Shown here piece by piece: positions 1 through 64,000 of a DNA stretch of 64,000 bases. The stretch's first letter is position 1. Each line of letters opens with the position of its first letter. A model generated the notes under the pieces. The model saw nothing but the letters and a program-made list of their open reading frames with translations, was not told the origin of the DNA and did no database searches. Source of the DNA: Deltaproteobacteria bacterium (GTDB lineage Bacteria; Desulfobacterota; Desulfomonilia; UBA1062). Where the stretch lies: the NCBI GenBank assembly GCA_029552245.1, contig JAKPDW010000017.1, forward strand, positions 48,368 to 112,367, read 5' to 3'. The position numbers and the translations under genes are program-made.

Positions 1-455
1 CGCCGGACTTCGTGGTCGCCGACGAGCCGATCGCCATGGCGGACGTCTCCGTGCGCGCCATGATCCTCGAGCTCATGGTCAGGCTCAAGGAGGATTTCGA
101 CCTCACCTACCTGTTCATCACGCACGACCTGGCGACCTGCAAGTACATCTGCGACCGCATAGCCGTCATGTACCTGGGCCGGATCGTGGAGATAGGGCCC
201 ATACGGGAGGTCTTCTCGAACCCCGTGCACCCCTACACGAGGACGCTGCTGGAGGCCGTCCCCGTGCCGGACCCCGAGTTCAGGAGGACCCAGCCCATGC
301 CCAAGGGCGAGATCCCGAACCCCGTCGACCCACCGGCCGGATGCGCGTTCCACCCGCGCTGCGCGTACGCCGAGCCCGCATGTGCCCGCGAGAGGCCCGA
401 ACTCTTGCCTGTCGGGCCGGGTCACGAGGCCGCTTGTCCTGTCATGGCCAGGTAG
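1..455 (+). CDS. Oligopeptide/dipeptide ABC transporter ATP-binding protein, C-terminal fragment (5' end lies outside the window)
   Basis: The translation has LSGGQ-distal ABC motifs (LTYLFITHDLA...) and the OppF/DppF C-terminal oligopeptide-binding extension (NPVHPYTRTLLEAVPVPDP). The ORF runs into the window edge. Confidence 0.8.
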   Translation, partial: PDFVVADEPIAMADVSVRAMILELMVRLKEDFDLTYLFITHDLATCKYICDRIAVMYLGRIVEIGPIREVFSNPVHPYTRTLLEAVPVPDPEFRRTQPMPKGEIPNPVDPPAGCAFHPRCAYAEPACARERPELLPVGPGHEAACPVMAR

Positions 456-858
456 CGCTCCGGCATCCTCGCTCCCGTAGCCCTCGATCGTCACACGCGC
501 CCGCGGTCATCGCCGCGGCGGGACAGCCTACGCACATGGGGGCATACCCTGGAAGGAGACCGTGAACATCCATAACCAGGCGGTCTGTGCGACGCACGGG
601 AGTCTCACGGGCGAACCCCTGCGGGTTGTCGGGCGGCCATGCCCGAGGGGGCCGCATGCAAGGGATGGGGGATTCCTGGCATGTCCTTCACCCATGGGGT
701 TCTGGGAAGGCGCATGCGCATCGACGTGGATACCAGACAGGTATCCCACCGGCGACATGGGGGAAGAAACCCCTTGAGGAACCTGTCACTCTGCCGATAT
801 AAATCAGGAGGCCGTACTGACGGTGCCCTCTCATGCCTGAGGAGGATCCCGATACAAG

Positions 859-3846
859 ATGAAGCTCACCTTCAAGATGAACCTCTTCCTCGCTTCCGTG
901 GTCGTCGTGCTCATCGTCGGCTTGTCTGCGGTGTTCAGGATGGTGGTGCTCGAGAGCTTCTACGAGCTCGACCGCAAACATGCCGAGGATGCGGCACTGA
1001 GGTGCAGGGAGAGCCTCATGAGGGAGATCGTGCACCTGGGTTCGTTCGTTCACGACTGGTCGTCCTGGGACGACACCTACCGCTATGTCGTCGACAGGAA
1101 CGAGGAGTTCATTCAGTCGAACATCACGAAAGAGGTCTTCGAGGACCAGGAGATCAACCTCATACACATCTACGACGCGTCGAGGAGGGCGCTCAGCGCG
1201 AAGAGCTACGGCATGGATCTGGAAAGGGAGATCGACCTTGACCTCGCCGAGGAGCTCGGCCCCGAGATATTCGCCATGCTCGTGGACCAGAAGGACCCTT
1301 CCCGGGGCACCGACGGCCTGGTGATGACGAGCTACGGCCCCCTCCTCGTATCAGCCAGACCCATCCTCACCTCCGAGAACAAAGGACCGGCAAGGGGTAC
1401 CATGGTCATGGGACGGTTTCTCTCCGGCGGGATCATGGAGGCGATATCCCAGCAGTCAGGCGTCCCGGCGGGGTTCGTACCCGCCGTGGGTGAGGCCGGT
1501 GCGGCCGGGGACACGACTACCCGTTCCGGGGCTGCGAACCTTGACGACGTCAGGGTGGTCGTTGACCCATCAGGTGATTTCTCGACTGCGAGCGTCGTGA
1601 TCAAGGATATCGCGGGCAGGCCCGCGATCGTCTTGAGCGCGAGGGTGGACCGCGCCATTGCGGGAAAGGGTCTTCGGGCCTACTTCCTGGGGCTCGTGTC
1701 GCTCATGGTTCTCGGTGTCGCGGCGATGGTCTCGGTATACCTCCTCACGCGCTCAATGGTGATAGAGCCCATCGAGAAGCTCGCCCAGAAGGCCAACAGC
1801 ACTCTCGACGGAAAGAACGAGAACGTGGCGTCCCTTTCGGGTCGAGACGACGAGATCGGGGAGCTCGCGAGGCGGTTCGACGCCCTGTTCGGCGACCTCG
1901 CAAGGCAGAACAAGATGCTGGAGGTCCAGGAAAAGAGGCTCGCCCAGATCATCGATTTCCTGCCCGACGCGACGTACGCGGTGGACAGGGAAGGTGTCGT
2001 GATCGCCTGGAACAGGGCCATGGAGGAGATGACCGGCATGCCCAAGGGAGAGGTCATGGGCCGGGACCACGGGCATGTCGCCCGACGGTTCTTCGGTACG
2101 CAGGCCGGCATGCTCGTGGACCTCGTCCTGGGAAAGCCCCTTGAGGGTGATGGGCGCTGGTTCAACCTGGTGCGCGAAGACTCCGCACGGGTGACGGCCG
2201 AGTGCCACGCCCCAAGCCTGTCCGAAGGCAGGGGCGCATACCTGGTGAGCGCCGCGGCCCCCCTGTTCGACGAGGGAGGCGTCATCGCCGGCGCCATCGA
2301 GTGCCTGCGGGACGTCACGGAGAAGAAGAGGGCCGAGGAAGTACTCGAAAGGCTCGGCCGCACCGTCGAACAGCTTCACGACGGCGTGCTCATGACCGGG
2401 CTCGACGGGACTGTCATCTATGCAAACCCGGCATGGGCCTCGATGCACAGGCTCGAGGCCGAAGAGGTATGCGGCAGGCATGTGAGCGTGTTCCACACCG
2501 AGGTCCAGATGGAGCAAACGGTCAAGCCCTTCATGGCCGAGGTGACGTCCCGGGGGTCGGGCAGGGCGGTGATCTCCCGGATCACCTCACACGACGAGAT
2601 CGTTGAGACCCTGACCAGCGCCTTTCTGCTCAAGGACGGCAGGAAGAACCCCACCGCCATTGTCTGGATAGCGCGGGACATCACCCAGGAGACCAGGATG
2701 GAGGAACAGCTGAGGCAGGCCCAGAAGATGGAGGTGGTGGGAAGGCTCGCAGGGGGGGTGGCCCACGATCTCAACAACATGCTCGCCCCCATACTCGGAT
2801 ACGCAGAACTCGTCTTGAGCGACCTCGAGACGGACAGCCCCTACTACGATGACATCCTCCAGATAAGGCATGCAGCGGAGAGGGCGAGGGACCTGACCCA
2901 GCAGCTCCTCGCGTTCAGCAGGAAACAGGTGTTGGAGATGAGGGAGGTCGACCTGGGGGAGGTTGTCTCCGGCTACGCAAAGATGCTCAGGCGTACCATC
3001 AGGGAAGACATCGAGGTCCAGTTGCACCAGAACATATGCACAAAGGCCGTGAAGATCGACGTCGGCAGGATAGGCCAGGTCCTCATGAACCTTGCCATCA
3101 ACGCCCAGGACGCCATGCCCGACGGCGGGACGATCGTCGTGGAGATCTCCCAGGTGACACTCGACGAGGAATACGCTCGGACACACGGTGGGGTGATACC
3201 GGGCGACTACGTGGTCCTGGCGCTGAGCGACACGGGGACGGGGATCGACCCCACGGTGATGGAGCACATCTTCGAGCCGTTCTTCACCACCAAGGAGGTG
3301 GGGAAGGGGACCGGGCTCGGGCTTGCCACGGTCTACGGCATAGTCAGGCAGCACGGCGGCCACATCTCCGTCTACAGCGAGAAGAACGTGGGGACCACGT
3401 TCAGGATATACCTGCCCGCCTGCACCCCCATGGGTGATGAACAAGGGCGGGAAAAGGTCGTCGAGCAGGGCATGCCCGGCAGCGAGACCATCGCGGTCGC
3501 GGAGGACGACCCCCACGTGAGGGCCCTTGCGTGCGACATCCTGGAGAAATACGGCTACCGTGTTATCACGGCGCCCAGGGCCGAGGAACTCCTGGACACC
3601 ATCAGCAAGACGAAGGAACACGTGGATCTCCTCCTGACCGACGTGATCATGCCGGACATCAACGGGAAAGAGCTCTTCGAGCGCGTGAGGACCATCAGGC
3701 CTGAAACAAAGGTGCTCTTCATGTCCGGCTATACCGGGGAGATCATCACCCGCCAGGGCCTCCTGGCCGAGGGGGTGAGCCTCGTGCAGAAGCCGTTCAC
3801 CGTGGCGAGCCTCACGGAGAAGGTCCGGCAGGTCCTGGACGCCTGA
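859..3846 (+). CDS. Hybrid sensor histidine kinase/response regulator (N-terminal TM + periplasmic sensor domain, second TM, HAMP, PAS domains, HisKA, HATPase_c, C-terminal receiver)
   Basis: Two hydrophobic segments bracket a ~250 aa extracytoplasmic domain. PAS-like blocks are present, followed by an H-box (VAHDLNNMLAPILGYAELV), G-boxes (GTGLGLATVYGIVRQHGGHI) and a REC domain (AEDDP...DLLLTDVIMPDINGKEL). A GAGGAGG RBS lies upstream. Confidence 0.9.
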   Translation: MKLTFKMNLFLASVVVVLIVGLSAVFRMVVLESFYELDRKHAEDAALRCRESLMREIVHLGSFVHDWSSWDDTYRYVVDRNEEFIQSNITKEVFEDQEINLIHIYDASRRALSAKSYGMDLEREIDLDLAEELGPEIFAMLVDQKDPSRGTDGLVMTSYGPLLVSARPILTSENKGPARGTMVMGRFLSGGIMEAISQQSGVPAGFVPAVGEAGAAGDTTTRSGAANLDDVRVVVDPSGDFSTASVVIKDIAGRPAIVLSARVDRAIAGKGLRAYFLGLVSLMVLGVAAMVSVYLLTRSMVIEPIEKLAQKANSTLDGKNENVASLSGRDDEIGELARRFDALFGDLARQNKMLEVQEKRLAQIIDFLPDATYAVDREGVVIAWNRAMEEMTGMPKGEVMGRDHGHVARRFFGTQAGMLVDLVLGKPLEGDGRWFNLVREDSARVTAECHAPSLSEGRGAYLVSAAAPLFDEGGVIAGAIECLRDVTEKKRAEEVLERLGRTVEQLHDGVLMTGLDGTVIYANPAWASMHRLEAEEVCGRHVSVFHTEVQMEQTVKPFMAEVTSRGSGRAVISRITSHDEIVETLTSAFLLKDGRKNPTAIVWIARDITQETRMEEQLRQAQKMEVVGRLAGGVAHDLNNMLAPILGYAELVLSDLETDSPYYDDILQIRHAAERARDLTQQLLAFSRKQVLEMREVDLGEVVSGYAKMLRRTIREDIEVQLHQNICTKAVKIDVGRIGQVLMNLAINAQDAMPDGGTIVVEISQVTLDEEYARTHGGVIPGDYVVLALSDTGTGIDPTVMEHIFEPFFTTKEVGKGTGLGLATVYGIVRQHGGHISVYSEKNVGTTFRIYLPACTPMGDEQGREKVVEQGMPGSETIAVAEDDPHVRALACDILEKYGYRVITAPRAEELLDTISKTKEHVDLLLTDVIMPDINGKELFERVRTIRPETKVLFMSGYTGEIITRQGLLAEGVSLVQKPFTVASLTEKVRQVLDA

Positions 3847-4360
3847 GTGCCGATGCCCGCCCGGCCCCGGCATCTAATGGGCGCCGGGACGGGAGACGGC
3901 GGTCGTGGATGCCGGGAACGGACCGTGCCGGAGACGGTCATGGACTGACCGTAGGCCGGTCGTTGCCTGTCTTTCTCTCCAAGAATTTCCCCCGAGGGAA
4001 GACACCCCGGGCAGGCGGGGCATACCGGCAGAGCGTTGACTCTTTACCCCCGAGATCGTCCCCGTGGAGCTTGTGTGGGGTGCCGCGTTCGGAATGGCTT
4101 GTGAAGGCGAAGGCGTGGTCTTGGCTGCAAAGACTCCGTGAACGCCTGCGCCATGGCCCCTACCGTTCCGCATCGAAGAAAGTGCGACCGGAGGGAGTCC
4201 GGTCTCTTCCCATCTCGAGGACACGAGGGTCGCGCCTTGCATCTCCCGGCCAAGGGATAGAGGAACCCGCGGCGCGCCCTGTAGGTCCATGTCTTGCTTT
4301 TTCTTGCGTTTGGCTCTAAAAGTGGCGTGCAGCAAGGTGACCGACAGGGAAGAACAACCT

Positions 4361-5491
4361 ATGACATCGACCTTGGAGACGATCTACGCCCTGCTTATAG
4401 ACGCCGAGTATCAGCTGGAACTCTTCGGAGACCTGCCGTCGTTCAGCCGCAGGGGTACGGGTTTCCTGGCCTGCTGCCCCTTTCACCGAGACTCGTGGCC
4501 GACCCTGATCGTCGCGGGCGACAGGCCGGAATACTTCTGCTATGCGTGCAGCGCGAGGGGGGACTGGCTGGATTTCCTCATGGCGAGATACGGCCTGGAC
4601 TTTGACCAGGCCGTCGAACGGCTCGCAAGGGCGGCAGGGTGTTCTCCCGCGGGGCTCGTCGAAGAGAACGCCTGGAGGGCCGAGCGCGACAGGGCCGTCA
4701 TGCTCGAGGCCTTCATGGAGGCGTGCATGGCGGCGTTGTGGTCCGAGGAGGGGCAGGAAGCCCTCCACTGGCTTGTCTCGAGGGGTTACGCGACCCGGGA
4801 GATCAGGGGGATGGGGCTCGGGTTTTTCCCGGGTCACGAGGAATGGGCCGCTCCGAGCGCTTGTGGGATATCCCTGCCCACATCGACAGGGGCGGCAATG
4901 GCTCGAGGGAATGAGGAGACCCTCCCGGGCGTGCTCATCCCCTACCGCGACGCATCGGGCAGGCTCATGGGGCTCGTGTGCAGGGAGCTGAGCGGGACAG
5001 GCGAGGGCATGCCGGCACGAGACCCTTACCGTGCCGTCGCGACGTGGGATGACATGGACCGGACGCCGTTTCTGCTGCACCGATGCCGGGGAGCTGCGGA
5101 GACGTTGGTGGTCGAGGGATTCTTCGACACCCTGCTCGTCGACCAGGTCAGGCTGATCCCGGTCGTGGGGATCGGCAGGGGAGGGGATGCCGTGCGCATG
5201 CTGGACAAGGCGGTCCTCTTCGGCTGCAGGAGCTTCACCCTGGTGCCCGGTGCATCCCGGGAGGGGCTCGCCCGGGCGGCCGAGACCGCAAGGGCCATGG
5301 CCGAAGGCGGCCTCGACGTCCACGTCATGGAGCTCCCGAAGGGATACGGGGATCTCGACGAATTCATAAGGAAGACGTGTCTCGACAGGTTCGGCGCCCT
5401 CCTGAAGGGCAGAAAGAGGGCCGGCGAGTGGTTGGAGAGGGTGGGGCCGCACGTCTCGGGCACGACACCACGTCAGAGGGGCGGGCATTGA
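4361..5491 (+). CDS. DnaG-like primase paralog: CHC2 zinc finger + primase core with degenerate Toprim (DxD motif lost), no C-terminal helicase-binding domain
   Basis: CHC2 finger: CCPFHRDSWPTLIV...YFCYACSARGDWLDFLM. Toprim glutamate block: LVVEGFFDTLLV. The expected FDgDxAG block is FGCRSF, and DPDE is GDLDE. The ORF track starts at 4289, and the internal ATG at 4361 is preceded by an AGGGA RBS. Confidence 0.7.
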   Translation: MTSTLETIYALLIDAEYQLELFGDLPSFSRRGTGFLACCPFHRDSWPTLIVAGDRPEYFCYACSARGDWLDFLMARYGLDFDQAVERLARAAGCSPAGLVEENAWRAERDRAVMLEAFMEACMAALWSEEGQEALHWLVSRGYATREIRGMGLGFFPGHEEWAAPSACGISLPTSTGAAMARGNEETLPGVLIPYRDASGRLMGLVCRELSGTGEGMPARDPYRAVATWDDMDRTPFLLHRCRGAAETLVVEGFFDTLLVDQVRLIPVVGIGRGGDAVRMLDKAVLFGCRSFTLVPGASREGLARAAETARAMAEGGLDVHVMELPKGYGDLDEFIRKTCLDRFGALLKGRKRAGEWLERVGPHVSGTTPRQRGGH

Positions 5492-7347
5492 TCAGCGTCG
5501 AGGGTCTCTGGAAGAGTTACGGGTCCCAGGTCTTGCTCGAGGGCGTCTCCTTCAAGGTCAACCAGAAGGAGCGCGTGGGCCTCGTCGGCCGCAACGGCCA
5601 CGGCAAGACGACCCTCATGCGCATCATAGCCGGGCTCGAGGAGCCCGATACGGGCACCGTCATTATCCCGAGGAACTACCGCATCGGCTACGTCACGCAG
5701 CACCTGGACTTCACCGAGGCGACCGTGCTCGCGGAGGGCATGAAAGGCCTTCGAGGCGACGGCAGGGACCAGGCGTGGAAGGTGGAAAAGGTGCTCATGG
5801 GCCTCGGGTTTTCGGCCGAGGACATGCACAGGCATCCCCACGAGTTCTCGGGCGGCTTCCAGGTGAGGCTCAACCTGGCGAAGGTGATCGTCTCCGAGCC
5901 GGACATGCTGCTCCTCGACGAGCCCACGAACTACCTGGACATCACGTCCATCAGGTGGATCGAGCGGTTTCTCTCGTCGTGGCCGAGGGAACTCATCCTC
6001 ATCACCCATGACCGCACCTTCATGGACAGGATCGTGACCCACACCATGGGCATCCACAGGCGCAAGGTGCGCAAGGTGGAAGGGGACACCTCCAAGTACT
6101 ACACCCAGATTGCACAGGACGAGGAGGTCTACGAGCGAACGCGGGTCAACGAGGAGCGCAAGCGCAAGGAGATCGAGGAGTTCATCGCGCAGTTCAGGGC
6201 CAAGGCGAGGCTCGTTGGACTCGTGCAGTCGCGCATAAGGCTCCTCGAGAAGCAGGAGAGGAAAGAGAAGCTCGAGAAGATCGAGACCCTCGAGTTCTCG
6301 TTCAGGAGCGCGCCCTTTCACGGAAAGTACGTGCTGGCGGCGAGGGACGTGAGCTTCTCCTACGACGCCGCGAAGCCCCTGATACAGGACTTCTCCCTCG
6401 TGGTCAAGCCGGGCGAGAGGGTCTGCATCGTGGGTGCGAACGGCCGCGGGAAGACCACCCTGCTCAGGCTGCTCGCCGGGCGGTTGAGGCCAACCAGGGG
6501 CGAGGTCTCCGTCCACCCCAGGGCGGTCTTCGGTGTCTACGAGCAGACGAACACGTTCTCGCTCGTGCCCTCAAGGACCGTGGAGGAGGAGATCATGAGC
6601 GCCTCTGTGGACATCGATCGGCAGAGAGCCCGGGGCATATGCGGCGCCATGATGTTCGAGGGGGACGATGCGCTCAAGAAGATCGAGGTCCTCTCGGGCG
6701 GGGAGAAGAGCAGGGTCATGCTCGGCAAGATCCTGGCGACGCCGGTGAACGTGCTCCTTCTGGACGAGCCGTCGAACCACCTCGACATGGAGTCCACCGA
6801 CGCCCTGCTTGCCGCCCTGGACTCGTTCGAAGGCGCCGTCGTGATGGTCACCCATAACGAGCTGCTGCTCGATGCGATCGCCGACAGGCTCGTCGTGTTC
6901 AGAAACGGCGCATTGGAAGTGTTCGAGGGGGGCTACGACTGGTTCCTCAGGAAGGGAGGCTGGGGTGACGACGAGGAGGCGGCGGCCTGCTCCCGCAGGG
7001 AAGCGCGGCAGCACCCCGATGGAGGGAAGCCGAGCAAGAAGGAACTCCGCAGGCGGAGGGGGGAGATCGTTGCGGAGCGGTCGCGCGTCATCGGCCCCAT
7101 CGAGAAACGGATGGCGTTCGTCGAGTCCGAGATCGAGAGGCTCGAGCGGCGGCTCGCATGCCACAACGAGGAGCTCCAGAGTGCGAGCTTCGCGCGAGAC
7201 GGGGCGAAGGTCGTGGAGGTCTCGAGGCTGATGCACGAGTGCGAACAGGCGATCGAGGCCTTCTTCGGAGAGCTCGAGGCGCTCCACGGTGAACTCGAGC
7301 GTCACAGGGCAGCCTTCGAGGCGCAGCTCGCAGGGCTCGAGGATTGA
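5488..7347 (+). CDS. ABC-F family ATPase (two ABC cassettes + C-terminal coiled coil; Uup/EttA/YheS-like)
   Basis: Two Walker A motifs (GRNGHGKTT, GANGRGKTT), two signature motifs (FSGGFQVRL, LSGGEKSRV) and a charged coiled-coil tail. The TTG start at 5488 overlaps the upstream stop (TTGA), which implies translational coupling. Confidence 0.85.
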   Translation: MISVEGLWKSYGSQVLLEGVSFKVNQKERVGLVGRNGHGKTTLMRIIAGLEEPDTGTVIIPRNYRIGYVTQHLDFTEATVLAEGMKGLRGDGRDQAWKVEKVLMGLGFSAEDMHRHPHEFSGGFQVRLNLAKVIVSEPDMLLLDEPTNYLDITSIRWIERFLSSWPRELILITHDRTFMDRIVTHTMGIHRRKVRKVEGDTSKYYTQIAQDEEVYERTRVNEERKRKEIEEFIAQFRAKARLVGLVQSRIRLLEKQERKEKLEKIETLEFSFRSAPFHGKYVLAARDVSFSYDAAKPLIQDFSLVVKPGERVCIVGANGRGKTTLLRLLAGRLRPTRGEVSVHPRAVFGVYEQTNTFSLVPSRTVEEEIMSASVDIDRQRARGICGAMMFEGDDALKKIEVLSGGEKSRVMLGKILATPVNVLLLDEPSNHLDMESTDALLAALDSFEGAVVMVTHNELLLDAIADRLVVFRNGALEVFEGGYDWFLRKGGWGDDEEAAACSRREARQHPDGGKPSKKELRRRRGEIVAERSRVIGPIEKRMAFVESEIERLERRLACHNEELQSASFARDGAKVVEVSRLMHECEQAIEAFFGELEALHGELERHRAAFEAQLAGLED

Positions 7348-7553
7348 CGACCGGATGTCCCGGCCTGGAAAGGGCCCGACAAGAGGGGAGTGCACCCACG
7401 ACGGCGACACGGTGTCCTTGGGGGATGGTCGCGCGATGCACCCAGGCGGCGGCCGTACCGGGGAAGAGGGCGTCGGCCCCTCGTGCTCCTCGATCCGGGG
7501 GAGGCGGGTGCGGCCTCGCCAGGGCCGGAGGATCCAGACGCCCGAGCCTGCGG

Positions 7554-9470
7554 TCACTCTTCGTAGAACGGCATGGTCATCTCGTAGACACCGCTGGCCA
7601 GCGTCGCCCGGATGGGCAGGCCCGAGCGCTCGAAGACCTTGAGCATGGCCTTGTGGGATGCGAGCACGTCAGCCATGAATCCCTGGAGGCCCCTCTCCTT
7701 GGCTACCCTCGTGAGCATCGAGAGCATGTGCGACGCGATGCCCAGCCCCTGGTACTGCTCGTCGACCACGAAAGCCACGTCGGCGTACGGCCTGCTCCTG
7801 TCCTTGACGAAACGCGCCTCGGCGATGATGCGCTCTGCCTCGGGCGGACCGACGAGCGCGACGATGGAACAGGCGCGGTTGCAGTCGACGTTCACGTACT
7901 GCTGCATCTTGGCGTGGGGCATGGTCTTTATGGGGCTGAAGTAGCGGTAATACACGGTCTTGTCCGAGAACCGGTAGAAGAGCCTCCTCATCTCCTCCTC
8001 GTCCGAGGGCCTGATGTGGCGGAAGCGCACCTCGACGCCCCCCTTGAAGGTCCTCTTGTCGCTGATCTGGGACGGGAAGAGGTATTCGCAGGAGGGGATG
8101 TAGATCTGGTCCTGATAGAGGATGTTCGCCCGCTTCGCCTCCTCGACGAGCGCCTGGCGGTCTTCGGGGTGGGCGATGTCGATGAGCGCCTGCGCCCGTT
8201 CCCTCACGGTGCGGCCCTTGAGGTTGGCGACGCCGTACTCCGTCACCACCATGTCAACAGATTCCCTCAGGCCCAGAAGGTTCGGGAGTTCTTCCACGGA
8301 CACGAGGATGTTGGGCCGGCCCTTGCGGTTGCGGCTGGGGAGAGCGAAGACGGTGCACCCACCCCGTGAGAGCTCGGCGCCGTTGATGAAGTCCATGGCC
8401 TCTCCGGGCGTGGTTGCAACCGCCCCCTTCCCGATGTGCATGGCTATGCGTCCCGATATGTCCACCTTGCGGGCGGGGATGATCGCGATGAACCGGGGGT
8501 TGCGGCCTATCTCGACGGGGTTGAACACGAGATCGATCCCCTGGAACTCGATGAGGGGGTTCCTGTCGAGCCACGAGAAGAGCTCCTTCGTGCCGAACGC
8601 GTACGAGGCGAGAGACTTTCCCTTGAACACGCCCTTGTACCTGTTGGTGACGGCCCCGCTCTTCACGAGATCCATAACCGCGTCGGTGAAGAACGGGGAG
8701 TGGATGCCGAGGTTGCGCTTCCTCACGAGGTGCCTGGAGAGGGCCTCGTAGATGGGGCCGATCGAGAAGAGCAGGCAGCTCCCGTCCTCGATGACCGATG
8801 CGATGTTCTGCGCCACCTGGTCGAAGACCTCGTCGACAGGCCACCTCTCGAGGTACAGCGGGTCATCCTCCGAGGAGATGAAGGCGTCGAACTCGTCCAC
8901 GTGGAGGAACGTGTCCCCGTAGGTGAACGGGACCTTGTCGTTGATCTCGCCGACCACGAGTCTCGCCTGTTCGATGGCCTGCCTGGCCACGTCCACGGAC
9001 ACGCCGAGGCTCACGTACCCGGTCTCTGTCGGCGGCGTCACCTGGATGAAGGCTGCGTCCACGGGCAACAGGCCCGTCTCGATGAGGGAGGGGATCCTCG
9101 TGAACCTGCTCGGTACGAGGTCCACATGGCCGCCGGTGATGGCCTCGCTGGCGACCCACCCGGAGAAAAAGGTCTTGAGCCTGAACTTGTGGGCAGGGAG
9201 ATCCTTGACCCTGATGAGGTCGCCGAGGCTCACGATCTGGATGAGCTCGAGGTCCTGGAGGTTCGGCGCGTCGCTCGCCAGGAGATGGCGGATGAGGGTG
9301 CGCGGCTCCGCGGAACCCGTGGCGAGGAGGATCTTCATGCCCGGCTCGAGTTGTTGGAGCGCCTCGTCCGGGCTTACCAGCTTCTCTTTCCAGTTCATGT
9401 GAACGTTCATCCCCCTGTATCGTGACGGTGAAAGACAGCCTCTCGGAGAGACGATGCCCTCCTCGTGCAC
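7554..9470 (-). CDS. Bifunctional acetyl-CoA hydrolase/transferase family domain fused to a C-terminal GNAT N-acetyltransferase
   Basis: The N-terminal ~430 aa match family-I CoA-transferase / 4-hydroxybutyrate CoA-transferase. The C-terminal ~170 aa carry a GNAT fold motif (VVDEQYQGLGIASHML). It is a paralog of 35067..37037, and the exact start is uncertain. Confidence 0.8.
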   Translation of the reverse strand: MHEEGIVSPRGCLSPSRYRGMNVHMNWKEKLVSPDEALQQLEPGMKILLATGSAEPRTLIRHLLASDAPNLQDLELIQIVSLGDLIRVKDLPAHKFRLKTFFSGWVASEAITGGHVDLVPSRFTRIPSLIETGLLPVDAAFIQVTPPTETGYVSLGVSVDVARQAIEQARLVVGEINDKVPFTYGDTFLHVDEFDAFISSEDDPLYLERWPVDEVFDQVAQNIASVIEDGSCLLFSIGPIYEALSRHLVRKRNLGIHSPFFTDAVMDLVKSGAVTNRYKGVFKGKSLASYAFGTKELFSWLDRNPLIEFQGIDLVFNPVEIGRNPRFIAIIPARKVDISGRIAMHIGKGAVATTPGEAMDFINGAELSRGGCTVFALPSRNRKGRPNILVSVEELPNLLGLRESVDMVVTEYGVANLKGRTVRERAQALIDIAHPEDRQALVEEAKRANILYQDQIYIPSCEYLFPSQISDKRTFKGGVEVRFRHIRPSDEEEMRRLFYRFSDKTVYYRYFSPIKTMPHAKMQQYVNVDCNRACSIVALVGPPEAERIIAEARFVKDRSRPYADVAFVVDEQYQGLGIASHMLSMLTRVAKERGLQGFMADVLASHKAMLKVFERSGLPIRATLASGVYEMTMPFYEE

Positions 9471-9885
9471 CCGATCGCGATCACCTGACGGCCGGGTCTC
9501 CCGTCATGCGGCGGTCCCAGGCCCTCCCGTGCGCCTTCAGGGATCGAGCACCTAGACGCCCAGGATACCTCACAACGCGGGTTCATCGCAATCACCGGAG
9601 AACGAGGTTTTCCAGACGACCCGGACACGCGACCTCGGTGGGACGCCCACGTGACCCGCCCGTCCCGCCCGGCCACCGCCATGCCGTCCGGGTGCGGAGA
9701 CGCCTCGCGTTCTCATGTGCCACGAGCAGCTGAAGGTACACCAGAAGGAAGGGGCCCCGCACATGAAGAGGACCTCCAGGCCCTCTTCGCGGCGCCTGTA
9801 TCGACGTCGTGTCAGGGCGTCTTTATGGCCGCGGCCGTCGAGGCTCATCCCCTTGGGTCTTCGTGCGGCCTGCCGGCCAGGACTC

Positions 9886-9926
9886 AGGAAAATCGAGGGG
9901 CGCCCCTTTTCGGGGGCGCCCCTCGA
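9886..9926 (-). terminator. Rho-independent terminator candidate downstream of hppA
   Basis: A perfect 12-bp GC stem (gaggggcgcccc / ggggcgcccctc) with a 6-nt loop is followed on the minus strand by GAUUUUCC. Confidence 0.5.
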
Positions 9927-9951
9927 GGAACGTTCGCCTCTGTGTATGCCC

Positions 9952-12390
9952 TTACTTCACGCCCGTGATCCGCATAGCGTAGAAGGAGCGGTACACGAAG
10001 ACAAGCGCGATGAGCACGAACACGACCGCCAGCCCTGTCCTGAGACCCTCGTTCGTCATGGTGACCGCGATCTCGGTGGCCAGGAGGCCGAACAGGGTGG
10101 TGAACTTGATGACCGGGTTCATGGAGACCGAAGAGGTGTCCTTGAAGGGGTCGCCCACCGTGTCGCCCACGACGGTGGCCTCGTGCAGCGGGGTGTTCTT
10201 CTCCTTGAGGTCGACCTCCACGATCTTCTTGCCGTTGTCCCAGGCGCCGCCGGCGTTCGCCATGAAGATCGCCTGGAAGAGACCGAAGAACGCGATCGCG
10301 ATGAGGTAGCCCACGAAGAAGTAGGGGTTGAAGAAGGCCAGTCCGAGCGCCATGAAGAAGATGACCACGAAGATATTGATCATACCCTTCTGGGCGTACT
10401 GGGTGCAGATCTTCACCACCTCTTTGGAGTCCTCGATGGAGGCGGAGGCCTTGTCGAGATTGATGTTCTGCTTGATGTAGACGACCGCCTTGTACGCGCC
10501 GGCGACCACCGCCTGGGTTGAGCCGCCCGTGAACCAGTAGATCACGCAGCCGCCCATGAGGAGGCCGATGACGATCTCGGGCTGGACGAGGCTGAGGCTC
10601 TGGATGACGTTACCGAAGAGGCGCTCGAGCAGGATGATGATGCCGAACACCATGGTGGTCGCACCCACGACCGCGGTGCCGATGAGCACGGGCTTGGCCG
10701 TGGCCTTGAAGGTGTTGCCCGCGCCGTCGCAGGACTCGAGGTAGTGCTTGGAGTGCTCGAAGTCCGGATCGAAGCCGAAATCCTTCTTGATCTCTTCCTT
10801 GACGTTCGGGACCGACTCGATCATGGAGAGCTCGTAGATGGACTGCGCGTTGTCCGAGACCGGACCGAAGCTGTCGACCGCGATGGTGACCGGGCCCATG
10901 CCGAGGAAACCGAAGGCGACCAGGCCGAAGGCGAAGACCGGGGTCGCGAACACGAACTCGGGTGGCATGATGTTGTGGATGGAGGGGTTCTTGGACACGA
11001 GGTACGCGATCAGCATGAGGACCAGGATCGCGAGGCCTTCCCAGAATGCCGAGTAGTTACCCGCCACGAAACCGGACAGGATGTTGAGGGACGGCCCGCC
11101 CTGCCGGGAAGAGTTCACCACCTCTTCGCAGTGGCGGCTCTTGGTGCTGGTGAAGACCTTGGTGAACTCGGGGATGAGGGCGCCCGCGACGGTGCCGCAG
11201 CTGATGATCACGGCCAGGGCCCACCAGAGGTCGCCGTAGAGGACCGGGTCGAGGTCCGCAAGGAGCACGTAGCTGGCGAGGAAGGTCACCGCGATGGAGA
11301 CGGCTGACGTGATCCACACGAGGTTGGTGAGCGGGTGCTCGAAGTCGAAGTCTTTCTTGGCGCCGAAGGCCGCCGAGCTGATGCCGAGGTTGAGGAAGTA
11401 GGACACCAGTGAGGTGAGGATCATCAGGATACGCATTGCGAAGATCCACACGATAAGCTTGGCGCCCATGGCCGGGTTGTCGGCGAGCGCAAGGGCCAGG
11501 AATGCGATGAGCGCCACGCCGGTCACGCCGTAGGTCTCGAAGCCGTCTGCCGTGGGGCCCACGCTGTCACCCGCGTTGTCGCCCGTACAGTCCGCGATGA
11601 CGCCGGGATTCTTGGGGTCATCCTCGGGGAGGTGAAACACGATCTTCATGAGGTCGCTGCCGATGTCGGCGATCTTCGTGAAGATACCGCCGCAGATACG
11701 GAGCGCGCTCGCACCCAGGGATTCGCCGATGGCGAAGCCGATGAAGCAGGCGCCCGCGAGCTCCTTCGGGATGTAGGCGAGGATGAGGATCATGAAGAAG
11801 AGCTCGACGCTCACCAGGAGCAGGCCGACGCTCATGCCCGAACGAAGGCAGATGTTGACGATGTTGAGGGGGTTGCCCTGGAGCGAGGCGAATGCCGCAC
11901 GGGAGTTGGCTATCGTGTTGATCCTGATGCCGAACCAGGCCACGCCGTACGAACCGAGGATGCCGAGGACGGAGGCGAGCAGGATCACGACGATGCTGCC
12001 TGCCGGCATGTGGCTCAGAGCGCCGAAATAGTAGATGATGCATATGGCGATGAGGATCCACAGCGCGAGCAGGAACTTGCCCTGCTGGGTCAGGTACGTC
12101 TTGCAGGTCTCCCAGATGGTGTTGGAGACCGAGAGCATCTGCTTGTGCGCCGGAAGGGCCTTAGTCTGGCTGTACTGCAGGAGGCCGAAGGCCAGGCCGA
12201 TCAGGCAGACGACCAGCCCGACGTTCAGGATCGCCAGGCCGCTGACCGGGGCGCCGAGGACATTGAAGCCGACCGATGAGAGATCAGGGAGCTTGATGTC
12301 AGCTTCCCCGGCGAACGCCATCGTCGCCTGCACGAGCATGACGGCGAAGACGAACACGAAGGACCAGAAACTCCGTTTTGCTTTGCCCAT
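9952..12390 (-). CDS. hppA: Membrane-bound proton/sodium-translocating inorganic pyrophosphatase
   Basis: Multiple TM helices and diagnostic motifs (DCTGDNAGDSVGPTADGFETY, VGDTVGDPFKDTSS). The start was refined to the ATG at 12390, which has a GGAGA RBS; the ORF track extends to 12528. Confidence 0.9.
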   Translation of the reverse strand: MGKAKRSFWSFVFVFAVMLVQATMAFAGEADIKLPDLSSVGFNVLGAPVSGLAILNVGLVVCLIGLAFGLLQYSQTKALPAHKQMLSVSNTIWETCKTYLTQQGKFLLALWILIAICIIYYFGALSHMPAGSIVVILLASVLGILGSYGVAWFGIRINTIANSRAAFASLQGNPLNIVNICLRSGMSVGLLLVSVELFFMILILAYIPKELAGACFIGFAIGESLGASALRICGGIFTKIADIGSDLMKIVFHLPEDDPKNPGVIADCTGDNAGDSVGPTADGFETYGVTGVALIAFLALALADNPAMGAKLIVWIFAMRILMILTSLVSYFLNLGISSAAFGAKKDFDFEHPLTNLVWITSAVSIAVTFLASYVLLADLDPVLYGDLWWALAVIISCGTVAGALIPEFTKVFTSTKSRHCEEVVNSSRQGGPSLNILSGFVAGNYSAFWEGLAILVLMLIAYLVSKNPSIHNIMPPEFVFATPVFAFGLVAFGFLGMGPVTIAVDSFGPVSDNAQSIYELSMIESVPNVKEEIKKDFGFDPDFEHSKHYLESCDGAGNTFKATAKPVLIGTAVVGATTMVFGIIILLERLFGNVIQSLSLVQPEIVIGLLMGGCVIYWFTGGSTQAVVAGAYKAVVYIKQNINLDKASASIEDSKEVVKICTQYAQKGMINIFVVIFFMALGLAFFNPYFFVGYLIAIAFFGLFQAIFMANAGGAWDNGKKIVEVDLKEKNTPLHEATVVGDTVGDPFKDTSSVSMNPVIKFTTLFGLLATEIAVTMTNEGLRTGLAVVFVLIALVFVYRSFYAMRITGVK

Positions 12391-12554
12391 AATCGCGTCT
12401 CCTTGTGTAATGATAACTGGATGAGCCTGTTGCCCGGGGAACCGCCGCCTTTTCCCCGAGCCGCGAACCTCGATGAGCCGAGAGGATCGTGCACGTGGAA
12501 GAAAGGCGGACCGTACGTTCCGGGGCATGAGTGAATCATCATTCAGCCCACATG

Positions 12555-12583
12555 AACCTACAATAGAAGCCTTTGCGTGTCAA
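12555..12583 (-). promoter_or_regulatory. Sigma70-like promoter candidate for hppA (TTGACA-17-TAGGTT on the minus strand)
   Basis: The minus strand reads TTGACA, 17 nt, TAGGTT. It sits about 160 nt upstream of the hppA ATG. Confidence 0.3.
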
Positions 12584-12722
12584 GGTTTTTTTTCTCCGAG
12601 AAAACCCGTCGTTTCAGGGGATTGACCGGCTTCTCCGCTGATTCCAGGTGACCTTTCCCTCCTGGTGGGAACACGCCCGATGACGGCGTTTCGGACATAC
12701 GGTATGACGTGATCGTTTTCTG

Positions 12723-12752
12723 TTGAAAGGCCGGGCGGGCGCTTGGTATAAG
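12723..12752 (+). promoter_or_regulatory. Sigma70-like promoter candidate for the hgd-like operon (TTGAAA-18-TATAAG)
   Basis: The plus strand reads ttgaaa ggccgggcgggcgcttgg tataag, about 125 nt upstream of the ATG at 12879. It diverges from the hppA promoter. Confidence 0.4.
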
Positions 12753-12878
12753 TGCTTCCATGCCGTTCTGCCGGGGTCGGGACCTGGAGAAGGTGTCCTG
12801 GTTCTTGGGTCGACCGATAGCCTGGGTCTTGCGTGGACAGCGCCGTGAGAGGGCAGGTTGCCGAGAAGGGGAGGGGAC

Positions 12879-13994
12879 ATGGAACGCATCGTGGAAGAGT
12901 TCAAGAAGGCTTCGGCAGACCCCATCGCCTACGGTCGGGCGCTGAAGGAGGATGGAAGGAAGATTATCGCCTTCTTCTGCACCTACACGCCGGAGGAGAT
13001 CATCCACGCATCCGGCGTCCACCCGATGCGCCTGTTCGGTACGACCAGGGACAGTTCCGCAGCCGACAGGCACCTCCAGGCGTACTGCTGCTCGCTGGTC
13101 CGCGGCGCCCTCGCGCAGGCCCTCTCGGGAGAGCTCGACTTCATCGACGGCGCCGTCTTCCCCCACACGTGCGACTCCATCCAGAGGCTCTCCGATATCT
13201 GGAGGCTGAACACGGCCTACGGTTTCTTCGCGGACGTCGTGCTGCCCGTGAAGCTCACGTCCGCAAGCGCGCGCTCCTATTTCGAGGACGTGCTGGCGAA
13301 GTTGAGATCGGACCTGGAGAAGGGCCTGTCGACGAGGATCTCGGACGACGACCTGCGGGCTTCCATCAGAACGTACAACTCGATACGGGCGTCCCTGTCT
13401 GAGCTGTACGGGTTCGTGTCGAGAGGGGCCTCCCCCCTGCTCCCCGGGGACGTGAGCGCCTTGGTGAGGGGGTCCATGATCCTGGAAAGGAGCGCGGCGG
13501 AGAGGCTCCTCAAGGAACTCGTCCGTGCGCACGACGGCATCGGCAGGAAAGACACGAACCTCAAGAGGGTCATGCTCGTGGGCGGCCTGTGCGACCACCC
13601 CGACATCTACCGGCTGCTTTTGGATTCGGGCGCGCTCGTCGTGTGGGACGACCTGTGCTCCGGTTCCAGGTATTTCGAGGGGGCGATCCCCGAGGACGGC
13701 GACCCCATCGCAAACCTGGCGGGCAGGTACTTCGAGCGGGCCGTCTGCCCTGCCAAGCACTCCTCCACGACCGCGAGGGCGCGCCGCCTGGTGGAAGCGG
13801 CGATCAGGGAACGCGTCCAGGGTGTCATATTCCTCCAGCTCAAGTTCTGCGACCCCCACGCCTTCGACTACCCCTACCTGAAGGAGACCCTGGACAGCCA
13901 TTCCATCCCGAGCATGCTCCTGGAGATCGAGGACCAGCTCCCGCCGGAGGGGCAGCTTCTCACCAGGTTCGAGACCTTCGTGCAGACGATATGA
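12879..13994 (+). CDS. 2-hydroxyacyl-CoA dehydratase / benzoyl-CoA reductase large-subunit family protein (HgdB/BcrB-like)
   Basis: Family signature CTYTPEEIIHASGVHPMRLFG and a size (371 aa) typical of HgdAB/BcrBC components. The ATG at 12879 is preceded by GGGAGGGG. Confidence 0.8.
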   Translation: MERIVEEFKKASADPIAYGRALKEDGRKIIAFFCTYTPEEIIHASGVHPMRLFGTTRDSSAADRHLQAYCCSLVRGALAQALSGELDFIDGAVFPHTCDSIQRLSDIWRLNTAYGFFADVVLPVKLTSASARSYFEDVLAKLRSDLEKGLSTRISDDDLRASIRTYNSIRASLSELYGFVSRGASPLLPGDVSALVRGSMILERSAAERLLKELVRAHDGIGRKDTNLKRVMLVGGLCDHPDIYRLLLDSGALVVWDDLCSGSRYFEGAIPEDGDPIANLAGRYFERAVCPAKHSSTTARARRLVEAAIRERVQGVIFLQLKFCDPHAFDYPYLKETLDSHSIPSMLLEIEDQLPPEGQLLTRFETFVQTI

Positions 13995-14073
13995 GATGCG
14001 AGCACCCCGGCACGGCCCGACGTGAGGCAGGTGGGAAAGAGCAAGCGATGAAAGTCCCAAACGAGGTGAGACC

Positions 14074-15315
14074 ATGAGCGCCGCCGACAGTGAAAAGCCC
14101 CGGAAGTTCCGCGCCGCCAAGCGCATGCGCGAGATCATGACCGAGTACTACATCGAGGCCAAGGGTGCAGGGTCGACAGGCAAGAAGGTGGCCTGGATCA
14201 CGAGCGGGGGGCCCGTGGAGCCCCTCATAGCCATGGACGTGATCCCGGTCTACCCCGAGAATTACGGGGCCATGATCGGTGCATCCCACATGGGAGGCGA
14301 CCTGTGCGCGAAGGCGGAGGCCATGGGGTACAGCACGGATTTGTGCTCGTACGCGAGGGCCGACATCGCCTGCGCCAGGGAGAACGGGGGCCCCATAGGG
14401 GGGCTGCCCAAACCGGACATGCTCATCTGCTGCAACAACATCTGCGGCACCGTGCTCAAATGGTACGAGACACACGCCCGCTACTTCGATGTCCCGCTCT
14501 TCATTTTCGATACACCCTTCTGTCATACCGAGTTCCCTGACATCGCCAGGAAATACGTCCACAGGCAGCTCGACGAGTACGTGGCCTTCCTTGAGGAGGC
14601 ATGCGGCCGTCCGTTCGACCTCGAGAAAAGTTCCGAGGTGGGGAGACGTTCCCTCGAGGGCCAGAGGCTCTGGCAGGAGGTGCTCGACACGGCCGCGCAC
14701 AGGCCCGCCCCCATGACCGCCTTCGACGCCTTCTTCTTCCTCGCCCTCATCGTGACGCTCCGGGGTACCCAGGTGGTGGTGGACTTCTACAGGGAGCTGC
14801 TCTCGGAGATGCGGGAGAGGATCGAGCAAGGCGTCTGGGCCATCCCGAACGAGCGCTTCCGCCTCCTGTGGGACAACCTGCCCGTATGGTACAGGCTCAA
14901 GTGGCTCTCGGACACGTTCGCATCCCATGACGCCTGCCTCGTCGCGGACACGTACACGACCGCCTGGTGCGGGAGCATGAAATACATAGACGAGAACGAC
15001 TTCTTCGGCTCCATGGCAGAGGCGTACACGCGGATTTACCTGAACATAGGCGTGGACGAGATGGCCAAGACCATCTTCTCCATGATCGACAAGTACCAGG
15101 TCGACGGTCTCGTCATGCACTCGAACAGGAGCTGCAAGCCGTACTCGTTCGGACAGTACGACATCATGCGCATGGTCCAGGAAGAGAAGGGGATCCCGTG
15201 CATGATCATCGAATCCCACATGACGGACGAGCGGAGTTTCTCCGAGAGCCAGACGCTCACCAGGATCGAGGCATTCATGGAGATGATCCGCCAGAGAAAG
15301 GGATTGCGAAGCTGA
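14074..15315 (+). CDS. 2-hydroxyacyl-CoA dehydratase / benzoyl-CoA reductase large-subunit family protein (HgdA/BcrC-like)
   Basis: Signature block LICCNNICGTVLKWYE. It is a paralog of the preceding subunit, and both have the [4Fe-4S]-cluster cysteine pattern of this family. Confidence 0.8.
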   Translation: MSAADSEKPRKFRAAKRMREIMTEYYIEAKGAGSTGKKVAWITSGGPVEPLIAMDVIPVYPENYGAMIGASHMGGDLCAKAEAMGYSTDLCSYARADIACARENGGPIGGLPKPDMLICCNNICGTVLKWYETHARYFDVPLFIFDTPFCHTEFPDIARKYVHRQLDEYVAFLEEACGRPFDLEKSSEVGRRSLEGQRLWQEVLDTAAHRPAPMTAFDAFFFLALIVTLRGTQVVVDFYRELLSEMRERIEQGVWAIPNERFRLLWDNLPVWYRLKWLSDTFASHDACLVADTYTTAWCGSMKYIDENDFFGSMAEAYTRIYLNIGVDEMAKTIFSMIDKYQVDGLVMHSNRSCKPYSFGQYDIMRMVQEEKGIPCMIIESHMTDERSFSESQTLTRIEAFMEMIRQRKGLRS

Positions 15316-15331
15316 GGACGGGAGGTTTCCC

Positions 15332-16102
15332 ATGACGGGTGGATCCATCAGGTACGGAATCGAGGGAAGGGTGTTCTTGGTTACGGGGGCGAGCAGGGGC
15401 ATCGGTCTCGCCATAGCCAGGGAGCTCGTGGAGCAGGGGGTGAGCCTCGCGATCTGCGCAAGGAAGCAAGAAGGCCTCGACGAGGCGGTCAAGCTCCTCG
15501 GGGGCCGGGAAAAGGTACTGGCGATCCAGGCCCATATCGCGAAGGAAGAGGATGTCGAGCGTATGTTCTCCGAGGTCCTCGGCCGGTTCGGCAGGCTGGA
15601 TGCGCTCGTGAACAACGTGGGCATGAACCTGTTGACCCCGTCGGTGGCCGACACCGACACCGTCTTGTGGCAGAAGATCCTGGACACGAACCTGAACGGC
15701 ACCTTTCTCTGTTCGAGGGCTGCCGCCAGGATCATGCGGCAGAACAAGCGGGGCAAGATCGTCACGGTGTCATCCATAGCCGGCCGCAGGGCGTCGCCGG
15801 GGATGGGGGTGTACGGGATCGCGAAGGCGGCAGTCGAGATGCTCACGAGGGTCCTGGCGGCCGAGCTCGCGCCCTTCAACATACAGGTCAACGCGGTCGC
15901 GCCCTCGATGGTGCGCACCGAGTTCAGCAGGCCGTTCTGGTCGGACCCGGCGATCTACGAGCAGGTCGCGAGGGCCATACCCATGGGCCGCATCGCCGAG
16001 ACCACCGACGTGGTCCACCCCGTGCTCTTCTTCACATCAGACGGATCGGACTTCATCACCGGGCAGACCCTGCTCGTGGACGGGGGGGCGAGCGCGGTAT
16101 GA
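15332..16102 (+). CDS. SDR family oxidoreductase (FabG-like short-chain dehydrogenase)
   Basis: Rossmann motif TGASRGIGLAIA, NNVG, and the catalytic S...YxxxK block (SSIAGRRASPGMGVYGIAKAA). It lies in the same operon as the hgd-like genes. Confidence 0.85.
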   Translation: MTGGSIRYGIEGRVFLVTGASRGIGLAIARELVEQGVSLAICARKQEGLDEAVKLLGGREKVLAIQAHIAKEEDVERMFSEVLGRFGRLDALVNNVGMNLLTPSVADTDTVLWQKILDTNLNGTFLCSRAAARIMRQNKRGKIVTVSSIAGRRASPGMGVYGIAKAAVEMLTRVLAAELAPFNIQVNAVAPSMVRTEFSRPFWSDPAIYEQVARAIPMGRIAETTDVVHPVLFFTSDGSDFITGQTLLVDGGASAV

Positions 16103-16183
16103 GGCCGGCCCGCCGGGACACGCCAGCGTCTGTGCGGGCACCATCGCCGATCCGTCAAGACTGACCCGGGGGAAGCGACCGAC

Positions 16184-16951
16184 ATGATCACAGCAGGGAT
16201 AGACATCGGGTCCATCACCGCGAAGGCGGCCGTGGTCGAAGACGGCAACGTCCTCGGCACGAAGGTCATCTTCACCGGATACAACGTGGAGACCGCCGCG
16301 CGGAAGGTGTACGGAGAGCTCCTCGCCGAGCTCGGTCTGCCGGCCGATGCAGTGGAGCGGGTCGTGGCAACCGGATACGGCAGGAACGGGGTCCCCTTCG
16401 CTGACAAGGCCATGACCGAGATCATCTGCCACGCCGCGGGCGCACACCACCTCATGCCCGAGGTGAGGACCGTGATCGACATCGGCGGCCAGGACAGCAA
16501 GGCCATGGCCGTCGATCACAAGGGCGCGGTGAGGGACTTCGTCATGAACGACAAGTGCGCCGCCGGGACGGGACGCTTCCTCGAGGTCATGGCGAGGGCC
16601 CTGGAGGTGAACCTGGACGACTTCGGGAACCAGTCACTCCTCGCCCCTGCGCCGGCAAAGATCAGCAGCATCTGCACCGTGTTCGCCGAGTCGGAGGTGA
16701 TCTCCCTCATCTCGAGGGGGGAGCCGCGGGAGAACATCATCGCGGGGATCCACGACGCGGTGGCGGCCAGGGTCTACGCCATGGCCCAGCGCATCAAGGC
16801 CGACCCCCCGATCATGATGACCGGCGGCGTGGCCAAGAACCAAGGGGTGGTCAAGGCCCTGGAACGGAGGTTCGGCTCGCCGATCAGCACGCACGAGCTC
16901 GCCCAGGTCAACGGCGCCATAGGCGCCGCCGTGCTCGCATCAGGCATCTGA
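16184..16951 (+). CDS. Acyl-CoA dehydratase activase (HgdC/BcrAD/BadF family ATPase, component A)
   Basis: Actin-fold ATPase motifs (GIDIGSITAKAAVV, DIGGQDSKAMAV) and the cluster-helix block NDKCAAGTGRFLEV. Confidence 0.85.
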   Translation: MITAGIDIGSITAKAAVVEDGNVLGTKVIFTGYNVETAARKVYGELLAELGLPADAVERVVATGYGRNGVPFADKAMTEIICHAAGAHHLMPEVRTVIDIGGQDSKAMAVDHKGAVRDFVMNDKCAAGTGRFLEVMARALEVNLDDFGNQSLLAPAPAKISSICTVFAESEVISLISRGEPRENIIAGIHDAVAARVYAMAQRIKADPPIMMTGGVAKNQGVVKALERRFGSPISTHELAQVNGAIGAAVLASGI

Positions 16952-16961
16952 CCTCCGCAGG

Positions 16962-17057
16962 CCGCCCTGCCCGAAACGTCCGACGGGAGAAAAGCGTTCG
17001 GCGGGTCGTCGTCCAGCCGGACGCTTGAGGGATCGAGTTCCTCGAGGTCCTTGTTCC
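16962..17057. repeat. ~90 bp intergenic repeat element, copy A (contains an imperfect 14-bp stem hairpin); second copy at 20706..20794
   Basis: About 93% identical to 20706..20794. The core is aaagcgttcggcgggtcgtcgtcc[a/c]gcc[g/g]acgcttgagggatcgag. Confidence 0.7.
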
Positions 17058-17398
17058 CGATGAGGGGGGAGAACTCCGCGGGAGAGGCGCTCTTCCGGAT
17101 GGCCTGTTCTCGGTCTCCTGGTGTACCTGGGTATATGGGTTGCGGATGAGCTTCAGAAGGTATTTTGGGGACGGGTCCACCTCGAGGCCTGACTGAACCG
17201 GGACAAGAGGCACCAAAAGCCTTTCGTCTTTGGTTCTCACCACGGACCCCAAGGGGCTCGGGTCGCGGCACGCAAGGGCGGTGATGGCCCTCCCGGTGGG
17301 TCCTTGACCAGGGGTCATGGCGGGGACATGCCCGTGTTGACACACGTCCGAGATCGCCTGTATTATGTTCTTTTCCATGAAATGGTGAGGGAGGTGTC

Positions 17399-18874
17399 AT
17401 GGTCGCCTACGAAAGTCCCCTGGTCATTGCCAAGGCCCAGTCCGAGATCGCCATCATCCCGAGGATGGCCAACCGGCACGGCCTCATCGCCGGGGCCACG
17501 GGCACGGGCAAGACCGTCACGCTGCGGGTCATGGCGGAGCGGTTCAGCGCCATCGGGGTCCCGGTCTTCATGGCGGACGTCAAGGGCGATCTCTCCGCGT
17601 TGTGCTCCGCAGGCGGGGACAATCCCAAGGTGAGGGAGCGCGTGGCGCAGCTCGGCCTCGACGGGTTCACTTACGAGGGCTTCCCCGTGGTCTTCTGGGA
17701 TGTCTTCGGCGAGCAGGGGCACCCGGTCCGCACCACGGTCTCCGAGATGGGGCCCGTGCTCCTGGGCCGTATCCTCATGCTCAACGACATCCAGGGCGGG
17801 GTCCTGACCCTCACGTTCAGGATTGCGGACGACAACGGCCTGCTCCTCCTCGACCTGAAGGACCTGCGCGCCATGCTCCAGTTCGTTGGGGACAATGCCG
17901 AGCAGTTCAAGACCCAGTACGGGAATATCTCCGCCGCCAGCATCGGGGCCATCCAGCGGGGCCTCCTGGCCCTGGAGGAGCAGGGCGGGGACAGGTTCTT
18001 CGGCGAGCCGGCCCTGAACCTGCAGGACCTCATGCAGACGGATGCCGGCGGGAAGGGCGTCATCAACATCTTCACCGCGGACAGGCTCATGGCCTCACCC
18101 AAGCTCTATGCCACCTTCCTGCTGTGGATGCTCTCCGAGCTCTTCGAGACGCTCCCCGAGGTTGGCGACCCGGACAAGCCAAGGCTGGTGTTCTTCTTCG
18201 ACGAGGCCCACCTCCTCTTCGACGACGCACCCAAGGCCTTGGTGGAAAAGATCGAGCAGGTGGTGCGGCTCATCCGCTCCAAGGGTGTGGGCGTCTACTT
18301 CATCACCCAGAACCCCCTGGACCTGCCCGAGACCGTGCTCGGCCAGCTGGGGAACAGGGTCCAGCACGCCCTGCGGGCCTTCACGCCCAAGGACCAGAAG
18401 AACGTGAAGGCCGCTGCCGAGACCTTCCGGGCGGGACCAGGCATGGACGTGACCAAAGCGATCACCGAGCTGGGGGTGGGAGAGGCGCTGGTCTCGGTCC
18501 TCGACGAGAAGGGCGCGCCCACCGAGGTGCAACGCGCCTTCATATGCCCGCCCCAAAGCAGGCTCACCCCCCTGAGCCCTGAGGAACGGCAGGACGTGAT
18601 CAGGAAGTCGCCCTGCTGGGGCATCTACGAGAAGGCCGTTGACCGGGAATCGGCCTTCGAGATGCTCAAGGCCCGCTCCGAGCAGGCGGCCAGGGAGAGG
18701 GAAGAGATCCTCGAACAGAAGCGGGAAGCCAACGATGCGAGGAAGGGGCGATCCCAGGGCGGTGACATCGTGTCCGCCATGGTGAAGAGCGCGGCCCATG
18801 CCATCGGAAGCCAGGTGGGCAGGCAGATCATCAGGGGAGTGCTCGGCTCGATCTTCGGCGGCAGGCGGCGGTGA
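17399..18874 (+). CDS. HerA-like / DUF853 family P-loop ATPase (YjgR-like)
   Basis: Walker A GATGTGKT at the N-terminus, the conserved [11 protein letters not shown] block (Walker B), and a ~490 aa length typical of YjgR/DUF853 proteins. GAGGGAGG RBS upstream. Confidence 0.8.
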
Positions 18875-19112
18875 GGCCCCTGTTGGGATGCAGGACCGGG
18901 CACCGCGTCGCCCGACATGAATGGCCGCATCGGTGACGGATGTGGCTGTACACATTCCACAGGCTTCCGTAGGAGTGCGTGTCGAGAGCCATACCATACG
19001 GACATATGCGGGGCCTGCGGAACGATAGCTTGCGCCGATCCCGTCTCGGAGGGAGAAGAGAGCCCCCGATGGAGCCCCTTTCTGGAAAGGGCGCTCGTGC
19101 GGATCGTGATGT

Positions 19113-19260
19113 GCGTGATCCTCGTGTCGGGGATGTCTGGTTCGCAGGCCAGGCCTGGACCACACGTACGCCGCGTGATCCTCGTAGCGGGGATGTCTGG
19201 CGTGATGCCCATTTCCGCGCACCGGTCACAAAGCGTGATCCTCGTAGCGGCGATGCCTGG
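19113..19260. repeat. CRISPR-like mini-array: 3 degenerate 28-bp direct repeats separated by two unique 32-bp spacers (period exactly 60 bp); no cas genes in the window
   Basis: Repeats at 19113-19140, 19173-19200 and 19233-19260 (gcgtgatcctcgt[gt/ag]cgg[g/c]gatg[t/c]ctgg). The spacers 19141-19172 and 19201-19232 are unrelated to each other. Confidence 0.5.
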
Positions 19261-19704
19261 AACTGTATGGACGGCAGGAGACGAAAGGCCCTGTATGCCC
19301 TTCGATGCCGGCAAGGTGCACCTCCGCTCTTTCTCCGCCCAGGCGTGGTCGCGCCGGACACCGAGGAGAGAGACATGAGGCCCGTGAAGCTGGCGATGTC
19401 TCAGGCCGACACCGCCCAGATTTCGATGATCCCGACCTCGGCAGACACGATACACCCATCTTCTGGAAAACGACGATGTCGGTACCGTGGCGCATGATCG
19501 AGGGTTTTACCGCTGGCACAGGAACAAGGACCCTTCTCCGCAGCCAACGATCGTCTCGAAGGATTGCGATCCGACGGGCACCACATGGGCAGCTTACTCA
19601 TGATACTTACAGGAACTTGATGTCCCTCGTGTTGATTTGTGGATGTCCTGAGTTATCTTTGGTCAGATGAATTATGAACCCTGTTTGCGGGGAAGGAGGA
19701 AACC

Positions 19705-19914
19705 ATGAAGTACGGCGCACGCAACACTATTAAAGCCAAAGTGAAATCCGTTCATAAGGGCGACATCATGACCCTGGTGAAGTTTGATGCCATAAGCGCT
19801 CCGGAAATGGCGTCGGTCCTTACCACGGAATCGGTCGAAGGTATGGAACTCAAGCCAGGCGACAGCGTGCAGCTCGTCATCAAGGCCATCCACGTGCTGC
19901 CGGTCAAGGAGTAA
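19705..19914 (+). CDS. Mop/TOBE-domain molybdate(tungstate)-binding protein (molbindin), 69 aa
   Basis: A single TOBE domain (NTIKAKVKSV...GDSVQLVIKAIHV). A GGAGG RBS lies 7 nt upstream, and a short GC hairpin follows the stop. Confidence 0.7.
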   Translation: MKYGARNTIKAKVKSVHKGDIMTLVKFDAISAPEMASVLTTESVEGMELKPGDSVQLVIKAIHVLPVKE

Positions 19915-19954
19915 CACACGCGTCACGCATGCGCCCCTCACGAACGGGGCTGAG

Positions 19955-20044
19955 CGGCAAGACGTTTCGGATTTCGAGTCAGGATGATCCCAAGAACAGC
20001 GTGTCCACCATGCTGTTCGGCGGCAAGATGTTTTGGATTTCGAG
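19955..20044. repeat. Two copies of a 24-bp direct repeat (cggcaaga[c/t]gttt[c/t]ggatttcgag), 66 bp apart
   Basis: Copy 1 at 19955-19978 and copy 2 at 20021-20044, immediately downstream of the Mop gene. Confidence 0.5.
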
Positions 20045-20705
20045 GGCTACGGTGATATCTCACGTCACCATGACTGCACGTGCCGGTGTTTGAACGGACA
20101 CCCCCTCTTTCGGCCCAGCGTACTGCCGGCAGCAGCCCAGTTCAGGATATCCCGATCGTTGATGTTCTTGCAGGTGGCGATCAAGGTCTTGGACCAGAGC
20201 AGGGATACACGAACGAACGTGATGTGTGTCTTGGACACAACAGTTATACCGGTCAGCCTCACCGGCGATCTGTCAAGCTGGTTTGCCTTTGGACTTAAGG
20301 TGTCGGCCGTGGCCGCATGAGGCCATCTGCCGGGTGCGAGCGCAGCGGGAGAGGAACGAACGCCATGGGATCGGTTTGCCGTCTTCTGCGAGGATTCCAT
20401 CGTGGTCACAGACCAGGGGCTCTACCTCTACGTTGCCAATGTCGGGCATGGTACCCTCTCTCATGACAGAGGCCTCGTGCCCTTTGCATCTTCCTGCCAG
20501 TCATGGCCACCACGTTCACCGGCAGGAATCTTGATAGCAGAGATGAGAGGGGGACGCGTTCTCTTGTCGCTGCGAGGGTCAGATTGCCGCCCAGTACTTT
20601 GAGGCGATCCTTGTGAAACGAATGGAATGCCCCGCCGAGACTCACCCCATCGATGCCGGATTTTTTGCCAGACAGCGTGAAGCCGGCAGGCACCTGACGT
20701 CCTCA

Positions 20706-20794
20706 GGCGCCCTGCCCGGAACGTCCGACGGAAGAAAAGCGTTCGGCGGGTCGTCGTCCCGCCGAACGCTTGAGGGATCGAGCTCCTTGTTCGT
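20706..20794. repeat. ~90 bp intergenic repeat element, copy B (perfect 14-bp stem hairpin aagcgttcggcggg/cccgccgaacgctt, loop tcgtcgtc)
   Basis: Direct repeat of 16962..17057. It lies just downstream of the 3' end of the minus-strand acyl-CoA synthetase gene. Confidence 0.7.
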
Positions 20795-20808
20795 ATCCTG
20801 GCCGGGCC

Positions 20809-22617
<1,809 letters not shown>

Positions 22618-22900
22618 CGATAACCCTCCTCATACTATTTTCGAATCATTATGCTGCCAGGTGATTGATGCATGATAATGGATTGCATTGAAATTATCAA
22701 TAGCGATCGTGAGGGATCGTGACATAAGACGACCCCGGGTCGCGGCAGAGGTGAGGAAGGTCGGTTTCAAGGCCTGGCGGGCTTGGGGCCGCGATGCGGT
22801 CATGAAGGACAAGGGTGAGGCATCTGTCATGGTGGGGGCGGCGCCGAGAGCTGTGCCTCGTTGTCCGGAACAAGCCGGGAAGGTGACCGGAACCAGGGGG

Positions 22901-22984
22901 TGATCCATCGGGCGGATGGAGGGACTATCTCAGCCATCGTCTTCAGCACGGCGCAAAGGATGATCCCTCAGGCGGATGGAGGGG
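22901..22984. repeat. Two ~24-bp direct repeats 60 bp apart, each an inverted repeat TCCATC-N5-GATGGA (second copy half-degenerate)
   Basis: tgatccatcgggcggatggaggg at 22901-22923 and tgatccctcaggcggatggaggg at 22961-22983, in the 775-bp intergenic region between the tandem acyl-CoA synthetase genes. Confidence 0.5.
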
Positions 22985-23244
22985 CACAAAGCTCATGGGA
23001 AGTCGCACATCCCCGCCACCGTGTCCGGGGACATCTGCTCAAGGCCCTCGTCTTCGCGCCCGTTGCGATGGTTATGGGATCCCTGTCTCTTGGCCGAGCA
23101 GGGCAGGAGCCGTGTTCGAGCATGGACGGACGTGCCGGTTCGCACCCTCTGCCGCAACCCATGGGCGGGGGTGTCGGCGCAGGCCGAAAAAAGGCGGGAT
23201 GATCTGCGGGTGACACCCTTCGCCCTTTGGCGAAGGCAGGGTCT

Positions 23245-23333
23245 GCGCAACCCACACGGGCCCGTGATGCGGGTCCCTCAGGTCCACTACGAGCCCTCCG
23301 GAGGCGCGCAAACCACACGGGCCCGTGATGCGG
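23245..23333. repeat. Two 28-bp direct repeats (gcgcaa[c/a]ccacacgggcccgtgatgcgg, internal palindrome cacgggcccgtg) separated by a 33-bp unique spacer
   Basis: Copies at 23245-23272 and 23306-23333, 60 bp downstream of the 3' end of acyl-CoA synthetase paralog 2. Confidence 0.5.
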
Positions 23334-23392
23334 CCTCGACCTTTGTGGGCGCAGGGCAGGGTGTCAGGCCCCGCGCCCACGAAGGGTTCCTT

Positions 23393-25213
23393 TCAGTCGC
23401 CCGGGGGATAGAGGCTCTCGATGATGGAAGCGTATTTCTGGTTGATGACCCTGCGCTTGAGCTTGAGCGTGGGGGTCAGCTCGTCCGTCTCCTGGGACCA
23501 CTCCTTGTCGAGGAGTGCGAACTTGCGGATCTGCTCGACCCGAGCGTAGTCCTTCATGTTCTCCTCTATCTCGCGCGCGTAGAGGTCCTTCACCTTCTGG
23601 TTCTCGACGAGCTGCTTGCGGTTCGAGAACTCCACCCCGTTCTCCCTCGCCCACGACTCGAGCTCCGCAAATGCCGGGACGATCAGTGCGCTCAGGTACT
23701 TGCGGTTGTCGCCGATGACCGCCACCTGCTCGATGAACTTCGAGGCCTTCAGGCTGTTCTCGATGTTCTGGGGCGAGATGTTCTTGCCGCCTGAGGTCAC
23801 GATGATGTCCTTGAGGCGGCCGGTGATCTTGAGGTAGCCGTCCTTGTCGATCTCGCCGATGTCGCCGGTGCGGAAGAAACCGTCCTCGGTGAAGGCCTCC
23901 TTGGTGGCCTCGGGGTTCTTGTAGTAGCCCATCATGACCTGCGGGCCCTTGATGAGGATCTCCCCGCCCTCGCCGATCTTCACGATGGTGTCCTTCACGG
24001 CGACCCCGACGGTGCCCGGCTTTATCTTGTGACGCTTGTTCGTGTTCGTCACGGGGGAGGTCTCCGTGAGGCCGAACCCCTCGATCACCTTGATGCCCAT
24101 GCCGAGGAAGAACTCGGCATCGGAGACGGAAAGCGGACCGCCCCCGGAGAAGGCGAACTCGAGCCTGTCCATGCCGAGCGCCGCCTTGAGCTTTTTGAAG
24201 ATGAGCTTGTCAGCGAGGTTGTACTGGAACGCGAACCAACCGGTCCTGGGTCTTTCGTTGCAGATGTACGGGAGGTTCTTCGCCGCGAGCCCCATCGCCC
24301 AGTTGAAGAGGGCCTTCTTCACAGGCGGGGCGGTGGCCACCTTGGCGAGGATGCCCGCGTGGATCTTTTCGTAGAGCCTGGGAACGCTCACTATGCAGAC
24401 CGGCCTCACCTCCTGGAGGTTCTGCAGGATCTTGGAAAAGTCCTCCGCGAAGTACACCTTCATGCCGAAGGACATGGGGGTGTAGTACCCGCAGGTGCGC
24501 TCGAAGGAATGCGCAAGCGGCAGGAACGACAGGAACGTGAGCTCGTCCGCTCGGTTGAAGAGCTCGGGATCCACGTTGTAGATCTGCTGGACGTTCGCGA
24601 AGAAGTTGTTGTGCGAAAGCATGACCCCCTTGGGCGGCCCGGTGGTGCCGGAGGTGTAGATCAGGGTGGCGAGGTCCGGTGCCTTGATCTCGTTGATGCG
24701 CCTGTCGAACTCCTCGGGCGCCTGCTTGGAGGCCCCCTCCTTGAGCGCATCCTCGAACTGGACGACGCCCTCGATGGGGGACGCGATCGGGTCGAAGATC
24801 ACGATCTCCCTCAGGTTCGGCAGCTTGCCCCTCACCTCGAGGATCTTGTCCAGGTGTTCTTTGGTTGCCACGAAGCACATCACCGCATCCGAGTTGTCGA
24901 GGATGTAGCGGGACTCCTCCGCGGAGTTGGTCGCGTAGATGGGCACGTTGACGGCACCCACCGACAGGATGGCCAGGTCCGTGGCCCACCACTCCCAGCG
25001 GTTGGGGGAGAAGAGCGCGACCTTGTCACCGGGTCGTATCCCGTGCGCGATGAGGAAATACCCGAGGTTGCGCACAATGGTGTTCATCTTGTTCCACGAG
25101 ATGTCTTCGTAGACCCCCCTCGCATTCTTGAACGCGCAGATGGCGCGCTCGCCGAACTTCTCGGCCCGGTTCTGGAATACGGCCGGGATGGATTTCTCCT
25201 CGAACCTTGCCAT
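23393..25213 (-). CDS. Long-chain-fatty-acid--CoA ligase (AMP-forming acyl-CoA synthetase, FadD-like), paralog 2
   Basis: 606 aa, collinear with paralog 1 over its whole length. Motifs LIYTSGTTGPPKGVMLSH and ELTPTLKLKRR. Confidence 0.9.
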   Translation of the reverse strand: MARFEEKSIPAVFQNRAEKFGERAICAFKNARGVYEDISWNKMNTIVRNLGYFLIAHGIRPGDKVALFSPNRWEWWATDLAILSVGAVNVPIYATNSAEESRYILDNSDAVMCFVATKEHLDKILEVRGKLPNLREIVIFDPIASPIEGVVQFEDALKEGASKQAPEEFDRRINEIKAPDLATLIYTSGTTGPPKGVMLSHNNFFANVQQIYNVDPELFNRADELTFLSFLPLAHSFERTCGYYTPMSFGMKVYFAEDFSKILQNLQEVRPVCIVSVPRLYEKIHAGILAKVATAPPVKKALFNWAMGLAAKNLPYICNERPRTGWFAFQYNLADKLIFKKLKAALGMDRLEFAFSGGGPLSVSDAEFFLGMGIKVIEGFGLTETSPVTNTNKRHKIKPGTVGVAVKDTIVKIGEGGEILIKGPQVMMGYYKNPEATKEAFTEDGFFRTGDIGEIDKDGYLKITGRLKDIIVTSGGKNISPQNIENSLKASKFIEQVAVIGDNRKYLSALIVPAFAELESWARENGVEFSNRKQLVENQKVKDLYAREIEENMKDYARVEQIRKFALLDKEWSQETDELTPTLKLKRRVINQKYASIIESLYPPGD

Positions 25214-25339
25214 GATGCCCTCCTTCCTTGATCATTCTGTGGTCTGAGGCAAAACGCAATGAATATAAAGCAGTATACGAGAAACATTGCCGGAGATCAA
25301 ACCAAAAATTGACGAGGATAAATCAACGGCAGGCTCTCC

Positions 25340-25366
25340 TTGAGGACGGCTGAGTATTGGTATAAT
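25340..25366 (+). promoter_or_regulatory. Promoter candidate for the gatCAB operon (perfect TATAAT at 25361-25366 with an upstream TTGAGG)
   Basis: An AT-rich island in a high-GC genome, in the divergent intergenic region between acyl-CoA synthetase paralog 2 and gatC. Confidence 0.35.
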
Positions 25367-25541
25367 GAATGAAAGTTCCTTGGTGCCGTGCGGGGCCGAA
25401 GGTGCGGGGCGTCATCGCGGCAAGTCCGCCGTGACATGCCCCTCGGAGAGCTGGGGAAGTGCGTCGGGCGGGCGCGGGCGGCCCGGGCGTTTGTTGCCGG
25501 GCTCCATTCCTAGCCGGCAAACGCGACGGGAGGTGAGAGGG

Positions 25542-25835
25542 GTGAGGATCACCGAGCAGGAGGTGCTCCACGTGGCGCACCTCGCCCGTCTCTCGATCGG
25601 GGGCGAAGAGGCGGCGAGGTTCCGGAGGGAGCTGGGTTCGATACTGGAGTACATGGACATGCTCTCGGAGGTCGATACATCCGGGGTGGAGCCCTTCGTC
25701 TGCGTGCACGAGCAGGCGTCCGCGACGAGGGATGACGAGCCCGCAGAGACGCTCCCTCTCCGGCTCGTGCTCGCCCAGTCGCCTGCGGCGGGTCACGGCG
25801 CCTTCGAGGTGCCTCTCGTCATCGAAGAGGGGTGA
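25542..25835 (+). CDS. gatC: Asp-tRNA(Asn)/Glu-tRNA(Gln) amidotransferase subunit C
   Basis: GatC signature ITEQEVLHVAHLARLSI...ELGSILEYMDML, about 97 aa. The GTG start at 25542 follows a GGGAGG RBS. Confidence 0.85.
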   Translation: MRITEQEVLHVAHLARLSIGGEEAARFRRELGSILEYMDMLSEVDTSGVEPFVCVHEQASATRDDEPAETLPLRLVLAQSPAAGHGAFEVPLVIEEG

Positions 25836-25838
25836 CGG

Positions 25839-27260
25839 ATGCTCGACAAGGCCCGGAGGTTCCGCACCGAAGACCTTTCCCCGGTGGACGAGCTCGAGCG
25901 CCTGCTCGAGCGCTGCCGCGCGAGCGACCTGAACGCGTACATCACCTTGAACGGCGACGAGGCCCTGGATGCGGCCGAGCAGGCCTTGCAGAGGCTCGAC
26001 GAGGGCGACGACGACCCGCTCGTGGGCCTCGCCATAGCGGTCAAGGACAACATCTGCACGAAGGGCCTGCGCACCACCTGCGCCTCCCGGATGCTCGCCG
26101 ACTACGTGCCGCCCTACGACGCCCACGTGATACGGCTCCTCAGGCGCAAAAACGCGGTGATCATCGGGAAGACGAACATGGACGAGTTCGCCATGGGGTC
26201 GACGACCGTAACGAGCGCGTTCGGCCCGGCCAGGAACCCGTGGGACCCCATGCGCACCCCCGGCGGGTCGAGCGGCGGGTCGGCCGCCGCGGTCGCCGCC
26301 GGGCTCTGCGACGCTGCGCTCGGATCGGACACCGGCGGGTCCATCCGCCAGCCCGCGAGCTTCTGCGGCATAACCGGCCTGAAGCCCACCTATGGTTCCG
26401 TATCCCGCTACGGCCTCGTCGCCTTCGCCTCATCGCTCGACCAGATCGGCCCCATGGCGAGGAGCGCGCGTGACGTGGCCGTGCTCTTCGACGCCATAAG
26501 GGGGCACGATCCGAGAGACTCGACGAGCGCGGAGGCGGGTTGCCCTCCTATCCCGCTCGAAGGGATGGACCTCCGTGGGATCACCATAGGGGTCTGCAGG
26601 TCCTTCTTCTCCGAGGGGCTCGACAGGGACGTGGAGAGATCGGTGAGGCACGGCCTCGCCGTGTTCGAAGACCTCGGGGCGAAGGTCGTCGACATGGACC
26701 TGCCGCACCTCAGGTATTCCGTCGCCGCCTACTACCTCATCGCGCCGGCCGAGGCCAGCTCGAACCTGGCGCGGTACGACGGGGTCAGGTACGGGCTTCG
26801 CCTCTGTGACGAAAGGGATCTCATGGAGATGTACCTCGCAACGAGGAGCGCCGGGTTCGGCGACGAGGTGAAGAGGCGCATCATGCTCGGCACCTACGCC
26901 CTGTCCGCCGGGTACTACGAGGCCTACTACCACAAGGCCTCCCAGGTGCGCACCCTCATCGCCAAGGACCTGAGGGAGGCCTTCTCCCGATGCGACCTCC
27001 TTGCAGGCCCGACGGTCCCGGTGACGGCCTTCGGTCTCGGCGAGATGGTGGACGACCCCTTGAGCCTCTATCTTCTCGACATCTACACGATACCCGCGAA
27101 CCTTGCCGGGATACCGGCATTGAGCATGCCCTGCGGATTCGACGGCAGGGGCCTGCCCATAGGCCTCCAGCTCATGGCGCCCGGACACAGGGAGGATGTC
27201 CTGCTCGGGGCAGCCATGACGTTCCAGGATCACACGAGGTACCACGAGGTGAGGCCGTGA
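25839..27260 (+). CDS. gatA: Glutamyl-tRNA(Gln) amidotransferase subunit A (amidase signature family)
   Basis: Amidase signature [32 protein letters not shown] and [12 protein letters not shown]. Confidence 0.95.
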
Positions 27261-28690
27261 GGGGGATCGAGGCGGTCATCGGGCTCGAGGTGCATGCCCA
27301 GCTCAAGACGAAGACGAAGATGTTCTGCGGCTGTCCCAACTCGTTCGGCCAGGAGCTGAATACGTTCACCTGCCCGGTCTGCCTGGGGTTGCCGGGCGCC
27401 CTGCCGGTCTTGAACGCGAAGGCGGTGGAGCTGGCCGTCAGGCTCGGGCTCGCCCTCAACTGCAGGGTGCACGAGAGGTCCCTGTTCGCGAGGAAGAACT
27501 ACTTCTACCCGGACCTGCCGAAGGGATACCAGATCACCCAGTACGACAGCCCCCTGTGCACGGGCGGCTACCTGGACGTGGAGGCTGGTGGGGAAACCCG
27601 GCGCATAGGCATCAGGCGCATCCACCTGGAGGAGGATGCGGGAAGGAGCCTGCACGACGAGGCCTGCAAGAGGACGAGGATCGACTTCAACCGCTCGGGG
27701 GTCCCCCTCGTGGAGATCGTCACGGAACCCGACATCTCGTCGCCGGAAGAGGCCTCGGCCTTCCTGAAGGAGCTCAGGTCGATCCTCCTCCACCTGCGCG
27801 TCTCGGAGGGGACCATGGAGGAAGGAACCTTCCGCTGCGACGCGAACGTGTCCGTCCGCATGCCGGGAGACTCGACGCTCGGGGTGAGGACGGAGCTCAA
27901 GAACATGAACTCGTTCAAGAACGTGAGGAGGGCTCTCGCCTACGAGATCTCCCGCCAGGCGTCCCTCCTGGCGTCTTCGAGACCCGTGGTCCAGGAGACC
28001 CTCCTGTGGAGTGCGTCAGCCCGCCGCACCGTGCCCATGCGTTCCAAGGAGGAGAGTCACGACTACCGGTACTTTCCCGAGCCCGACCTCCCACCCCTTC
28101 TCGTCGACAGGATGCTGATCGATCGGGTCAGGGCCTCGATGCCGGAGCTCCCGTCAGAGAGGCGGAGGCGTTTCATGCGGCAGTACGGCCTGTCGGACTA
28201 TGACGCCTCCCAGGTGATCGCGACCCCCGAGCTCGCGGATTACTTCGAGGAGTGCTGCTCGCTCGTGGATGCACCCACGGACATCGCCCATTGGATCACG
28301 ACGGAACTCGTGAGGGTGATGGGCGAGAGCGGCGACACCCCCTTGACCACGAGGGTGAGGCCCTCGATGCTCACGGCCCTCGTGTCGCTCGTCAAGGCGG
28401 GCAGGCTCTCGGGCCTCATGGCCAAGGAGGTCCTGGGCCGCATGTCGAAGACGGGCGAAGACCCGGCGGCTGCTATGGAAGACCTCGGCGTCGAGCAGAT
28501 GGGCGACGAGGACGAGATCAGGGCCGCGGTGAGGGGCGTGATCGATGCGCACCCCGACGAGGCGAGGAGGTACAGGGAGGGGAAGACGCAGCTCGCGGGC
28601 TTCTTCGTGGGCGAGGTCATGAAGGTCACCTCGGGCAGGGCGGACCCGAAGCTCGCAATCAGGATCGTCAGGGAGATACTCGACTCATGA
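27257..28690 (+). CDS. gatB: Asp-tRNA(Asn)/Glu-tRNA(Gln) amidotransferase subunit B
   Basis: Conserved N-terminus [14 protein letters not shown], the [12 protein letters not shown] zinc motif and the C-terminal YqeY-like tail. The GTG start overlaps the gatA stop (GTGA). Confidence 0.9.
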
Positions 28691-29880
28691 GAAAACTTCA
28701 CACAGCGGAAACAGGGCAGGTTCGTGCCGGAGAGGTCACGGACGTGTACTTCGTCCGCACGAGGGATGTGTTGAGAGCGAAGGGGGCATCGAAGCGGGTG
28801 TGCATGGAGATCATCCTCAAGTCGTGGCCGGATCCGCGCTTCAGGTGGGGGATCTTCGCCGGCCTGGAAGAGGCCTGCACCCTGCTCGAGGGGAGGCCGG
28901 TCACGGTCCACGCCATGCCCGAGGGGAGCGTGTTCTTCACGGGAGAGCCGGTCATGACCATCGAGGGTGACTACCTGGCGTTCGGCGAGCTCGAGACGGC
29001 CATCCTGGGGTGCCTCTGCCAGGCCTCGGGCATAGCCACGCAGGCGTCCCGGTTCAGGGTCGCGAGCCGAGGAAAGGGGCTCATCAGCTTCGGGGCTCGC
29101 CGCATGCATCCCTCGATAGCACCCATGGTGGAACGATCGGCCTTCATAGGCGGCTGTGACGGGGTCGCCACCCTGGCCGCCGCCAGGCTCATCGGCGAGG
29201 TGCCGGTGGGGACCATGCCGCACGCGCTCGTCCTCCTGATGGGGGACACGGTAAGCGCGGCCCTCGCCTTCGACGAGGTGATGGGGCCTGACGTGCCCAG
29301 GGTGGTGCTCATCGATACCTTCCAAGACGAGAAATTCGAGGCCGTCCGCGTTGCGGAGGCCCTGGGCGGGCGACTGTACGGCGTGCGGCTGGACACGCCC
29401 TCGTCACGCAGGGGCGACTTCAGGGCATTGATAGAGGAGGTCAGGTGGGAGCTCGACCTCAGGGGGTACGGCCACGTGAAGATCTACGTGTCGGGCGGGC
29501 TCGGCATCGAGGACGTGCTGGCCCTGTCGGACGTGGTGGACGCGTTCGGCGTGGGCACCAGGATATCGAGCGCCGCCACCCTCGACTTCTCCATGGACGT
29601 GGTCGCCGTCGAGGGCCGGCCTCTTGCAAAGAGGGGCAAGCGCTCGGGGTACAAGGAGGTGCTCAGGTGCACCTCCTGCATGCGCGACTTCGTGGTGCAA
29701 AGGGGCATGACGAGGAGGTGCGCGTGTTCCGGGCCGACCGTCCCCCTTCTCGAGAAGGTCATGGACGATGGGGTGATCGTCAAGCAGCCGCCGACGGTAC
29801 GCCAGATGCGGGCCCTGGCCGTGGAATCCGTGGACAGGCTCAAGGGCACGACCCCCGAGCGGGAGGTGCTCGGCCTATGA
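28687..29880 (+). CDS. Nicotinate phosphoribosyltransferase family protein (archaeal-type NAPRTase)
   Basis: The blocks [32 protein letters not shown] and LIDTFQDE fit the NAPRTase/QPRTase-like fold. The ATG overlaps the gatB stop (ATGA). Confidence 0.7.
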
Positions 29881-30851
29881 TCACGCCTTTCGAGTTTGTG
29901 CGGGGCGCGTTCAGGATCCTGGACCAAAGGCTCTTGCCCTCGAGGGTGGAGTGGATCGAGTGTACGTGCGCCTCCCACGTCGCGCAGGCCATCCGGACGC
30001 TTGCCGTCAGGGGTGCCCCGGCGATAGGGATAGCCGCGGCCTTCGGTCTCGCGCTCGAGGCGAAGTCGGGGAGGGAGCGCCTCGAGGCCGCTGCGGATCT
30101 CCTCGTGAAGGCGAGGCCCACGGCGGTGAACCTGGCCTGGGCGGTCAGGAGGTGCATGGAGAGGGCGGCCCTGACGGAAGACGGCCTCCTCGCCGAGGCC
30201 TTGGAGGCCGAGGCGTTCGCCATCTGGGACGAGGAGAGGGAGGCCAACGAGGCCATGGCTGAACTCGGGTCGCTGCTGTTCGATCCCGGCCGCAGGCACC
30301 GGGTGCTCACCCACTGCAACGCGGGCGCCCTCGCGACAGGGGGTATCGGAACCGCGCTCGGGGTCGTCAAGAGGCTGAACGAAAAGGGCCTGCTCGAGAG
30401 GGTGTATGTCGACGAGACGAGGCCCCTGCTCCAGGGCGCACGCATAACGGCGTTCGAGCTCGTAACGGACGCCGTACCATGCACCCTCGTCACGGACTCC
30501 ACCGCCGGCTGGCTCATGCGCAGGCGTGTCGTGGACGCCGTGATCGTAGGTGCGGACAGGATCGCCCTGAACCTGGACACCGCGAACAAGATCGGCAGCT
30601 ATTCGCTCGCCGTGCTCGCGCACGCCCACGGGGTGCCGTTCTACGTGGCCGCCCCCATCTCCACCTTCGACAGGGCGACGCCGAGCGGTGAGGGGATACC
30701 CATCGAGGAGAGGGCGCCAGAGGAGGTGCTCGAGTTCGCGGGGGCGAAGGTGGCCCCTGGGGTGGACGTCTACAACCCGGCCTTCGACGTGGTGCCCGCC
30801 GGACTCGTCTCCGCCTTCATCACAGAGAAGGGCATCGTGAGGCGTGTCTGA
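29877..30851 (+). CDS. mtnA: S-methyl-5-thioribose-1-phosphate isomerase (eIF-2B alpha/beta/delta-like family)
   Basis: Collinear with MtnA: RGAPAIGIAAAFGLAL, CNAGALATGGIGTALGV, ETRPLLQGARITAFEL, VGADRIALNLDTANKIGSY. The ATG overlaps the upstream stop. Confidence 0.8.
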   Translation: MITPFEFVRGAFRILDQRLLPSRVEWIECTCASHVAQAIRTLAVRGAPAIGIAAAFGLALEAKSGRERLEAAADLLVKARPTAVNLAWAVRRCMERAALTEDGLLAEALEAEAFAIWDEEREANEAMAELGSLLFDPGRRHRVLTHCNAGALATGGIGTALGVVKRLNEKGLLERVYVDETRPLLQGARITAFELVTDAVPCTLVTDSTAGWLMRRRVVDAVIVGADRIALNLDTANKIGSYSLAVLAHAHGVPFYVAAPISTFDRATPSGEGIPIEERAPEEVLEFAGAKVAPGVDVYNPAFDVVPAGLVSAFITEKGIVRRV

Positions 30852-30866
30852 GAAATACGTCATGGG

Positions 30867-30954
30867 GAATCGCCCGGGTGCCGAGGAACGCCGGTAAAGC
30901 ACGAGGTCGATGCTTCAGGCCCAGGTGAATCGCCCGTGTACGCCGAGGAACGCC
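30867..30954. repeat. Two 26-28-bp direct repeats (gaatcgcccg[g/t]gt[--/ac]gccgaggaacgcc) with a 34-bp unique spacer; starts are 60 bp apart
   Basis: Copies at 30867-30892 and 30927-30954, 16 bp downstream of the mtnA stop. Confidence 0.5.
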
Positions 30955-31433
30955 CTTGAGACGGGTGGCGCCGTTTCCCCGCCGCGCGTGCCCCTCCCTC
31001 GCGCACCCCGCGCCCTGGATGGGCTTTTCCCTGCCGGAACGACGGATGCCCGCCCCCCATAACGGTCCGCCCGTCATCGCGCATGAACGCTTTCCCGCTC
31101 ACCCTCCGATGTTCCCTGTCCAGAACCGTCTGGTTTCATGGGACTTTCCTTCACACCAGGGACCCATCCTGCTGACACAATGCAGCACTTAAAACAATAT
31201 AAAAAAGGGCATAAAGGGTAACGGAATACCCTCCCGCCCTGGAAGCAGTCACCGGGGGATGCGACGAAAACCGACCCTGTTCATTTCATAGCAAAGTTAA
31301 ATAAAATAAATATTGCTTGACTTGTGCACTGAAACCAGATACAGGACGAGGTCCACCTACACGACGCCCAGCCAGGAGGACGCGCTCCTCGAAAAGCTAT
31401 AATAAAAACACCACCCACGAGACCTTGCACACC

Positions 31434-33695
31434 ATGAGCGGCATCTACGAGACCATTGTCGAAAACGCAAACGAGTTCATCGTCGTCATCCAGAACGGCC
31501 GTATCCGTTTCTTGAACCGGAAGGCCCGCGGACTCCCGTGCTTTGCCTGCGACAGCGGGCAAGGTGCGGCGTTCGAGGAGTACATTCACCCGGATGACAG
31601 GCCCCTTGTCCTCGAACGGCTCGAAAGGAGGCTTTCAGGGGACGAGGTCGAGAACGTGTCCGTCTTCAGGATCGTCGATCCTTCCGGGAGACTCTACTGG
31701 GTCGAGGACAACGCGGTTCTCATCGAGTGGGAGGGGAGGCCAGCCGTCCTCAACTTCATCACGGACATCACGGAACAGAAACGCATGGAAACACAGCTGA
31801 AGGAGAGCGAGGAACGCGCGAGGCTCTACCTCGAGCACGCATCCGACCTCATCTTCGTGGTGGACCGGCAGGGACGCATCACCACCATCTCCCCGAGGGT
31901 TGAAGGCGTGATCGGCTACTGCGCGAGGGAGCTCTTGAACAAAAACGTGCGCGAGCTCGACATCTTGGCTGACGGATATATCCGGAAGGCCATCGAGCAG
32001 GTCAAACGCGTTCTCGACGGGCAGAGGATCCAGTCCTCGCTGTACGAGGTCATTGCGAAGGACGGGGTCTCTCGGTACGTGGAGGTCAGCATGGCCCCCC
32101 TGACACTTGGCGAAGAACGTTCCCATGTGATCTGCGTGGCCAGGGACGTGACCGACCGGAAGAGCATGGAAGAGACCCTCAAGAGGATCGAGACGAGGTA
32201 CCGCGAGTTCCTGGAGGAGATCGAGGACGGGTACTTCGAGGTGAACCTGAATGGCGATTTCACCTTCTTCAACAGCGTCATGTGCAGGATCCTGGGATAC
32301 CCGCAGGAAATGATGCTCGGGATGAACTACAGGCGCTTCATGGACGAGGCAACCGCGGAAAAGGTCTTCTCCGCCTTCAACCAGGTCTACAGGACGGGGG
32401 AGCCTGCCAAGGGCTTCGAGTGGTCTCTCATAAAAAACGACGGCACCGCGTGCCATGTCGAGACCACGGTCGCGCTCATGAGGGGGGAGGACGGCATGCC
32501 GTCCGGGTTCAGGGGAACTGTGAGGGACGTCACCGAACAGAAACGCCTGGAGGCGCACCTCCACCAGGCACAGAAGATGGAGGCGCTCGGGACGCTCGCA
32601 GGGGGTATCGCCCACGACTTCAACAACATCCTCTCCGGGATCCTGGGCTATGCGGAACTCGCACTCATGGACTCAGGCGCCGATGAGTGGGTGTCTCACC
32701 GTATCGGCCAAATCGTGAAGGCGTGCCAGAGGGCGAAGTCACTGGTGAACCAGATCCTCTCGTTCAGCAGGAGAGGGGAGGCGACCATACGACCCGTCAT
32801 CCTGAAAAACGAGGTGGAGGAGGCGCTGAAGCTGATCAGGGCGTCCATACCCTCGAACATCGAAATACGGACCGCCCTGGGCGCGGCCGAGGAGATCGTG
32901 CATGCCGACCCTGCCCGGATACACCAGATCGTCGTGAACCTCTGCACCAATGCCTACCACGCCGTCAAACAGACAGGCGGGCTCATCGAGGTCAGGCTCT
33001 CGGTGGCGGGCGGCCCTGTCGCGGGGTGCGCCGCGGGGGAAGGCCTCGACGGGGCTCGATACGTGGAACTCGTGGTCGAGGACTCGGGTTGCGGGATGAA
33101 CCAGGATACCCTCGAGAGGATCTTCGACCCCTATTTCACCACCAAGCCCAAGGGTGAGGGGACCGGGCTCGGGCTCGCGATCGTGCACACGATCGTCAGG
33201 GACATGGGAGGGGCCATACGGGTGAGCAGCATCCCGGGCAAGGGGTCGTCCTTCCACGTGTACCTCCCCTCGCACACCGGTTGTGTGAGAGAGAAGGTCT
33301 TTCCCACAAAGGCCCCGACCGGCGGGAACGAGCACGTGCTCGTGGTGGACGACGAGCGGGCCATTGTGGACATAACCTCCCAGATGCTGAAGAGGCTCGG
33401 CTACCGGGTGACCGCCTTCATGGACAGCGTGGAGGCCCTCGAGCACTTCAGGCGCAGCAAAGAGGGCTATGACGTGGTGATCACGGACCTCACCATGCCG
33501 AAGATGAACGGCGACCTCCTCGCAGAGCAGATCGTCAGCATCAGGCCCGACATACCGGTCATCCTCTGTACGGGATACTCCAGCGAGGTCTCCAGGGAGC
33601 GGGTTCTCAGGGCGGGGGTGACCGAGGTGCTGGCCAAGCCGGTGAGCCTCGACCTGCTCGCCCAGTCCGTGCGGAACGTCCTCGACGGAAGGTGA
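31434..33695 (+). CDS. Cytoplasmic multi-PAS hybrid sensor histidine kinase/response regulator
   Basis: No TM segment, three to four PAS/PAC blocks, then H-box IAHDFNNILSGILGYAELAL, the HATPase_c region (GTGLGLAIVHTIVRDMGG) and a REC domain (VVDDE...VITDLTMPKMNGDLL). The start was refined to the internal ATG at 31434. Confidence 0.85.
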   Translation: MSGIYETIVENANEFIVVIQNGRIRFLNRKARGLPCFACDSGQGAAFEEYIHPDDRPLVLERLERRLSGDEVENVSVFRIVDPSGRLYWVEDNAVLIEWEGRPAVLNFITDITEQKRMETQLKESEERARLYLEHASDLIFVVDRQGRITTISPRVEGVIGYCARELLNKNVRELDILADGYIRKAIEQVKRVLDGQRIQSSLYEVIAKDGVSRYVEVSMAPLTLGEERSHVICVARDVTDRKSMEETLKRIETRYREFLEEIEDGYFEVNLNGDFTFFNSVMCRILGYPQEMMLGMNYRRFMDEATAEKVFSAFNQVYRTGEPAKGFEWSLIKNDGTACHVETTVALMRGEDGMPSGFRGTVRDVTEQKRLEAHLHQAQKMEALGTLAGGIAHDFNNILSGILGYAELALMDSGADEWVSHRIGQIVKACQRAKSLVNQILSFSRRGEATIRPVILKNEVEEALKLIRASIPSNIEIRTALGAAEEIVHADPARIHQIVVNLCTNAYHAVKQTGGLIEVRLSVAGGPVAGCAAGEGLDGARYVELVVEDSGCGMNQDTLERIFDPYFTTKPKGEGTGLGLAIVHTIVRDMGGAIRVSSIPGKGSSFHVYLPSHTGCVREKVFPTKAPTGGNEHVLVVDDERAIVDITSQMLKRLGYRVTAFMDSVEALEHFRRSKEGYDVVITDLTMPKMNGDLLAEQIVSIRPDIPVILCTGYSSEVSRERVLRAGVTEVLAKPVSLDLLAQSVRNVLDGR

Positions 33696-34077
33696 AAGCC
33701 CCCATGCTCGTCCGGCGAAGGTCCGCTGAGGCGGGTGCGACCGGCCCCGGTATCTTCCAGAAGGAACGAGGGAGGGTGGAGGTGCCTGCCCGGTCTCCGC
33801 GAAGTCATGCGTCGCCGGTCCTGGGGTGGTGGTAGGCGCTGGCTGAAAGCTCACCTGGAAGAACCCAGGGCCTGTCCAATCGTTGGAGAAAGGATCATGC
33901 GGCACTGTTGAGCCCGCGAGGAGTCGTCGGCCGACGCCGCGTGGGGATGGCCGGAGTGTCCCTGCGGCATCGGCCTCTCGGTCCGTATGGCATGGGAATT
34001 GTCAAGGATCGTGCGGTGGGGTATATTCCGCCCGTGTCTGCCAGGTCGTGTTTCGAGTACGAGGAAGGAGGTCCGGG

Positions 34078-34566
34078 ATGGGAGGAGATGCGACATTGCC
34101 CCAGGAGTCTACGCCTGCGAAGGGCTCCGGGGACGGGTGCGTGTTCTGCAAGATCGTCAGTGGGGCTGCACCGGCGTACAAGGTGTACGAGGACGAGACC
34201 ACCTTGTGCTTCCTGGACATCCACCCGTACACGAAGGGTCACTGCCTGGTCATACCCAAGCGTCACGTCACCTGGTGGCACGAGATGACCGAAGAGGAGA
34301 CGGCCTCCGTGTTCAAGACGGCGCGGATGTGCGCCCGGAAGATGGTGAAGGCCTTCGGGTGTGATTTCGTGTTCCTGTACGCCCGGGGGCGCCGCATCCC
34401 CCACACGCACATCTTCCTCATACCCACCCACAAGGACGACGTGCTCGACCGCTTCTTCCACGCCCTGGAAAAGTTCCAGGAATCACCGTCGGAGCTGGCT
34501 AGGCTCAAGGACGCAAACGACATGGTCCAGGCCATGGAGATCCTCAGGGAGACGCCTGGAGAGTGA
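34078..34566 (+). CDS. HIT family (histidine triad) hydrolase
   Basis: CVFCKIV...HxHxH-like block PHTHIFLIP. GAGGAAGGAGG RBS. Confidence 0.8.
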   Translation: MGGDATLPQESTPAKGSGDGCVFCKIVSGAAPAYKVYEDETTLCFLDIHPYTKGHCLVIPKRHVTWWHEMTEEETASVFKTARMCARKMVKAFGCDFVFLYARGRRIPHTHIFLIPTHKDDVLDRFFHALEKFQESPSELARLKDANDMVQAMEILRETPGE

Positions 34567-35066
34567 CGTCAAGGCGAGGCGGGCCGGCGTCGTCGAAGAG
34601 CTAGGCCGTGATGCCTGGCTGAAGGCTGGTGAGCGGCGATCGCGTCGCACCGCCGCCTCCCCAGGGTCGCCTGAGCCGTCGCCCTGCCCATGACGATGTC
34701 CCGGGCCGGGATGGGCGGACCTGCACAGAGGTGGTGTTCTCGATGACGCCTGGTCGAGCCCGGCTCATCCGGGCGCCGGCCGCCATCGTCCACAGCACGG
34801 GATACCGTACAGCCACCTCTGATCATGGGTGGACGCATGACGTTTCATCCCCCTCAGAGACACCCTTTATCCAAAGAATGTGCTCGGTATCGGGAATCAT
34901 CGTGCAGCCGCCCGTGCAGTCCCCGGTTTTTTGCGTGGTTCATCGCTCGACAGGGGATATGCTTTTATTAATTATCACGAGATGACGATAAGACAAGAAA
35001 TGAAATAGCCGGCCTTCGTGAAGGCGTACTAAGCGGCGATGATGCGAAGGCTGTTGGAGGCGGGTC

Positions 35067-37037
35067 GTGAAGGGTGTCTATCCGGTGCGGGCGACCGGGG
35101 GACGGTCCTCCCCGAGGAAGGCGAGCGCAGGGGAGCTCCAGAAGATGATCGGCCCCGGCTCGAGCGTCTTCGTGGAGAGCGGGTGCGCGGAGCCCCGGTA
35201 TCTGGTGGACTCGCTCATCATCAGGAACCTCGCTCTCCTGGACGTCCAGGTGTTCACCACCATGCCGCTCGGTCACTATCAGGACTTCGGCGGCGAGACG
35301 GGAGACAGGTTCCGCATCCATTCGTTCTTCGTCACGCCTGGCTTGTCCTCCCCGTTCTCGAGCGGAAAGGCCGACCACATCCCCGTCGGGTCCGAGATGC
35401 TCGAGCGGATGATCCACGAGGGCGGCATCAAGGTCAACACGGCCCTGATCCACGTCACTCCGCCGGACGAGGACGGAACGGTGAGCCTCGGGGTAAGCGT
35501 GGACGTCGTGCGGAAGGTGATCGAGAAGGCGGACACCGTGGTGGCGCAGGTGAATTCCTTTATGCCCTTCACCTACGGCGAAAGCCTCATCGACATCTCG
35601 GACATCGATTACCTCGTCGAACACGACGAGCCGCTCGTGGAGTATGCACCCGAGGAACACGACTACGAGACCAGGATGATCGGGCAACACGTTGCCGGGC
35701 TCGTGCCCGACGGTGCCACGATCCAGCTCGGGTTCGGCAGGATCCCGGATGCGGCGGCCCGCGCCTTGGGGAACAGGCGTGGGTTGTCGATCGTCTCGGA
35801 GACCATCACGAACTCGGTCATGGAGCTCATGAAGGCGGGTGTCGTCGCGAGGGCTGAGCCTGTCGCCGTATCCATGTGCATAGGCGATGCCGAGCTCTTC
35901 CGGTTCGTGCACAAGAACCCCGCCGTGTCGATGCGTTCCCTTGCGGGCTTGTGCGACCCGCAGGATCTCTTGGGCAGGCCGTGTTTCGTCGCGGTCAACG
36001 GCGCCGTCGAGATCGACCTCACCGGGCAGTCGTGCATGAACCTGAGCGAACGCGGCGCGTACCTGGGAGCCCTCGGGCAGCCCCTCTTCCACAGGATGGC
36101 CCAGCTCTCCAGGGAGGGGAAGGCGATCATAGCGCTCAGGTCCACCTCGCGCGACACGAGCATATCGAGGATCGTGCCGAAGTTCACGGACCCGCGGATG
36201 GGCGTGTTCACCACGCAGAGCGAGGTGGAATACGTGGTCACCGAGCAGGGCTGCGTGAACCTCTTCGGGAAGTCCATACGAGAGCGCTCGCTCGAGCTCA
36301 TCACCGTCGCCCATCCCAGGTTCCGCTCATGGCTGTTGGGCGAGGCGAAACGGCTCTGCTACATCTACCCGGACCAGGTCATGCCCCCCGAGGATGCTGT
36401 CTACCCGGCCGAGTACGAGCACGTAGGGGTCTTCGACGGCAAGGAGGTGTTCATCAGGCCGGCCCGGATCACCGATGAACGGGCCGTGCAGAACCTGTTC
36501 TACTCCATGAGCAACGACGACAGGTTCCACCGCTTCCTCATCCAGATCAAGGCGTTCCATCACGCCCAGGCGCAGCGCATGGTCAACTGCGACTACAGGG
36601 ACACCTTCGCCATGGTCGCAGAGGACCGAACAGGCGGGTCGACCCAGGTCGTGGCGGTGGCGCAGATCTGCAAGGATTCGTGCGGAGACGGCCCACAGGA
36701 AGGGGCCGCCTGCGAGTTCGCCGTCATGGTCCATCCCTGCTGGCAGTGCAAAGGTCTCGGGCGGCACCTTCTCGGGTGCATGGTCGAGATAGCCAGGCGG
36801 CTCGGATTCAAGACGCTGAGGATGCACGTCTGGGAGGAGAACGAGCGGATGCTCAAGATGCTGTCCGGCTTCGGCTTTCACATGAATGCCTTCGTAGAGT
36901 ACAACGTGATACGCATGGACTTCGACCTCGAGGGGGTACCGGAGGGGGTCGCAGATCTTCTTCCGGGCGAGACGTGCTCGATGCCGGCGGGTCCACTCTC
37001 CTCGCCGGGCGCAAGCGCGATCCATCGAATCAACTAG
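35067..37037 (+). CDS. Bifunctional acetyl-CoA hydrolase/transferase family domain fused to a C-terminal GNAT N-acetyltransferase (paralog 2)
   Basis: Collinear with 7554..9470 (for example SVFVESGCAEP versus ILLATGSAEP). The C-terminal GNAT region has a CWQCKGLGRHLL-type acetyl-CoA binding motif. The GTG start is uncertain. Confidence 0.8.
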   Translation: MKGVYPVRATGGRSSPRKASAGELQKMIGPGSSVFVESGCAEPRYLVDSLIIRNLALLDVQVFTTMPLGHYQDFGGETGDRFRIHSFFVTPGLSSPFSSGKADHIPVGSEMLERMIHEGGIKVNTALIHVTPPDEDGTVSLGVSVDVVRKVIEKADTVVAQVNSFMPFTYGESLIDISDIDYLVEHDEPLVEYAPEEHDYETRMIGQHVAGLVPDGATIQLGFGRIPDAAARALGNRRGLSIVSETITNSVMELMKAGVVARAEPVAVSMCIGDAELFRFVHKNPAVSMRSLAGLCDPQDLLGRPCFVAVNGAVEIDLTGQSCMNLSERGAYLGALGQPLFHRMAQLSREGKAIIALRSTSRDTSISRIVPKFTDPRMGVFTTQSEVEYVVTEQGCVNLFGKSIRERSLELITVAHPRFRSWLLGEAKRLCYIYPDQVMPPEDAVYPAEYEHVGVFDGKEVFIRPARITDERAVQNLFYSMSNDDRFHRFLIQIKAFHHAQAQRMVNCDYRDTFAMVAEDRTGGSTQVVAVAQICKDSCGDGPQEGAACEFAVMVHPCWQCKGLGRHLLGCMVEIARRLGFKTLRMHVWEENERMLKMLSGFGFHMNAFVEYNVIRMDFDLEGVPEGVADLLPGETCSMPAGPLSSPGASAIHRIN

Positions 37038-37253
37038 ACACCGCCAGCCCGCAGGAACGACCCTTCTCCTGTCATGCGCACCCCGACCCTAGTCTGCACA
37101 CCCGGTGCGAGGGCGGTCTTAAGGGAGCCGCCCAGTCCCTCGGGGAGCGCGCCGGGACCGGGGAAGACCGGTGAGCCGGCCATGCATGCGGATACGGCCC
37201 CCGGCGGGGCGCGGTCTTGACCGTGGCGTGCCTCAGGGAATAATGATGGTGCC

Positions 37254-38540
37254 ATGCCAGGTCCGGATCTGCTCGAGCGCCTCCTGCAAACACTCGCCGG
37301 CCCGTGCGGCGTGAGGCGGGGAGATTCCGTCCTCCTGTGCGTGTCGGGAGGGGTCGATTCCATGGTGCTCTTGCACCTCATGCAGCGGGCCCGGAGTGTC
37401 ATGGGCCTCGATCTCGGGGTGATCCACGTCGACCACGGGCTCAGGAAAGAGGCGTCCCGCGAGGACGCGGCCTTCGTGCAGGAGCGCTGTCTGGCTCAGG
37501 GCGTACCCTTCCACCTCGCCAGCCTCGGCATGGATCCCTCCGTGGGCGATCTCGAGCAGGAAGCCAGGCGTCAGAGGTACCGCGCCGTGTTCGAGTGCTC
37601 AGGCGCCCATGGGTACAAGCTCGTCGCCACCGCCCACACCCTGGACGACCAGGCGGAGACGCTCCTGTACCGCGCCGTGCGCGGCACCGGGGTGAGGGGG
37701 CTCGCTGCCATGGCGCACAGGAGGCCTGACGGCCTCATCCGTCCCCTCCTCGGCGTGACGAGGGCCGAGATCGCGCGGTACGCCCGTGAGAACGGCATAG
37801 CCTTCAGGCTGGATGCAACGAACGAGGATGTGTCGAGGCCCAGGAACCTCATCCGGAGAGAGGTTCTGCCCCTGCTTGAGCGTATCAACCCCGGGGCGGC
37901 CCCGGCCCTGGCCTCGCTCGCATCCATCGCCCGGGAGGAAGGGGCCGTGCTCGAAGAGATGGCGCGGTCGCTCGCGAGGCAGTCCCGCGTCCTCTCGGGA
38001 AGCCTGGTCTCGGTGCACGACGCCTCGATGCTCCTTTCCGCCCCTCTGCCGGTGCTCAGCCGCCTGGTCATCGAGCTCTCCACCTCCGTGGGTGGGTTCG
38101 CCCAGGGGACGTCCTCGCTGCAGGTGGGCCTGGCGCTGGAAGTTGTGCAGGGAAAGAGACGTGCCCACGTCCTTCACCGCAGGCTCAGGATCGAGCGTTC
38201 GGGCGGGCTCGTGGCGGCTCACCGTGTCGTGCCTCCCCCCCTCTACCGGTACCGCGTGGCAGCGGGGACAGGCGGCACGGTCTCGATACCCGAGATCGGT
38301 CTCGACGTGTACGTGGGTCGGACCGTCCCCGGCGACGGGTGTGTGCTCAGGTCATGGATGGAAGGGGACAGGGCCGGAGGACTCAAGGCGACCGAAATCC
38401 TCGCCTCGCTGGAAGTCCCGGTGCTGTTGAGACCCTTCTGGCCGGTTCTCGAGAGCGGGGGGAGCATCGTCGCCGTTGCAGCCGGGACGCCCGGACGGGG
38501 GCCGCTCCTCATGAAAGGGGTGACAGGTCGTGGCCGCTAG
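37254..38540 (+). CDS. tilS: tRNA(Ile)-lysidine synthetase
   Basis: PP-loop LLCVSGGVDSMVLLHL and TilS-type downstream blocks. Confidence 0.85.
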   Translation: MPGPDLLERLLQTLAGPCGVRRGDSVLLCVSGGVDSMVLLHLMQRARSVMGLDLGVIHVDHGLRKEASREDAAFVQERCLAQGVPFHLASLGMDPSVGDLEQEARRQRYRAVFECSGAHGYKLVATAHTLDDQAETLLYRAVRGTGVRGLAAMAHRRPDGLIRPLLGVTRAEIARYARENGIAFRLDATNEDVSRPRNLIRREVLPLLERINPGAAPALASLASIAREEGAVLEEMARSLARQSRVLSGSLVSVHDASMLLSAPLPVLSRLVIELSTSVGGFAQGTSSLQVGLALEVVQGKRRAHVLHRRLRIERSGGLVAAHRVVPPPLYRYRVAAGTGGTVSIPEIGLDVYVGRTVPGDGCVLRSWMEGDRAGGLKATEILASLEVPVLLRPFWPVLESGGSIVAVAAGTPGRGPLLMKGVTGRGR

Positions 38541-41500
38541 CCTCGTCGAGAGCCTCGGGTCGATCGATGCGGTGGGGTTCCTCCCACCCTCCCTGCAGGC
38601 GCTCGTGGTCGCCTGCACGCTCAGGGCCAGGCGCGCGAGCGTTCTCTGGGTGACCGAGGACACGGAATCCATGGAGAGGGCCGAGGACGACCTCTTGTGC
38701 TTCCTCGAGAAGGGGGAGGTGCATGTCTTCCCGCCCTACGACGTGAGGCCCTACCAGGACGACAGCCCCTCGAAGGAGATACTCGCCTTGAGGATCGATG
38801 CGCTCAGGGCGCTTGCAGGGCGTGCGCCGGCCGTCGTCGTCGCCCCGGTATCCGCGCTTGCGTGTCACACCATCGCCCCTGCCGATCTGAAGTCCCGCGT
38901 CATCGAGGTGAGGCCCTCGGACGTCCTCGACAGGGATGAGTTCGCATCGAGCCTCGCGCTCATGGGATACGTCCGGGAGCCCCTCGTGGAGGACGTCGGC
39001 CAGTTCAGCGTGAGGGGCTCGGTCGTGGACGTCTTCTCGCCGGGCATGGAAAGCCCGGTGCGCATAGACTTGTTCGGCGACGAGGTCAGTGCGGTCAAGG
39101 CGTTCGACATGAGGACGCAGAGGACCACGAAGGCCCTGCCGGGTGCGACGATCCTGCCTGCAGGAGAGATCATCCTCGACCAGGCCGCCATCAGGCGTAT
39201 GAGGCCCGCCTTGAGGAGGCTGGCCGGGGAAGGCGCGAAACCCCTCATCGAGGACATCGAGCACGGCGTGCACGTCCCCGGCCTCGAGCTCTTCCTCCCC
39301 CTCTTCTCCGACGAACCCGCCTGCCTGCTCGACCACCTCGCCCCGGACGCCACCCTCTTCGTGCCCGACGACGAGGATGTGTCCGATGCATGGGACAGGG
39401 TCGCCGAACAGTACTCCCACGGCCACGCCCGGGCCGCCTCGCAGGGAAGGCCGCTCCCGCATCCACAGAGCGTGCTCGTCTCGAAGGAAGGGCTCCTGGA
39501 ACGCATGCGGCGCTCTCACGCGAGGGTCTCCACGACCAGGGCCTTTTCACCGGATACCGTCAGGTACCGGTCCGCCTCGGCGTACCTCCAGGCGGGCAGG
39601 GGCACGGACGCCGTGTTCGACAGGGTGTTGTCGTTGATCACCGGCCTTGGCGGCCTGTACATCTGCTCTTCCGCAGAGATGTTCACAGAGAGGGTGGAGT
39701 ACGCCCTGACCAAGCGGGGGGTCGACGTCGCGCGTGCCCGGGGCGGTTCGATCCTCGAGCGCCAAGGCCCGCCCACCAGGGTCACGGTCGTGCCGGGCAG
39801 CCTGTCGTCGGGGTTCGTGCTCGAAGACCTCGGGATCGCAGTGATAGGCGCAGAAGAGCTCCTCGGCGCGAAGCGAAGGAGGAGGAGGAAACCCTCGGGC
39901 CCCCCGATCTACGACCCGTTCACCCAGCTCGACGTCGGGGACGCGGTGGTTCACAAGGACGCCGGTATCGGGATCTTCCAGGGGGTGGTGCGCCTGGAGG
40001 TCGACGGCACGTCGAGCGACTTCGTGCTCCTCGAGTACCTGGGAGGCGACCGCCTCTACGTCCCCATGTACAGGCTGAACCTCCTCCAGCGCTACGTGGG
40101 CGACGTCGATCGCTTCACCGTCGACAAGCTCGGCGGTACCAGGTGGATACACGCCAAGGCGAAGGCCAGCCAGTCGGTGAAGAGGCTCGCGGGGGAACTG
40201 CTGGAGATGTACGCCAGGAGGCAGGCCGCCCAGGGCTTCTCCTACGACACGACGAACCCCCTGGTGGAAGAGTTCGCCGACGCCTTCCCCTACACGGAGA
40301 CGGACGACCAGCTCAAGGCGGTGGAAGAGACCCTCTCGGACATGGCCGGGCCACGGCCCATGGACAGGCTCATCTGCGGGGACGTGGGGTACGGGAAGAC
40401 CGAGGTGGCCATGCGCGCCGCCTTCGTGGCGGTCATGAGCGGCAAGCAGGTCGCCGTCCTGGTGCCTACCACCCTCCTGGCCCACCAGCACCTGAGGACG
40501 TTCAGGGAACGGATGGAGGGCTGGCCCATCAGGGTCGAGGTCCTGTCGAGCATGAAGGGCGCGTCCCGCAGAGACGACGTGCTCCAGGAGATCGAATCGG
40601 GCAAGGTCGACATCGTCATCGGGACGCATGCCCTCCTCTCGGACAGGGTGAAGTTCAAGGACCTCGGTCTCCTCGTCGTCGACGAGGAGCACCGGTTCGG
40701 CGTGCGGCACAAGGAGCTCATCAAGGCAAGGAGGGCTCAGGTCGACGTCCTGACCCTGACCGCCACCCCCATCCCGAGGACCCTCAACTTCGCCATATCG
40801 GGCCTGCGGGAGCTCTCCGTCATCGAGACGCCGCCTGCGGAACGGAAGGCCGTGGACACCGTGATCAGCCGTTACGACGAGGACGCCGTGGCCGCTGCCA
40901 TCACCCGCGAGCTCGACAGGGGGGGCCAGGTCTTCTACGTGCACAACCAGGTGGCCACCATCGAGGAGGCGGCGGGTCGCGTCCAGACGCTGTGCCCCCG
41001 CGCGAGGGTGGGGGTCGCCCATGGCCAGATGCCGAGGTCGAAGCTGGAAAAGGTCATGTCCGCCTTCCTGGACAGGAAGATCACCGTGCTCGTCGCATCG
41101 GCCATCATAAGCTCGGGCATCGACATCCCGAACGCCAACACCATCATCATCGACAGGGCGGACAAGTTCGGCCTTGCGGACCTGTACCAGCTCAGGGGAA
41201 GGGTGGGGAGGTCCAAGACCAAGGGTTACTGCCTCCTCTTGCTGCCCGAGGTCGGGCAGATCACCAAGGATGCACGCAAGCGGCTCGCAGCGGTGAAGGA
41301 GTACGAGTCGCTGGGCGCGGGTTTTCACATGGCGCTTCGAGACATGGAAATCCGGGGGGTGGGGGACATCCTCGGCAGGGCGCAGTGGGGGCACGTCACC
41401 GCCATCGGGTTCGAACTCTACCAGGAGATGCTCAAGGAGGCGGTCGACAGGCTCAAGGGCGTCGAGACGAGGCCGAAGGTCGAGCCCGAGATCCATATCG

Positions 41501-41898
41501 GCGTGGACGCGTACATACCCGAAGACTACTGCCCCGACCAGCACCTGAGGCTGGGCCTCTACCGGAGGCTCTTCGCCGCATCCGCCCACGACCTGCCGTC
41601 GATCGTGGCCGAGCTCGAGGACCTCTACGGCCCGCCCCCGGAACCGGTGACATCGCTGCTGGTCGTCTCGGAGATCCGCGACCTCATGAAAAGGCTCGAG
41701 GCGCGCAAGGCCGAGGTACATGACGGAGTGTTGAGGTTGTACGTCGGGCATGATAGCATCGTTGACCTCGAGAGGCTCACGTCCGCCCTCGCGAGGAGGG
41801 GTGGGCGGCTCAGGCCCGAGGGCGTGATCGAGTTCCCGCTCGACGACGCAAGGATCCTCGAGGAAACGAGGGAAGTGCTCTATGAGCTGTGCCAGTGA
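38530..41898 (+). CDS. mfd: Transcription-repair coupling factor
   Basis: 1122 aa with a UvrB-homology N-terminus, the RNAP-interacting domain, DEAD/DEAH helicase motifs (LICGDVGYGKTEVA, DEEHRFGV), the TRG motif and a C-terminal TRCF domain. Confidence 0.95.
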   Translation: MAASLVESLGSIDAVGFLPPSLQALVVACTLRARRASVLWVTEDTESMERAEDDLLCFLEKGEVHVFPPYDVRPYQDDSPSKEILALRIDALRALAGRAPAVVVAPVSALACHTIAPADLKSRVIEVRPSDVLDRDEFASSLALMGYVREPLVEDVGQFSVRGSVVDVFSPGMESPVRIDLFGDEVSAVKAFDMRTQRTTKALPGATILPAGEIILDQAAIRRMRPALRRLAGEGAKPLIEDIEHGVHVPGLELFLPLFSDEPACLLDHLAPDATLFVPDDEDVSDAWDRVAEQYSHGHARAASQGRPLPHPQSVLVSKEGLLERMRRSHARVSTTRAFSPDTVRYRSASAYLQAGRGTDAVFDRVLSLITGLGGLYICSSAEMFTERVEYALTKRGVDVARARGGSILERQGPPTRVTVVPGSLSSGFVLEDLGIAVIGAEELLGAKRRRRRKPSGPPIYDPFTQLDVGDAVVHKDAGIGIFQGVVRLEVDGTSSDFVLLEYLGGDRLYVPMYRLNLLQRYVGDVDRFTVDKLGGTRWIHAKAKASQSVKRLAGELLEMYARRQAAQGFSYDTTNPLVEEFADAFPYTETDDQLKAVEETLSDMAGPRPMDRLICGDVGYGKTEVAMRAAFVAVMSGKQVAVLVPTTLLAHQHLRTFRERMEGWPIRVEVLSSMKGASRRDDVLQEIESGKVDIVIGTHALLSDRVKFKDLGLLVVDEEHRFGVRHKELIKARRAQVDVLTLTATPIPRTLNFAISGLRELSVIETPPAERKAVDTVISRYDEDAVAAAITRELDRGGQVFYVHNQVATIEEAAGRVQTLCPRARVGVAHGQMPRSKLEKVMSAFLDRKITVLVASAIISSGIDIPNANTIIIDRADKFGLADLYQLRGRVGRSKTKGYCLLLLPEVGQITKDARKRLAAVKEYESLGAGFHMALRDMEIRGVGDILGRAQWGHVTAIGFELYQEMLKEAVDRLKGVETRPKVEPEIHIGVDAYIPEDYCPDQHLRLGLYRRLFAASAHDLPSIVAELEDLYGPPPEPVTSLLVVSEIRDLMKRLEARKAEVHDGVLRLYVGHDSIVDLERLTSALARRGGRLRPEGVIEFPLDDARILEETREVLYELCQ

Positions 41899-42796
41899 CA
41901 AGACCGAAATCCCGACCGCCTCTGGGCTGCCCCGTGCACGGTCTGTGCCGAAGATCAGCCGGAAGGTTCCCGCGGTGCTTCTCTCCGCGCTCGCGGCGCT
42001 CTTCTCGCTCGCCCCGTTGAACGCCCGGGCGGAGATGATCGACGGGATAGCGGCCGTGGTGGAAGACACGGTCATCATGTACTCGGACGTGATCAAAAAG
42101 ATGAAAGACTTGGGCGCCGAGCAGTTCGACCGGGCGAGCGTCCGCCAGGTCCTCCAGATGATGGTCGAGGATGCAGTGGTGGAGAAGGTCTACCGCAGGC
42201 TGGGGCTGCCCCCGGTGGAGAAGGCCCAGGTGGAGCGGGTGAGCAGGGAGATGGCCGTGGACACCTCGAGCGCGAGGAGCTTCATCATGAAGTCGAACCT
42301 CATGGAACTCATGGTCAAATCCAGGGTGGTCATCACCGAGACCATGATCAGGGAGTTCTACGAGAACAGCGGCCAGTACAAGGGGGTCGAGTCGGTGCAC
42401 CTCCGACAGATCCTCGTGGAGAAAGACGAGGACAAGGCCTCGAGGGCCGTGGAGGCCCTCGGGTCGGGGAGGCCCTTCGAGGACGTGGCCCTCGAGTTCT
42501 CGGACGTGCTCCTCAATGGTTCCCCAGACATTGGGTGGGTGGCCGTAGACCACCTTGCCCCTGAGGTGAGAAAGGCCGTCGACGCCGCAAGGGAAGGCGG
42601 GGTCGCCGGGCCGGTACGCGTCGACGGGAGGATCCTCATCTACCAGGTCGTGGAGAGGGGCCTCAAGGGGGAAAAGACGCTCGACGAGGTGAGGGGGGAG
42701 ATCGTCGAGACGCTCGAGGCGAAGTACCGGGACGAGGCGTTCAGACACTGGATAGAGTCGGTGCAGGCCCAGTACTACGTGGGTATCTACCTCTGA
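41882..42796 (+). CDS. SurA-like peptidyl-prolyl cis-trans isomerase (N-terminal chaperone domain + PpiC/parvulin domain), secreted
   Basis: A signal-peptide-like segment (AVLLSALAALFSLAPLNARA) and a parvulin block (HLRQILVEKDEDKA...GWVAVDHLAPEV). The start is uncertain, because the ORF overlaps the mfd end by 17 nt. Confidence 0.7.
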   Translation: MSCASDKTEIPTASGLPRARSVPKISRKVPAVLLSALAALFSLAPLNARAEMIDGIAAVVEDTVIMYSDVIKKMKDLGAEQFDRASVRQVLQMMVEDAVVEKVYRRLGLPPVEKAQVERVSREMAVDTSSARSFIMKSNLMELMVKSRVVITETMIREFYENSGQYKGVESVHLRQILVEKDEDKASRAVEALGSGRPFEDVALEFSDVLLNGSPDIGWVAVDHLAPEVRKAVDAAREGGVAGPVRVDGRILIYQVVERGLKGEKTLDEVRGEIVETLEAKYRDEAFRHWIESVQAQYYVGIYL

Positions 42797-42857
42797 AGAA
42801 GACACCGGGCCGCACGCGAAGGTCGTGCGGACGGCGTCGGCGGCGGCGCCTAGGCCA

Positions 42858-45683
42858 ATGAAGGAATTCATCGAGATAAAGGGTGCCTGCGAGCACAACC
42901 TCAAGAACATAGACCTGCGTCTGCCGAGGAACAGGCTCATCGTCGTGACGGGCGTGTCCGGGTCCGGCAAGTCATCCCTCGCGTTCGACACGCTCTACGC
43001 CGAGGGGCAGAGGCGCTACGTCGAGTCGCTGAGCGCCTACGCACGGCAGTTCCTCGAGCAGATGCCCAAGCCCCAGGTCGAATCCATCGAGGGGCTCTCG
43101 CCCGCGATCGCCATCGAGCAGAAGGCCATGTCCAACAACCCCAGGTCTACGGTCGGCACGGTCACCGAGATCTACGACTATCTCCGCGTACTCTTCGCCC
43201 GGGTGGGCAGGCCCCACTGCTGGGAGTGCGGGAGGCCGATCGCGTCCATGACCGTCCAGCAGATGACGCAGGCCGTGGCGTCCCTCGGCCAGGGGAAGAG
43301 GGTGATGATCCTCGCCCCCGTCGTCGCCGACCGCAAGGGCGAGTACGCGAGGCTCTTCGATCGTCTCGCCAAGGACGGGTTCGTGCGGGTCATGGTGGAC
43401 GGGAAGCCCTACGACCTGGACGAACCGCCGAAGCTGGACAAGAACAGGAAACACACCATCGAGGTCGTGGTGGACCGCATCGTGATCAGGGAGGGGATAT
43501 CCCCGCGCCTGCACGACTCCCTGGAGACCGCCTGCAGGCTCTCGGACGGCGTCGTCAGGGTCGAGGAGGACGGCGGCGTCTCCCACGTCTACTCCGAGAG
43601 GCATGCCTGCCCGGTGTGCAACACCTTCCTGAGAGAGCTCTCGCCGAGGGTGTTCTCCTTCAACAACCCCCACGGCGCTTGTTCGGCCTGCCACGGCCTG
43701 GGCGTCCTCATCGAGGTGGACCCGGGGCTCGTGGTGCCCGACCCGTCGAGGTCCCTCTCGAGGGGAGCCGTCGCTCCATGGGGCGTGCCGCCGGGGACGT
43801 TCGCCATGAGGACCATCAGGCGTCTGGCTCGCCTGTTGTCATTCGACGAGGACACCCCCTTCGAGGATCTCCCGGAGTCGACGAGAAACGTCATCCTGTA
43901 CGGCGGCGTCATCGGGGGGCCTTACGGGGAGAGGTTCGAGGGGGTGATCCCCAACCTGGCGAGGAGACTCGCCGAGAGCGAGAACGGTGAGATCGGTGAG
44001 GACACCGCGTGCTACCTGAGCACGAGGACCTGCCCGTCGTGCAGGGGCGCGAGGCTCAAGAAGGAGGTGCTCCACGTGCTCGTGGGGTCGAAGAACATCG
44101 CCGAGTTGACGGACATGAGCGTGGACGAGCTCATGGGGTTCTTCGAGGGCCTGAGCCTCGAGGGCAAAGAGCAAGACATCGCGTCCAGGCTCGTCAAGGA
44201 GATCAAGGACAGGCTTGCCTTCATGAGCTCCGTGGGGATAGGCTATCTCACGCTCGGCAGGGCGTCGGGGACCCTGTCGTCAGGCGAGGCTCAGCGCATA
44301 CGGCTCGCCACCCAGATAGGGTCGGCGCTCATGGGTGTCCTCTACATCCTCGACGAGCCCACCATAGGGCTCCACCAGCGCGACAACGACCGGCTCATAG
44401 AAACGCTCAAACACCTGAGGGATCTCGGGAACACCTTGGTGGTGGTGGAACACGACGAGGACACGATCATGAACGCCGACTACGTGGTGGACATGGGCCC
44501 CGGTGCAGGCGAACTGGGCGGCGAGGTGGTCTTCGAGGGTCCGCCCGAGGACCTGCTCGGTCATCCGCTCTCCCTCACCGGGAAGTATCTCTCCGGGAGA
44601 CTGTCCATCCACATCCCCGAGAAGAGGCGCAGGCCGAAGGGGCCTCGCCTGAGGATCAGGGGGGCTTCCACGAACAACCTCAAGGGGATAGACGTCGATA
44701 TCCCGCTCGGGCTCTTCACGTGCATCACCGGGGTCTCGGGGTCCGGGAAGTCGAGCCTCGTCATCGACACGCTCTACCCGTACCTGAGGGCGGTCCTTGC
44801 CCGGGAGAGGATCCCCCAGGTCAAGGTGGCCTCCATCGGGGGCGCAGAGTACATCGACCGCGTCATCAACGTCGACCAGTCGCCGATCGGACGAACGCCC
44901 CGCTCGAACCCGGCCACGTACACGGGGCTCTTCACCCCCGTGAGGGAACTCTTCGCCATGCTGCCGGATGCCAAGGCGAGGGGGTACCGGCCGGGCAGGT
45001 TCAGCTTCAACGTCAAGGGCGGTAGGTGCGAGACGTGCGAGGGCGGCGGGCTCATCAGGATAGAGATGCACTTTCTGCCCGACGTGTACGTGGTCTGCGA
45101 CCAGTGCAGGGGCACCCGGTTCAACGAGGAGACCCTGTCCGTCAAGTACAAGGGGCGTTCCATCGCGGATGTCCTCGACATGACCGTGCGCCAGGCCCTG
45201 GAGTTCTTCGACGCCGTCCCGGCCATCAGGCGCAGGCTGAAGACCCTCGTGGACGTGGGGATGGACTATATACGGTTGGGACAGAGCGCCACGACGCTCT
45301 CCGGCGGCGAGGCCCAGCGGACAAAGCTCGCCAGGGAGCTGTCCAAGCGATCGAGCGGCCGTACGCTCTACATCCTCGACGAGCCCACCACCGGTCTCCA
45401 CTTCGACGACGTCAACAAGCTGCTCGTGGTTCTCCACCGCCTCGTGGACGAGGGGAACACGGTCGTGGTGATCGAGCACAACATGGACATCATAGCCTCT
45501 GCCGACCACGTGATCGACCTCGGTCCCGAGGGGGGCGACTCGGGGGGGTACGTGGTGGCCCAGGGGAGCCCCGAGGAGATCGCGGGAGAGTCCGCATCGC
45601 ACACCGGACGCTACCTCGCCGCCCACCTCGAGAAGAAGCGCCTCAAGCATGTCGTTCAGCAGGCACAGGGGGTGCGCGCATGA
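42858..45683 (+). CDS. uvrA: Excinuclease ABC subunit A
   Basis: Two ABC ATPase modules with zinc fingers (CPVCNTFL, CETCEGGG), Walker A motifs GVSGSGKSSL twice, and signature LSGGEAQR twice. Confidence 0.95.
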   Translation: MKEFIEIKGACEHNLKNIDLRLPRNRLIVVTGVSGSGKSSLAFDTLYAEGQRRYVESLSAYARQFLEQMPKPQVESIEGLSPAIAIEQKAMSNNPRSTVGTVTEIYDYLRVLFARVGRPHCWECGRPIASMTVQQMTQAVASLGQGKRVMILAPVVADRKGEYARLFDRLAKDGFVRVMVDGKPYDLDEPPKLDKNRKHTIEVVVDRIVIREGISPRLHDSLETACRLSDGVVRVEEDGGVSHVYSERHACPVCNTFLRELSPRVFSFNNPHGACSACHGLGVLIEVDPGLVVPDPSRSLSRGAVAPWGVPPGTFAMRTIRRLARLLSFDEDTPFEDLPESTRNVILYGGVIGGPYGERFEGVIPNLARRLAESENGEIGEDTACYLSTRTCPSCRGARLKKEVLHVLVGSKNIAELTDMSVDELMGFFEGLSLEGKEQDIASRLVKEIKDRLAFMSSVGIGYLTLGRASGTLSSGEAQRIRLATQIGSALMGVLYILDEPTIGLHQRDNDRLIETLKHLRDLGNTLVVVEHDEDTIMNADYVVDMGPGAGELGGEVVFEGPPEDLLGHPLSLTGKYLSGRLSIHIPEKRRRPKGPRLRIRGASTNNLKGIDVDIPLGLFTCITGVSGSGKSSLVIDTLYPYLRAVLARERIPQVKVASIGGAEYIDRVINVDQSPIGRTPRSNPATYTGLFTPVRELFAMLPDAKARGYRPGRFSFNVKGGRCETCEGGGLIRIEMHFLPDVYVVCDQCRGTRFNEETLSVKYKGRSIADVLDMTVRQALEFFDAVPAIRRRLKTLVDVGMDYIRLGQSATTLSGGEAQRTKLARELSKRSSGRTLYILDEPTTGLHFDDVNKLLVVLHRLVDEGNTVVVIEHNMDIIASADHVIDLGPEGGDSGGYVVAQGSPEEIAGESASHTGRYLAAHLEKKRLKHVVQQAQGVRA

Positions 45684-45728
45684 ACGAGGCGGGGGGGTGC
45701 GGGTGAGGCCGGTCTTTCCCCGGCGCCG

Positions 45729-45757
45729 TTGACGATGCCTTCAATCTGTTCTAGAGT
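45729..45757 (+). promoter_or_regulatory. Sigma70-like promoter candidate (TTGACG-17-TAGAGT) for SBP paralog 1
   Basis: The motifs and their spacing are read directly from the sequence, about 70 nt upstream of the start. Confidence 0.35.
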
Positions 45758-45829
45758 AAAAGCCAAGGGAAACAACACCCTGTTTGAAGGTCGTGGAGCA
45801 GTCCCTGCCATGGCTTGGGAGGAGAGTCA

Positions 45830-46852
45830 GTGAGGAGAGTCTCGGCCGTCGTCCTGTTTGTGTGTGCGTTGTCCGTCGTGCTGGCCCCCGGCGTGGCTCG
45901 ATGCGATGAGAGGAAGACCCGCATAGAGGTCCTCCAGGTGACCGACATCGAACCGTACCGCAGATCCCTCCAGGGGTTCCTCGGGGAGCTCGCGTCGAGC
46001 GGCTTCGTGGCCGGCAGGAACCTCGAGGTGAGGCGCAAGGTCATCGGGTTCGACATGGAGAGGGCGAACCTCTGGAGCAAGATCGCCGTGCTCATGCAGA
46101 TAAAGTCCGAGGCCATGCGCATAGCGGACGAGAAGCCCGACCTCGTCCTCACCATAGGGACGCCGTCCACCAAGTTCGCCAAGGACAAGATCATCCAGGC
46201 GGGCATCCCCCTGGTGTTCACGGCCGTGGCGATCCCGACTGCGGCAGGCTGCACGTCGCTCACGCATGCCGGTCAGGGGTTCACCGGCGCCACCCTCTAC
46301 ATGGACATGAAGGAAGCCCTCAGGCTCGTCAAACAAGCCTTCCCCGGGCTCACGACCATCGGCATGGTCCACAGCGACGACGAGAACGGCGTTGCGCACG
46401 TGGAAGAGGCCAAGAAGACTGCGCCGACGATGGGCATGAGGGTCTTGAGCAGGCAGGTGGACAAGAACAGCCCCCTGACCCCGGTCCTCGAGGAGCTCAG
46501 GGCTGAGGGCGTCGAGGCGTTCGCTGTCCCCCTCGACACGTACTACGGCATGCGAGACTACAGGGCCTGCCGGGAACTGGAGAGCTTCTCGCTCGCACGC
46601 AAGATCCCCGTGTTCAGCTTCGCGATGATGAAGGTGCCTGGCGCGATCCTCTACGTCGGGTCGGACTTCCAGGAGGTAGGGGCGCTCTCGGGCCAGCTCG
46701 CCGCGAAGATCATCAGGAAGGAGGCTGACCCGGACACGCTCCCCGTGGCGAGGCAGGAGGATCTCAGGGTCCTGGTGGACCCCAACATGCTCGAGAAGCT
46801 GGGGTGGAAACTGCCGCAGGAGATCCTGCAGATCGCGCAGAGCGTGTACTAA
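45830..46852 (+). CDS. ABC transporter substrate-binding protein, PF04392/COG2984 family, orphan (paralog 1)
   Basis: A signal peptide, then conserved blocks IEVLQV, PDLVLTIGTPSTKFAKD and IPLVFTAVA. No permease or ATPase gene is adjacent. The GTG start at 45830 follows GGAGGAG. Confidence 0.8.
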   Translation: MRRVSAVVLFVCALSVVLAPGVARCDERKTRIEVLQVTDIEPYRRSLQGFLGELASSGFVAGRNLEVRRKVIGFDMERANLWSKIAVLMQIKSEAMRIADEKPDLVLTIGTPSTKFAKDKIIQAGIPLVFTAVAIPTAAGCTSLTHAGQGFTGATLYMDMKEALRLVKQAFPGLTTIGMVHSDDENGVAHVEEAKKTAPTMGMRVLSRQVDKNSPLTPVLEELRAEGVEAFAVPLDTYYGMRDYRACRELESFSLARKIPVFSFAMMKVPGAILYVGSDFQEVGALSGQLAAKIIRKEADPDTLPVARQEDLRVLVDPNMLEKLGWKLPQEILQIAQSVY

Positions 46853-47104
46853 AAGAGGCGGGCCAGGGCTTGGCCCCTGGTCCTGCCATGCAGGGAATCC
46901 GAGGCCGCGGTTCTCGGGCGTCGAGGTCGCGGCTTGCCTTGCGCGTATACGGGAAGGAGCCTGTGGGCGGCGACCGAGGTGCCGGAGAGGACCGTCCATG
47001 ACCCGCTGATGGAGCAGCCATGGACGAATGCATCACCGGATAGCGGCGGTAGGACACGAGGGAACTTGAGGGAAAAAACCGAGGGGCATGAAGGAGGGAT
47101 GTTC

Positions 47105-48121
47105 ATGAAGAGGTTTGTCCTGGGTATATGCATATCGGTCTGCATGGTCCTGGCGATTGGCGCACAGACCCTGCACGCGGAGGAGATGTACAAGATAGAG
47201 GTACTCCAGGTTGCCAACGTTCGACCTTTCAAGCTCTGTTTCGACGGCTTCATGCAGGAACTCGCCAAGAACGGTCTCGTGCAGGGAAAGAACGTCACGG
47301 TCAGGAGGACGGTCATCGATTTCGACATCGAGAAGGGGGGCGTGTGGTCGAAGGTGGGGGTCCTGCTCCGCATCAAGAGCGAGGCCCAGAGGATAGCCGG
47401 GGTCAAGCCCGACCTCGTGCTCACCATAGGCACGCCCGCGACCAAGTACGCGAAGGACACGATCATCCAGGCGGGGATCCCGTTGGTCTTCGCATCGGTG
47501 GCCTTCCCCCAGTCCGCCGGGTGCAAGTCTCTGACCGAGGCAGGCAAGGGGTTCACGGGGGCGACCCTCTACATGAGCGTGAACGACGCCCTGAAGATCG
47601 TCAAGCTCGCCTTCCCCAAGGCGAACGTCATGGGGATCATCTACTCCGACGACGACAACGCGGTGGCCCACGTGGAGGAGGCCAAGAAGTACGGGCCGCC
47701 CCTGGGGATCCAGATCATCGCCAAGCAGGTGGCGAAGTCCGACCCCATCGGGCCCTCGGCCGAGGAACTCATCGCGAAGGGGGTGAAGGGGTTCATCGTG
47801 CCCCTCGACACGTACTACGGGCTCAGGGGTGAGCAGCCGTCCCATGATATCGGCGATATATCGCGCAAGAAGAATATCCCCGTGGTGAGCTTCATCTACG
47901 CGAAGACCCCGGGCGCGATCTTCTACGTGGGGTCCGACTTCCAGTTGAACGGTGTCCTGGCGGCGAGGCAGGCGGTCAAGATCCTCAAGGAGGGGGCCAA
48001 GCCGGAGAGCCTGCCCATCCTCAGGCAGGAGGACCTCATGATCATGGTGGACGTGGCACAGCTCAAGGCCATGGGCGTGGAACTCCCCATGGAGATCCTC
48101 AAGATCGCCAAGCCGCTCTAG
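47105..48121 (+). CDS. ABC transporter substrate-binding protein, PF04392/COG2984 family, orphan (paralog 2)
   Basis: A tandem paralog of 45830..46852 (KIEVLQVANVRPF, PDLVLTIGTPATKYAKD). The ATG at 47105 follows a GGAGGG RBS. Confidence 0.8.
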   Translation: MKRFVLGICISVCMVLAIGAQTLHAEEMYKIEVLQVANVRPFKLCFDGFMQELAKNGLVQGKNVTVRRTVIDFDIEKGGVWSKVGVLLRIKSEAQRIAGVKPDLVLTIGTPATKYAKDTIIQAGIPLVFASVAFPQSAGCKSLTEAGKGFTGATLYMSVNDALKIVKLAFPKANVMGIIYSDDDNAVAHVEEAKKYGPPLGIQIIAKQVAKSDPIGPSAEELIAKGVKGFIVPLDTYYGLRGEQPSHDIGDISRKKNIPVVSFIYAKTPGAIFYVGSDFQLNGVLAARQAVKILKEGAKPESLPILRQEDLMIMVDVAQLKAMGVELPMEILKIAKPL

Positions 48122-48443
48122 CGAGGGTGAGGGGGCGTGCCCTGGGGGGCCTCGGCCCCTCCTGACCGAGGCGTGACCCGACGGGAGCGTGCAGTCCGTT
48201 GACCCGGGGCGGGAGGGTCGGCCGGGGGCTTGGACAGGGAAAAGCGTTTTCCCGCCAACGTGTCCCGGTGCGCCCGCAGCCCCGCGCCGGGTTCCCCTGC
48301 GCGGTACAAGGATGGTACGCCCCCACTCCTGTGGGTCGGGTCTCGGCCGGCATCGTCGGGGCGGGGTGCCTCGTCTCCCCTGGCGGGCTCGCCGGCGGTC
48401 CTAAGCGGCAGGCGGGTTCGGGGGTGTGCCGGTCCCTTATGGC

Positions 48444-48472
48444 TTGACAACGTTTCTCCAAGTGGGTTAGAT
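48444..48472 (+). promoter_or_regulatory. Sigma70-like promoter candidate for the rpsP operon (TTGACA-17-TTAGAT)
   Basis: A consensus -35 hexamer with 17-nt spacing, about 70 nt upstream of rpsP. Confidence 0.45.
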
Positions 48473-48539
48473 CAGGCAACCTGTAGTGTAGAGGCAGAAG
48501 AGAGGATACACAGACACTTCGAAAGGGGAAAGCAACCCG

Positions 48540-48785
48540 ATGGCAGTTACCATACGACTCACCCGCGGCGGGGCATCGAAGAAGCCTTTCTATCGCGTCG
48601 TGGTGGCGGACTCCAGGTCCAAGCGCGACGGCAAGTTCATCGAGATCGTGGGCCACTTCGACCCCAAGTTCAGGCCCGACAGCATAGAGCTTGACATGGA
48701 CCGCATCAGAGAATGGGTCAGCAAGGGCGGGCAGGTTTCACCTGCGGTGAAGAAGCTCATGAAGGAGAAGGGACACACGCTCTGA
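48540..48785 (+). CDS. rpsP: 30S ribosomal protein S16
   Basis: [31 protein letters not shown], full-length match. Confidence 0.95.
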
Positions 48786-48830
48786 TCCTGTTTCTAGGCG
48801 ATTCTCACGCCGACCGCGAGGTGCAAGCCC

Positions 48831-49061
48831 ATGAGAGAACTCATCGAGTACATAGCGAAGGCGCTGGTGGACAACCCCGATGAGGTGAAGGTGACGGAGG
48901 TCGAGGGAGAGGTGACCTCGGTCATCGAGCTCAGGGTGGCCAAGTCGGATCTCGGAAAGGTCATTGGCAAGGAAGGCCGCACCGCACGGGCCATGCGGAC
49001 GCTCCTGACAGCCGCTTCCACCAAGATGAAGAAGAGGGCCGTCCTCGAGATCATCGAGTAG
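48831..49061 (+). CDS. KH domain RNA-binding protein (YlqC/UPF0109-like)
   Basis: [20 protein letters not shown] motif, in the conserved position between rpsP and rimM. Confidence 0.85.
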
Positions 49062-49065
49062 TCTC

Positions 49066-49569
49066 ATGTCCGAACGTGTCGAGATCGCACGGGTGACGGG
49101 CTCGCACGGGCTCAAGGGCAGGTTGCGCGTGACGGCCCTCGGCGGGACCCCCGAACACCTGGCCCGGTATTCGAAGTACTACATCGGTTCCCGGCTCTCT
49201 CCTTCCCGGGTGATTTCCCTGGAGATCAGGAAGAGGCACGCCGTCATCGCCCTCGAGGGGGTCGAGACCGTCGACCAGGCGAGGGCCCTCAAGGGCGAGC
49301 TCCTCTCGGTGTCGAGGGAAGACCTCCCCGATCTGGAGGAGGACTGGTACTACTGGCGCGATCTGGTGGGGCTCGTGGTCGAGGATTGCGACGGCCGCCG
49401 CCTGGGGACGGTCGTGAGGCTTTTCCCCACTGGCAGCAACGACGTGCTCGAGGTCGAGGGGGACAAGAGCTTCCTGGTGCCCTTCACCTCCGACGCCGTC
49501 AAGGAGGTATCGGTGGAGAACGGCCGCATGGTGGTCGACGCCGCCTTCCTGGCCGATCTCCTGGACTGA
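49066..49569 (+). CDS. rimM: Ribosome maturation factor RimM
   Basis: N-terminal RimM domain ([16 protein letters not shown]) plus a PRC barrel, in the conserved operon position. Confidence 0.9.
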
Positions 49570-49571
49570 CC

Positions 49572-50300
49572 GTGGAGATATCGATCGTCACCCTCTTCCC
49601 GAGGATGTTCGAGGGCGTCTTCGGTGAAAGCATCATCGACCGGGCGGCAAGCCGCGGTCTCATAACCATCAGGATCGTGGACCTCAGGCAGTTCGGCATC
49701 GGCCGTCACCGCGTCGTCGACGATGCACCGTACGGCGGCGGCGGGGGCATGGTGCTCAAACCCGAGCCCATAGCCGCTGCGCTCGAGAGCCTGCCCGAGA
49801 GGGGAAGGGTGATCCTCACCACGCCCAGGGGCAGGACGTTCACCCAGAAAGACGCCCTCCGCCTGAGCAGGGAGCAGGCGATCACCATAGTGTGCGGGCA
49901 CTACGAGGGCGTGGACGAGCGGGTGAGCGCGTTGTTCGTGGACGAGGAGATTTCCGTGGGCGATTACGTCCTCACAGGCGGCGAGATCCCCGCCATGGCG
50001 ATAACGGACGCTGTGGTCAGGCTCATCCCCGGCGTACTCGGGACGGACAGCCTCGCCACGGGGGACTCTCACTATGCAGGGCTTCTCGAGCACCCCCACT
50101 ACACGAGGCCCAGGGTGTTCAGGGGCTTGAGCGTGCCCGAGGTGCTCGTCTCCGGGGACCACGAGGCCATACGGAGGTGGCGCCGGGAGAAGGCCGTCGA
50201 AAGGACACGGAAGGTCAGGCCGGATCTCCTCGTGTGTCGACCCGGCGACCCCGGGGATCAGGGGCACGAGAGAGACACGGGCGGGAACGATCGGTGCTGA
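49572..50300 (+). CDS. trmD: tRNA (guanine37-N1)-methyltransferase
   Basis: SPOUT TrmD motifs ([39 protein letters not shown]). The GTG start lies 3 nt after the rimM stop. Confidence 0.9.
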
Positions 50301-50815
50301 CGGTCGCCCTCATCCACTGGCCCTGCCTGGACAAGAACGGCCGCGAGGTTGCGACCGCGATCACGAACCTCGATATCCACGACTGCGCAAGAGCGTGCTT
50401 GACATACGGAGTCGATACACTCTATATCGTTCACCCAAACCCTGGCCAGCGGGCCTTTGCCGAGAGGCTGATGGACCACTGGCTCACGGGCGGCGGCGCA
50501 AGATACAACGCGTACCGCAGGGAGGCGCTCTCGATCGTGCGGGTGGTGCCGAACGTCGAGGACATCCGGAGTGCCACGAAGGCGTCTCTCATAGGGACCT
50601 CTGCGCACCGTTTTCCCGGGTCGATCACCTGGGCGGAGGCGAAACGCCGTGTTTCGGAAGGGGACGTGTGCATGGTCTTCGGCACCGGGTGGGGTATGGC
50701 GAGGCGCCTGGTGGAGTCCCTCGATGCCGTGGTGGAACCCATCCACGGCAAGGGCGCCTTCAACCACCTCTCGGTGCGCAGCGCCGTGGCGATCGCCCTT
50801 GACAGGGTAACATAG
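50294..50815 (+). CDS. Hypothetical protein, possibly a small SPOUT-class RNA methyltransferase (DUF2168-like) between trmD and rplS
   Basis: 173 aa. The start overlaps the trmD stop, and the gene is embedded in the ribosomal operon. The family assignment is tentative and based on weak motif resemblance only. Confidence 0.45.
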
Positions 50816-50824
50816 GAGGGAACG

Positions 50825-51169
50825 ATGGACATCCTTGACGCATTCGAAAAGGCGCAGATGAAGGAAGGGCTCCCGGAGATACGGATCGGCGACAAGGTCC
50901 GCGTCTCGACGAAGATCGTGGAGGGATCGCGTTCACGTTCCCAGGTCTTCGAAGGCATCGTGATCGCCCGGCACAGGGGTAACAACCGCGAGTCCATAAC
51001 GGTCCGAAAGCAGTCCTATTCGGTCGGGGTGGAGCGGGTCTTCCCCCTGCACGCGCCTTCCGTGGAGAAGATAGAGGTCGTCAGCCACTCCAAGGTCAGG
51101 CGCGCGAAGCTCTACTACATGCGGGGCCGCAAGGGAAAGCAGGCGCGCATGAAGGAGATCCGCTCCTGA
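50825..51169 (+). CDS. rplS: 50S ribosomal protein L19
   Basis: Full-length L19 match (RIGDKVRVSTKIVEG...RRAKLYY). Confidence 0.95.
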   Translation: MDILDAFEKAQMKEGLPEIRIGDKVRVSTKIVEGSRSRSQVFEGIVIARHRGNNRESITVRKQSYSVGVERVFPLHAPSVEKIEVVSHSKVRRAKLYYMRGRKGKQARMKEIRS

Positions 51170-51170
51170 G

Positions 51171-51761
51171 ATGTCTCTCGAAGACGAACTCAGGGCACAG
51201 GGCCACTGGCCGCTCTGCGGAGTGGACGAGGCAGGCAGGGGGCCGCTTGCCGGTCCGGTGGTGGCCGCTGCCGTCGTCTTGCCGCCGGGTTCCCCTCTCA
51301 GGCACGTGGTGATGGATTCGAAGTCCCTGAGCCCCTCGAGGCGCAACGCCATCCACAGGCTTCTCGTGTCCTCGCCCGAGGTTCGCTGGTCGGTCTCCGC
51401 AGTCGACCCCTCCACCATCGATCGCGTCAACATTCTCCGGGCGACGCTGACGGCCATGCGCCAGGCCGTGCTCAACCTGGGGGTCCAACCAGCCTTCGTG
51501 CTCGTGGACGGCAACGCGACACCCGATCTCGACTGTCCCTGCATGGCGGTCGTCAGGGGGGATGCGAGCGAGCCCTCCATCATGGCGGCGAGCATCATCG
51601 CCAAGGTCACGAGAGACGGGATCATGGCGGACATGGAACGGCTCTACCCGGGCTACGGCTTCGCCAGGCACAAGGGATACCCGACCCGGGAACACAGGGA
51701 GGCCCTTGCACGCCTCGGTGCCTGTCCCATACACAGGAGGTCCTTCAGGGGTGTGTCCTAG
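51171..51761 (+). CDS. rnhB: Ribonuclease HII
   Basis: N-terminal CGVDEAGRGPLAGPVV catalytic motif, 196 aa. Confidence 0.9.
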   Translation: MSLEDELRAQGHWPLCGVDEAGRGPLAGPVVAAAVVLPPGSPLRHVVMDSKSLSPSRRNAIHRLLVSSPEVRWSVSAVDPSTIDRVNILRATLTAMRQAVLNLGVQPAFVLVDGNATPDLDCPCMAVVRGDASEPSIMAASIIAKVTRDGIMADMERLYPGYGFARHKGYPTREHREALARLGACPIHRRSFRGVS

Positions 51762-52128
51762 GTCGGCCAGGGACCGTGGGGTCGAGGGTGAACGTCGTGC
51801 CAGGGAGTACCTGGTCTCCCGGGGGTACCGCATACTGGATGAGAACTTCAGGACCCGCAGGGGGGAGATCGATATCGTGGCCTCCAACGGGCGCGAGGTC
51901 GTCTTCGTGGAGGTCAAGTCCGCCGGGTCGGTCTCCTTCGGCGACCCGCTCTGCTGGGTGCCCAGGTGGAAGCAGGAGCGCATCGCCCTGGCTTCGGCGG
52001 TTTACCTGAGCAGGAAGAGGATGGATGACACGCCGGTGCGATTCGATGTGATCGCAGTCGGACCGTCCGGCGCGGTGAGGCATGTGCAGGATGCCTTCAG
52101 GCCCCAATCCCCCCAGTTTCGCCTGTGA
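51751..52128 (+). CDS. YraN family (UPF0102) predicted endonuclease
   Basis: GERRAREYLVSRGYRILDENFRTRRGEIDIV...FVEVK matches the YraN restriction-endonuclease-like fold motifs. The GTG start overlaps the rnhB end. Confidence 0.8.
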   Translation: MCPRSARDRGVEGERRAREYLVSRGYRILDENFRTRRGEIDIVASNGREVVFVEVKSAGSVSFGDPLCWVPRWKQERIALASAVYLSRKRMDDTPVRFDVIAVGPSGAVRHVQDAFRPQSPQFRL

Positions 52129-52564
52129 CAGGAACCTCGGCAGGCTCGCGAAGTGGTTGAGACTCATGGGCTTCGATACGCTCTACCTCAGGGACGATGA
52201 CCCGCACAGGCTCCTTGGCGCCGCCCTGTCCGGGAGGATAGTGCTCACGAGGAGGAGGGCCCTGAGGGGCAGACCTGGGGTCGTGGTCGTAGAGCGAGAC
52301 AGGGCCCTCGACCAGGTGAGGGAGGTCGTCTCCTCGCTCGGCCTGGAAGGTCCCCTCGATGCCTTTTCCCGGTGCTCCCTGTGCAACGAACCCCTCGTGG
52401 AGGAGACCCCAGAGGGTGTGAGCGGGCTCGTCCCCGACCACGTCCTTGCCACCAGGGATCGTTTCGCCAGGTGTCCCTCCTGCGGGCGAGTCTACTGGAA
52501 GGGTACACATCTCGACCGCGCCCGTGGTACAATGGAGGCCGTCTTCAGGGACAGAGAGCCATGA
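52082..52564 (+). CDS. Mut7-C RNase domain protein (PF01927/DUF82)
   Basis: N-terminal CDRNLGRLAKWLRLMGFD and a C-terminal zinc ribbon (CSLCN...CPSCGRVYWKGTH). The exact start is uncertain. Confidence 0.65.
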   Translation: MCRMPSGPNPPSFACDRNLGRLAKWLRLMGFDTLYLRDDDPHRLLGAALSGRIVLTRRRALRGRPGVVVVERDRALDQVREVVSSLGLEGPLDAFSRCSLCNEPLVEETPEGVSGLVPDHVLATRDRFARCPSCGRVYWKGTHLDRARGTMEAVFRDREP

Positions 52565-53628
52565 CGAAGAGAGAACTCACCGAGAAGCTCCTTGGGCCCA
52601 TGAAGGGCAAGCGAAAGGTGCTCATCCTCACCCACGAGAATCCGGACCCCGACAGCATAGCCGCGGCCTTCGGGCTCAAGTACCTCATCCGGAGGCTCGC
52701 GGGCATACCAAGCGTGATCGCCTACGGCGGCATCATCGGCAGGGCCGAGAACAGGGCCATGGTCAAGCACCTCGCGATCGACCTCATGCCGCTTTCCAAG
52801 GTCTCGGCCCGCAACTACTCGGTGATCGCGGCCGTGGACTGCCAGCCGCACACCGGCAACCTCATGCTTCCCAAGGGGGTGTTTCCCAACATCATCATAG
52901 ACCACCACCCCCTGCGGAAGACCTCGCTCAGGGCGGATTACCACGACATAGCCAGGGACGTGGGCAGCACCTCGACCATCATCACGCACTACCTGAGGAC
53001 GCTCGGCATAGAGCCGGACCGGAAGGTGGCGACCGCCCTGTACTATGGGATCAAGTCGGACACGAGGGACCTTGGCAGGCAGTCCACGGACAACGACATC
53101 AGGGCCTCGACCTACCTCTTCCCCCACGTGCTCCTCAAGAAGCTCTCCCGCATCGAACACCCCGACCTGCCGAGGCAATACTTCCAGGAACTCACCAACG
53201 TGCTCACCAACGCGCATGTCTACGGTGACGTCGTGGTCGCCAGGCTCGAGTTCATGAGCTGGCCCGAGATGATAGGGGAGTTCGCCGACGAGCTCGTGCA
53301 GATGGAGGGCGTGAGGTGGTGCCTGTGCTACGGCAGGCACAACGGGTACCTGCTCTTCTCCATCAGGGCGAAGCGCACCAAGGACATGGCGGGTATCCTC
53401 GCGCACAAGATCGCCGTCGGGCTGGGGACAGGAGGAGGCCACGAGACCTTCGCGGCCGGAAAGATCGACGTGGCCCAGGCGCTCAAGAAGGTGAAAGACC
53501 CCGAGGAGATCCTCGTCAAGCGCTTCCTCAAGGAGGTGAACACCAAGGGGGCCGAGCCCGTGCCCCTCGTGGACCCGTCCCAGATGACCTGCAGGGTCAG
53601 GCGGGAACCTATGGCCCCTGACACCTGA
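52561..53628 (+). CDS. DHH/DHHA1 family phosphoesterase (NrnA-like bifunctional oligoribonuclease / pAp phosphatase)
   Basis: DHH motifs (LILTHENPDPDSIAAA, IIIDHH) and a DHHA1 GGGH block (GTGGGHETFAAG). The ATG overlaps the upstream stop. Confidence 0.8.
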   Translation: MTKRELTEKLLGPMKGKRKVLILTHENPDPDSIAAAFGLKYLIRRLAGIPSVIAYGGIIGRAENRAMVKHLAIDLMPLSKVSARNYSVIAAVDCQPHTGNLMLPKGVFPNIIIDHHPLRKTSLRADYHDIARDVGSTSTIITHYLRTLGIEPDRKVATALYYGIKSDTRDLGRQSTDNDIRASTYLFPHVLLKKLSRIEHPDLPRQYFQELTNVLTNAHVYGDVVVARLEFMSWPEMIGEFADELVQMEGVRWCLCYGRHNGYLLFSIRAKRTKDMAGILAHKIAVGLGTGGGHETFAAGKIDVAQALKKVKDPEEILVKRFLKEVNTKGAEPVPLVDPSQMTCRVRREPMAPDT

Positions 53629-53742
53629 GAGACCAGCCGCCCGGCCGCGAACGAGGCGTCATCACCGCCGGGCGCCCCCCAAGGAGGTGAACACCGAAGG
53701 GGGCCGAGCCTGTGCCCCTCGTGTACCCGTCCCGGACGATCT
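53529..53742. repeat. Direct duplication: the last ~62 bp of the DHH gene (53529-53590) recur 150 bp downstream (53679-53742) at ~90% identity
   Basis: The shared unit is caaggaggtgaacacc[a/g]aagggggccgagcc[c/t]gtgcccctcgtg[g/t]acccgtccc[a/g]ga. Confidence 0.6.
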
Positions 53743-53762
53743 CGAGGGTCAAGCCGGGGCCG

Positions 53763-54758
53763 TCAGGTGCCGATACCCAGGAGATCCGCCGCCCGCCTGA
53801 CCATGACCTCGTCTTCCTCCTCGGTCACCTTGGCCAGGCCGGTCTCCCGGTCCATGCACCCCGAGCGGACGATGCCCGCAATCTCCCATGCGTAGGGGTG
53901 GAACGAGAACCGCTTTCTGTGCAGGTGGTTCGCAAGCGCGTTCAGGAGGCAGTTCGTGGAGTTCGGGTCCGTGTCCTCGGGCTTGACCCACCCGGCATCC
54001 TCGATCTTCTTGACAATGGCCTCCTCGTCGTACTCGGTGAAGGCCAGGGGGTGCACGTTCACCGGCCAGCGCGAAGCCTCGAGCCCCAGTTCGGTCTCGT
54101 CGAGGAAGTAGGGACCCAGCTCTTCCCCCACCTCCCTGACGAGCGGGTCCCTCACCGTGGCCTGGGAGATGCGCTGCAGCCTCGGGCCGGTCTGCATGAT
54201 CGCCGAGGCTATGGGCGCCTGGCCGGGGGACCAGCCGTAGGCGACGAGGGGGATGCGGTACGCAAGCGCGGTCTTGAGAACGAGGGCCTTGACCATGCCG
54301 ATGCACGTCGTGCAGATGGAACTCGCCCTGTCCAGGGTCTTGGGGCTGTAGAAGAGCTTCACGGCCGAGAGGGAGAAGGCCTTCCGCATGAGGTCGAAGG
54401 GCGGCCTGAAGACCATGCTCACAGCTCCGAGCCTGTCCGTCATGGCCCGGATGTTCTCCATCGCCTGCCTCGAGACGAACCCGTTGTCGAAGGTGAAGGC
54501 CAGCACCCTGAGCCCGTAGGTCTGCCGGAGCATCATGAGCGTGTAGGTGGAGTCCTTGCCCCCGCTGTAGGCAAGGATGCAGTCAAAGGCCGAGGTCCCC
54601 TTCCTCTCCTCGACGAGGCGTTCGAATCTCGCGAGGTGCTCGCGCTTCTCCTCGGGCGTCGGCACGGGGGTGTTCCTGCAGTAGTTGCACACGCCCGCAG
54701 GATCGAAGGAGATCCCGGGAAAGGTCTCAGGCAACACGCATCTCGAGCAATGCCTCAT
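53763..54758 (-). CDS. PP-loop ATP pyrophosphatase, N-acetyl sugar amidotransferase-like (WbuX/WbpG-like), with an N-terminal Cys4 zinc ribbon
   Basis: CSRCVLP...CNYC ribbon and a PP-loop AYSGGKDSTYTLMML. It is the last gene of a minus-strand ACP-ligase-amidotransferase operon. Confidence 0.65.
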   Translation of the reverse strand: MRHCSRCVLPETFPGISFDPAGVCNYCRNTPVPTPEEKREHLARFERLVEERKGTSAFDCILAYSGGKDSTYTLMMLRQTYGLRVLAFTFDNGFVSRQAMENIRAMTDRLGAVSMVFRPPFDLMRKAFSLSAVKLFYSPKTLDRASSICTTCIGMVKALVLKTALAYRIPLVAYGWSPGQAPIASAIMQTGPRLQRISQATVRDPLVREVGEELGPYFLDETELGLEASRWPVNVHPLAFTEYDEEAIVKKIEDAGWVKPEDTDPNSTNCLLNALANHLHRKRFSFHPYAWEIAGIVRSGCMDRETGLAKVTEEEDEVMVRRAADLLGIGT

Positions 54759-56262
54759 GTCTGAGTGCCTCCTTGTCGATCTTCCCAGAGGGTTTCTTGG
54801 GCAGGGTCTTCGCGACGGTCCAATGCCTGGGATGCTTGTGCGGCGAGAGCCTCCCGGCGACGAACGACCTCAACGCCTCGAGGTCGAAGGTCTTTTCGTC
54901 GAGGGGCACCACGAACGCCAGAGGGACCTCAAAGAGGTACTGGTCGGGCTTGCCCACGACCGCCGCCTCGTGGACCATGCCGGATTCGACGATCGCGTCC
55001 TCGATCTCCTTCGGGGATACCCGTTCACCGCCGATCTTGAGCATGTCCTTCTTCCTCCCCGTGAGGAAGAGGAATCCTTCCTCATCCCGGTACCCGAGGT
55101 CGCCGGTGACGAGGCCCCAGGGCTTGAGTGCGCGCGAGGTCTCTTCGGGGTCGTTCCAGTACCCCTGCATGATGTTGGGACCCTGTGCGCAGATGTTTCC
55201 CACCTCGAGCGGAGCGAGTTCCCTTCCCTGGTCGTCCCTCACCGTGACCTCCACGCCGGGGATGGGTATCCCGATGGATCCCAGCTTGTCCCTCCTGAGC
55301 CTGTCGGGGGGGACGTACGTGAGCCGGGCTGATGCCTCGGTCGCCCCGTACATGACGTAGAGGTCCACGCCGTCGAGGCAATCGAGCAGGCGCCTGGTCA
55401 GGGCCGGGGCCATGGCCCCGCCCGCCTGGGTGACGTAGCGGAGCGACGGAATGCGGGTCTTGGGGAAGACCGACCTGTTCATGAGGATGGCGAAGGTGGA
55501 GGGGACGCCCGCGAACCCCGTCACCGAGCGCTCGCACATCTCCCTGATCACGGCGTTGGGGAATGCGAACCTGTTGTTGATGACCACCTGTGCGCCCACG
55601 GCCATGTGCGTGTTCAGGAGCGACTTCCCGTAGACGTAGTGGAAGGGCAGGATCGCCATGACCCGGTCGTCTTCCTGGAGCCCCAGATAGGATACGATGG
55701 CAAGGGTGTTGGAACGGATGTTCCCGTGCGTGAGGACGACGCCTTTCGGTCTCCCGGTGCTCCCGGACGTGTACACGATCGACGCGATGTCGCCCGAGGA
55801 GACACGGGCCTCGAACCGCTCGTCCGCGACCGCGTCGAGGGCGGACCACGGCACGAACGTCCTCGCCCGGCTCGACCCGGGCCCGGCAGGGCTTACAAGC
55901 ACCGGGATCTCGATGCCGCCGAGCCTCGATGCCGGTGCCTCGGCGAGCACGCATGCCCGCGCCCCGGCGTTCTGGATGAAGTACGAGACCTCGCTCGGGG
56001 TCGACTTCTCGTGGATCTCCACGCTGATGAGCCCGGCTTTCAGGATCCCGTAGTACACCCCGACGCTCTCTATGGAGTTTCCCATGATCACGACCACCCG
56101 GTCCTGCCTGTCGAGCCCGGCCTGGGTGAGCAGGCGTGCGACCCTGTTCGCGAGCGAGTCGATCTCTGCGAAGGTGGCCGAGCGACCGCCCTGGAAGACC
56201 GCCGTCTTGTCCGGGTGGCGGGCTGCGGATGCGGCGAGGAGATCGTGTACGGTGCCGCTCAC
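54727..56262 (-). CDS. AMP-dependent synthetase/ligase (acyl-CoA or acyl-ACP ligase, ~510 aa class)
   Basis: AMP-binding motifs (IVYTSGSTGRPKGVVLTH, YGATEA, GDLGYRDEEGFLFLTGRKKDMLKIGGERV). The start overlaps the ACP stop by 4 nt. Confidence 0.85.
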   Translation of the reverse strand: MSGTVHDLLAASAARHPDKTAVFQGGRSATFAEIDSLANRVARLLTQAGLDRQDRVVVIMGNSIESVGVYYGILKAGLISVEIHEKSTPSEVSYFIQNAGARACVLAEAPASRLGGIEIPVLVSPAGPGSSRARTFVPWSALDAVADERFEARVSSGDIASIVYTSGSTGRPKGVVLTHGNIRSNTLAIVSYLGLQEDDRVMAILPFHYVYGKSLLNTHMAVGAQVVINNRFAFPNAVIREMCERSVTGFAGVPSTFAILMNRSVFPKTRIPSLRYVTQAGGAMAPALTRRLLDCLDGVDLYVMYGATEASARLTYVPPDRLRRDKLGSIGIPIPGVEVTVRDDQGRELAPLEVGNICAQGPNIMQGYWNDPEETSRALKPWGLVTGDLGYRDEEGFLFLTGRKKDMLKIGGERVSPKEIEDAIVESGMVHEAAVVGKPDQYLFEVPLAFVVPLDEKTFDLEALRSFVAGRLSPHKHPRHWTVAKTLPKKPSGKIDKEALRHEALLEMRVA

Positions 56263-56513
56263 GCGCCCACGCCCTTCGAGGCGAGGAATCTCAAGATGTT
56301 GGAGATGGTCTCCAGGTTTTCCGGAACGAGTTCCTCGTCCTCGATCTTGATGCCGAAGGTCGACTCGAGGTACTCCACCAGCTCGAGAACGCCCGTGGAA
56401 TCGATAATGCCGGCCTCGATCAGGGAGGTGTCCGGTTCCAAGACGGCATCGCTGCGGCCGGCTATGAAGTTCTCTCGAATGTAGGCCGTTATCTTCTCTG
56501 CGAGATCTGTCAT
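56259..56513 (-). CDS. Acyl carrier protein (phosphopantetheine attachment site)
   Basis: 84 aa with the serine motif GIIDSTGVLELVEYLE. The start was refined to the ATG at 56513; the ORF track extends to 56600. Confidence 0.8.
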   Translation of the reverse strand: MTDLAEKITAYIRENFIAGRSDAVLEPDTSLIEAGIIDSTGVLELVEYLESTFGIKIEDEELVPENLETISNILRFLASKGVGA

Positions 56514-56921
56514 CGCCACCCCTTCGATCGTTGGACGCTCGATGTTCCTATCGGATTTCACTATCGCAGTCATGAGAAATGGGCAATGGCAAAGATACAC
56601 GGGACGAACTCACCTACCGGAGAACTTCCCAGACTGGAGGGCTCTTCCTCGAGCACATCCGGCCCGTTGTCGAGAGCCCCGCCTCCCGGCAGGGAAACGT
56701 ATCTGGGATGCAACCCGAGGGAAGATGGTCTCCCGTGTGAGTCCTTCGCCCTGGAGGAGGATGTTCATGCCCTATCACCATCGGCCCCCACGATCAGCTC
56801 GAAGCAGGGGTCTGGTGATCATTGGGCGCCCGGAGCCCGTGGCCGTGACCTTGGCGGTTGTGGTGGCTCTCGAGAGGATGTAGTATGGCCGTGATCAACA
56901 GGAAAGAAGACGGGAGGCGGT

Positions 56922-57890
56922 ATGTCCTTTGGTGTCCATTCGCTCGACATCGACGTCGTTCGGGAGGCGGAGCGTATCGTGGAGTTCCTGGGCCATTGTG
57001 TCCACACGGTGTACAGGAGGTCAGGGATCGTGGTTGGGATGAGCGGCGGCATCGACTCAGCCGTCATGGCCGAGCTCTCCTGGAGGGCCATCGGAAAGGA
57101 AAACGTGCTCGGCCTTGTCCTGCCCGAGCGCGAGTCGAACCCGTCGAGCAGCGAGTATGCCGTCGCCCATGCGAAGAAGATGGGCATCGAGTACAGGGTC
57201 AAGGACATCACCAAGACCGTGGAGAGCGTCATGTCCTACGCCGAGAGGGACGCGTACGTGAAGTCGCTCGTCCCCGAGTACACGGAAGGCTCCATGTACC
57301 ACATAGCGCTGCCCACAGACCTGCTCGAGAGGGACTCGTTCAACGTCTACGTGCTCAAGGTCGAGACCCCGGACGGGACGATCCACAAGAAGAGACTGGG
57401 CACCCAGGAATTCAGGAGGGTGACCTCGTTTGCGAACATCAAGATCAGGGCGCGCATGCTGCACCTCTACCACGAGGCTGAGAGGCTCGGGTACGTGGTC
57501 GCTGGCACCACGAACAGGACCGAGTACCTGCTCGGGGACTTCTGCAAGTACGGCGACGGAGGCACCGACATCGAGGCGCTGGCTCACCTCTACAAGAACC
57601 AGGTCTACCAGCTGGGACGCCACCTGGGCGTGCCCCGGGAGATCCTGGAGAGGACGCCGAGCCCTGACACCTTCAGCCTCCCGGTGAGCGACCAGGAGTT
57701 CTTCTTCAGGATCCCGTTCGACAAGCTCGATCACCTCCTGTACGCATGGGAGCGCGGTATCGGCGTGGAGGAGACGGCCGAGGCGCTCGGCGTGGGCCTG
57801 GATGCGGTCAAGCGCGCATTCGCCGACTTCGCCTCCAAGAACAGGGCGACGGCGCACCTGCGCGTCATGCCCTACAGCCTGGAAGCCTGA
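56922..57890 (+). CDS. nadE: NH3-dependent NAD+ synthetase
   Basis: PP-loop GMSGGIDSAV, NadE block GTTNRTEYLLGDFCKYGDGGTDIEALAHLYKNQVYQLGRHLGVP, and TPSPD. Confidence 0.85.
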   Translation: MSFGVHSLDIDVVREAERIVEFLGHCVHTVYRRSGIVVGMSGGIDSAVMAELSWRAIGKENVLGLVLPERESNPSSSEYAVAHAKKMGIEYRVKDITKTVESVMSYAERDAYVKSLVPEYTEGSMYHIALPTDLLERDSFNVYVLKVETPDGTIHKKRLGTQEFRRVTSFANIKIRARMLHLYHEAERLGYVVAGTTNRTEYLLGDFCKYGDGGTDIEALAHLYKNQVYQLGRHLGVPREILERTPSPDTFSLPVSDQEFFFRIPFDKLDHLLYAWERGIGVEETAEALGVGLDAVKRAFADFASKNRATAHLRVMPYSLEA

Positions 57891-58182
57891 GCCCCACCAG
57901 AGACCCAGCACAATCGACGGTCTTCGGAGAGCCCGTGGCCGTCAGCCTTGGGCGCCAGGAAACCCCCACCCTGGATCCATGAGAGGACATCATCGATCGT
58001 GAAGGGACACCGGACGGAGAGCCCGTCTTGAACCCCCGGCACTACCGGGCAGGGGCCATACACCATCGAGGAGATTCGGGTGCCGGCGGCCTCGGGCACC
58101 CCTTTCGATGTCCTTGACGGTACCATGCCCGGCACCTTTGAGAAGGGGCGGGTTCCGGGGGCCTTAGGCCCCCTCGAGCCGG

Positions 58183-59202
58183 TCACTTCTTCGCGGACTC
58201 GACGCTCTTGGCGATGCGCAGTATCTCCATGGGGAGCGTGATCCCGAGCTTCTTCATGGTGTCGAGGTCGACCAGGATCGTGAGGTCTTCCTGCATCACG
58301 ACAGGCAGCGTCTCGGGCTTGACCCCCTGCTTCAGGATCTGCGAGGCCTGCCTGCCTGCGAGTGAGCCGATGTAGTTGAACTCGGACCCGATGTAGAGGA
58401 GCCCGCCTTCGAAGCCGACATAGCAGAAGCTGATGACGGGGATCTTCCTGGAGTCGGTGATCGAGAGCAGCTCTTTCAAGGGGCCGTAGTTCCTGAGCGC
58501 GTAATACGCGTCTATGGGGATGCCGAAGGCCTGGACGCCCTTCCCGAGGAGCTCCTCGGCCGCGGCCTTGGGGCTGTCCGACTTGCCGACCTCCTTGTTC
58601 AACACGGTGATCCCGAGGGCAGATGCCTTCTTCTTCGCCTCCTCGGTGAATGCGATGGCATTGTCGTCGTCGCTGTGGACGATCCCCATCTTCGTGAGAT
58701 TGGGAAAGGCAAGCTTGGTGATCTTGAAGGCCTTGGTCGGGTCCATGTACAGCGTGGATCCCGTGAAGCCCGGCCCGGGCTCGGTGAGCGACTTGCAGCC
58801 CACGGCCTGGGGCACCGCGACGGCGGTGAACACCACCGGGATGCCTGCAGCGATGAACTTGTCCTTGCTGTATTTGGTGGCCGGGGTGCCGATGGTGAGC
58901 ACGAGGTCCGGTTTCTTGTCCACGATCTCGGAAGCCTTGCTCTTGATCTGCATGAGGATCGAGACCTTCTTCCAGATGCTCGCGTCCGCATCCGCGTCGA
59001 TGACATGCCTGTGTATCGTGAGGTTCTTGCCCTTGACGATGGCGTTCTTGGCAAGCTCGTCGATGAAGCCCTGGTAGGCCATGTCGAACGGGTTGATCTT
59101 CGAGACCTGGAGGACCTCTATGTAGTAGGTGTCCTTCGAGAAAGCGGGAAGCCAGCTTGCGACGATGACGGTTACGACGAGGAAGACCCATGCCTTCTTC
59201 AT
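58183..59202 (-). CDS. ABC transporter substrate-binding protein, PF04392/COG2984 family, orphan (paralog 3)
   Basis: Collinear with the two + strand paralogs (YYIEVLQVSKINPF, PDLVLTIGTPATKYSKD, IPVVFTAVAVPQAVGC). The start was refined to the ATG at 59202 with a GGAGGAGG RBS. Confidence 0.8.
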   Translation of the reverse strand: MKKAWVFLVVTVIVASWLPAFSKDTYYIEVLQVSKINPFDMAYQGFIDELAKNAIVKGKNLTIHRHVIDADADASIWKKVSILMQIKSKASEIVDKKPDLVLTIGTPATKYSKDKFIAAGIPVVFTAVAVPQAVGCKSLTEPGPGFTGSTLYMDPTKAFKITKLAFPNLTKMGIVHSDDDNAIAFTEEAKKKASALGITVLNKEVGKSDSPKAAAEELLGKGVQAFGIPIDAYYALRNYGPLKELLSITDSRKIPVISFCYVGFEGGLLYIGSEFNYIGSLAGRQASQILKQGVKPETLPVVMQEDLTILVDLDTMKKLGITLPMEILRIAKSVESAKK

Positions 59203-59266
59203 GTGCAGTACCTCCTCAAATATAGAGTGAATGCTCACATGCAGGTGATGCTCCGTGCTGACCGGG

Positions 59267-59295
59267 AGCATAGGACCGTGGGCCGTGCTTGTCAA
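59267..59295 (-). promoter_or_regulatory. Sigma70-like promoter candidate for SBP paralog 3 (TTGACA-17-TATGCT on the minus strand)
   Basis: The motifs are read on the minus strand, about 60 nt upstream of the ATG at 59202. Confidence 0.4.
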
Positions 59296-59721
59296 GCATG
59301 GCTGCGGTTCGTTGACCGGACACCCCCGTGCCGTGGCGGGCATGACGGCCATGGGGGCGATCACCGTCTCCCATGACGTCGCCTTCCCTGGTGTTCTGTG
59401 CCGCCCGGTGAGCGAGGCGGCGGTCGGGGGCCATGCGCGGCATGGACCGGTACGTGGGCCTGCCGAGGAAGAGGTCTGTGTCTCAGGAGGTGCTGCCATG
59501 GCGGATCGAGGGCTCGACAAGGGGTATCCTGGGAAAGGGCAGAGCCGTTTCTTGGGGGCATCCCTGAAACCTGACGCACGGACTCGAGGCCGTGCCGCGC
59601 AAGAGGGCACCTTCCAGGCCGTCGTGGTCCTCGCCGCAGTCGCCCCGGTGCACCCCGGCCCCTTGGGTGAACCCCTTGCGATTGACGGTGAGGCCCCTGT
59701 GCATCTTCCCCGGGACCGGGT

Positions 59722-60555
59722 TCACAACAGTCCCATGCCCGCCAGCACGTCCTTGACGGGTGCGAACGCGAAGTCTTTGAGCAGGAGAGCGAACTTCGCC
59801 CTCGCTCCCGGGATGCCCGTGTATGTCCTGAAGCGCGCAAGGGGCTGCATGCCCGCCACCCTCGGGGTGTCGGGGTCGATTTCCCAGGGGTGCAGGTAGA
59901 AGATGAACGGCATGCCGCTTCGCTCGATCGACCGGAGGGCGAACCTCGTCGCCGTGTAGGGGAGCAGCCTGAAGTACCCGCCTCCGCACACGGGCAGGTT
60001 CATGCGGCAGACCCTCAGGGTGGACATGGGGAACTCCACCAGCGAGGTGCCCTCGATCCTGTGGGGGAACCTCGGCGCCTCTGGTATGCCGTAGGTGTCG
60101 TGGTAGATGGGGAAGATGCTCGAGTCGTACCTGAAACCCGCTTCCTCGAGAATGGGGATCGCCCACGACGTCTTGCGGGTGATCGAGTAGGTGGGCGCCC
60201 TGTAGCCTATCACGCGCTCGCCGATGGTGTCCTCGATGAGCGACTTCGCGGTCTTGACGTCCTGCTCGAACTCGCCAGGGCTCTGCCTGTTCACGAGGAT
60301 GTGCGAGTACCCGTGGCAGGCCACCTCGTGGCCCCTGTCGTGGATGCGCCTCACGATGCCGGCGTTCCGTCTCGCCACCCAGCCAAGGCAGAAGAAGGTG
60401 GCCTTGACGTCCTCGGAGTCGAGGATATCGAGCACCAGCGAGGTGTTCCTCTCCACCGTCGACGGGGCCGAATCCCACATCCCCATGTCCAGGACACCGG
60501 AGAGGGCGTTGATCTGGTAGTATTCCTCGACGTCTATGCTGAGCGCGTTGATCAC
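59722..60555 (-). CDS. Polysaccharide deacetylase family protein, PEP-CTERM-locus subfamily type
   Basis: N-terminal INALSIDVEEYYQ, then HGYSH and DSSIFP blocks of the NodB fold. The start was provisionally set at GTG 60555 so that the protein begins just before the conserved N-terminal block; the ORF track extends to 60684. Confidence 0.7.
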   Translation of the reverse strand: MINALSIDVEEYYQINALSGVLDMGMWDSAPSTVERNTSLVLDILDSEDVKATFFCLGWVARRNAGIVRRIHDRGHEVACHGYSHILVNRQSPGEFEQDVKTAKSLIEDTIGERVIGYRAPTYSITRKTSWAIPILEEAGFRYDSSIFPIYHDTYGIPEAPRFPHRIEGTSLVEFPMSTLRVCRMNLPVCGGGYFRLLPYTATRFALRSIERSGMPFIFYLHPWEIDPDTPRVAGMQPLARFRTYTGIPGARAKFALLLKDFAFAPVKDVLAGMGLL

Positions 60556-61014
60556 GTGGCAACTATAGAGCCTTTCGGGCCCGATGGCAACGCGTTCCCG
60601 CCCACGGGGTCGATACGGCCGGGATGCCGTGGGGCAGCGTCCCGGGTTGAAGGACCGCGTTTCCGGGTGGTCGCGGCGGCGCACGCCAGGCGGTACGCAA
60701 CGAGCAGGCCGCCGTGAGGCCGAGAGAGCGCCTTGCCGGGGGCCGAGGAACAGGCCCGTGGGAGGGCGCGGCCGACCGGCACGGGCTGGCGACGATCTCG
60801 AAACGGCAGGAAAGCATCAGGGCATTGCGGCGCCGGGATGAACGACGACCCGCAATCCGTGCCGCGAGGCTCATCGCCCGACAGGCCCCTCCACGAAACC
60901 CTGCGTCGTCTCGTTCCCTTCGAGAAGGATCCTGCATGAGCCCATAACTCGATCCGTGGACTGAACGGCCGCACGGGCCACACCGGGCGCGTGTTCCCCT
61001 TGCCCATACCATGC

Positions 61015-61043
61015 CTTGTCCGGACCGGAAGAAAGGTGTAGAT
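61015..61043 (+). promoter_or_regulatory. Promoter candidate for acyl-CoA synthetase paralog 3 (TTGTCC-17-TAGATA)
   Basis: The motifs are read about 80 nt upstream of the ATG at 61125. Confidence 0.3.
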
Positions 61044-61124
61044 AACTCTGGTTGGACCAGAGGCGCTGATTCCCGTCATCACGAGAAGAGACACACGGCA
61101 TCCAAGAACCGAAAGGAGGGAAGC

Positions 61125-62933
61125 ATGGCGTATTCCGAGAAACACGTTCCGGGTATTTTCCACAACAGGGCAGAGCGTTACCAGTACGAGACCTTCGTCA
61201 GGTACAAGCATGCGGGGAAGTACACCGCCGTCAGCTGGAAGGAGATGCAGAACAGGGTGATCAAGACCGGGCTCGGGCTCATCTCCCTCGGTTGCGAGCC
61301 CAGGGACATGATCGGCATCTTCTCCGAGAACTGCTGGGAATGGATCGTCGCCGACCTTGCCGCACTCTCGATCGGGTGTACCGATGTGCCCATTTACGCG
61401 ACCAACTCCGGCGCGGAGGCCGCCTACATCATCAACGATTCAGGGACAAAGGTGCTCTTCGTCTCGGACAAGGAGCATCTCGACAAGATCCTCTCGGTGA
61501 GAAAGCGCCTGGACTCTCTCACGAAGATCGTGACCTTCGAGAAGATCGAGGGTGCACCTGAGGATGTGATGGGGCTCGACGAGCTCATGGCGCTGGGGGA
61601 GGCCTTCGCCGACAGGGATGCCTTCGAGAGGAGGTTGAACGCGATAGACCCCGAAGACCTCGCAACGCTCATCTACACCTCCGGCACGACCGGCCAGCCC
61701 AAGGGGGTCATGCTGACCCACGCGAACTTCGTGGCGAACCTCATGCAGTCCTACGCGTCGCACCCCATCATCGGGCACGACGACGAGGCGTTATCCTTCC
61801 TGCCGTGGAGCCACTCCCTCGGCAGGACGGTCTCTCTCTACCTCATGATCCATATCGGCGCGGTGATCAGCCTCGCCGAGTCGTTCTCCACGGTCCTCGA
61901 AAACATGCAGGAGACCCGGCCGACCCTCATGGTGAGCGTGCCCAGGCTCTTCGAAAAGATACACGCCGGGATCCTCGCCAAGGCGGACAAGGCGCCCCCT
62001 CTCAAGAAGAAGCTCTTCGAGTGGGCCCTGGGGGTGGCCGACAGGGCGGTGGATTACGTGGTGCAGCGCAAGGCCATGCCCGGGGTCCTGAAGACCCAGT
62101 ACGACATCGCGGATGCGCTCGTCTTCAAAAAGCTGAGGGAGGCGTTGGGCCTCGACCGGATCAGGATCTTCATCAGCGGCGGCGGCCCCTTGTCCACGGA
62201 TATCGACAGGTTCTTCAACGGCATCGGTATACCCGTGCACAACGGGTACGGCCTCACCGAGACCAGCCCGGTCACCAACGTGAACAGGTTCGACGTGTTC
62301 GCGTTCGGTTCCGTGGGACCGGCCCTGCCCGACACGCAGGTGAGGATCGCCGATGACGGGGAGATCCTCATCAAGGGGCCCCAGGTCATGAAGGGGTACT
62401 ACAACAAGCCCGACGATACCAAGGCCGCGTTCACCCACGACGGCTGGTTCATGACCGGCGATATCGGGCGCATGGACGAGCGCGGCTGCCTGTACATCAC
62501 GGACAGGAAGAAGGACATCATCGTCACGGCCGGCGGCAAGAACATCGCCCCTCAGAACATAGAGAACACGCTGGTGGCCGACCTGTACATAGAGCAGGCG
62601 GTGGTGATAGGCGAGGGCAGGAAGTACTTGAGCGCGCTGATCGTGCCCAACTTCAAGGAGCTGGGAGAATACGCGAAGAAACAGGGGATATCGTTCAACA
62701 CCAACGAGGATCTCGTGAGGAAGCCGGAGATCGTTGCCTTCTACGAGGCGAAGATCAGGGACCTCATGAAGGACTATGCCCGTGTCGAGCAGATCAGGAA
62801 GTTCACGCTCCTGGGGCGTGAATTCAGCATCGATACCGGCGAACTCACGCCGACGCTCAAGATCAAGAGGAAGGTCGTGAACGAGAACTACAAGGAGGCG
62901 ATCGAGGCCATGTACAAGGATGACAGGGACTGA
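61125..62933 (+). CDS. Long-chain-fatty-acid--CoA ligase (AMP-forming acyl-CoA synthetase, FadD-like), paralog 3
   Basis: Collinear with the two minus-strand paralogs (LIYTSGTTGQPKGVMLTH, ELTPTLKIKRK). The ATG at 61125 follows AAAGGAGGG. Confidence 0.9.
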   Translation: MAYSEKHVPGIFHNRAERYQYETFVRYKHAGKYTAVSWKEMQNRVIKTGLGLISLGCEPRDMIGIFSENCWEWIVADLAALSIGCTDVPIYATNSGAEAAYIINDSGTKVLFVSDKEHLDKILSVRKRLDSLTKIVTFEKIEGAPEDVMGLDELMALGEAFADRDAFERRLNAIDPEDLATLIYTSGTTGQPKGVMLTHANFVANLMQSYASHPIIGHDDEALSFLPWSHSLGRTVSLYLMIHIGAVISLAESFSTVLENMQETRPTLMVSVPRLFEKIHAGILAKADKAPPLKKKLFEWALGVADRAVDYVVQRKAMPGVLKTQYDIADALVFKKLREALGLDRIRIFISGGGPLSTDIDRFFNGIGIPVHNGYGLTETSPVTNVNRFDVFAFGSVGPALPDTQVRIADDGEILIKGPQVMKGYYNKPDDTKAAFTHDGWFMTGDIGRMDERGCLYITDRKKDIIVTAGGKNIAPQNIENTLVADLYIEQAVVIGEGRKYLSALIVPNFKELGEYAKKQGISFNTNEDLVRKPEIVAFYEAKIRDLMKDYARVEQIRKFTLLGREFSIDTGELTPTLKIKRKVVNENYKEAIEAMYKDDRD

Positions 62934-63698
62934 GGCCTTCCCGGCCCTCGTCCTTGTGCCTCCGGCCGGTCTTGCGGCCTTCGGGGGGAGCGCGTGAACG
63001 ACACGCCCTCCCTCCGGTTCTCACCCCCCTGGATGACGCACCGACGACGGGGAGGCGGGGTCGGCGCACCGAAGGGGTAACGTGCGCGCCGGATGCCGTC
63101 TCGGGCATGCATTTGCTGACCTGGACCCTGCCGCCCAGATAGAAGAGCTGGGAACTCGTCCCGGGCCTCAGCGTCTCAGGTGTGCATCTGACGACCTTGA
63201 CCCTGTTGCGGTCCTTGGGTTTCGCGGTCCGGAGAGGGCGACGACAGGGCTGACCCTTGGAAGCCGTCGACGCACTGGAGCCCGGGAAGGGGCGGTCTCT
63301 CCCGGCGTGCCTCAAAGACGCGCGCAAAGGACCAAGAACGATTTCTCGGGCGATGCAGGCCGGCACCCATGAGCCGGGTGCCGGTCTCCCTGCCTGAGGC
63401 GACACCCCCGCCTCGAGGGACCCACCCGCAGGGCGCGCCCTGTCAGGAGCGCCGAGGTCCATGACAGGTCGGCCTCACCCGGGTAACGCTTTTCCCGGCA
63501 GAAGGCCGGACCGCCGGCTGCATGCAGGGCTGCGCCTGAAGGTCATGCCGCCATGCAGGGGAGGACCCTGGGCATTGCCTCGGGCCGGCGCTCGATGCCG
63601 CCCCATGCAGTGAGTCCCGCCTGCCCGGCGTGGGGAAACCCGGGCACGAGCCGCCTGGCAGGCACACCCACTTTTCCCCCTTGCTTTTCCCGGAGAAT

Positions 63699-63743
63699 GG
63701 CTATATATGGTATTTTTGTGTGGATGATACGCTATATATAGTA
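63699..63743. promoter_or_regulatory. Tandem NrdR boxes (ggCTATATATgGTA and cgCTATATATaGTA, 31 bp centre to centre) upstream of the ribonucleotide reductase gene
   Basis: Two near-identical AT palindromes in a GC-rich context, at the 31-32 bp phasing typical of NrdR operators, 115-160 bp upstream of an ATP-cone ORF. Confidence 0.55.
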
Positions 63744-63858
63744 TCTTCCCAGGGGGGAGGCCCGGCCCCGGGCAGGCCGCCAGGCCGCAGCCCTTTGGGG
63801 GCCGGCAAGGGGATGCGGATTGGTTCTCGGCAATCGTGAAATACTGCAAGGAGGGGGC

Positions 63859-64000
63859 ATGTTCAGGAGCATCAAGAAGCGAGACGGTCGTGAGGTGGAG
63901 TTCGAGGCTTCGAAGATAACCGCAGCCATCGCCAAGGCGGGGAGGGCCACGGGCGAGTTCGGGGAGGAAACCGCGCACATGCTCATGCTCAAGGTCCTCT
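63859..64000 (+). CDS. Ribonucleotide reductase, N-terminal ATP-cone domain (3'-truncated by the window edge; class not determinable)
   Basis: MFRSIKKRDGREVEFEASKITAAIAKA is a canonical ATP-cone start. An AGGAGGGGG RBS precedes it, and NrdR boxes lie upstream. Confidence 0.6.
   Translation, partial: MFRSIKKRDGREVEFEASKITAAIAKAGRATGEFGEETAHMLMLKVL

Follow-up and report, generated by a model that had tools for sequence, protein, structure and literature searches.

Off-target spacer integration reportedly gave rise to neo-CRISPR in the E. coli type I-E experiments of Nivala, Shipman & Church (Nat Microbiol 2018), and the same work is said to name candidate natural neo-CRISPR in Yersinia pestis and Sulfolobus islandicus. 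Integration by Cas1-Cas2 at non-CRISPR sites of repeat length is known both in vitro and in vivo (PMC6698737, PMC7054753, 10.1101/148544). [quoted passage not shown] In E. coli type I-E, repeats measure 29(28) bp and spacers 32(33) bp, range 31 to 34 (PMC10011333).

Here we describe five mini-arrays (Table 1), all lying in non-coding DNA of one 12-kb section of the genome of an uncultured member of the Desulfomonilia. They were studied in a contiguous stretch of 64 kb, called the window below. Like neo-CRISPR, they are repeat-spacer-repeat units outside any CRISPR array, with a locus-specific duplication of native-repeat length around a spacer-sized insert and the 28 + 32/33 geometry of types I-E/I-F; the repeated use of one site, which can seed a small array, has its counterpart in D1. 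In contrast to neo-CRISPR, the five loci are clustered rather than scattered, D6 has 25 + 41 nt, and Cas1-Cas2, a native array and a protospacer were found in none of our searches. Repeat copies of one locus differ by 4-12%, so the units are old fossils and not fresh events.

Other known systems resemble the loci less closely. Canonical or orphan type I-E/I-F arrays share with them 28-nt direct repeats and unique 32-33-nt spacers, and D1 has three repeats, but here the repeats vary by locus and come in 2-3 copies each, no AT-rich leader, cas gene (within 73 kb) or CRISPR-DR match accompanies them, and the D6 repeat is HAD-like coding sequence. CRISPR-derived mini-arrays with regulatory roles (CreTA/CreR-type units, virus-borne mini-arrays and solitary repeat units; PMC8616872) likewise hold a single spacer between two repeat-like sequences. 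They sit in cas loci or viruses, and their repeats are similar to the cognate CRISPR repeat, whereas the copies described here match each other and no known repeat, and their neighbours are housekeeping genes. Direct target duplications also flank the inserts of transposable elements and casposons, and D6 has an empty site in a relative; the known duplications, however, measure 2-15 bp around kilobase inserts with their own ends, as against 25-28 bp around 31-41 bp here. Dispersed intergenic repeats such as REP/BIME and MITE are similarly short and GC-rich, some with palindromes, but each of our repeats occurs at one locus only, the copies are direct and not alternating, and hairpins do not exceed chance.

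Geometry and statistical reality of the mini-arrays

Table 1. Positions of the mini-arrays and of surrounding features in the window
Feature	Position	Strand	Description
D1	19113..19260	+	three 28-nt direct repeats: 19113-19140, 19173-19200, 19233-19260; consensus GCGTGATCCTCGTAGCGGGGATGTCTGG; neighbouring copies 26/28 identical
D1 spacers	19141-19172, 19201-19232		32 nt each, mutually unrelated; period 60
D6	19954..20044	+	25-nt repeats 19954-19978, 20020-20044; 23/25 identical; 41-nt spacer 19979-20019; period 66
D4	22898..22983	+	26-nt repeats 22898-22923, 22958-22983; 23/26 identical; 34-nt spacer; period 60; 28+32 with two mismatched end positions included (range 26-28/32-34)
D3	23245..23333	+	28-nt repeats 23245-23272, 23306-23333; 27/28 identical; 33-nt spacer 23273-23305; period 61
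D5	30864..30954	+	repeats 30864-30892 (29 nt), 30924-30954 (31 nt), differing by a 2-nt indel; 31-nt spacer; period 60 at left end, 62 at right end
Mosaic block	17043..20686	.	3.6 kb, lineage-specific; carries D1 and D6
HEAT_2 gene fragment	17049-17289		in mosaic block
herA	17399-18874		in mosaic block
Segment of unknown origin			~800 bp in mosaic block; holds D1
TOBE gene	19705-19914		in mosaic block
HAD-like pseudogene	about 19940-20465		156 aa, frameshifted; in mosaic block
102-bp direct repeat, left copy	16941..17042	+	flanks mosaic block; contains bidirectional terminator hairpin
102-bp direct repeat, right copy	20687..20787	+	flanks mosaic block; hairpin 20737-20771

Repeats of 26-29 nt are combined with spacers of 31-34 nt in five of the six repeat-spacer units, sizes that look as if measured by a ruler, and four of the five loci match a CRISPR repeat-spacer unit exactly, D6 being the outlier. 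At D1, a second unit follows the first with the same geometry.

All five loci, first pointed out in an earlier note on this DNA, were found in their places and are far beyond chance. A scan of the whole 64 kb with 24-mers (up to 3 mismatches, every lag from 26 to 400 bp) returned only lags 60, 61 and 66, which belong to these loci, and one unrelated duplication at 53.5 kb, while block shuffles in the same scan gave 0 pairs. The duplication at 53.5 kb is a tandem one of 151 bp, its similarity being graded across the whole unit, unlike that of the mini-arrays. In unrelated loci of genomic and metagenomic origin, 1.59 Mb in all, pairs at lags 60-61 were confined to true type I-E arrays (period 61) and low-complexity tandem repeats. 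The loci recur in ~12 independent assemblies of the species (from JGI, ENA, NCBI and Logan, made by different assemblers), where they are 99.4-100% identical and always present; D5 is unaltered in the 99.4%-identical strain L273.

Edges of the repeats are sharp, identity falling from 88-96% inside to 1-5 matches in 12 positions directly outside, and the spacers are unrelated to one another and to the flanks. A search for degenerate additional repeats found none (D1 has no fourth copy). No hidden 60/61 periodicity was detected in the remaining intergenic DNA. Taken together, these traits mean that every locus combines a unique insert with a duplication of its target and is neither a tandem repeat in decay nor a long array. 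The duplications are locus-specific: on either strand of 73 kb, no further copy of any locus's repeat was detected. The earlier note had rightly set the loci apart from plain tandem repeats (TRF reports none of them, because their spacers are unrelated) and from a dispersed family of REP/BIME type. Two of its finer observations stand only in part. The repeats do contain internal palindromes, but these fold no better than shuffles (z -1.3 to +1.6); and similarity between the repeats of different loci is weak, the core common to D1 and D4 being marginal (z 2.3, p ~0.04).

Genomic setting and conservation

All loci are situated in lineage-specific, GC-rich, non-coding DNA missing from the nearest relatives. 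Intergenic DNA of the latter is AT-rich and short, 218-291 bp vs 775 bp here. No mini-arrays were found in the other large intergenic regions of the window or in ~130 kb of the relatives. In the relatives L007 and L008, no mosaic block separates the genes for acyl-CoA ligase and BcrAD; homologues of its pieces lie at two other loci in relatives. Its flanking 102-bp direct repeats are 91% identical; this duplication around a 3.6-kb mosaic means that a non-CRISPR process acts in the stretch. A position directly 3' of genes, ascribed to most of the loci before, applies to D6, to D3 (the acyl-CoA ligase gene, 23393-25213(-), has its stop 60 nt upstream) and to D5, which starts 13 nt past the stop of an IF-2B/MtnA-family gene (Pfam PF01008; S-methyl-5-thioribose-1-phosphate isomerase by its NCBI name), but not to D1, 239 nt past herA, or to D4, which lies upstream of a gene.

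In the relative L266, the site of D6 holds the repeat once and lacks the spacer. D6 thus represents a derived state, an insertion that duplicated its target, and is placed within the decayed 3' end of the HAD-like pseudogene, and its repeat is C-terminal coding sequence of that gene. The empty site is direct proof of this class of event. Selection on the loci has left no sign: they are absent from relatives, and in one strain the stem of D1 copy b has lost 1 nt.

Such a setting brings up the main alternative, possible though rather doubtful, that the loci are non-CRISPR scars of duplication-insertion repair in a rearrangement-prone stretch. They would have been left by template switching (MMBIR/FoSTeS-like) upon collapse of a replication fork or during break repair, or by staggered-break fill-in capturing filler DNA; each event would have placed a short captured fragment between two copies of a short stretch of target, and the same process on a larger scale would have built the 3.6-kb mosaic with its 102-bp duplications. 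Pieces of the mosaic were copied from at least two other loci, a direct duplication marks its flanks, another (the 151-bp one) lies at 53.5 kb, and all mini-arrays cluster in lineage-specific 'junk' DNA of one 12-kb stretch. The D6 insertion is proven, yet its size is non-CRISPR, and cas genes and protospacers were not found. Repair, however, has no ruler, so that the uniform dimensions of five of six units would be a remarkable coincidence, and D1 would need two events of the same geometry in succession at one site. Templates of the spacers are absent from the 64-kb window and from the relatives' loci, and the 151-bp duplication is graded over its whole unit, which the mini-arrays are not.

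Search for a CRISPR link and other readings

Neither cas genes nor canonical arrays were found in the window or in 9 kb upstream of it (73 kb in total), and the repeats differ between loci, in agreement with the initial judgement that this is not a canonical CRISPR array. No Rfam CRISPR-DR family came near significance for any locus. When phage and plasmid collections were searched by BLAST with the spacers, only chance matches appeared; six of seven IMG/VR spacer scans (20- to 22-mers) were empty, and the one match, 21 nt exact with 6 of the 12 remaining positions matching, is compatible with chance. These searches thus yielded no convincing protospacer. The D1 core GTGATCC..CGGGGATG bears a weak likeness to type I-E repeats (z 3.4 with the E. 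coli repeat; z 4.1 with the repeat of L133, a locus retrieved using a D1-derived pattern), and genome and metagenome scans gave single chance matches to it among the matches listed. Compared with a type I-C repeat and two of type I-E, D3, D5 and D6 showed no similarity; the sole further hint is a z of 4.3 for D3 against a type I-C consensus.

Standard finders would call D1 a CRISPR (3 x 28 nt, 32-nt spacers). This, the weak type I-E likeness of its core and its place within 800 bp of unknown origin, in a mosaic of translocated pieces, would suit decayed remnants of genuine unrelated or orphan CRISPR mini-arrays, i.e. trailer ends or mobile-element mini-arrays imported with intergenic DNA, each from a different CRISPR family. 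We consider such an origin unlikely, as four CRISPR families, each cut to exactly two repeats within 12 kb, are implausible, neither further degenerate repeats nor residual periodicity remain, the comparisons with Rfam and, for D3, D5 and D6, with the three type I-E and I-C repeats were negative, and the D6 repeat is demonstrably derived from a HAD-like gene.

Very unlikely, too, are functional paired elements, in which two protein-binding sites or RNA motifs about six helical turns apart would act as operators, terminators, sRNA genes or decoys. Gene 3' regions harbour four of the five loci, several repeats hold short palindromes, and both D6 copies are preceded by a hairpin, with T-runs inside (only copy 2 was flagged as terminator-like by the scan; the hairpin ahead of copy 1 was noticed by eye). 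But palindrome folding and the predicted terminator count stay at shuffle level, Rfam gives no match, all relatives lack the elements in their short AT-rich intergenic regions, and five differing 'sites' with one spacing would need five factors of the same geometry. With D6 in a pseudogene and an indel in the D1 stem of one strain, the terminator, sRNA or protein-binding roles proposed earlier are left without support. A chance pattern or assembly artefact, to which only the short repeat length at each locus lends support, is virtually inconceivable in view of the empty shuffles, the ~12 independent assemblies and the imperfect repeats, which de Bruijn graph artefacts would not have.

Off-target integration as a candidate origin

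A 28 + 32/33 layout with a period of 60-61 is the geometry of type I-E/I-F adaptation modules. Since four loci have the exact size of a repeat-spacer unit, they are most likely CRISPR-integrase scars outside an array. Our best reading, held with about as much confidence as doubt, takes them for neutral fossils left where Cas1-Cas2 integrated spacers off target ('ectopic' integration), that is, natural neo-CRISPR units of type I-E/I-F geometry. The opinion that they belong to no known element class can then be dropped, because neo-CRISPR predicts a locus-specific duplication of repeat length around one spacer-sized insert.

Several observations run counter to the neo-CRISPR reading. Cas genes or a canonical array in the 73 kb, a convincing protospacer and a match of the D1 repeat among curated CRISPR-DR families are all missing; D6, for which alone an empty site is proven, does not fit in size; random off-target integration does not predict five events clustered in 12 kb; and the 102-bp duplication and the mosaic testify to other duplication-insertion rearrangements in the stretch. 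On the other hand, locus-specific repeats, their weak similarity between loci and folding at shuffle level are what is expected of arbitrary target sites, and the two units of D1 with the same geometry, awkward for random repair, are natural for polarised acquisition.

In the course of events that we infer, including the enzyme, the timing and the source of the spacers, integrase attacks staggered ~28 bp apart at a non-CRISPR site would have inserted a 32-33-bp prespacer, and gap repair would have duplicated the 28 bp between the two cuts, producing repeat-spacer-repeat. The repeat would be whatever sequence occupied the integration site, which would explain why each locus has its own. At D1, the site would have been used twice, in the manner of a leader-proximal repeat, to give three repeats and two spacers. 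The units would have become fixed before the sampled strains diverged and would have decayed neutrally, until their repeat copies came to stand as far apart as they do now.

Geometry and genomic setting of the loci

Five loci within 12 kb of the window, designated D1, D3, D4, D5 and D6, each consist of a direct repeat, a spacer and a further copy of the repeat, with a repeat sequence specific to the locus. The observation is confirmed. A scan of the entire window with 24-mers, run over all lags between 26 and 400 with up to three mismatches allowed, returned lags of 60, 61 and 66 at these loci together with a 151/152-bp duplication at 53.5 kb, and nothing else. Block shuffles of the window gave no such pairs, and looser thresholds yielded only coding-type multiples of three and no additional mini-arrays. 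In 1.59 Mb of unrelated loci, pairs at lag 60-61 were confined to true CRISPR arrays of type I-E and to low-complexity tandem repeats, and such units were absent from about 130 kb of the nearest relatives and from the 9 kb of the contig that precede the window. Of the six units, five combine a repeat of 26-29 nt with a spacer of 31-34 nt, D6 (25 + 41) lying outside this class.

Repeat-spacer loci and other features of the window
Feature	Position	Description
D1	19113 / 19173 / 19233	three 28-nt repeats, neighbouring copies 26/28 identical; spacers 32 and 32 nt; period 60
D6	19954 / 20020	25-nt repeats, 23/25 identical; 41-nt spacer; period 66
D4	22898 / 22958	26-nt repeats, 23/26 identical; 34-nt spacer; period 60
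D3	23245 / 23306	28-nt repeats, 27/28 identical; 33-nt spacer; period 61
D5	30864 / 30924	repeats of 29 and 31 nt, 2-nt indel; 31-nt spacer; period 60-62
Mosaic block	~17043-20686	3.6 kb
Direct duplication flanking the block	16941-17042 and 20687-20787	102 bp, copies 91% identical
HAD-like homologue	19940-20465	- strand
Acyl-CoA ligase paralogues	20809-22617 and 23393-25213 (- strand)	~77.5% identical at nucleotide level
Hairpin in duplicated terminator region	20737-20771	17-bp stem
Hairpin adjoining D3	23340-23385	18-bp stem, directly 3' of ligase stop
DHH/DHHA1-family gene	52372-53628	
Tandem duplication	53526-53676 and 53677-53827	unit of ~151 bp

The loci are surrounded by ordinary chromosomal genes, their neighbours being housekeeping genes. 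Close to them lie BcrAD/HGD-D-type (benzoyl-CoA reductase/dehydratase-activator-like), herA-like and TOBE-domain genes, two long-chain acyl-CoA ligase paralogues in tandem, gatCAB, and genes for a nicotinate phosphoribosyltransferase, an IF-2B/MtnA-family protein and a PAS histidine kinase. Farther away are mfd, uvrA, rimM, rnhB and an N-type ATP pyrophosphatase gene (PP-loop, PF01171), possibly tilS-like. The ligase tandem pair is kept in the nearest relatives and is therefore an old duplication. The two hairpins of the table are strong, each lies directly behind a gene end, and they are probably intrinsic or bidirectional terminators, with no clear T-runs. No tRNA gene, no cas gene and no Rfam match at gathering threshold was found in the window, and cas1-cas2 was not found in the 9 kb upstream. 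The closest named homologues come from MAGs labelled Desulfomonilia or 'Deltaproteobacteria bacterium', and part of contig Ga0116245_10000075 (186.6 kb) of JGI metagenome 3300010338 is 99.99% identical to the window.

Anatomy of repeats and spacers

The boundaries of the repeats are sharp: identity is 88-96% within them and falls to 1-5 matches in 12 positions, the random level, directly outside. The spacers show no likeness to one another, nor to the DNA on the outer sides of the first and last repeats, and the mini-arrays are therefore not tandem duplications. A tandem duplication with a decayed middle is ruled out on the same ground, and TRF reports nothing at the loci. The D6 spacer displays only marginal similarity to the downstream sequence of a relative (z 1.67, p 0.07). 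The 53.5-kb locus, unlike the mini-arrays, is a true tandem duplication, with graded similarity along the whole unit. The duplicated sequence is the 3' end of the DHH/DHHA1-family gene, a copy of which now lies in the intergenic DNA behind it; identity is about 90% over the first 62 nt, and beyond them the copies have diverged further.

A relic of a long decayed array was rejected as well, since neither residual 60/61 autocorrelation in the remaining intergenic DNA nor degenerate repeats at +/-60 or +/-120 from the loci were detected. The earlier note had set the units apart from canonical CRISPR arrays and from REP-type repeats, and both distinctions hold. The repeats differ between loci, similarity being weak even for D1 versus D4 (z 2.3), while D3, D5 and D6 resemble nothing else, and no CRISPR-DR family reached E < 1 in permissive Rfam scans; no cas genes are adjacent, and D1 is preceded by GC-rich DNA in place of an AT-rich leader. 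A search of both strands of 73 kb (the window and the 9 kb upstream), allowing up to 25% mismatches, found no extra copy of any repeat. On the evidence of these 73 kb a dispersed family of REP, BIME or MITE type is thus rejected, hairpin energies being in the range of shuffles.

Two further candidates were discarded. A coding repeat, for which 60 bp would equal 20 codons, does not agree with the weak codon-position GC periodicity, with 20 stop-to-stop frames free of Pfam matches or with the period of 61 at D3. A structured RNA found no Rfam match at gathering threshold or at E up to 10, and the sequences fold no better than shuffles. The internal palindromes that had been pointed out in several repeats do exist, but their folding does not exceed that of dinucleotide shuffles; a terminator scan was likewise at shuffle level.

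The mosaic block and the empty site of D6

D1 and D6 are situated inside a block that is absent between the ligase and BcrAD genes in relatives and has been inserted between convergent genes. The block is a lineage-specific mosaic. One part consists of a HEAT_2 gene fragment and herA, the latter 90% identical at the nucleotide level to a locus of different context in relatives; another is a stretch of about 800 bp of unknown origin that carries D1; a third comprises the TOBE gene and a frameshifted HAD-like pseudogene of 156 aa, and has a 70.7%-identical counterpart at a different locus of the relatives. The flanking direct duplication derives from the original terminator region, and the whole looks like a circle integrated by a single crossover, or like the product of a template switch. 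The HAD-like homologue is split over three frames here and intact in relatives, and is therefore a pseudogene; it appears to be a decaying copy.

Relative L266 allows us to see the D6 site before insertion. Its homologue of D6 contains one repeat copy (GCAACGAGACGTTTCGGGTTTCGGAG), coding there for the C-terminus of the HAD-like protein, and no 41-nt spacer. The state of D6 is hence derived: 66 bp were inserted, of which 25 nt duplicate the target and 41 nt are of unknown origin, and the DNA that received them is pseudogene in this species. As judged from this sequence comparison, D6 proves the insertion-with-duplication class of event, though at a locus of atypical size.

A search for empty sites of D1, D3, D4 and D5 found none: the nearest relatives proved too distant for their intergenic DNA to be aligned at these places, and the strains of the same species too close, all of them being filled. 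At the protein level the next relatives reach at most 88% identity, and their intergenic regions are much shorter and AT-rich: the spacer between the two ligase genes measures 775 bp here against 218-291 bp in relatives, and the gap between the MtnA-family and kinase genes about 470-580 bp against 234-261 bp. The extra intergenic DNA has a GC content of 0.62-0.75, lacks codon periodicity and contains no Pfam-detectable remnants. An apparent match of the D5 spacer to an intergenic region of comparison locus L006 was not significant (p 0.26).

Proposed off-target spacer insertion and its rivals

To our knowledge, the CRISPR adaptation integrase is the only activity that duplicates a target of about 28 bp while inserting about 32-33 bp. 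Type I-F systems work with 28-bp repeats and 32-bp spacers. Nivala et al. 2018 reportedly describe in vivo off-target integration in E. coli, proposed as the seed of 'neo-CRISPR' loci (repeat-spacer units made by Cas1-Cas2 outside CRISPR arrays), and name candidate natural cases in two species. In E. coli type I-E, repeats are 29(28) bp and spacers 32(33) bp long, with a range of 31-34 (PMC10011333). [quoted passage not shown] Such anchoring could absorb small size deviations at arbitrary sites.

Our loci share with neo-CRISPR units a locus-specific direct duplication around one unrelated insert, with sharp boundaries. Their unit sizes fit type I-E/I-F values, the reference being generic and not the host's own module, and D6 is a misfit. 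At D1 a single site holds two units in succession, alike in geometry, as polarised re-use would be expected to leave. Because five of the six units fall into one size class and D1 is double, the reading that we prefer, at even odds, takes D1, D3, D4 and D5 for fossil off-target spacer insertions made by a type I-E/I-F-like integrase. D6 may be an aberrant event of this sort. The earlier note could place the pattern in no known element class; it overlooked that neo-CRISPR formation predicts exactly such a pattern, and the loci probably add a new natural case to a phenomenon that is known but has seldom been documented.

Several observations stand against off-target spacer insertion. Neither cas genes nor a native array were found in the 73 kb, and five events in 12 kb are not predicted by random off-target integration; the other large intergenic regions of the window contain no such events. 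No protospacer with a PAM was found by BLAST against phages and plasmids, in IMG/VR scans or in the window itself. Nucleotides 1-21 of the D3 spacer exactly match positions 13292-13312 of the viral locus L274 (IMGVR_UViG_3300046512_000017), inside a phage family-A DNA polymerase (polA) gene and with TTC upstream. The remaining 12 nt agree at only 6 positions, and about 0.1 20-mer matches are expected by chance per scan, on a rough estimate of collection size; the match is thus judged compatible with chance, which is probably its origin. The D1 core gave single chance matches among the matches listed from the genome and metagenome collections, two chance matches in the viral collection, both in coding sequence, and none in plasmid BLAST. 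The D1 core is matched by variant repeats from real type I-E arrays of Actinobacteria (loci L115 and L133); their retrieval was seeded by D1, so they are not independent evidence. In the genome collection, L120, from an unrelated genome, carries at 7055-7139 two isolated copies of a type I-E-like repeat (CATCCCCGCGTGCGCGGGGATCAC) with a period of 61; the pair may be a solitary mini-array or an array edge cut off at the locus end.

The main rival is a non-CRISPR repair or template-switching process, suggested by the other duplication-insertion rearrangements of the neighbourhood. We hold it to be possible, if somewhat unlikely: such a process has no ruler, and D1 is hard to explain by it. Two bolder readings, taken together, seem rather improbable. 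Either this stretch may preserve the natural birth of CRISPR-like arrays out of ordinary DNA, in which case Cas1-Cas2 would have turned again and again to non-CRISPR sites of a single chromosomal neighbourhood, and D1, re-used and grown to three repeats, would be a nascent array; or, more radically, an undescribed ruler-based activity unrelated to CRISPR may duplicate about 28 bp and insert about 32 bp. Import of orphan arrays from different families has a slim chance.

Across the loci, about 12 independent same-species assemblies (JGI, ENA/NCBI, Logan) agree at 99.4-100% identity and show no presence/absence variation, every contig being in the filled state. The sole change was seen in the most divergent strain, L142 (Logan SRR16606022; 99.4% identity), whose D1 copy b has lost 1 nt (19189) from a G-run in its stem. 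In this strain SNPs are about three times as dense in intergenic as in coding DNA. From uniform presence and the D1 stem deletion it follows that the units are fixed, without sign of constraint. It is very improbable that they are functional paired sites, iterons or terminators: the loci are absent from relatives, where no conservation is seen, they give no structural signal, D6 lies in a pseudogene and the D1 stem indel is polymorphic. An artefact is next to inconceivable.

Off-target spacer integration is the leading idea for the origin of new CRISPR arrays. As far as we know, it has been directly demonstrated only in engineered E. coli, natural cases being circumstantial and from two species. 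The geometry of our loci is striking and the hypothesis directly testable; an integrase is what we infer from that geometry. If the attribution is true, this segment, with its four or five scars and the double use of one site, would surpass every earlier natural record in density, offering concrete target sequences with which to test Cas1-Cas2 recognition outside arrays and the local clustering of integration. Should the attribution to CRISPR prove wrong, a size class as tight as 28 + 32 would suggest that some unknown mechanism of insertion exists. In genome annotation, 'CRISPR candidates' that consist of just two repeats with a sequence of their own are as a rule thrown out as noise; such discarded candidates may record past adaptation activity, even after the loss of cas genes.
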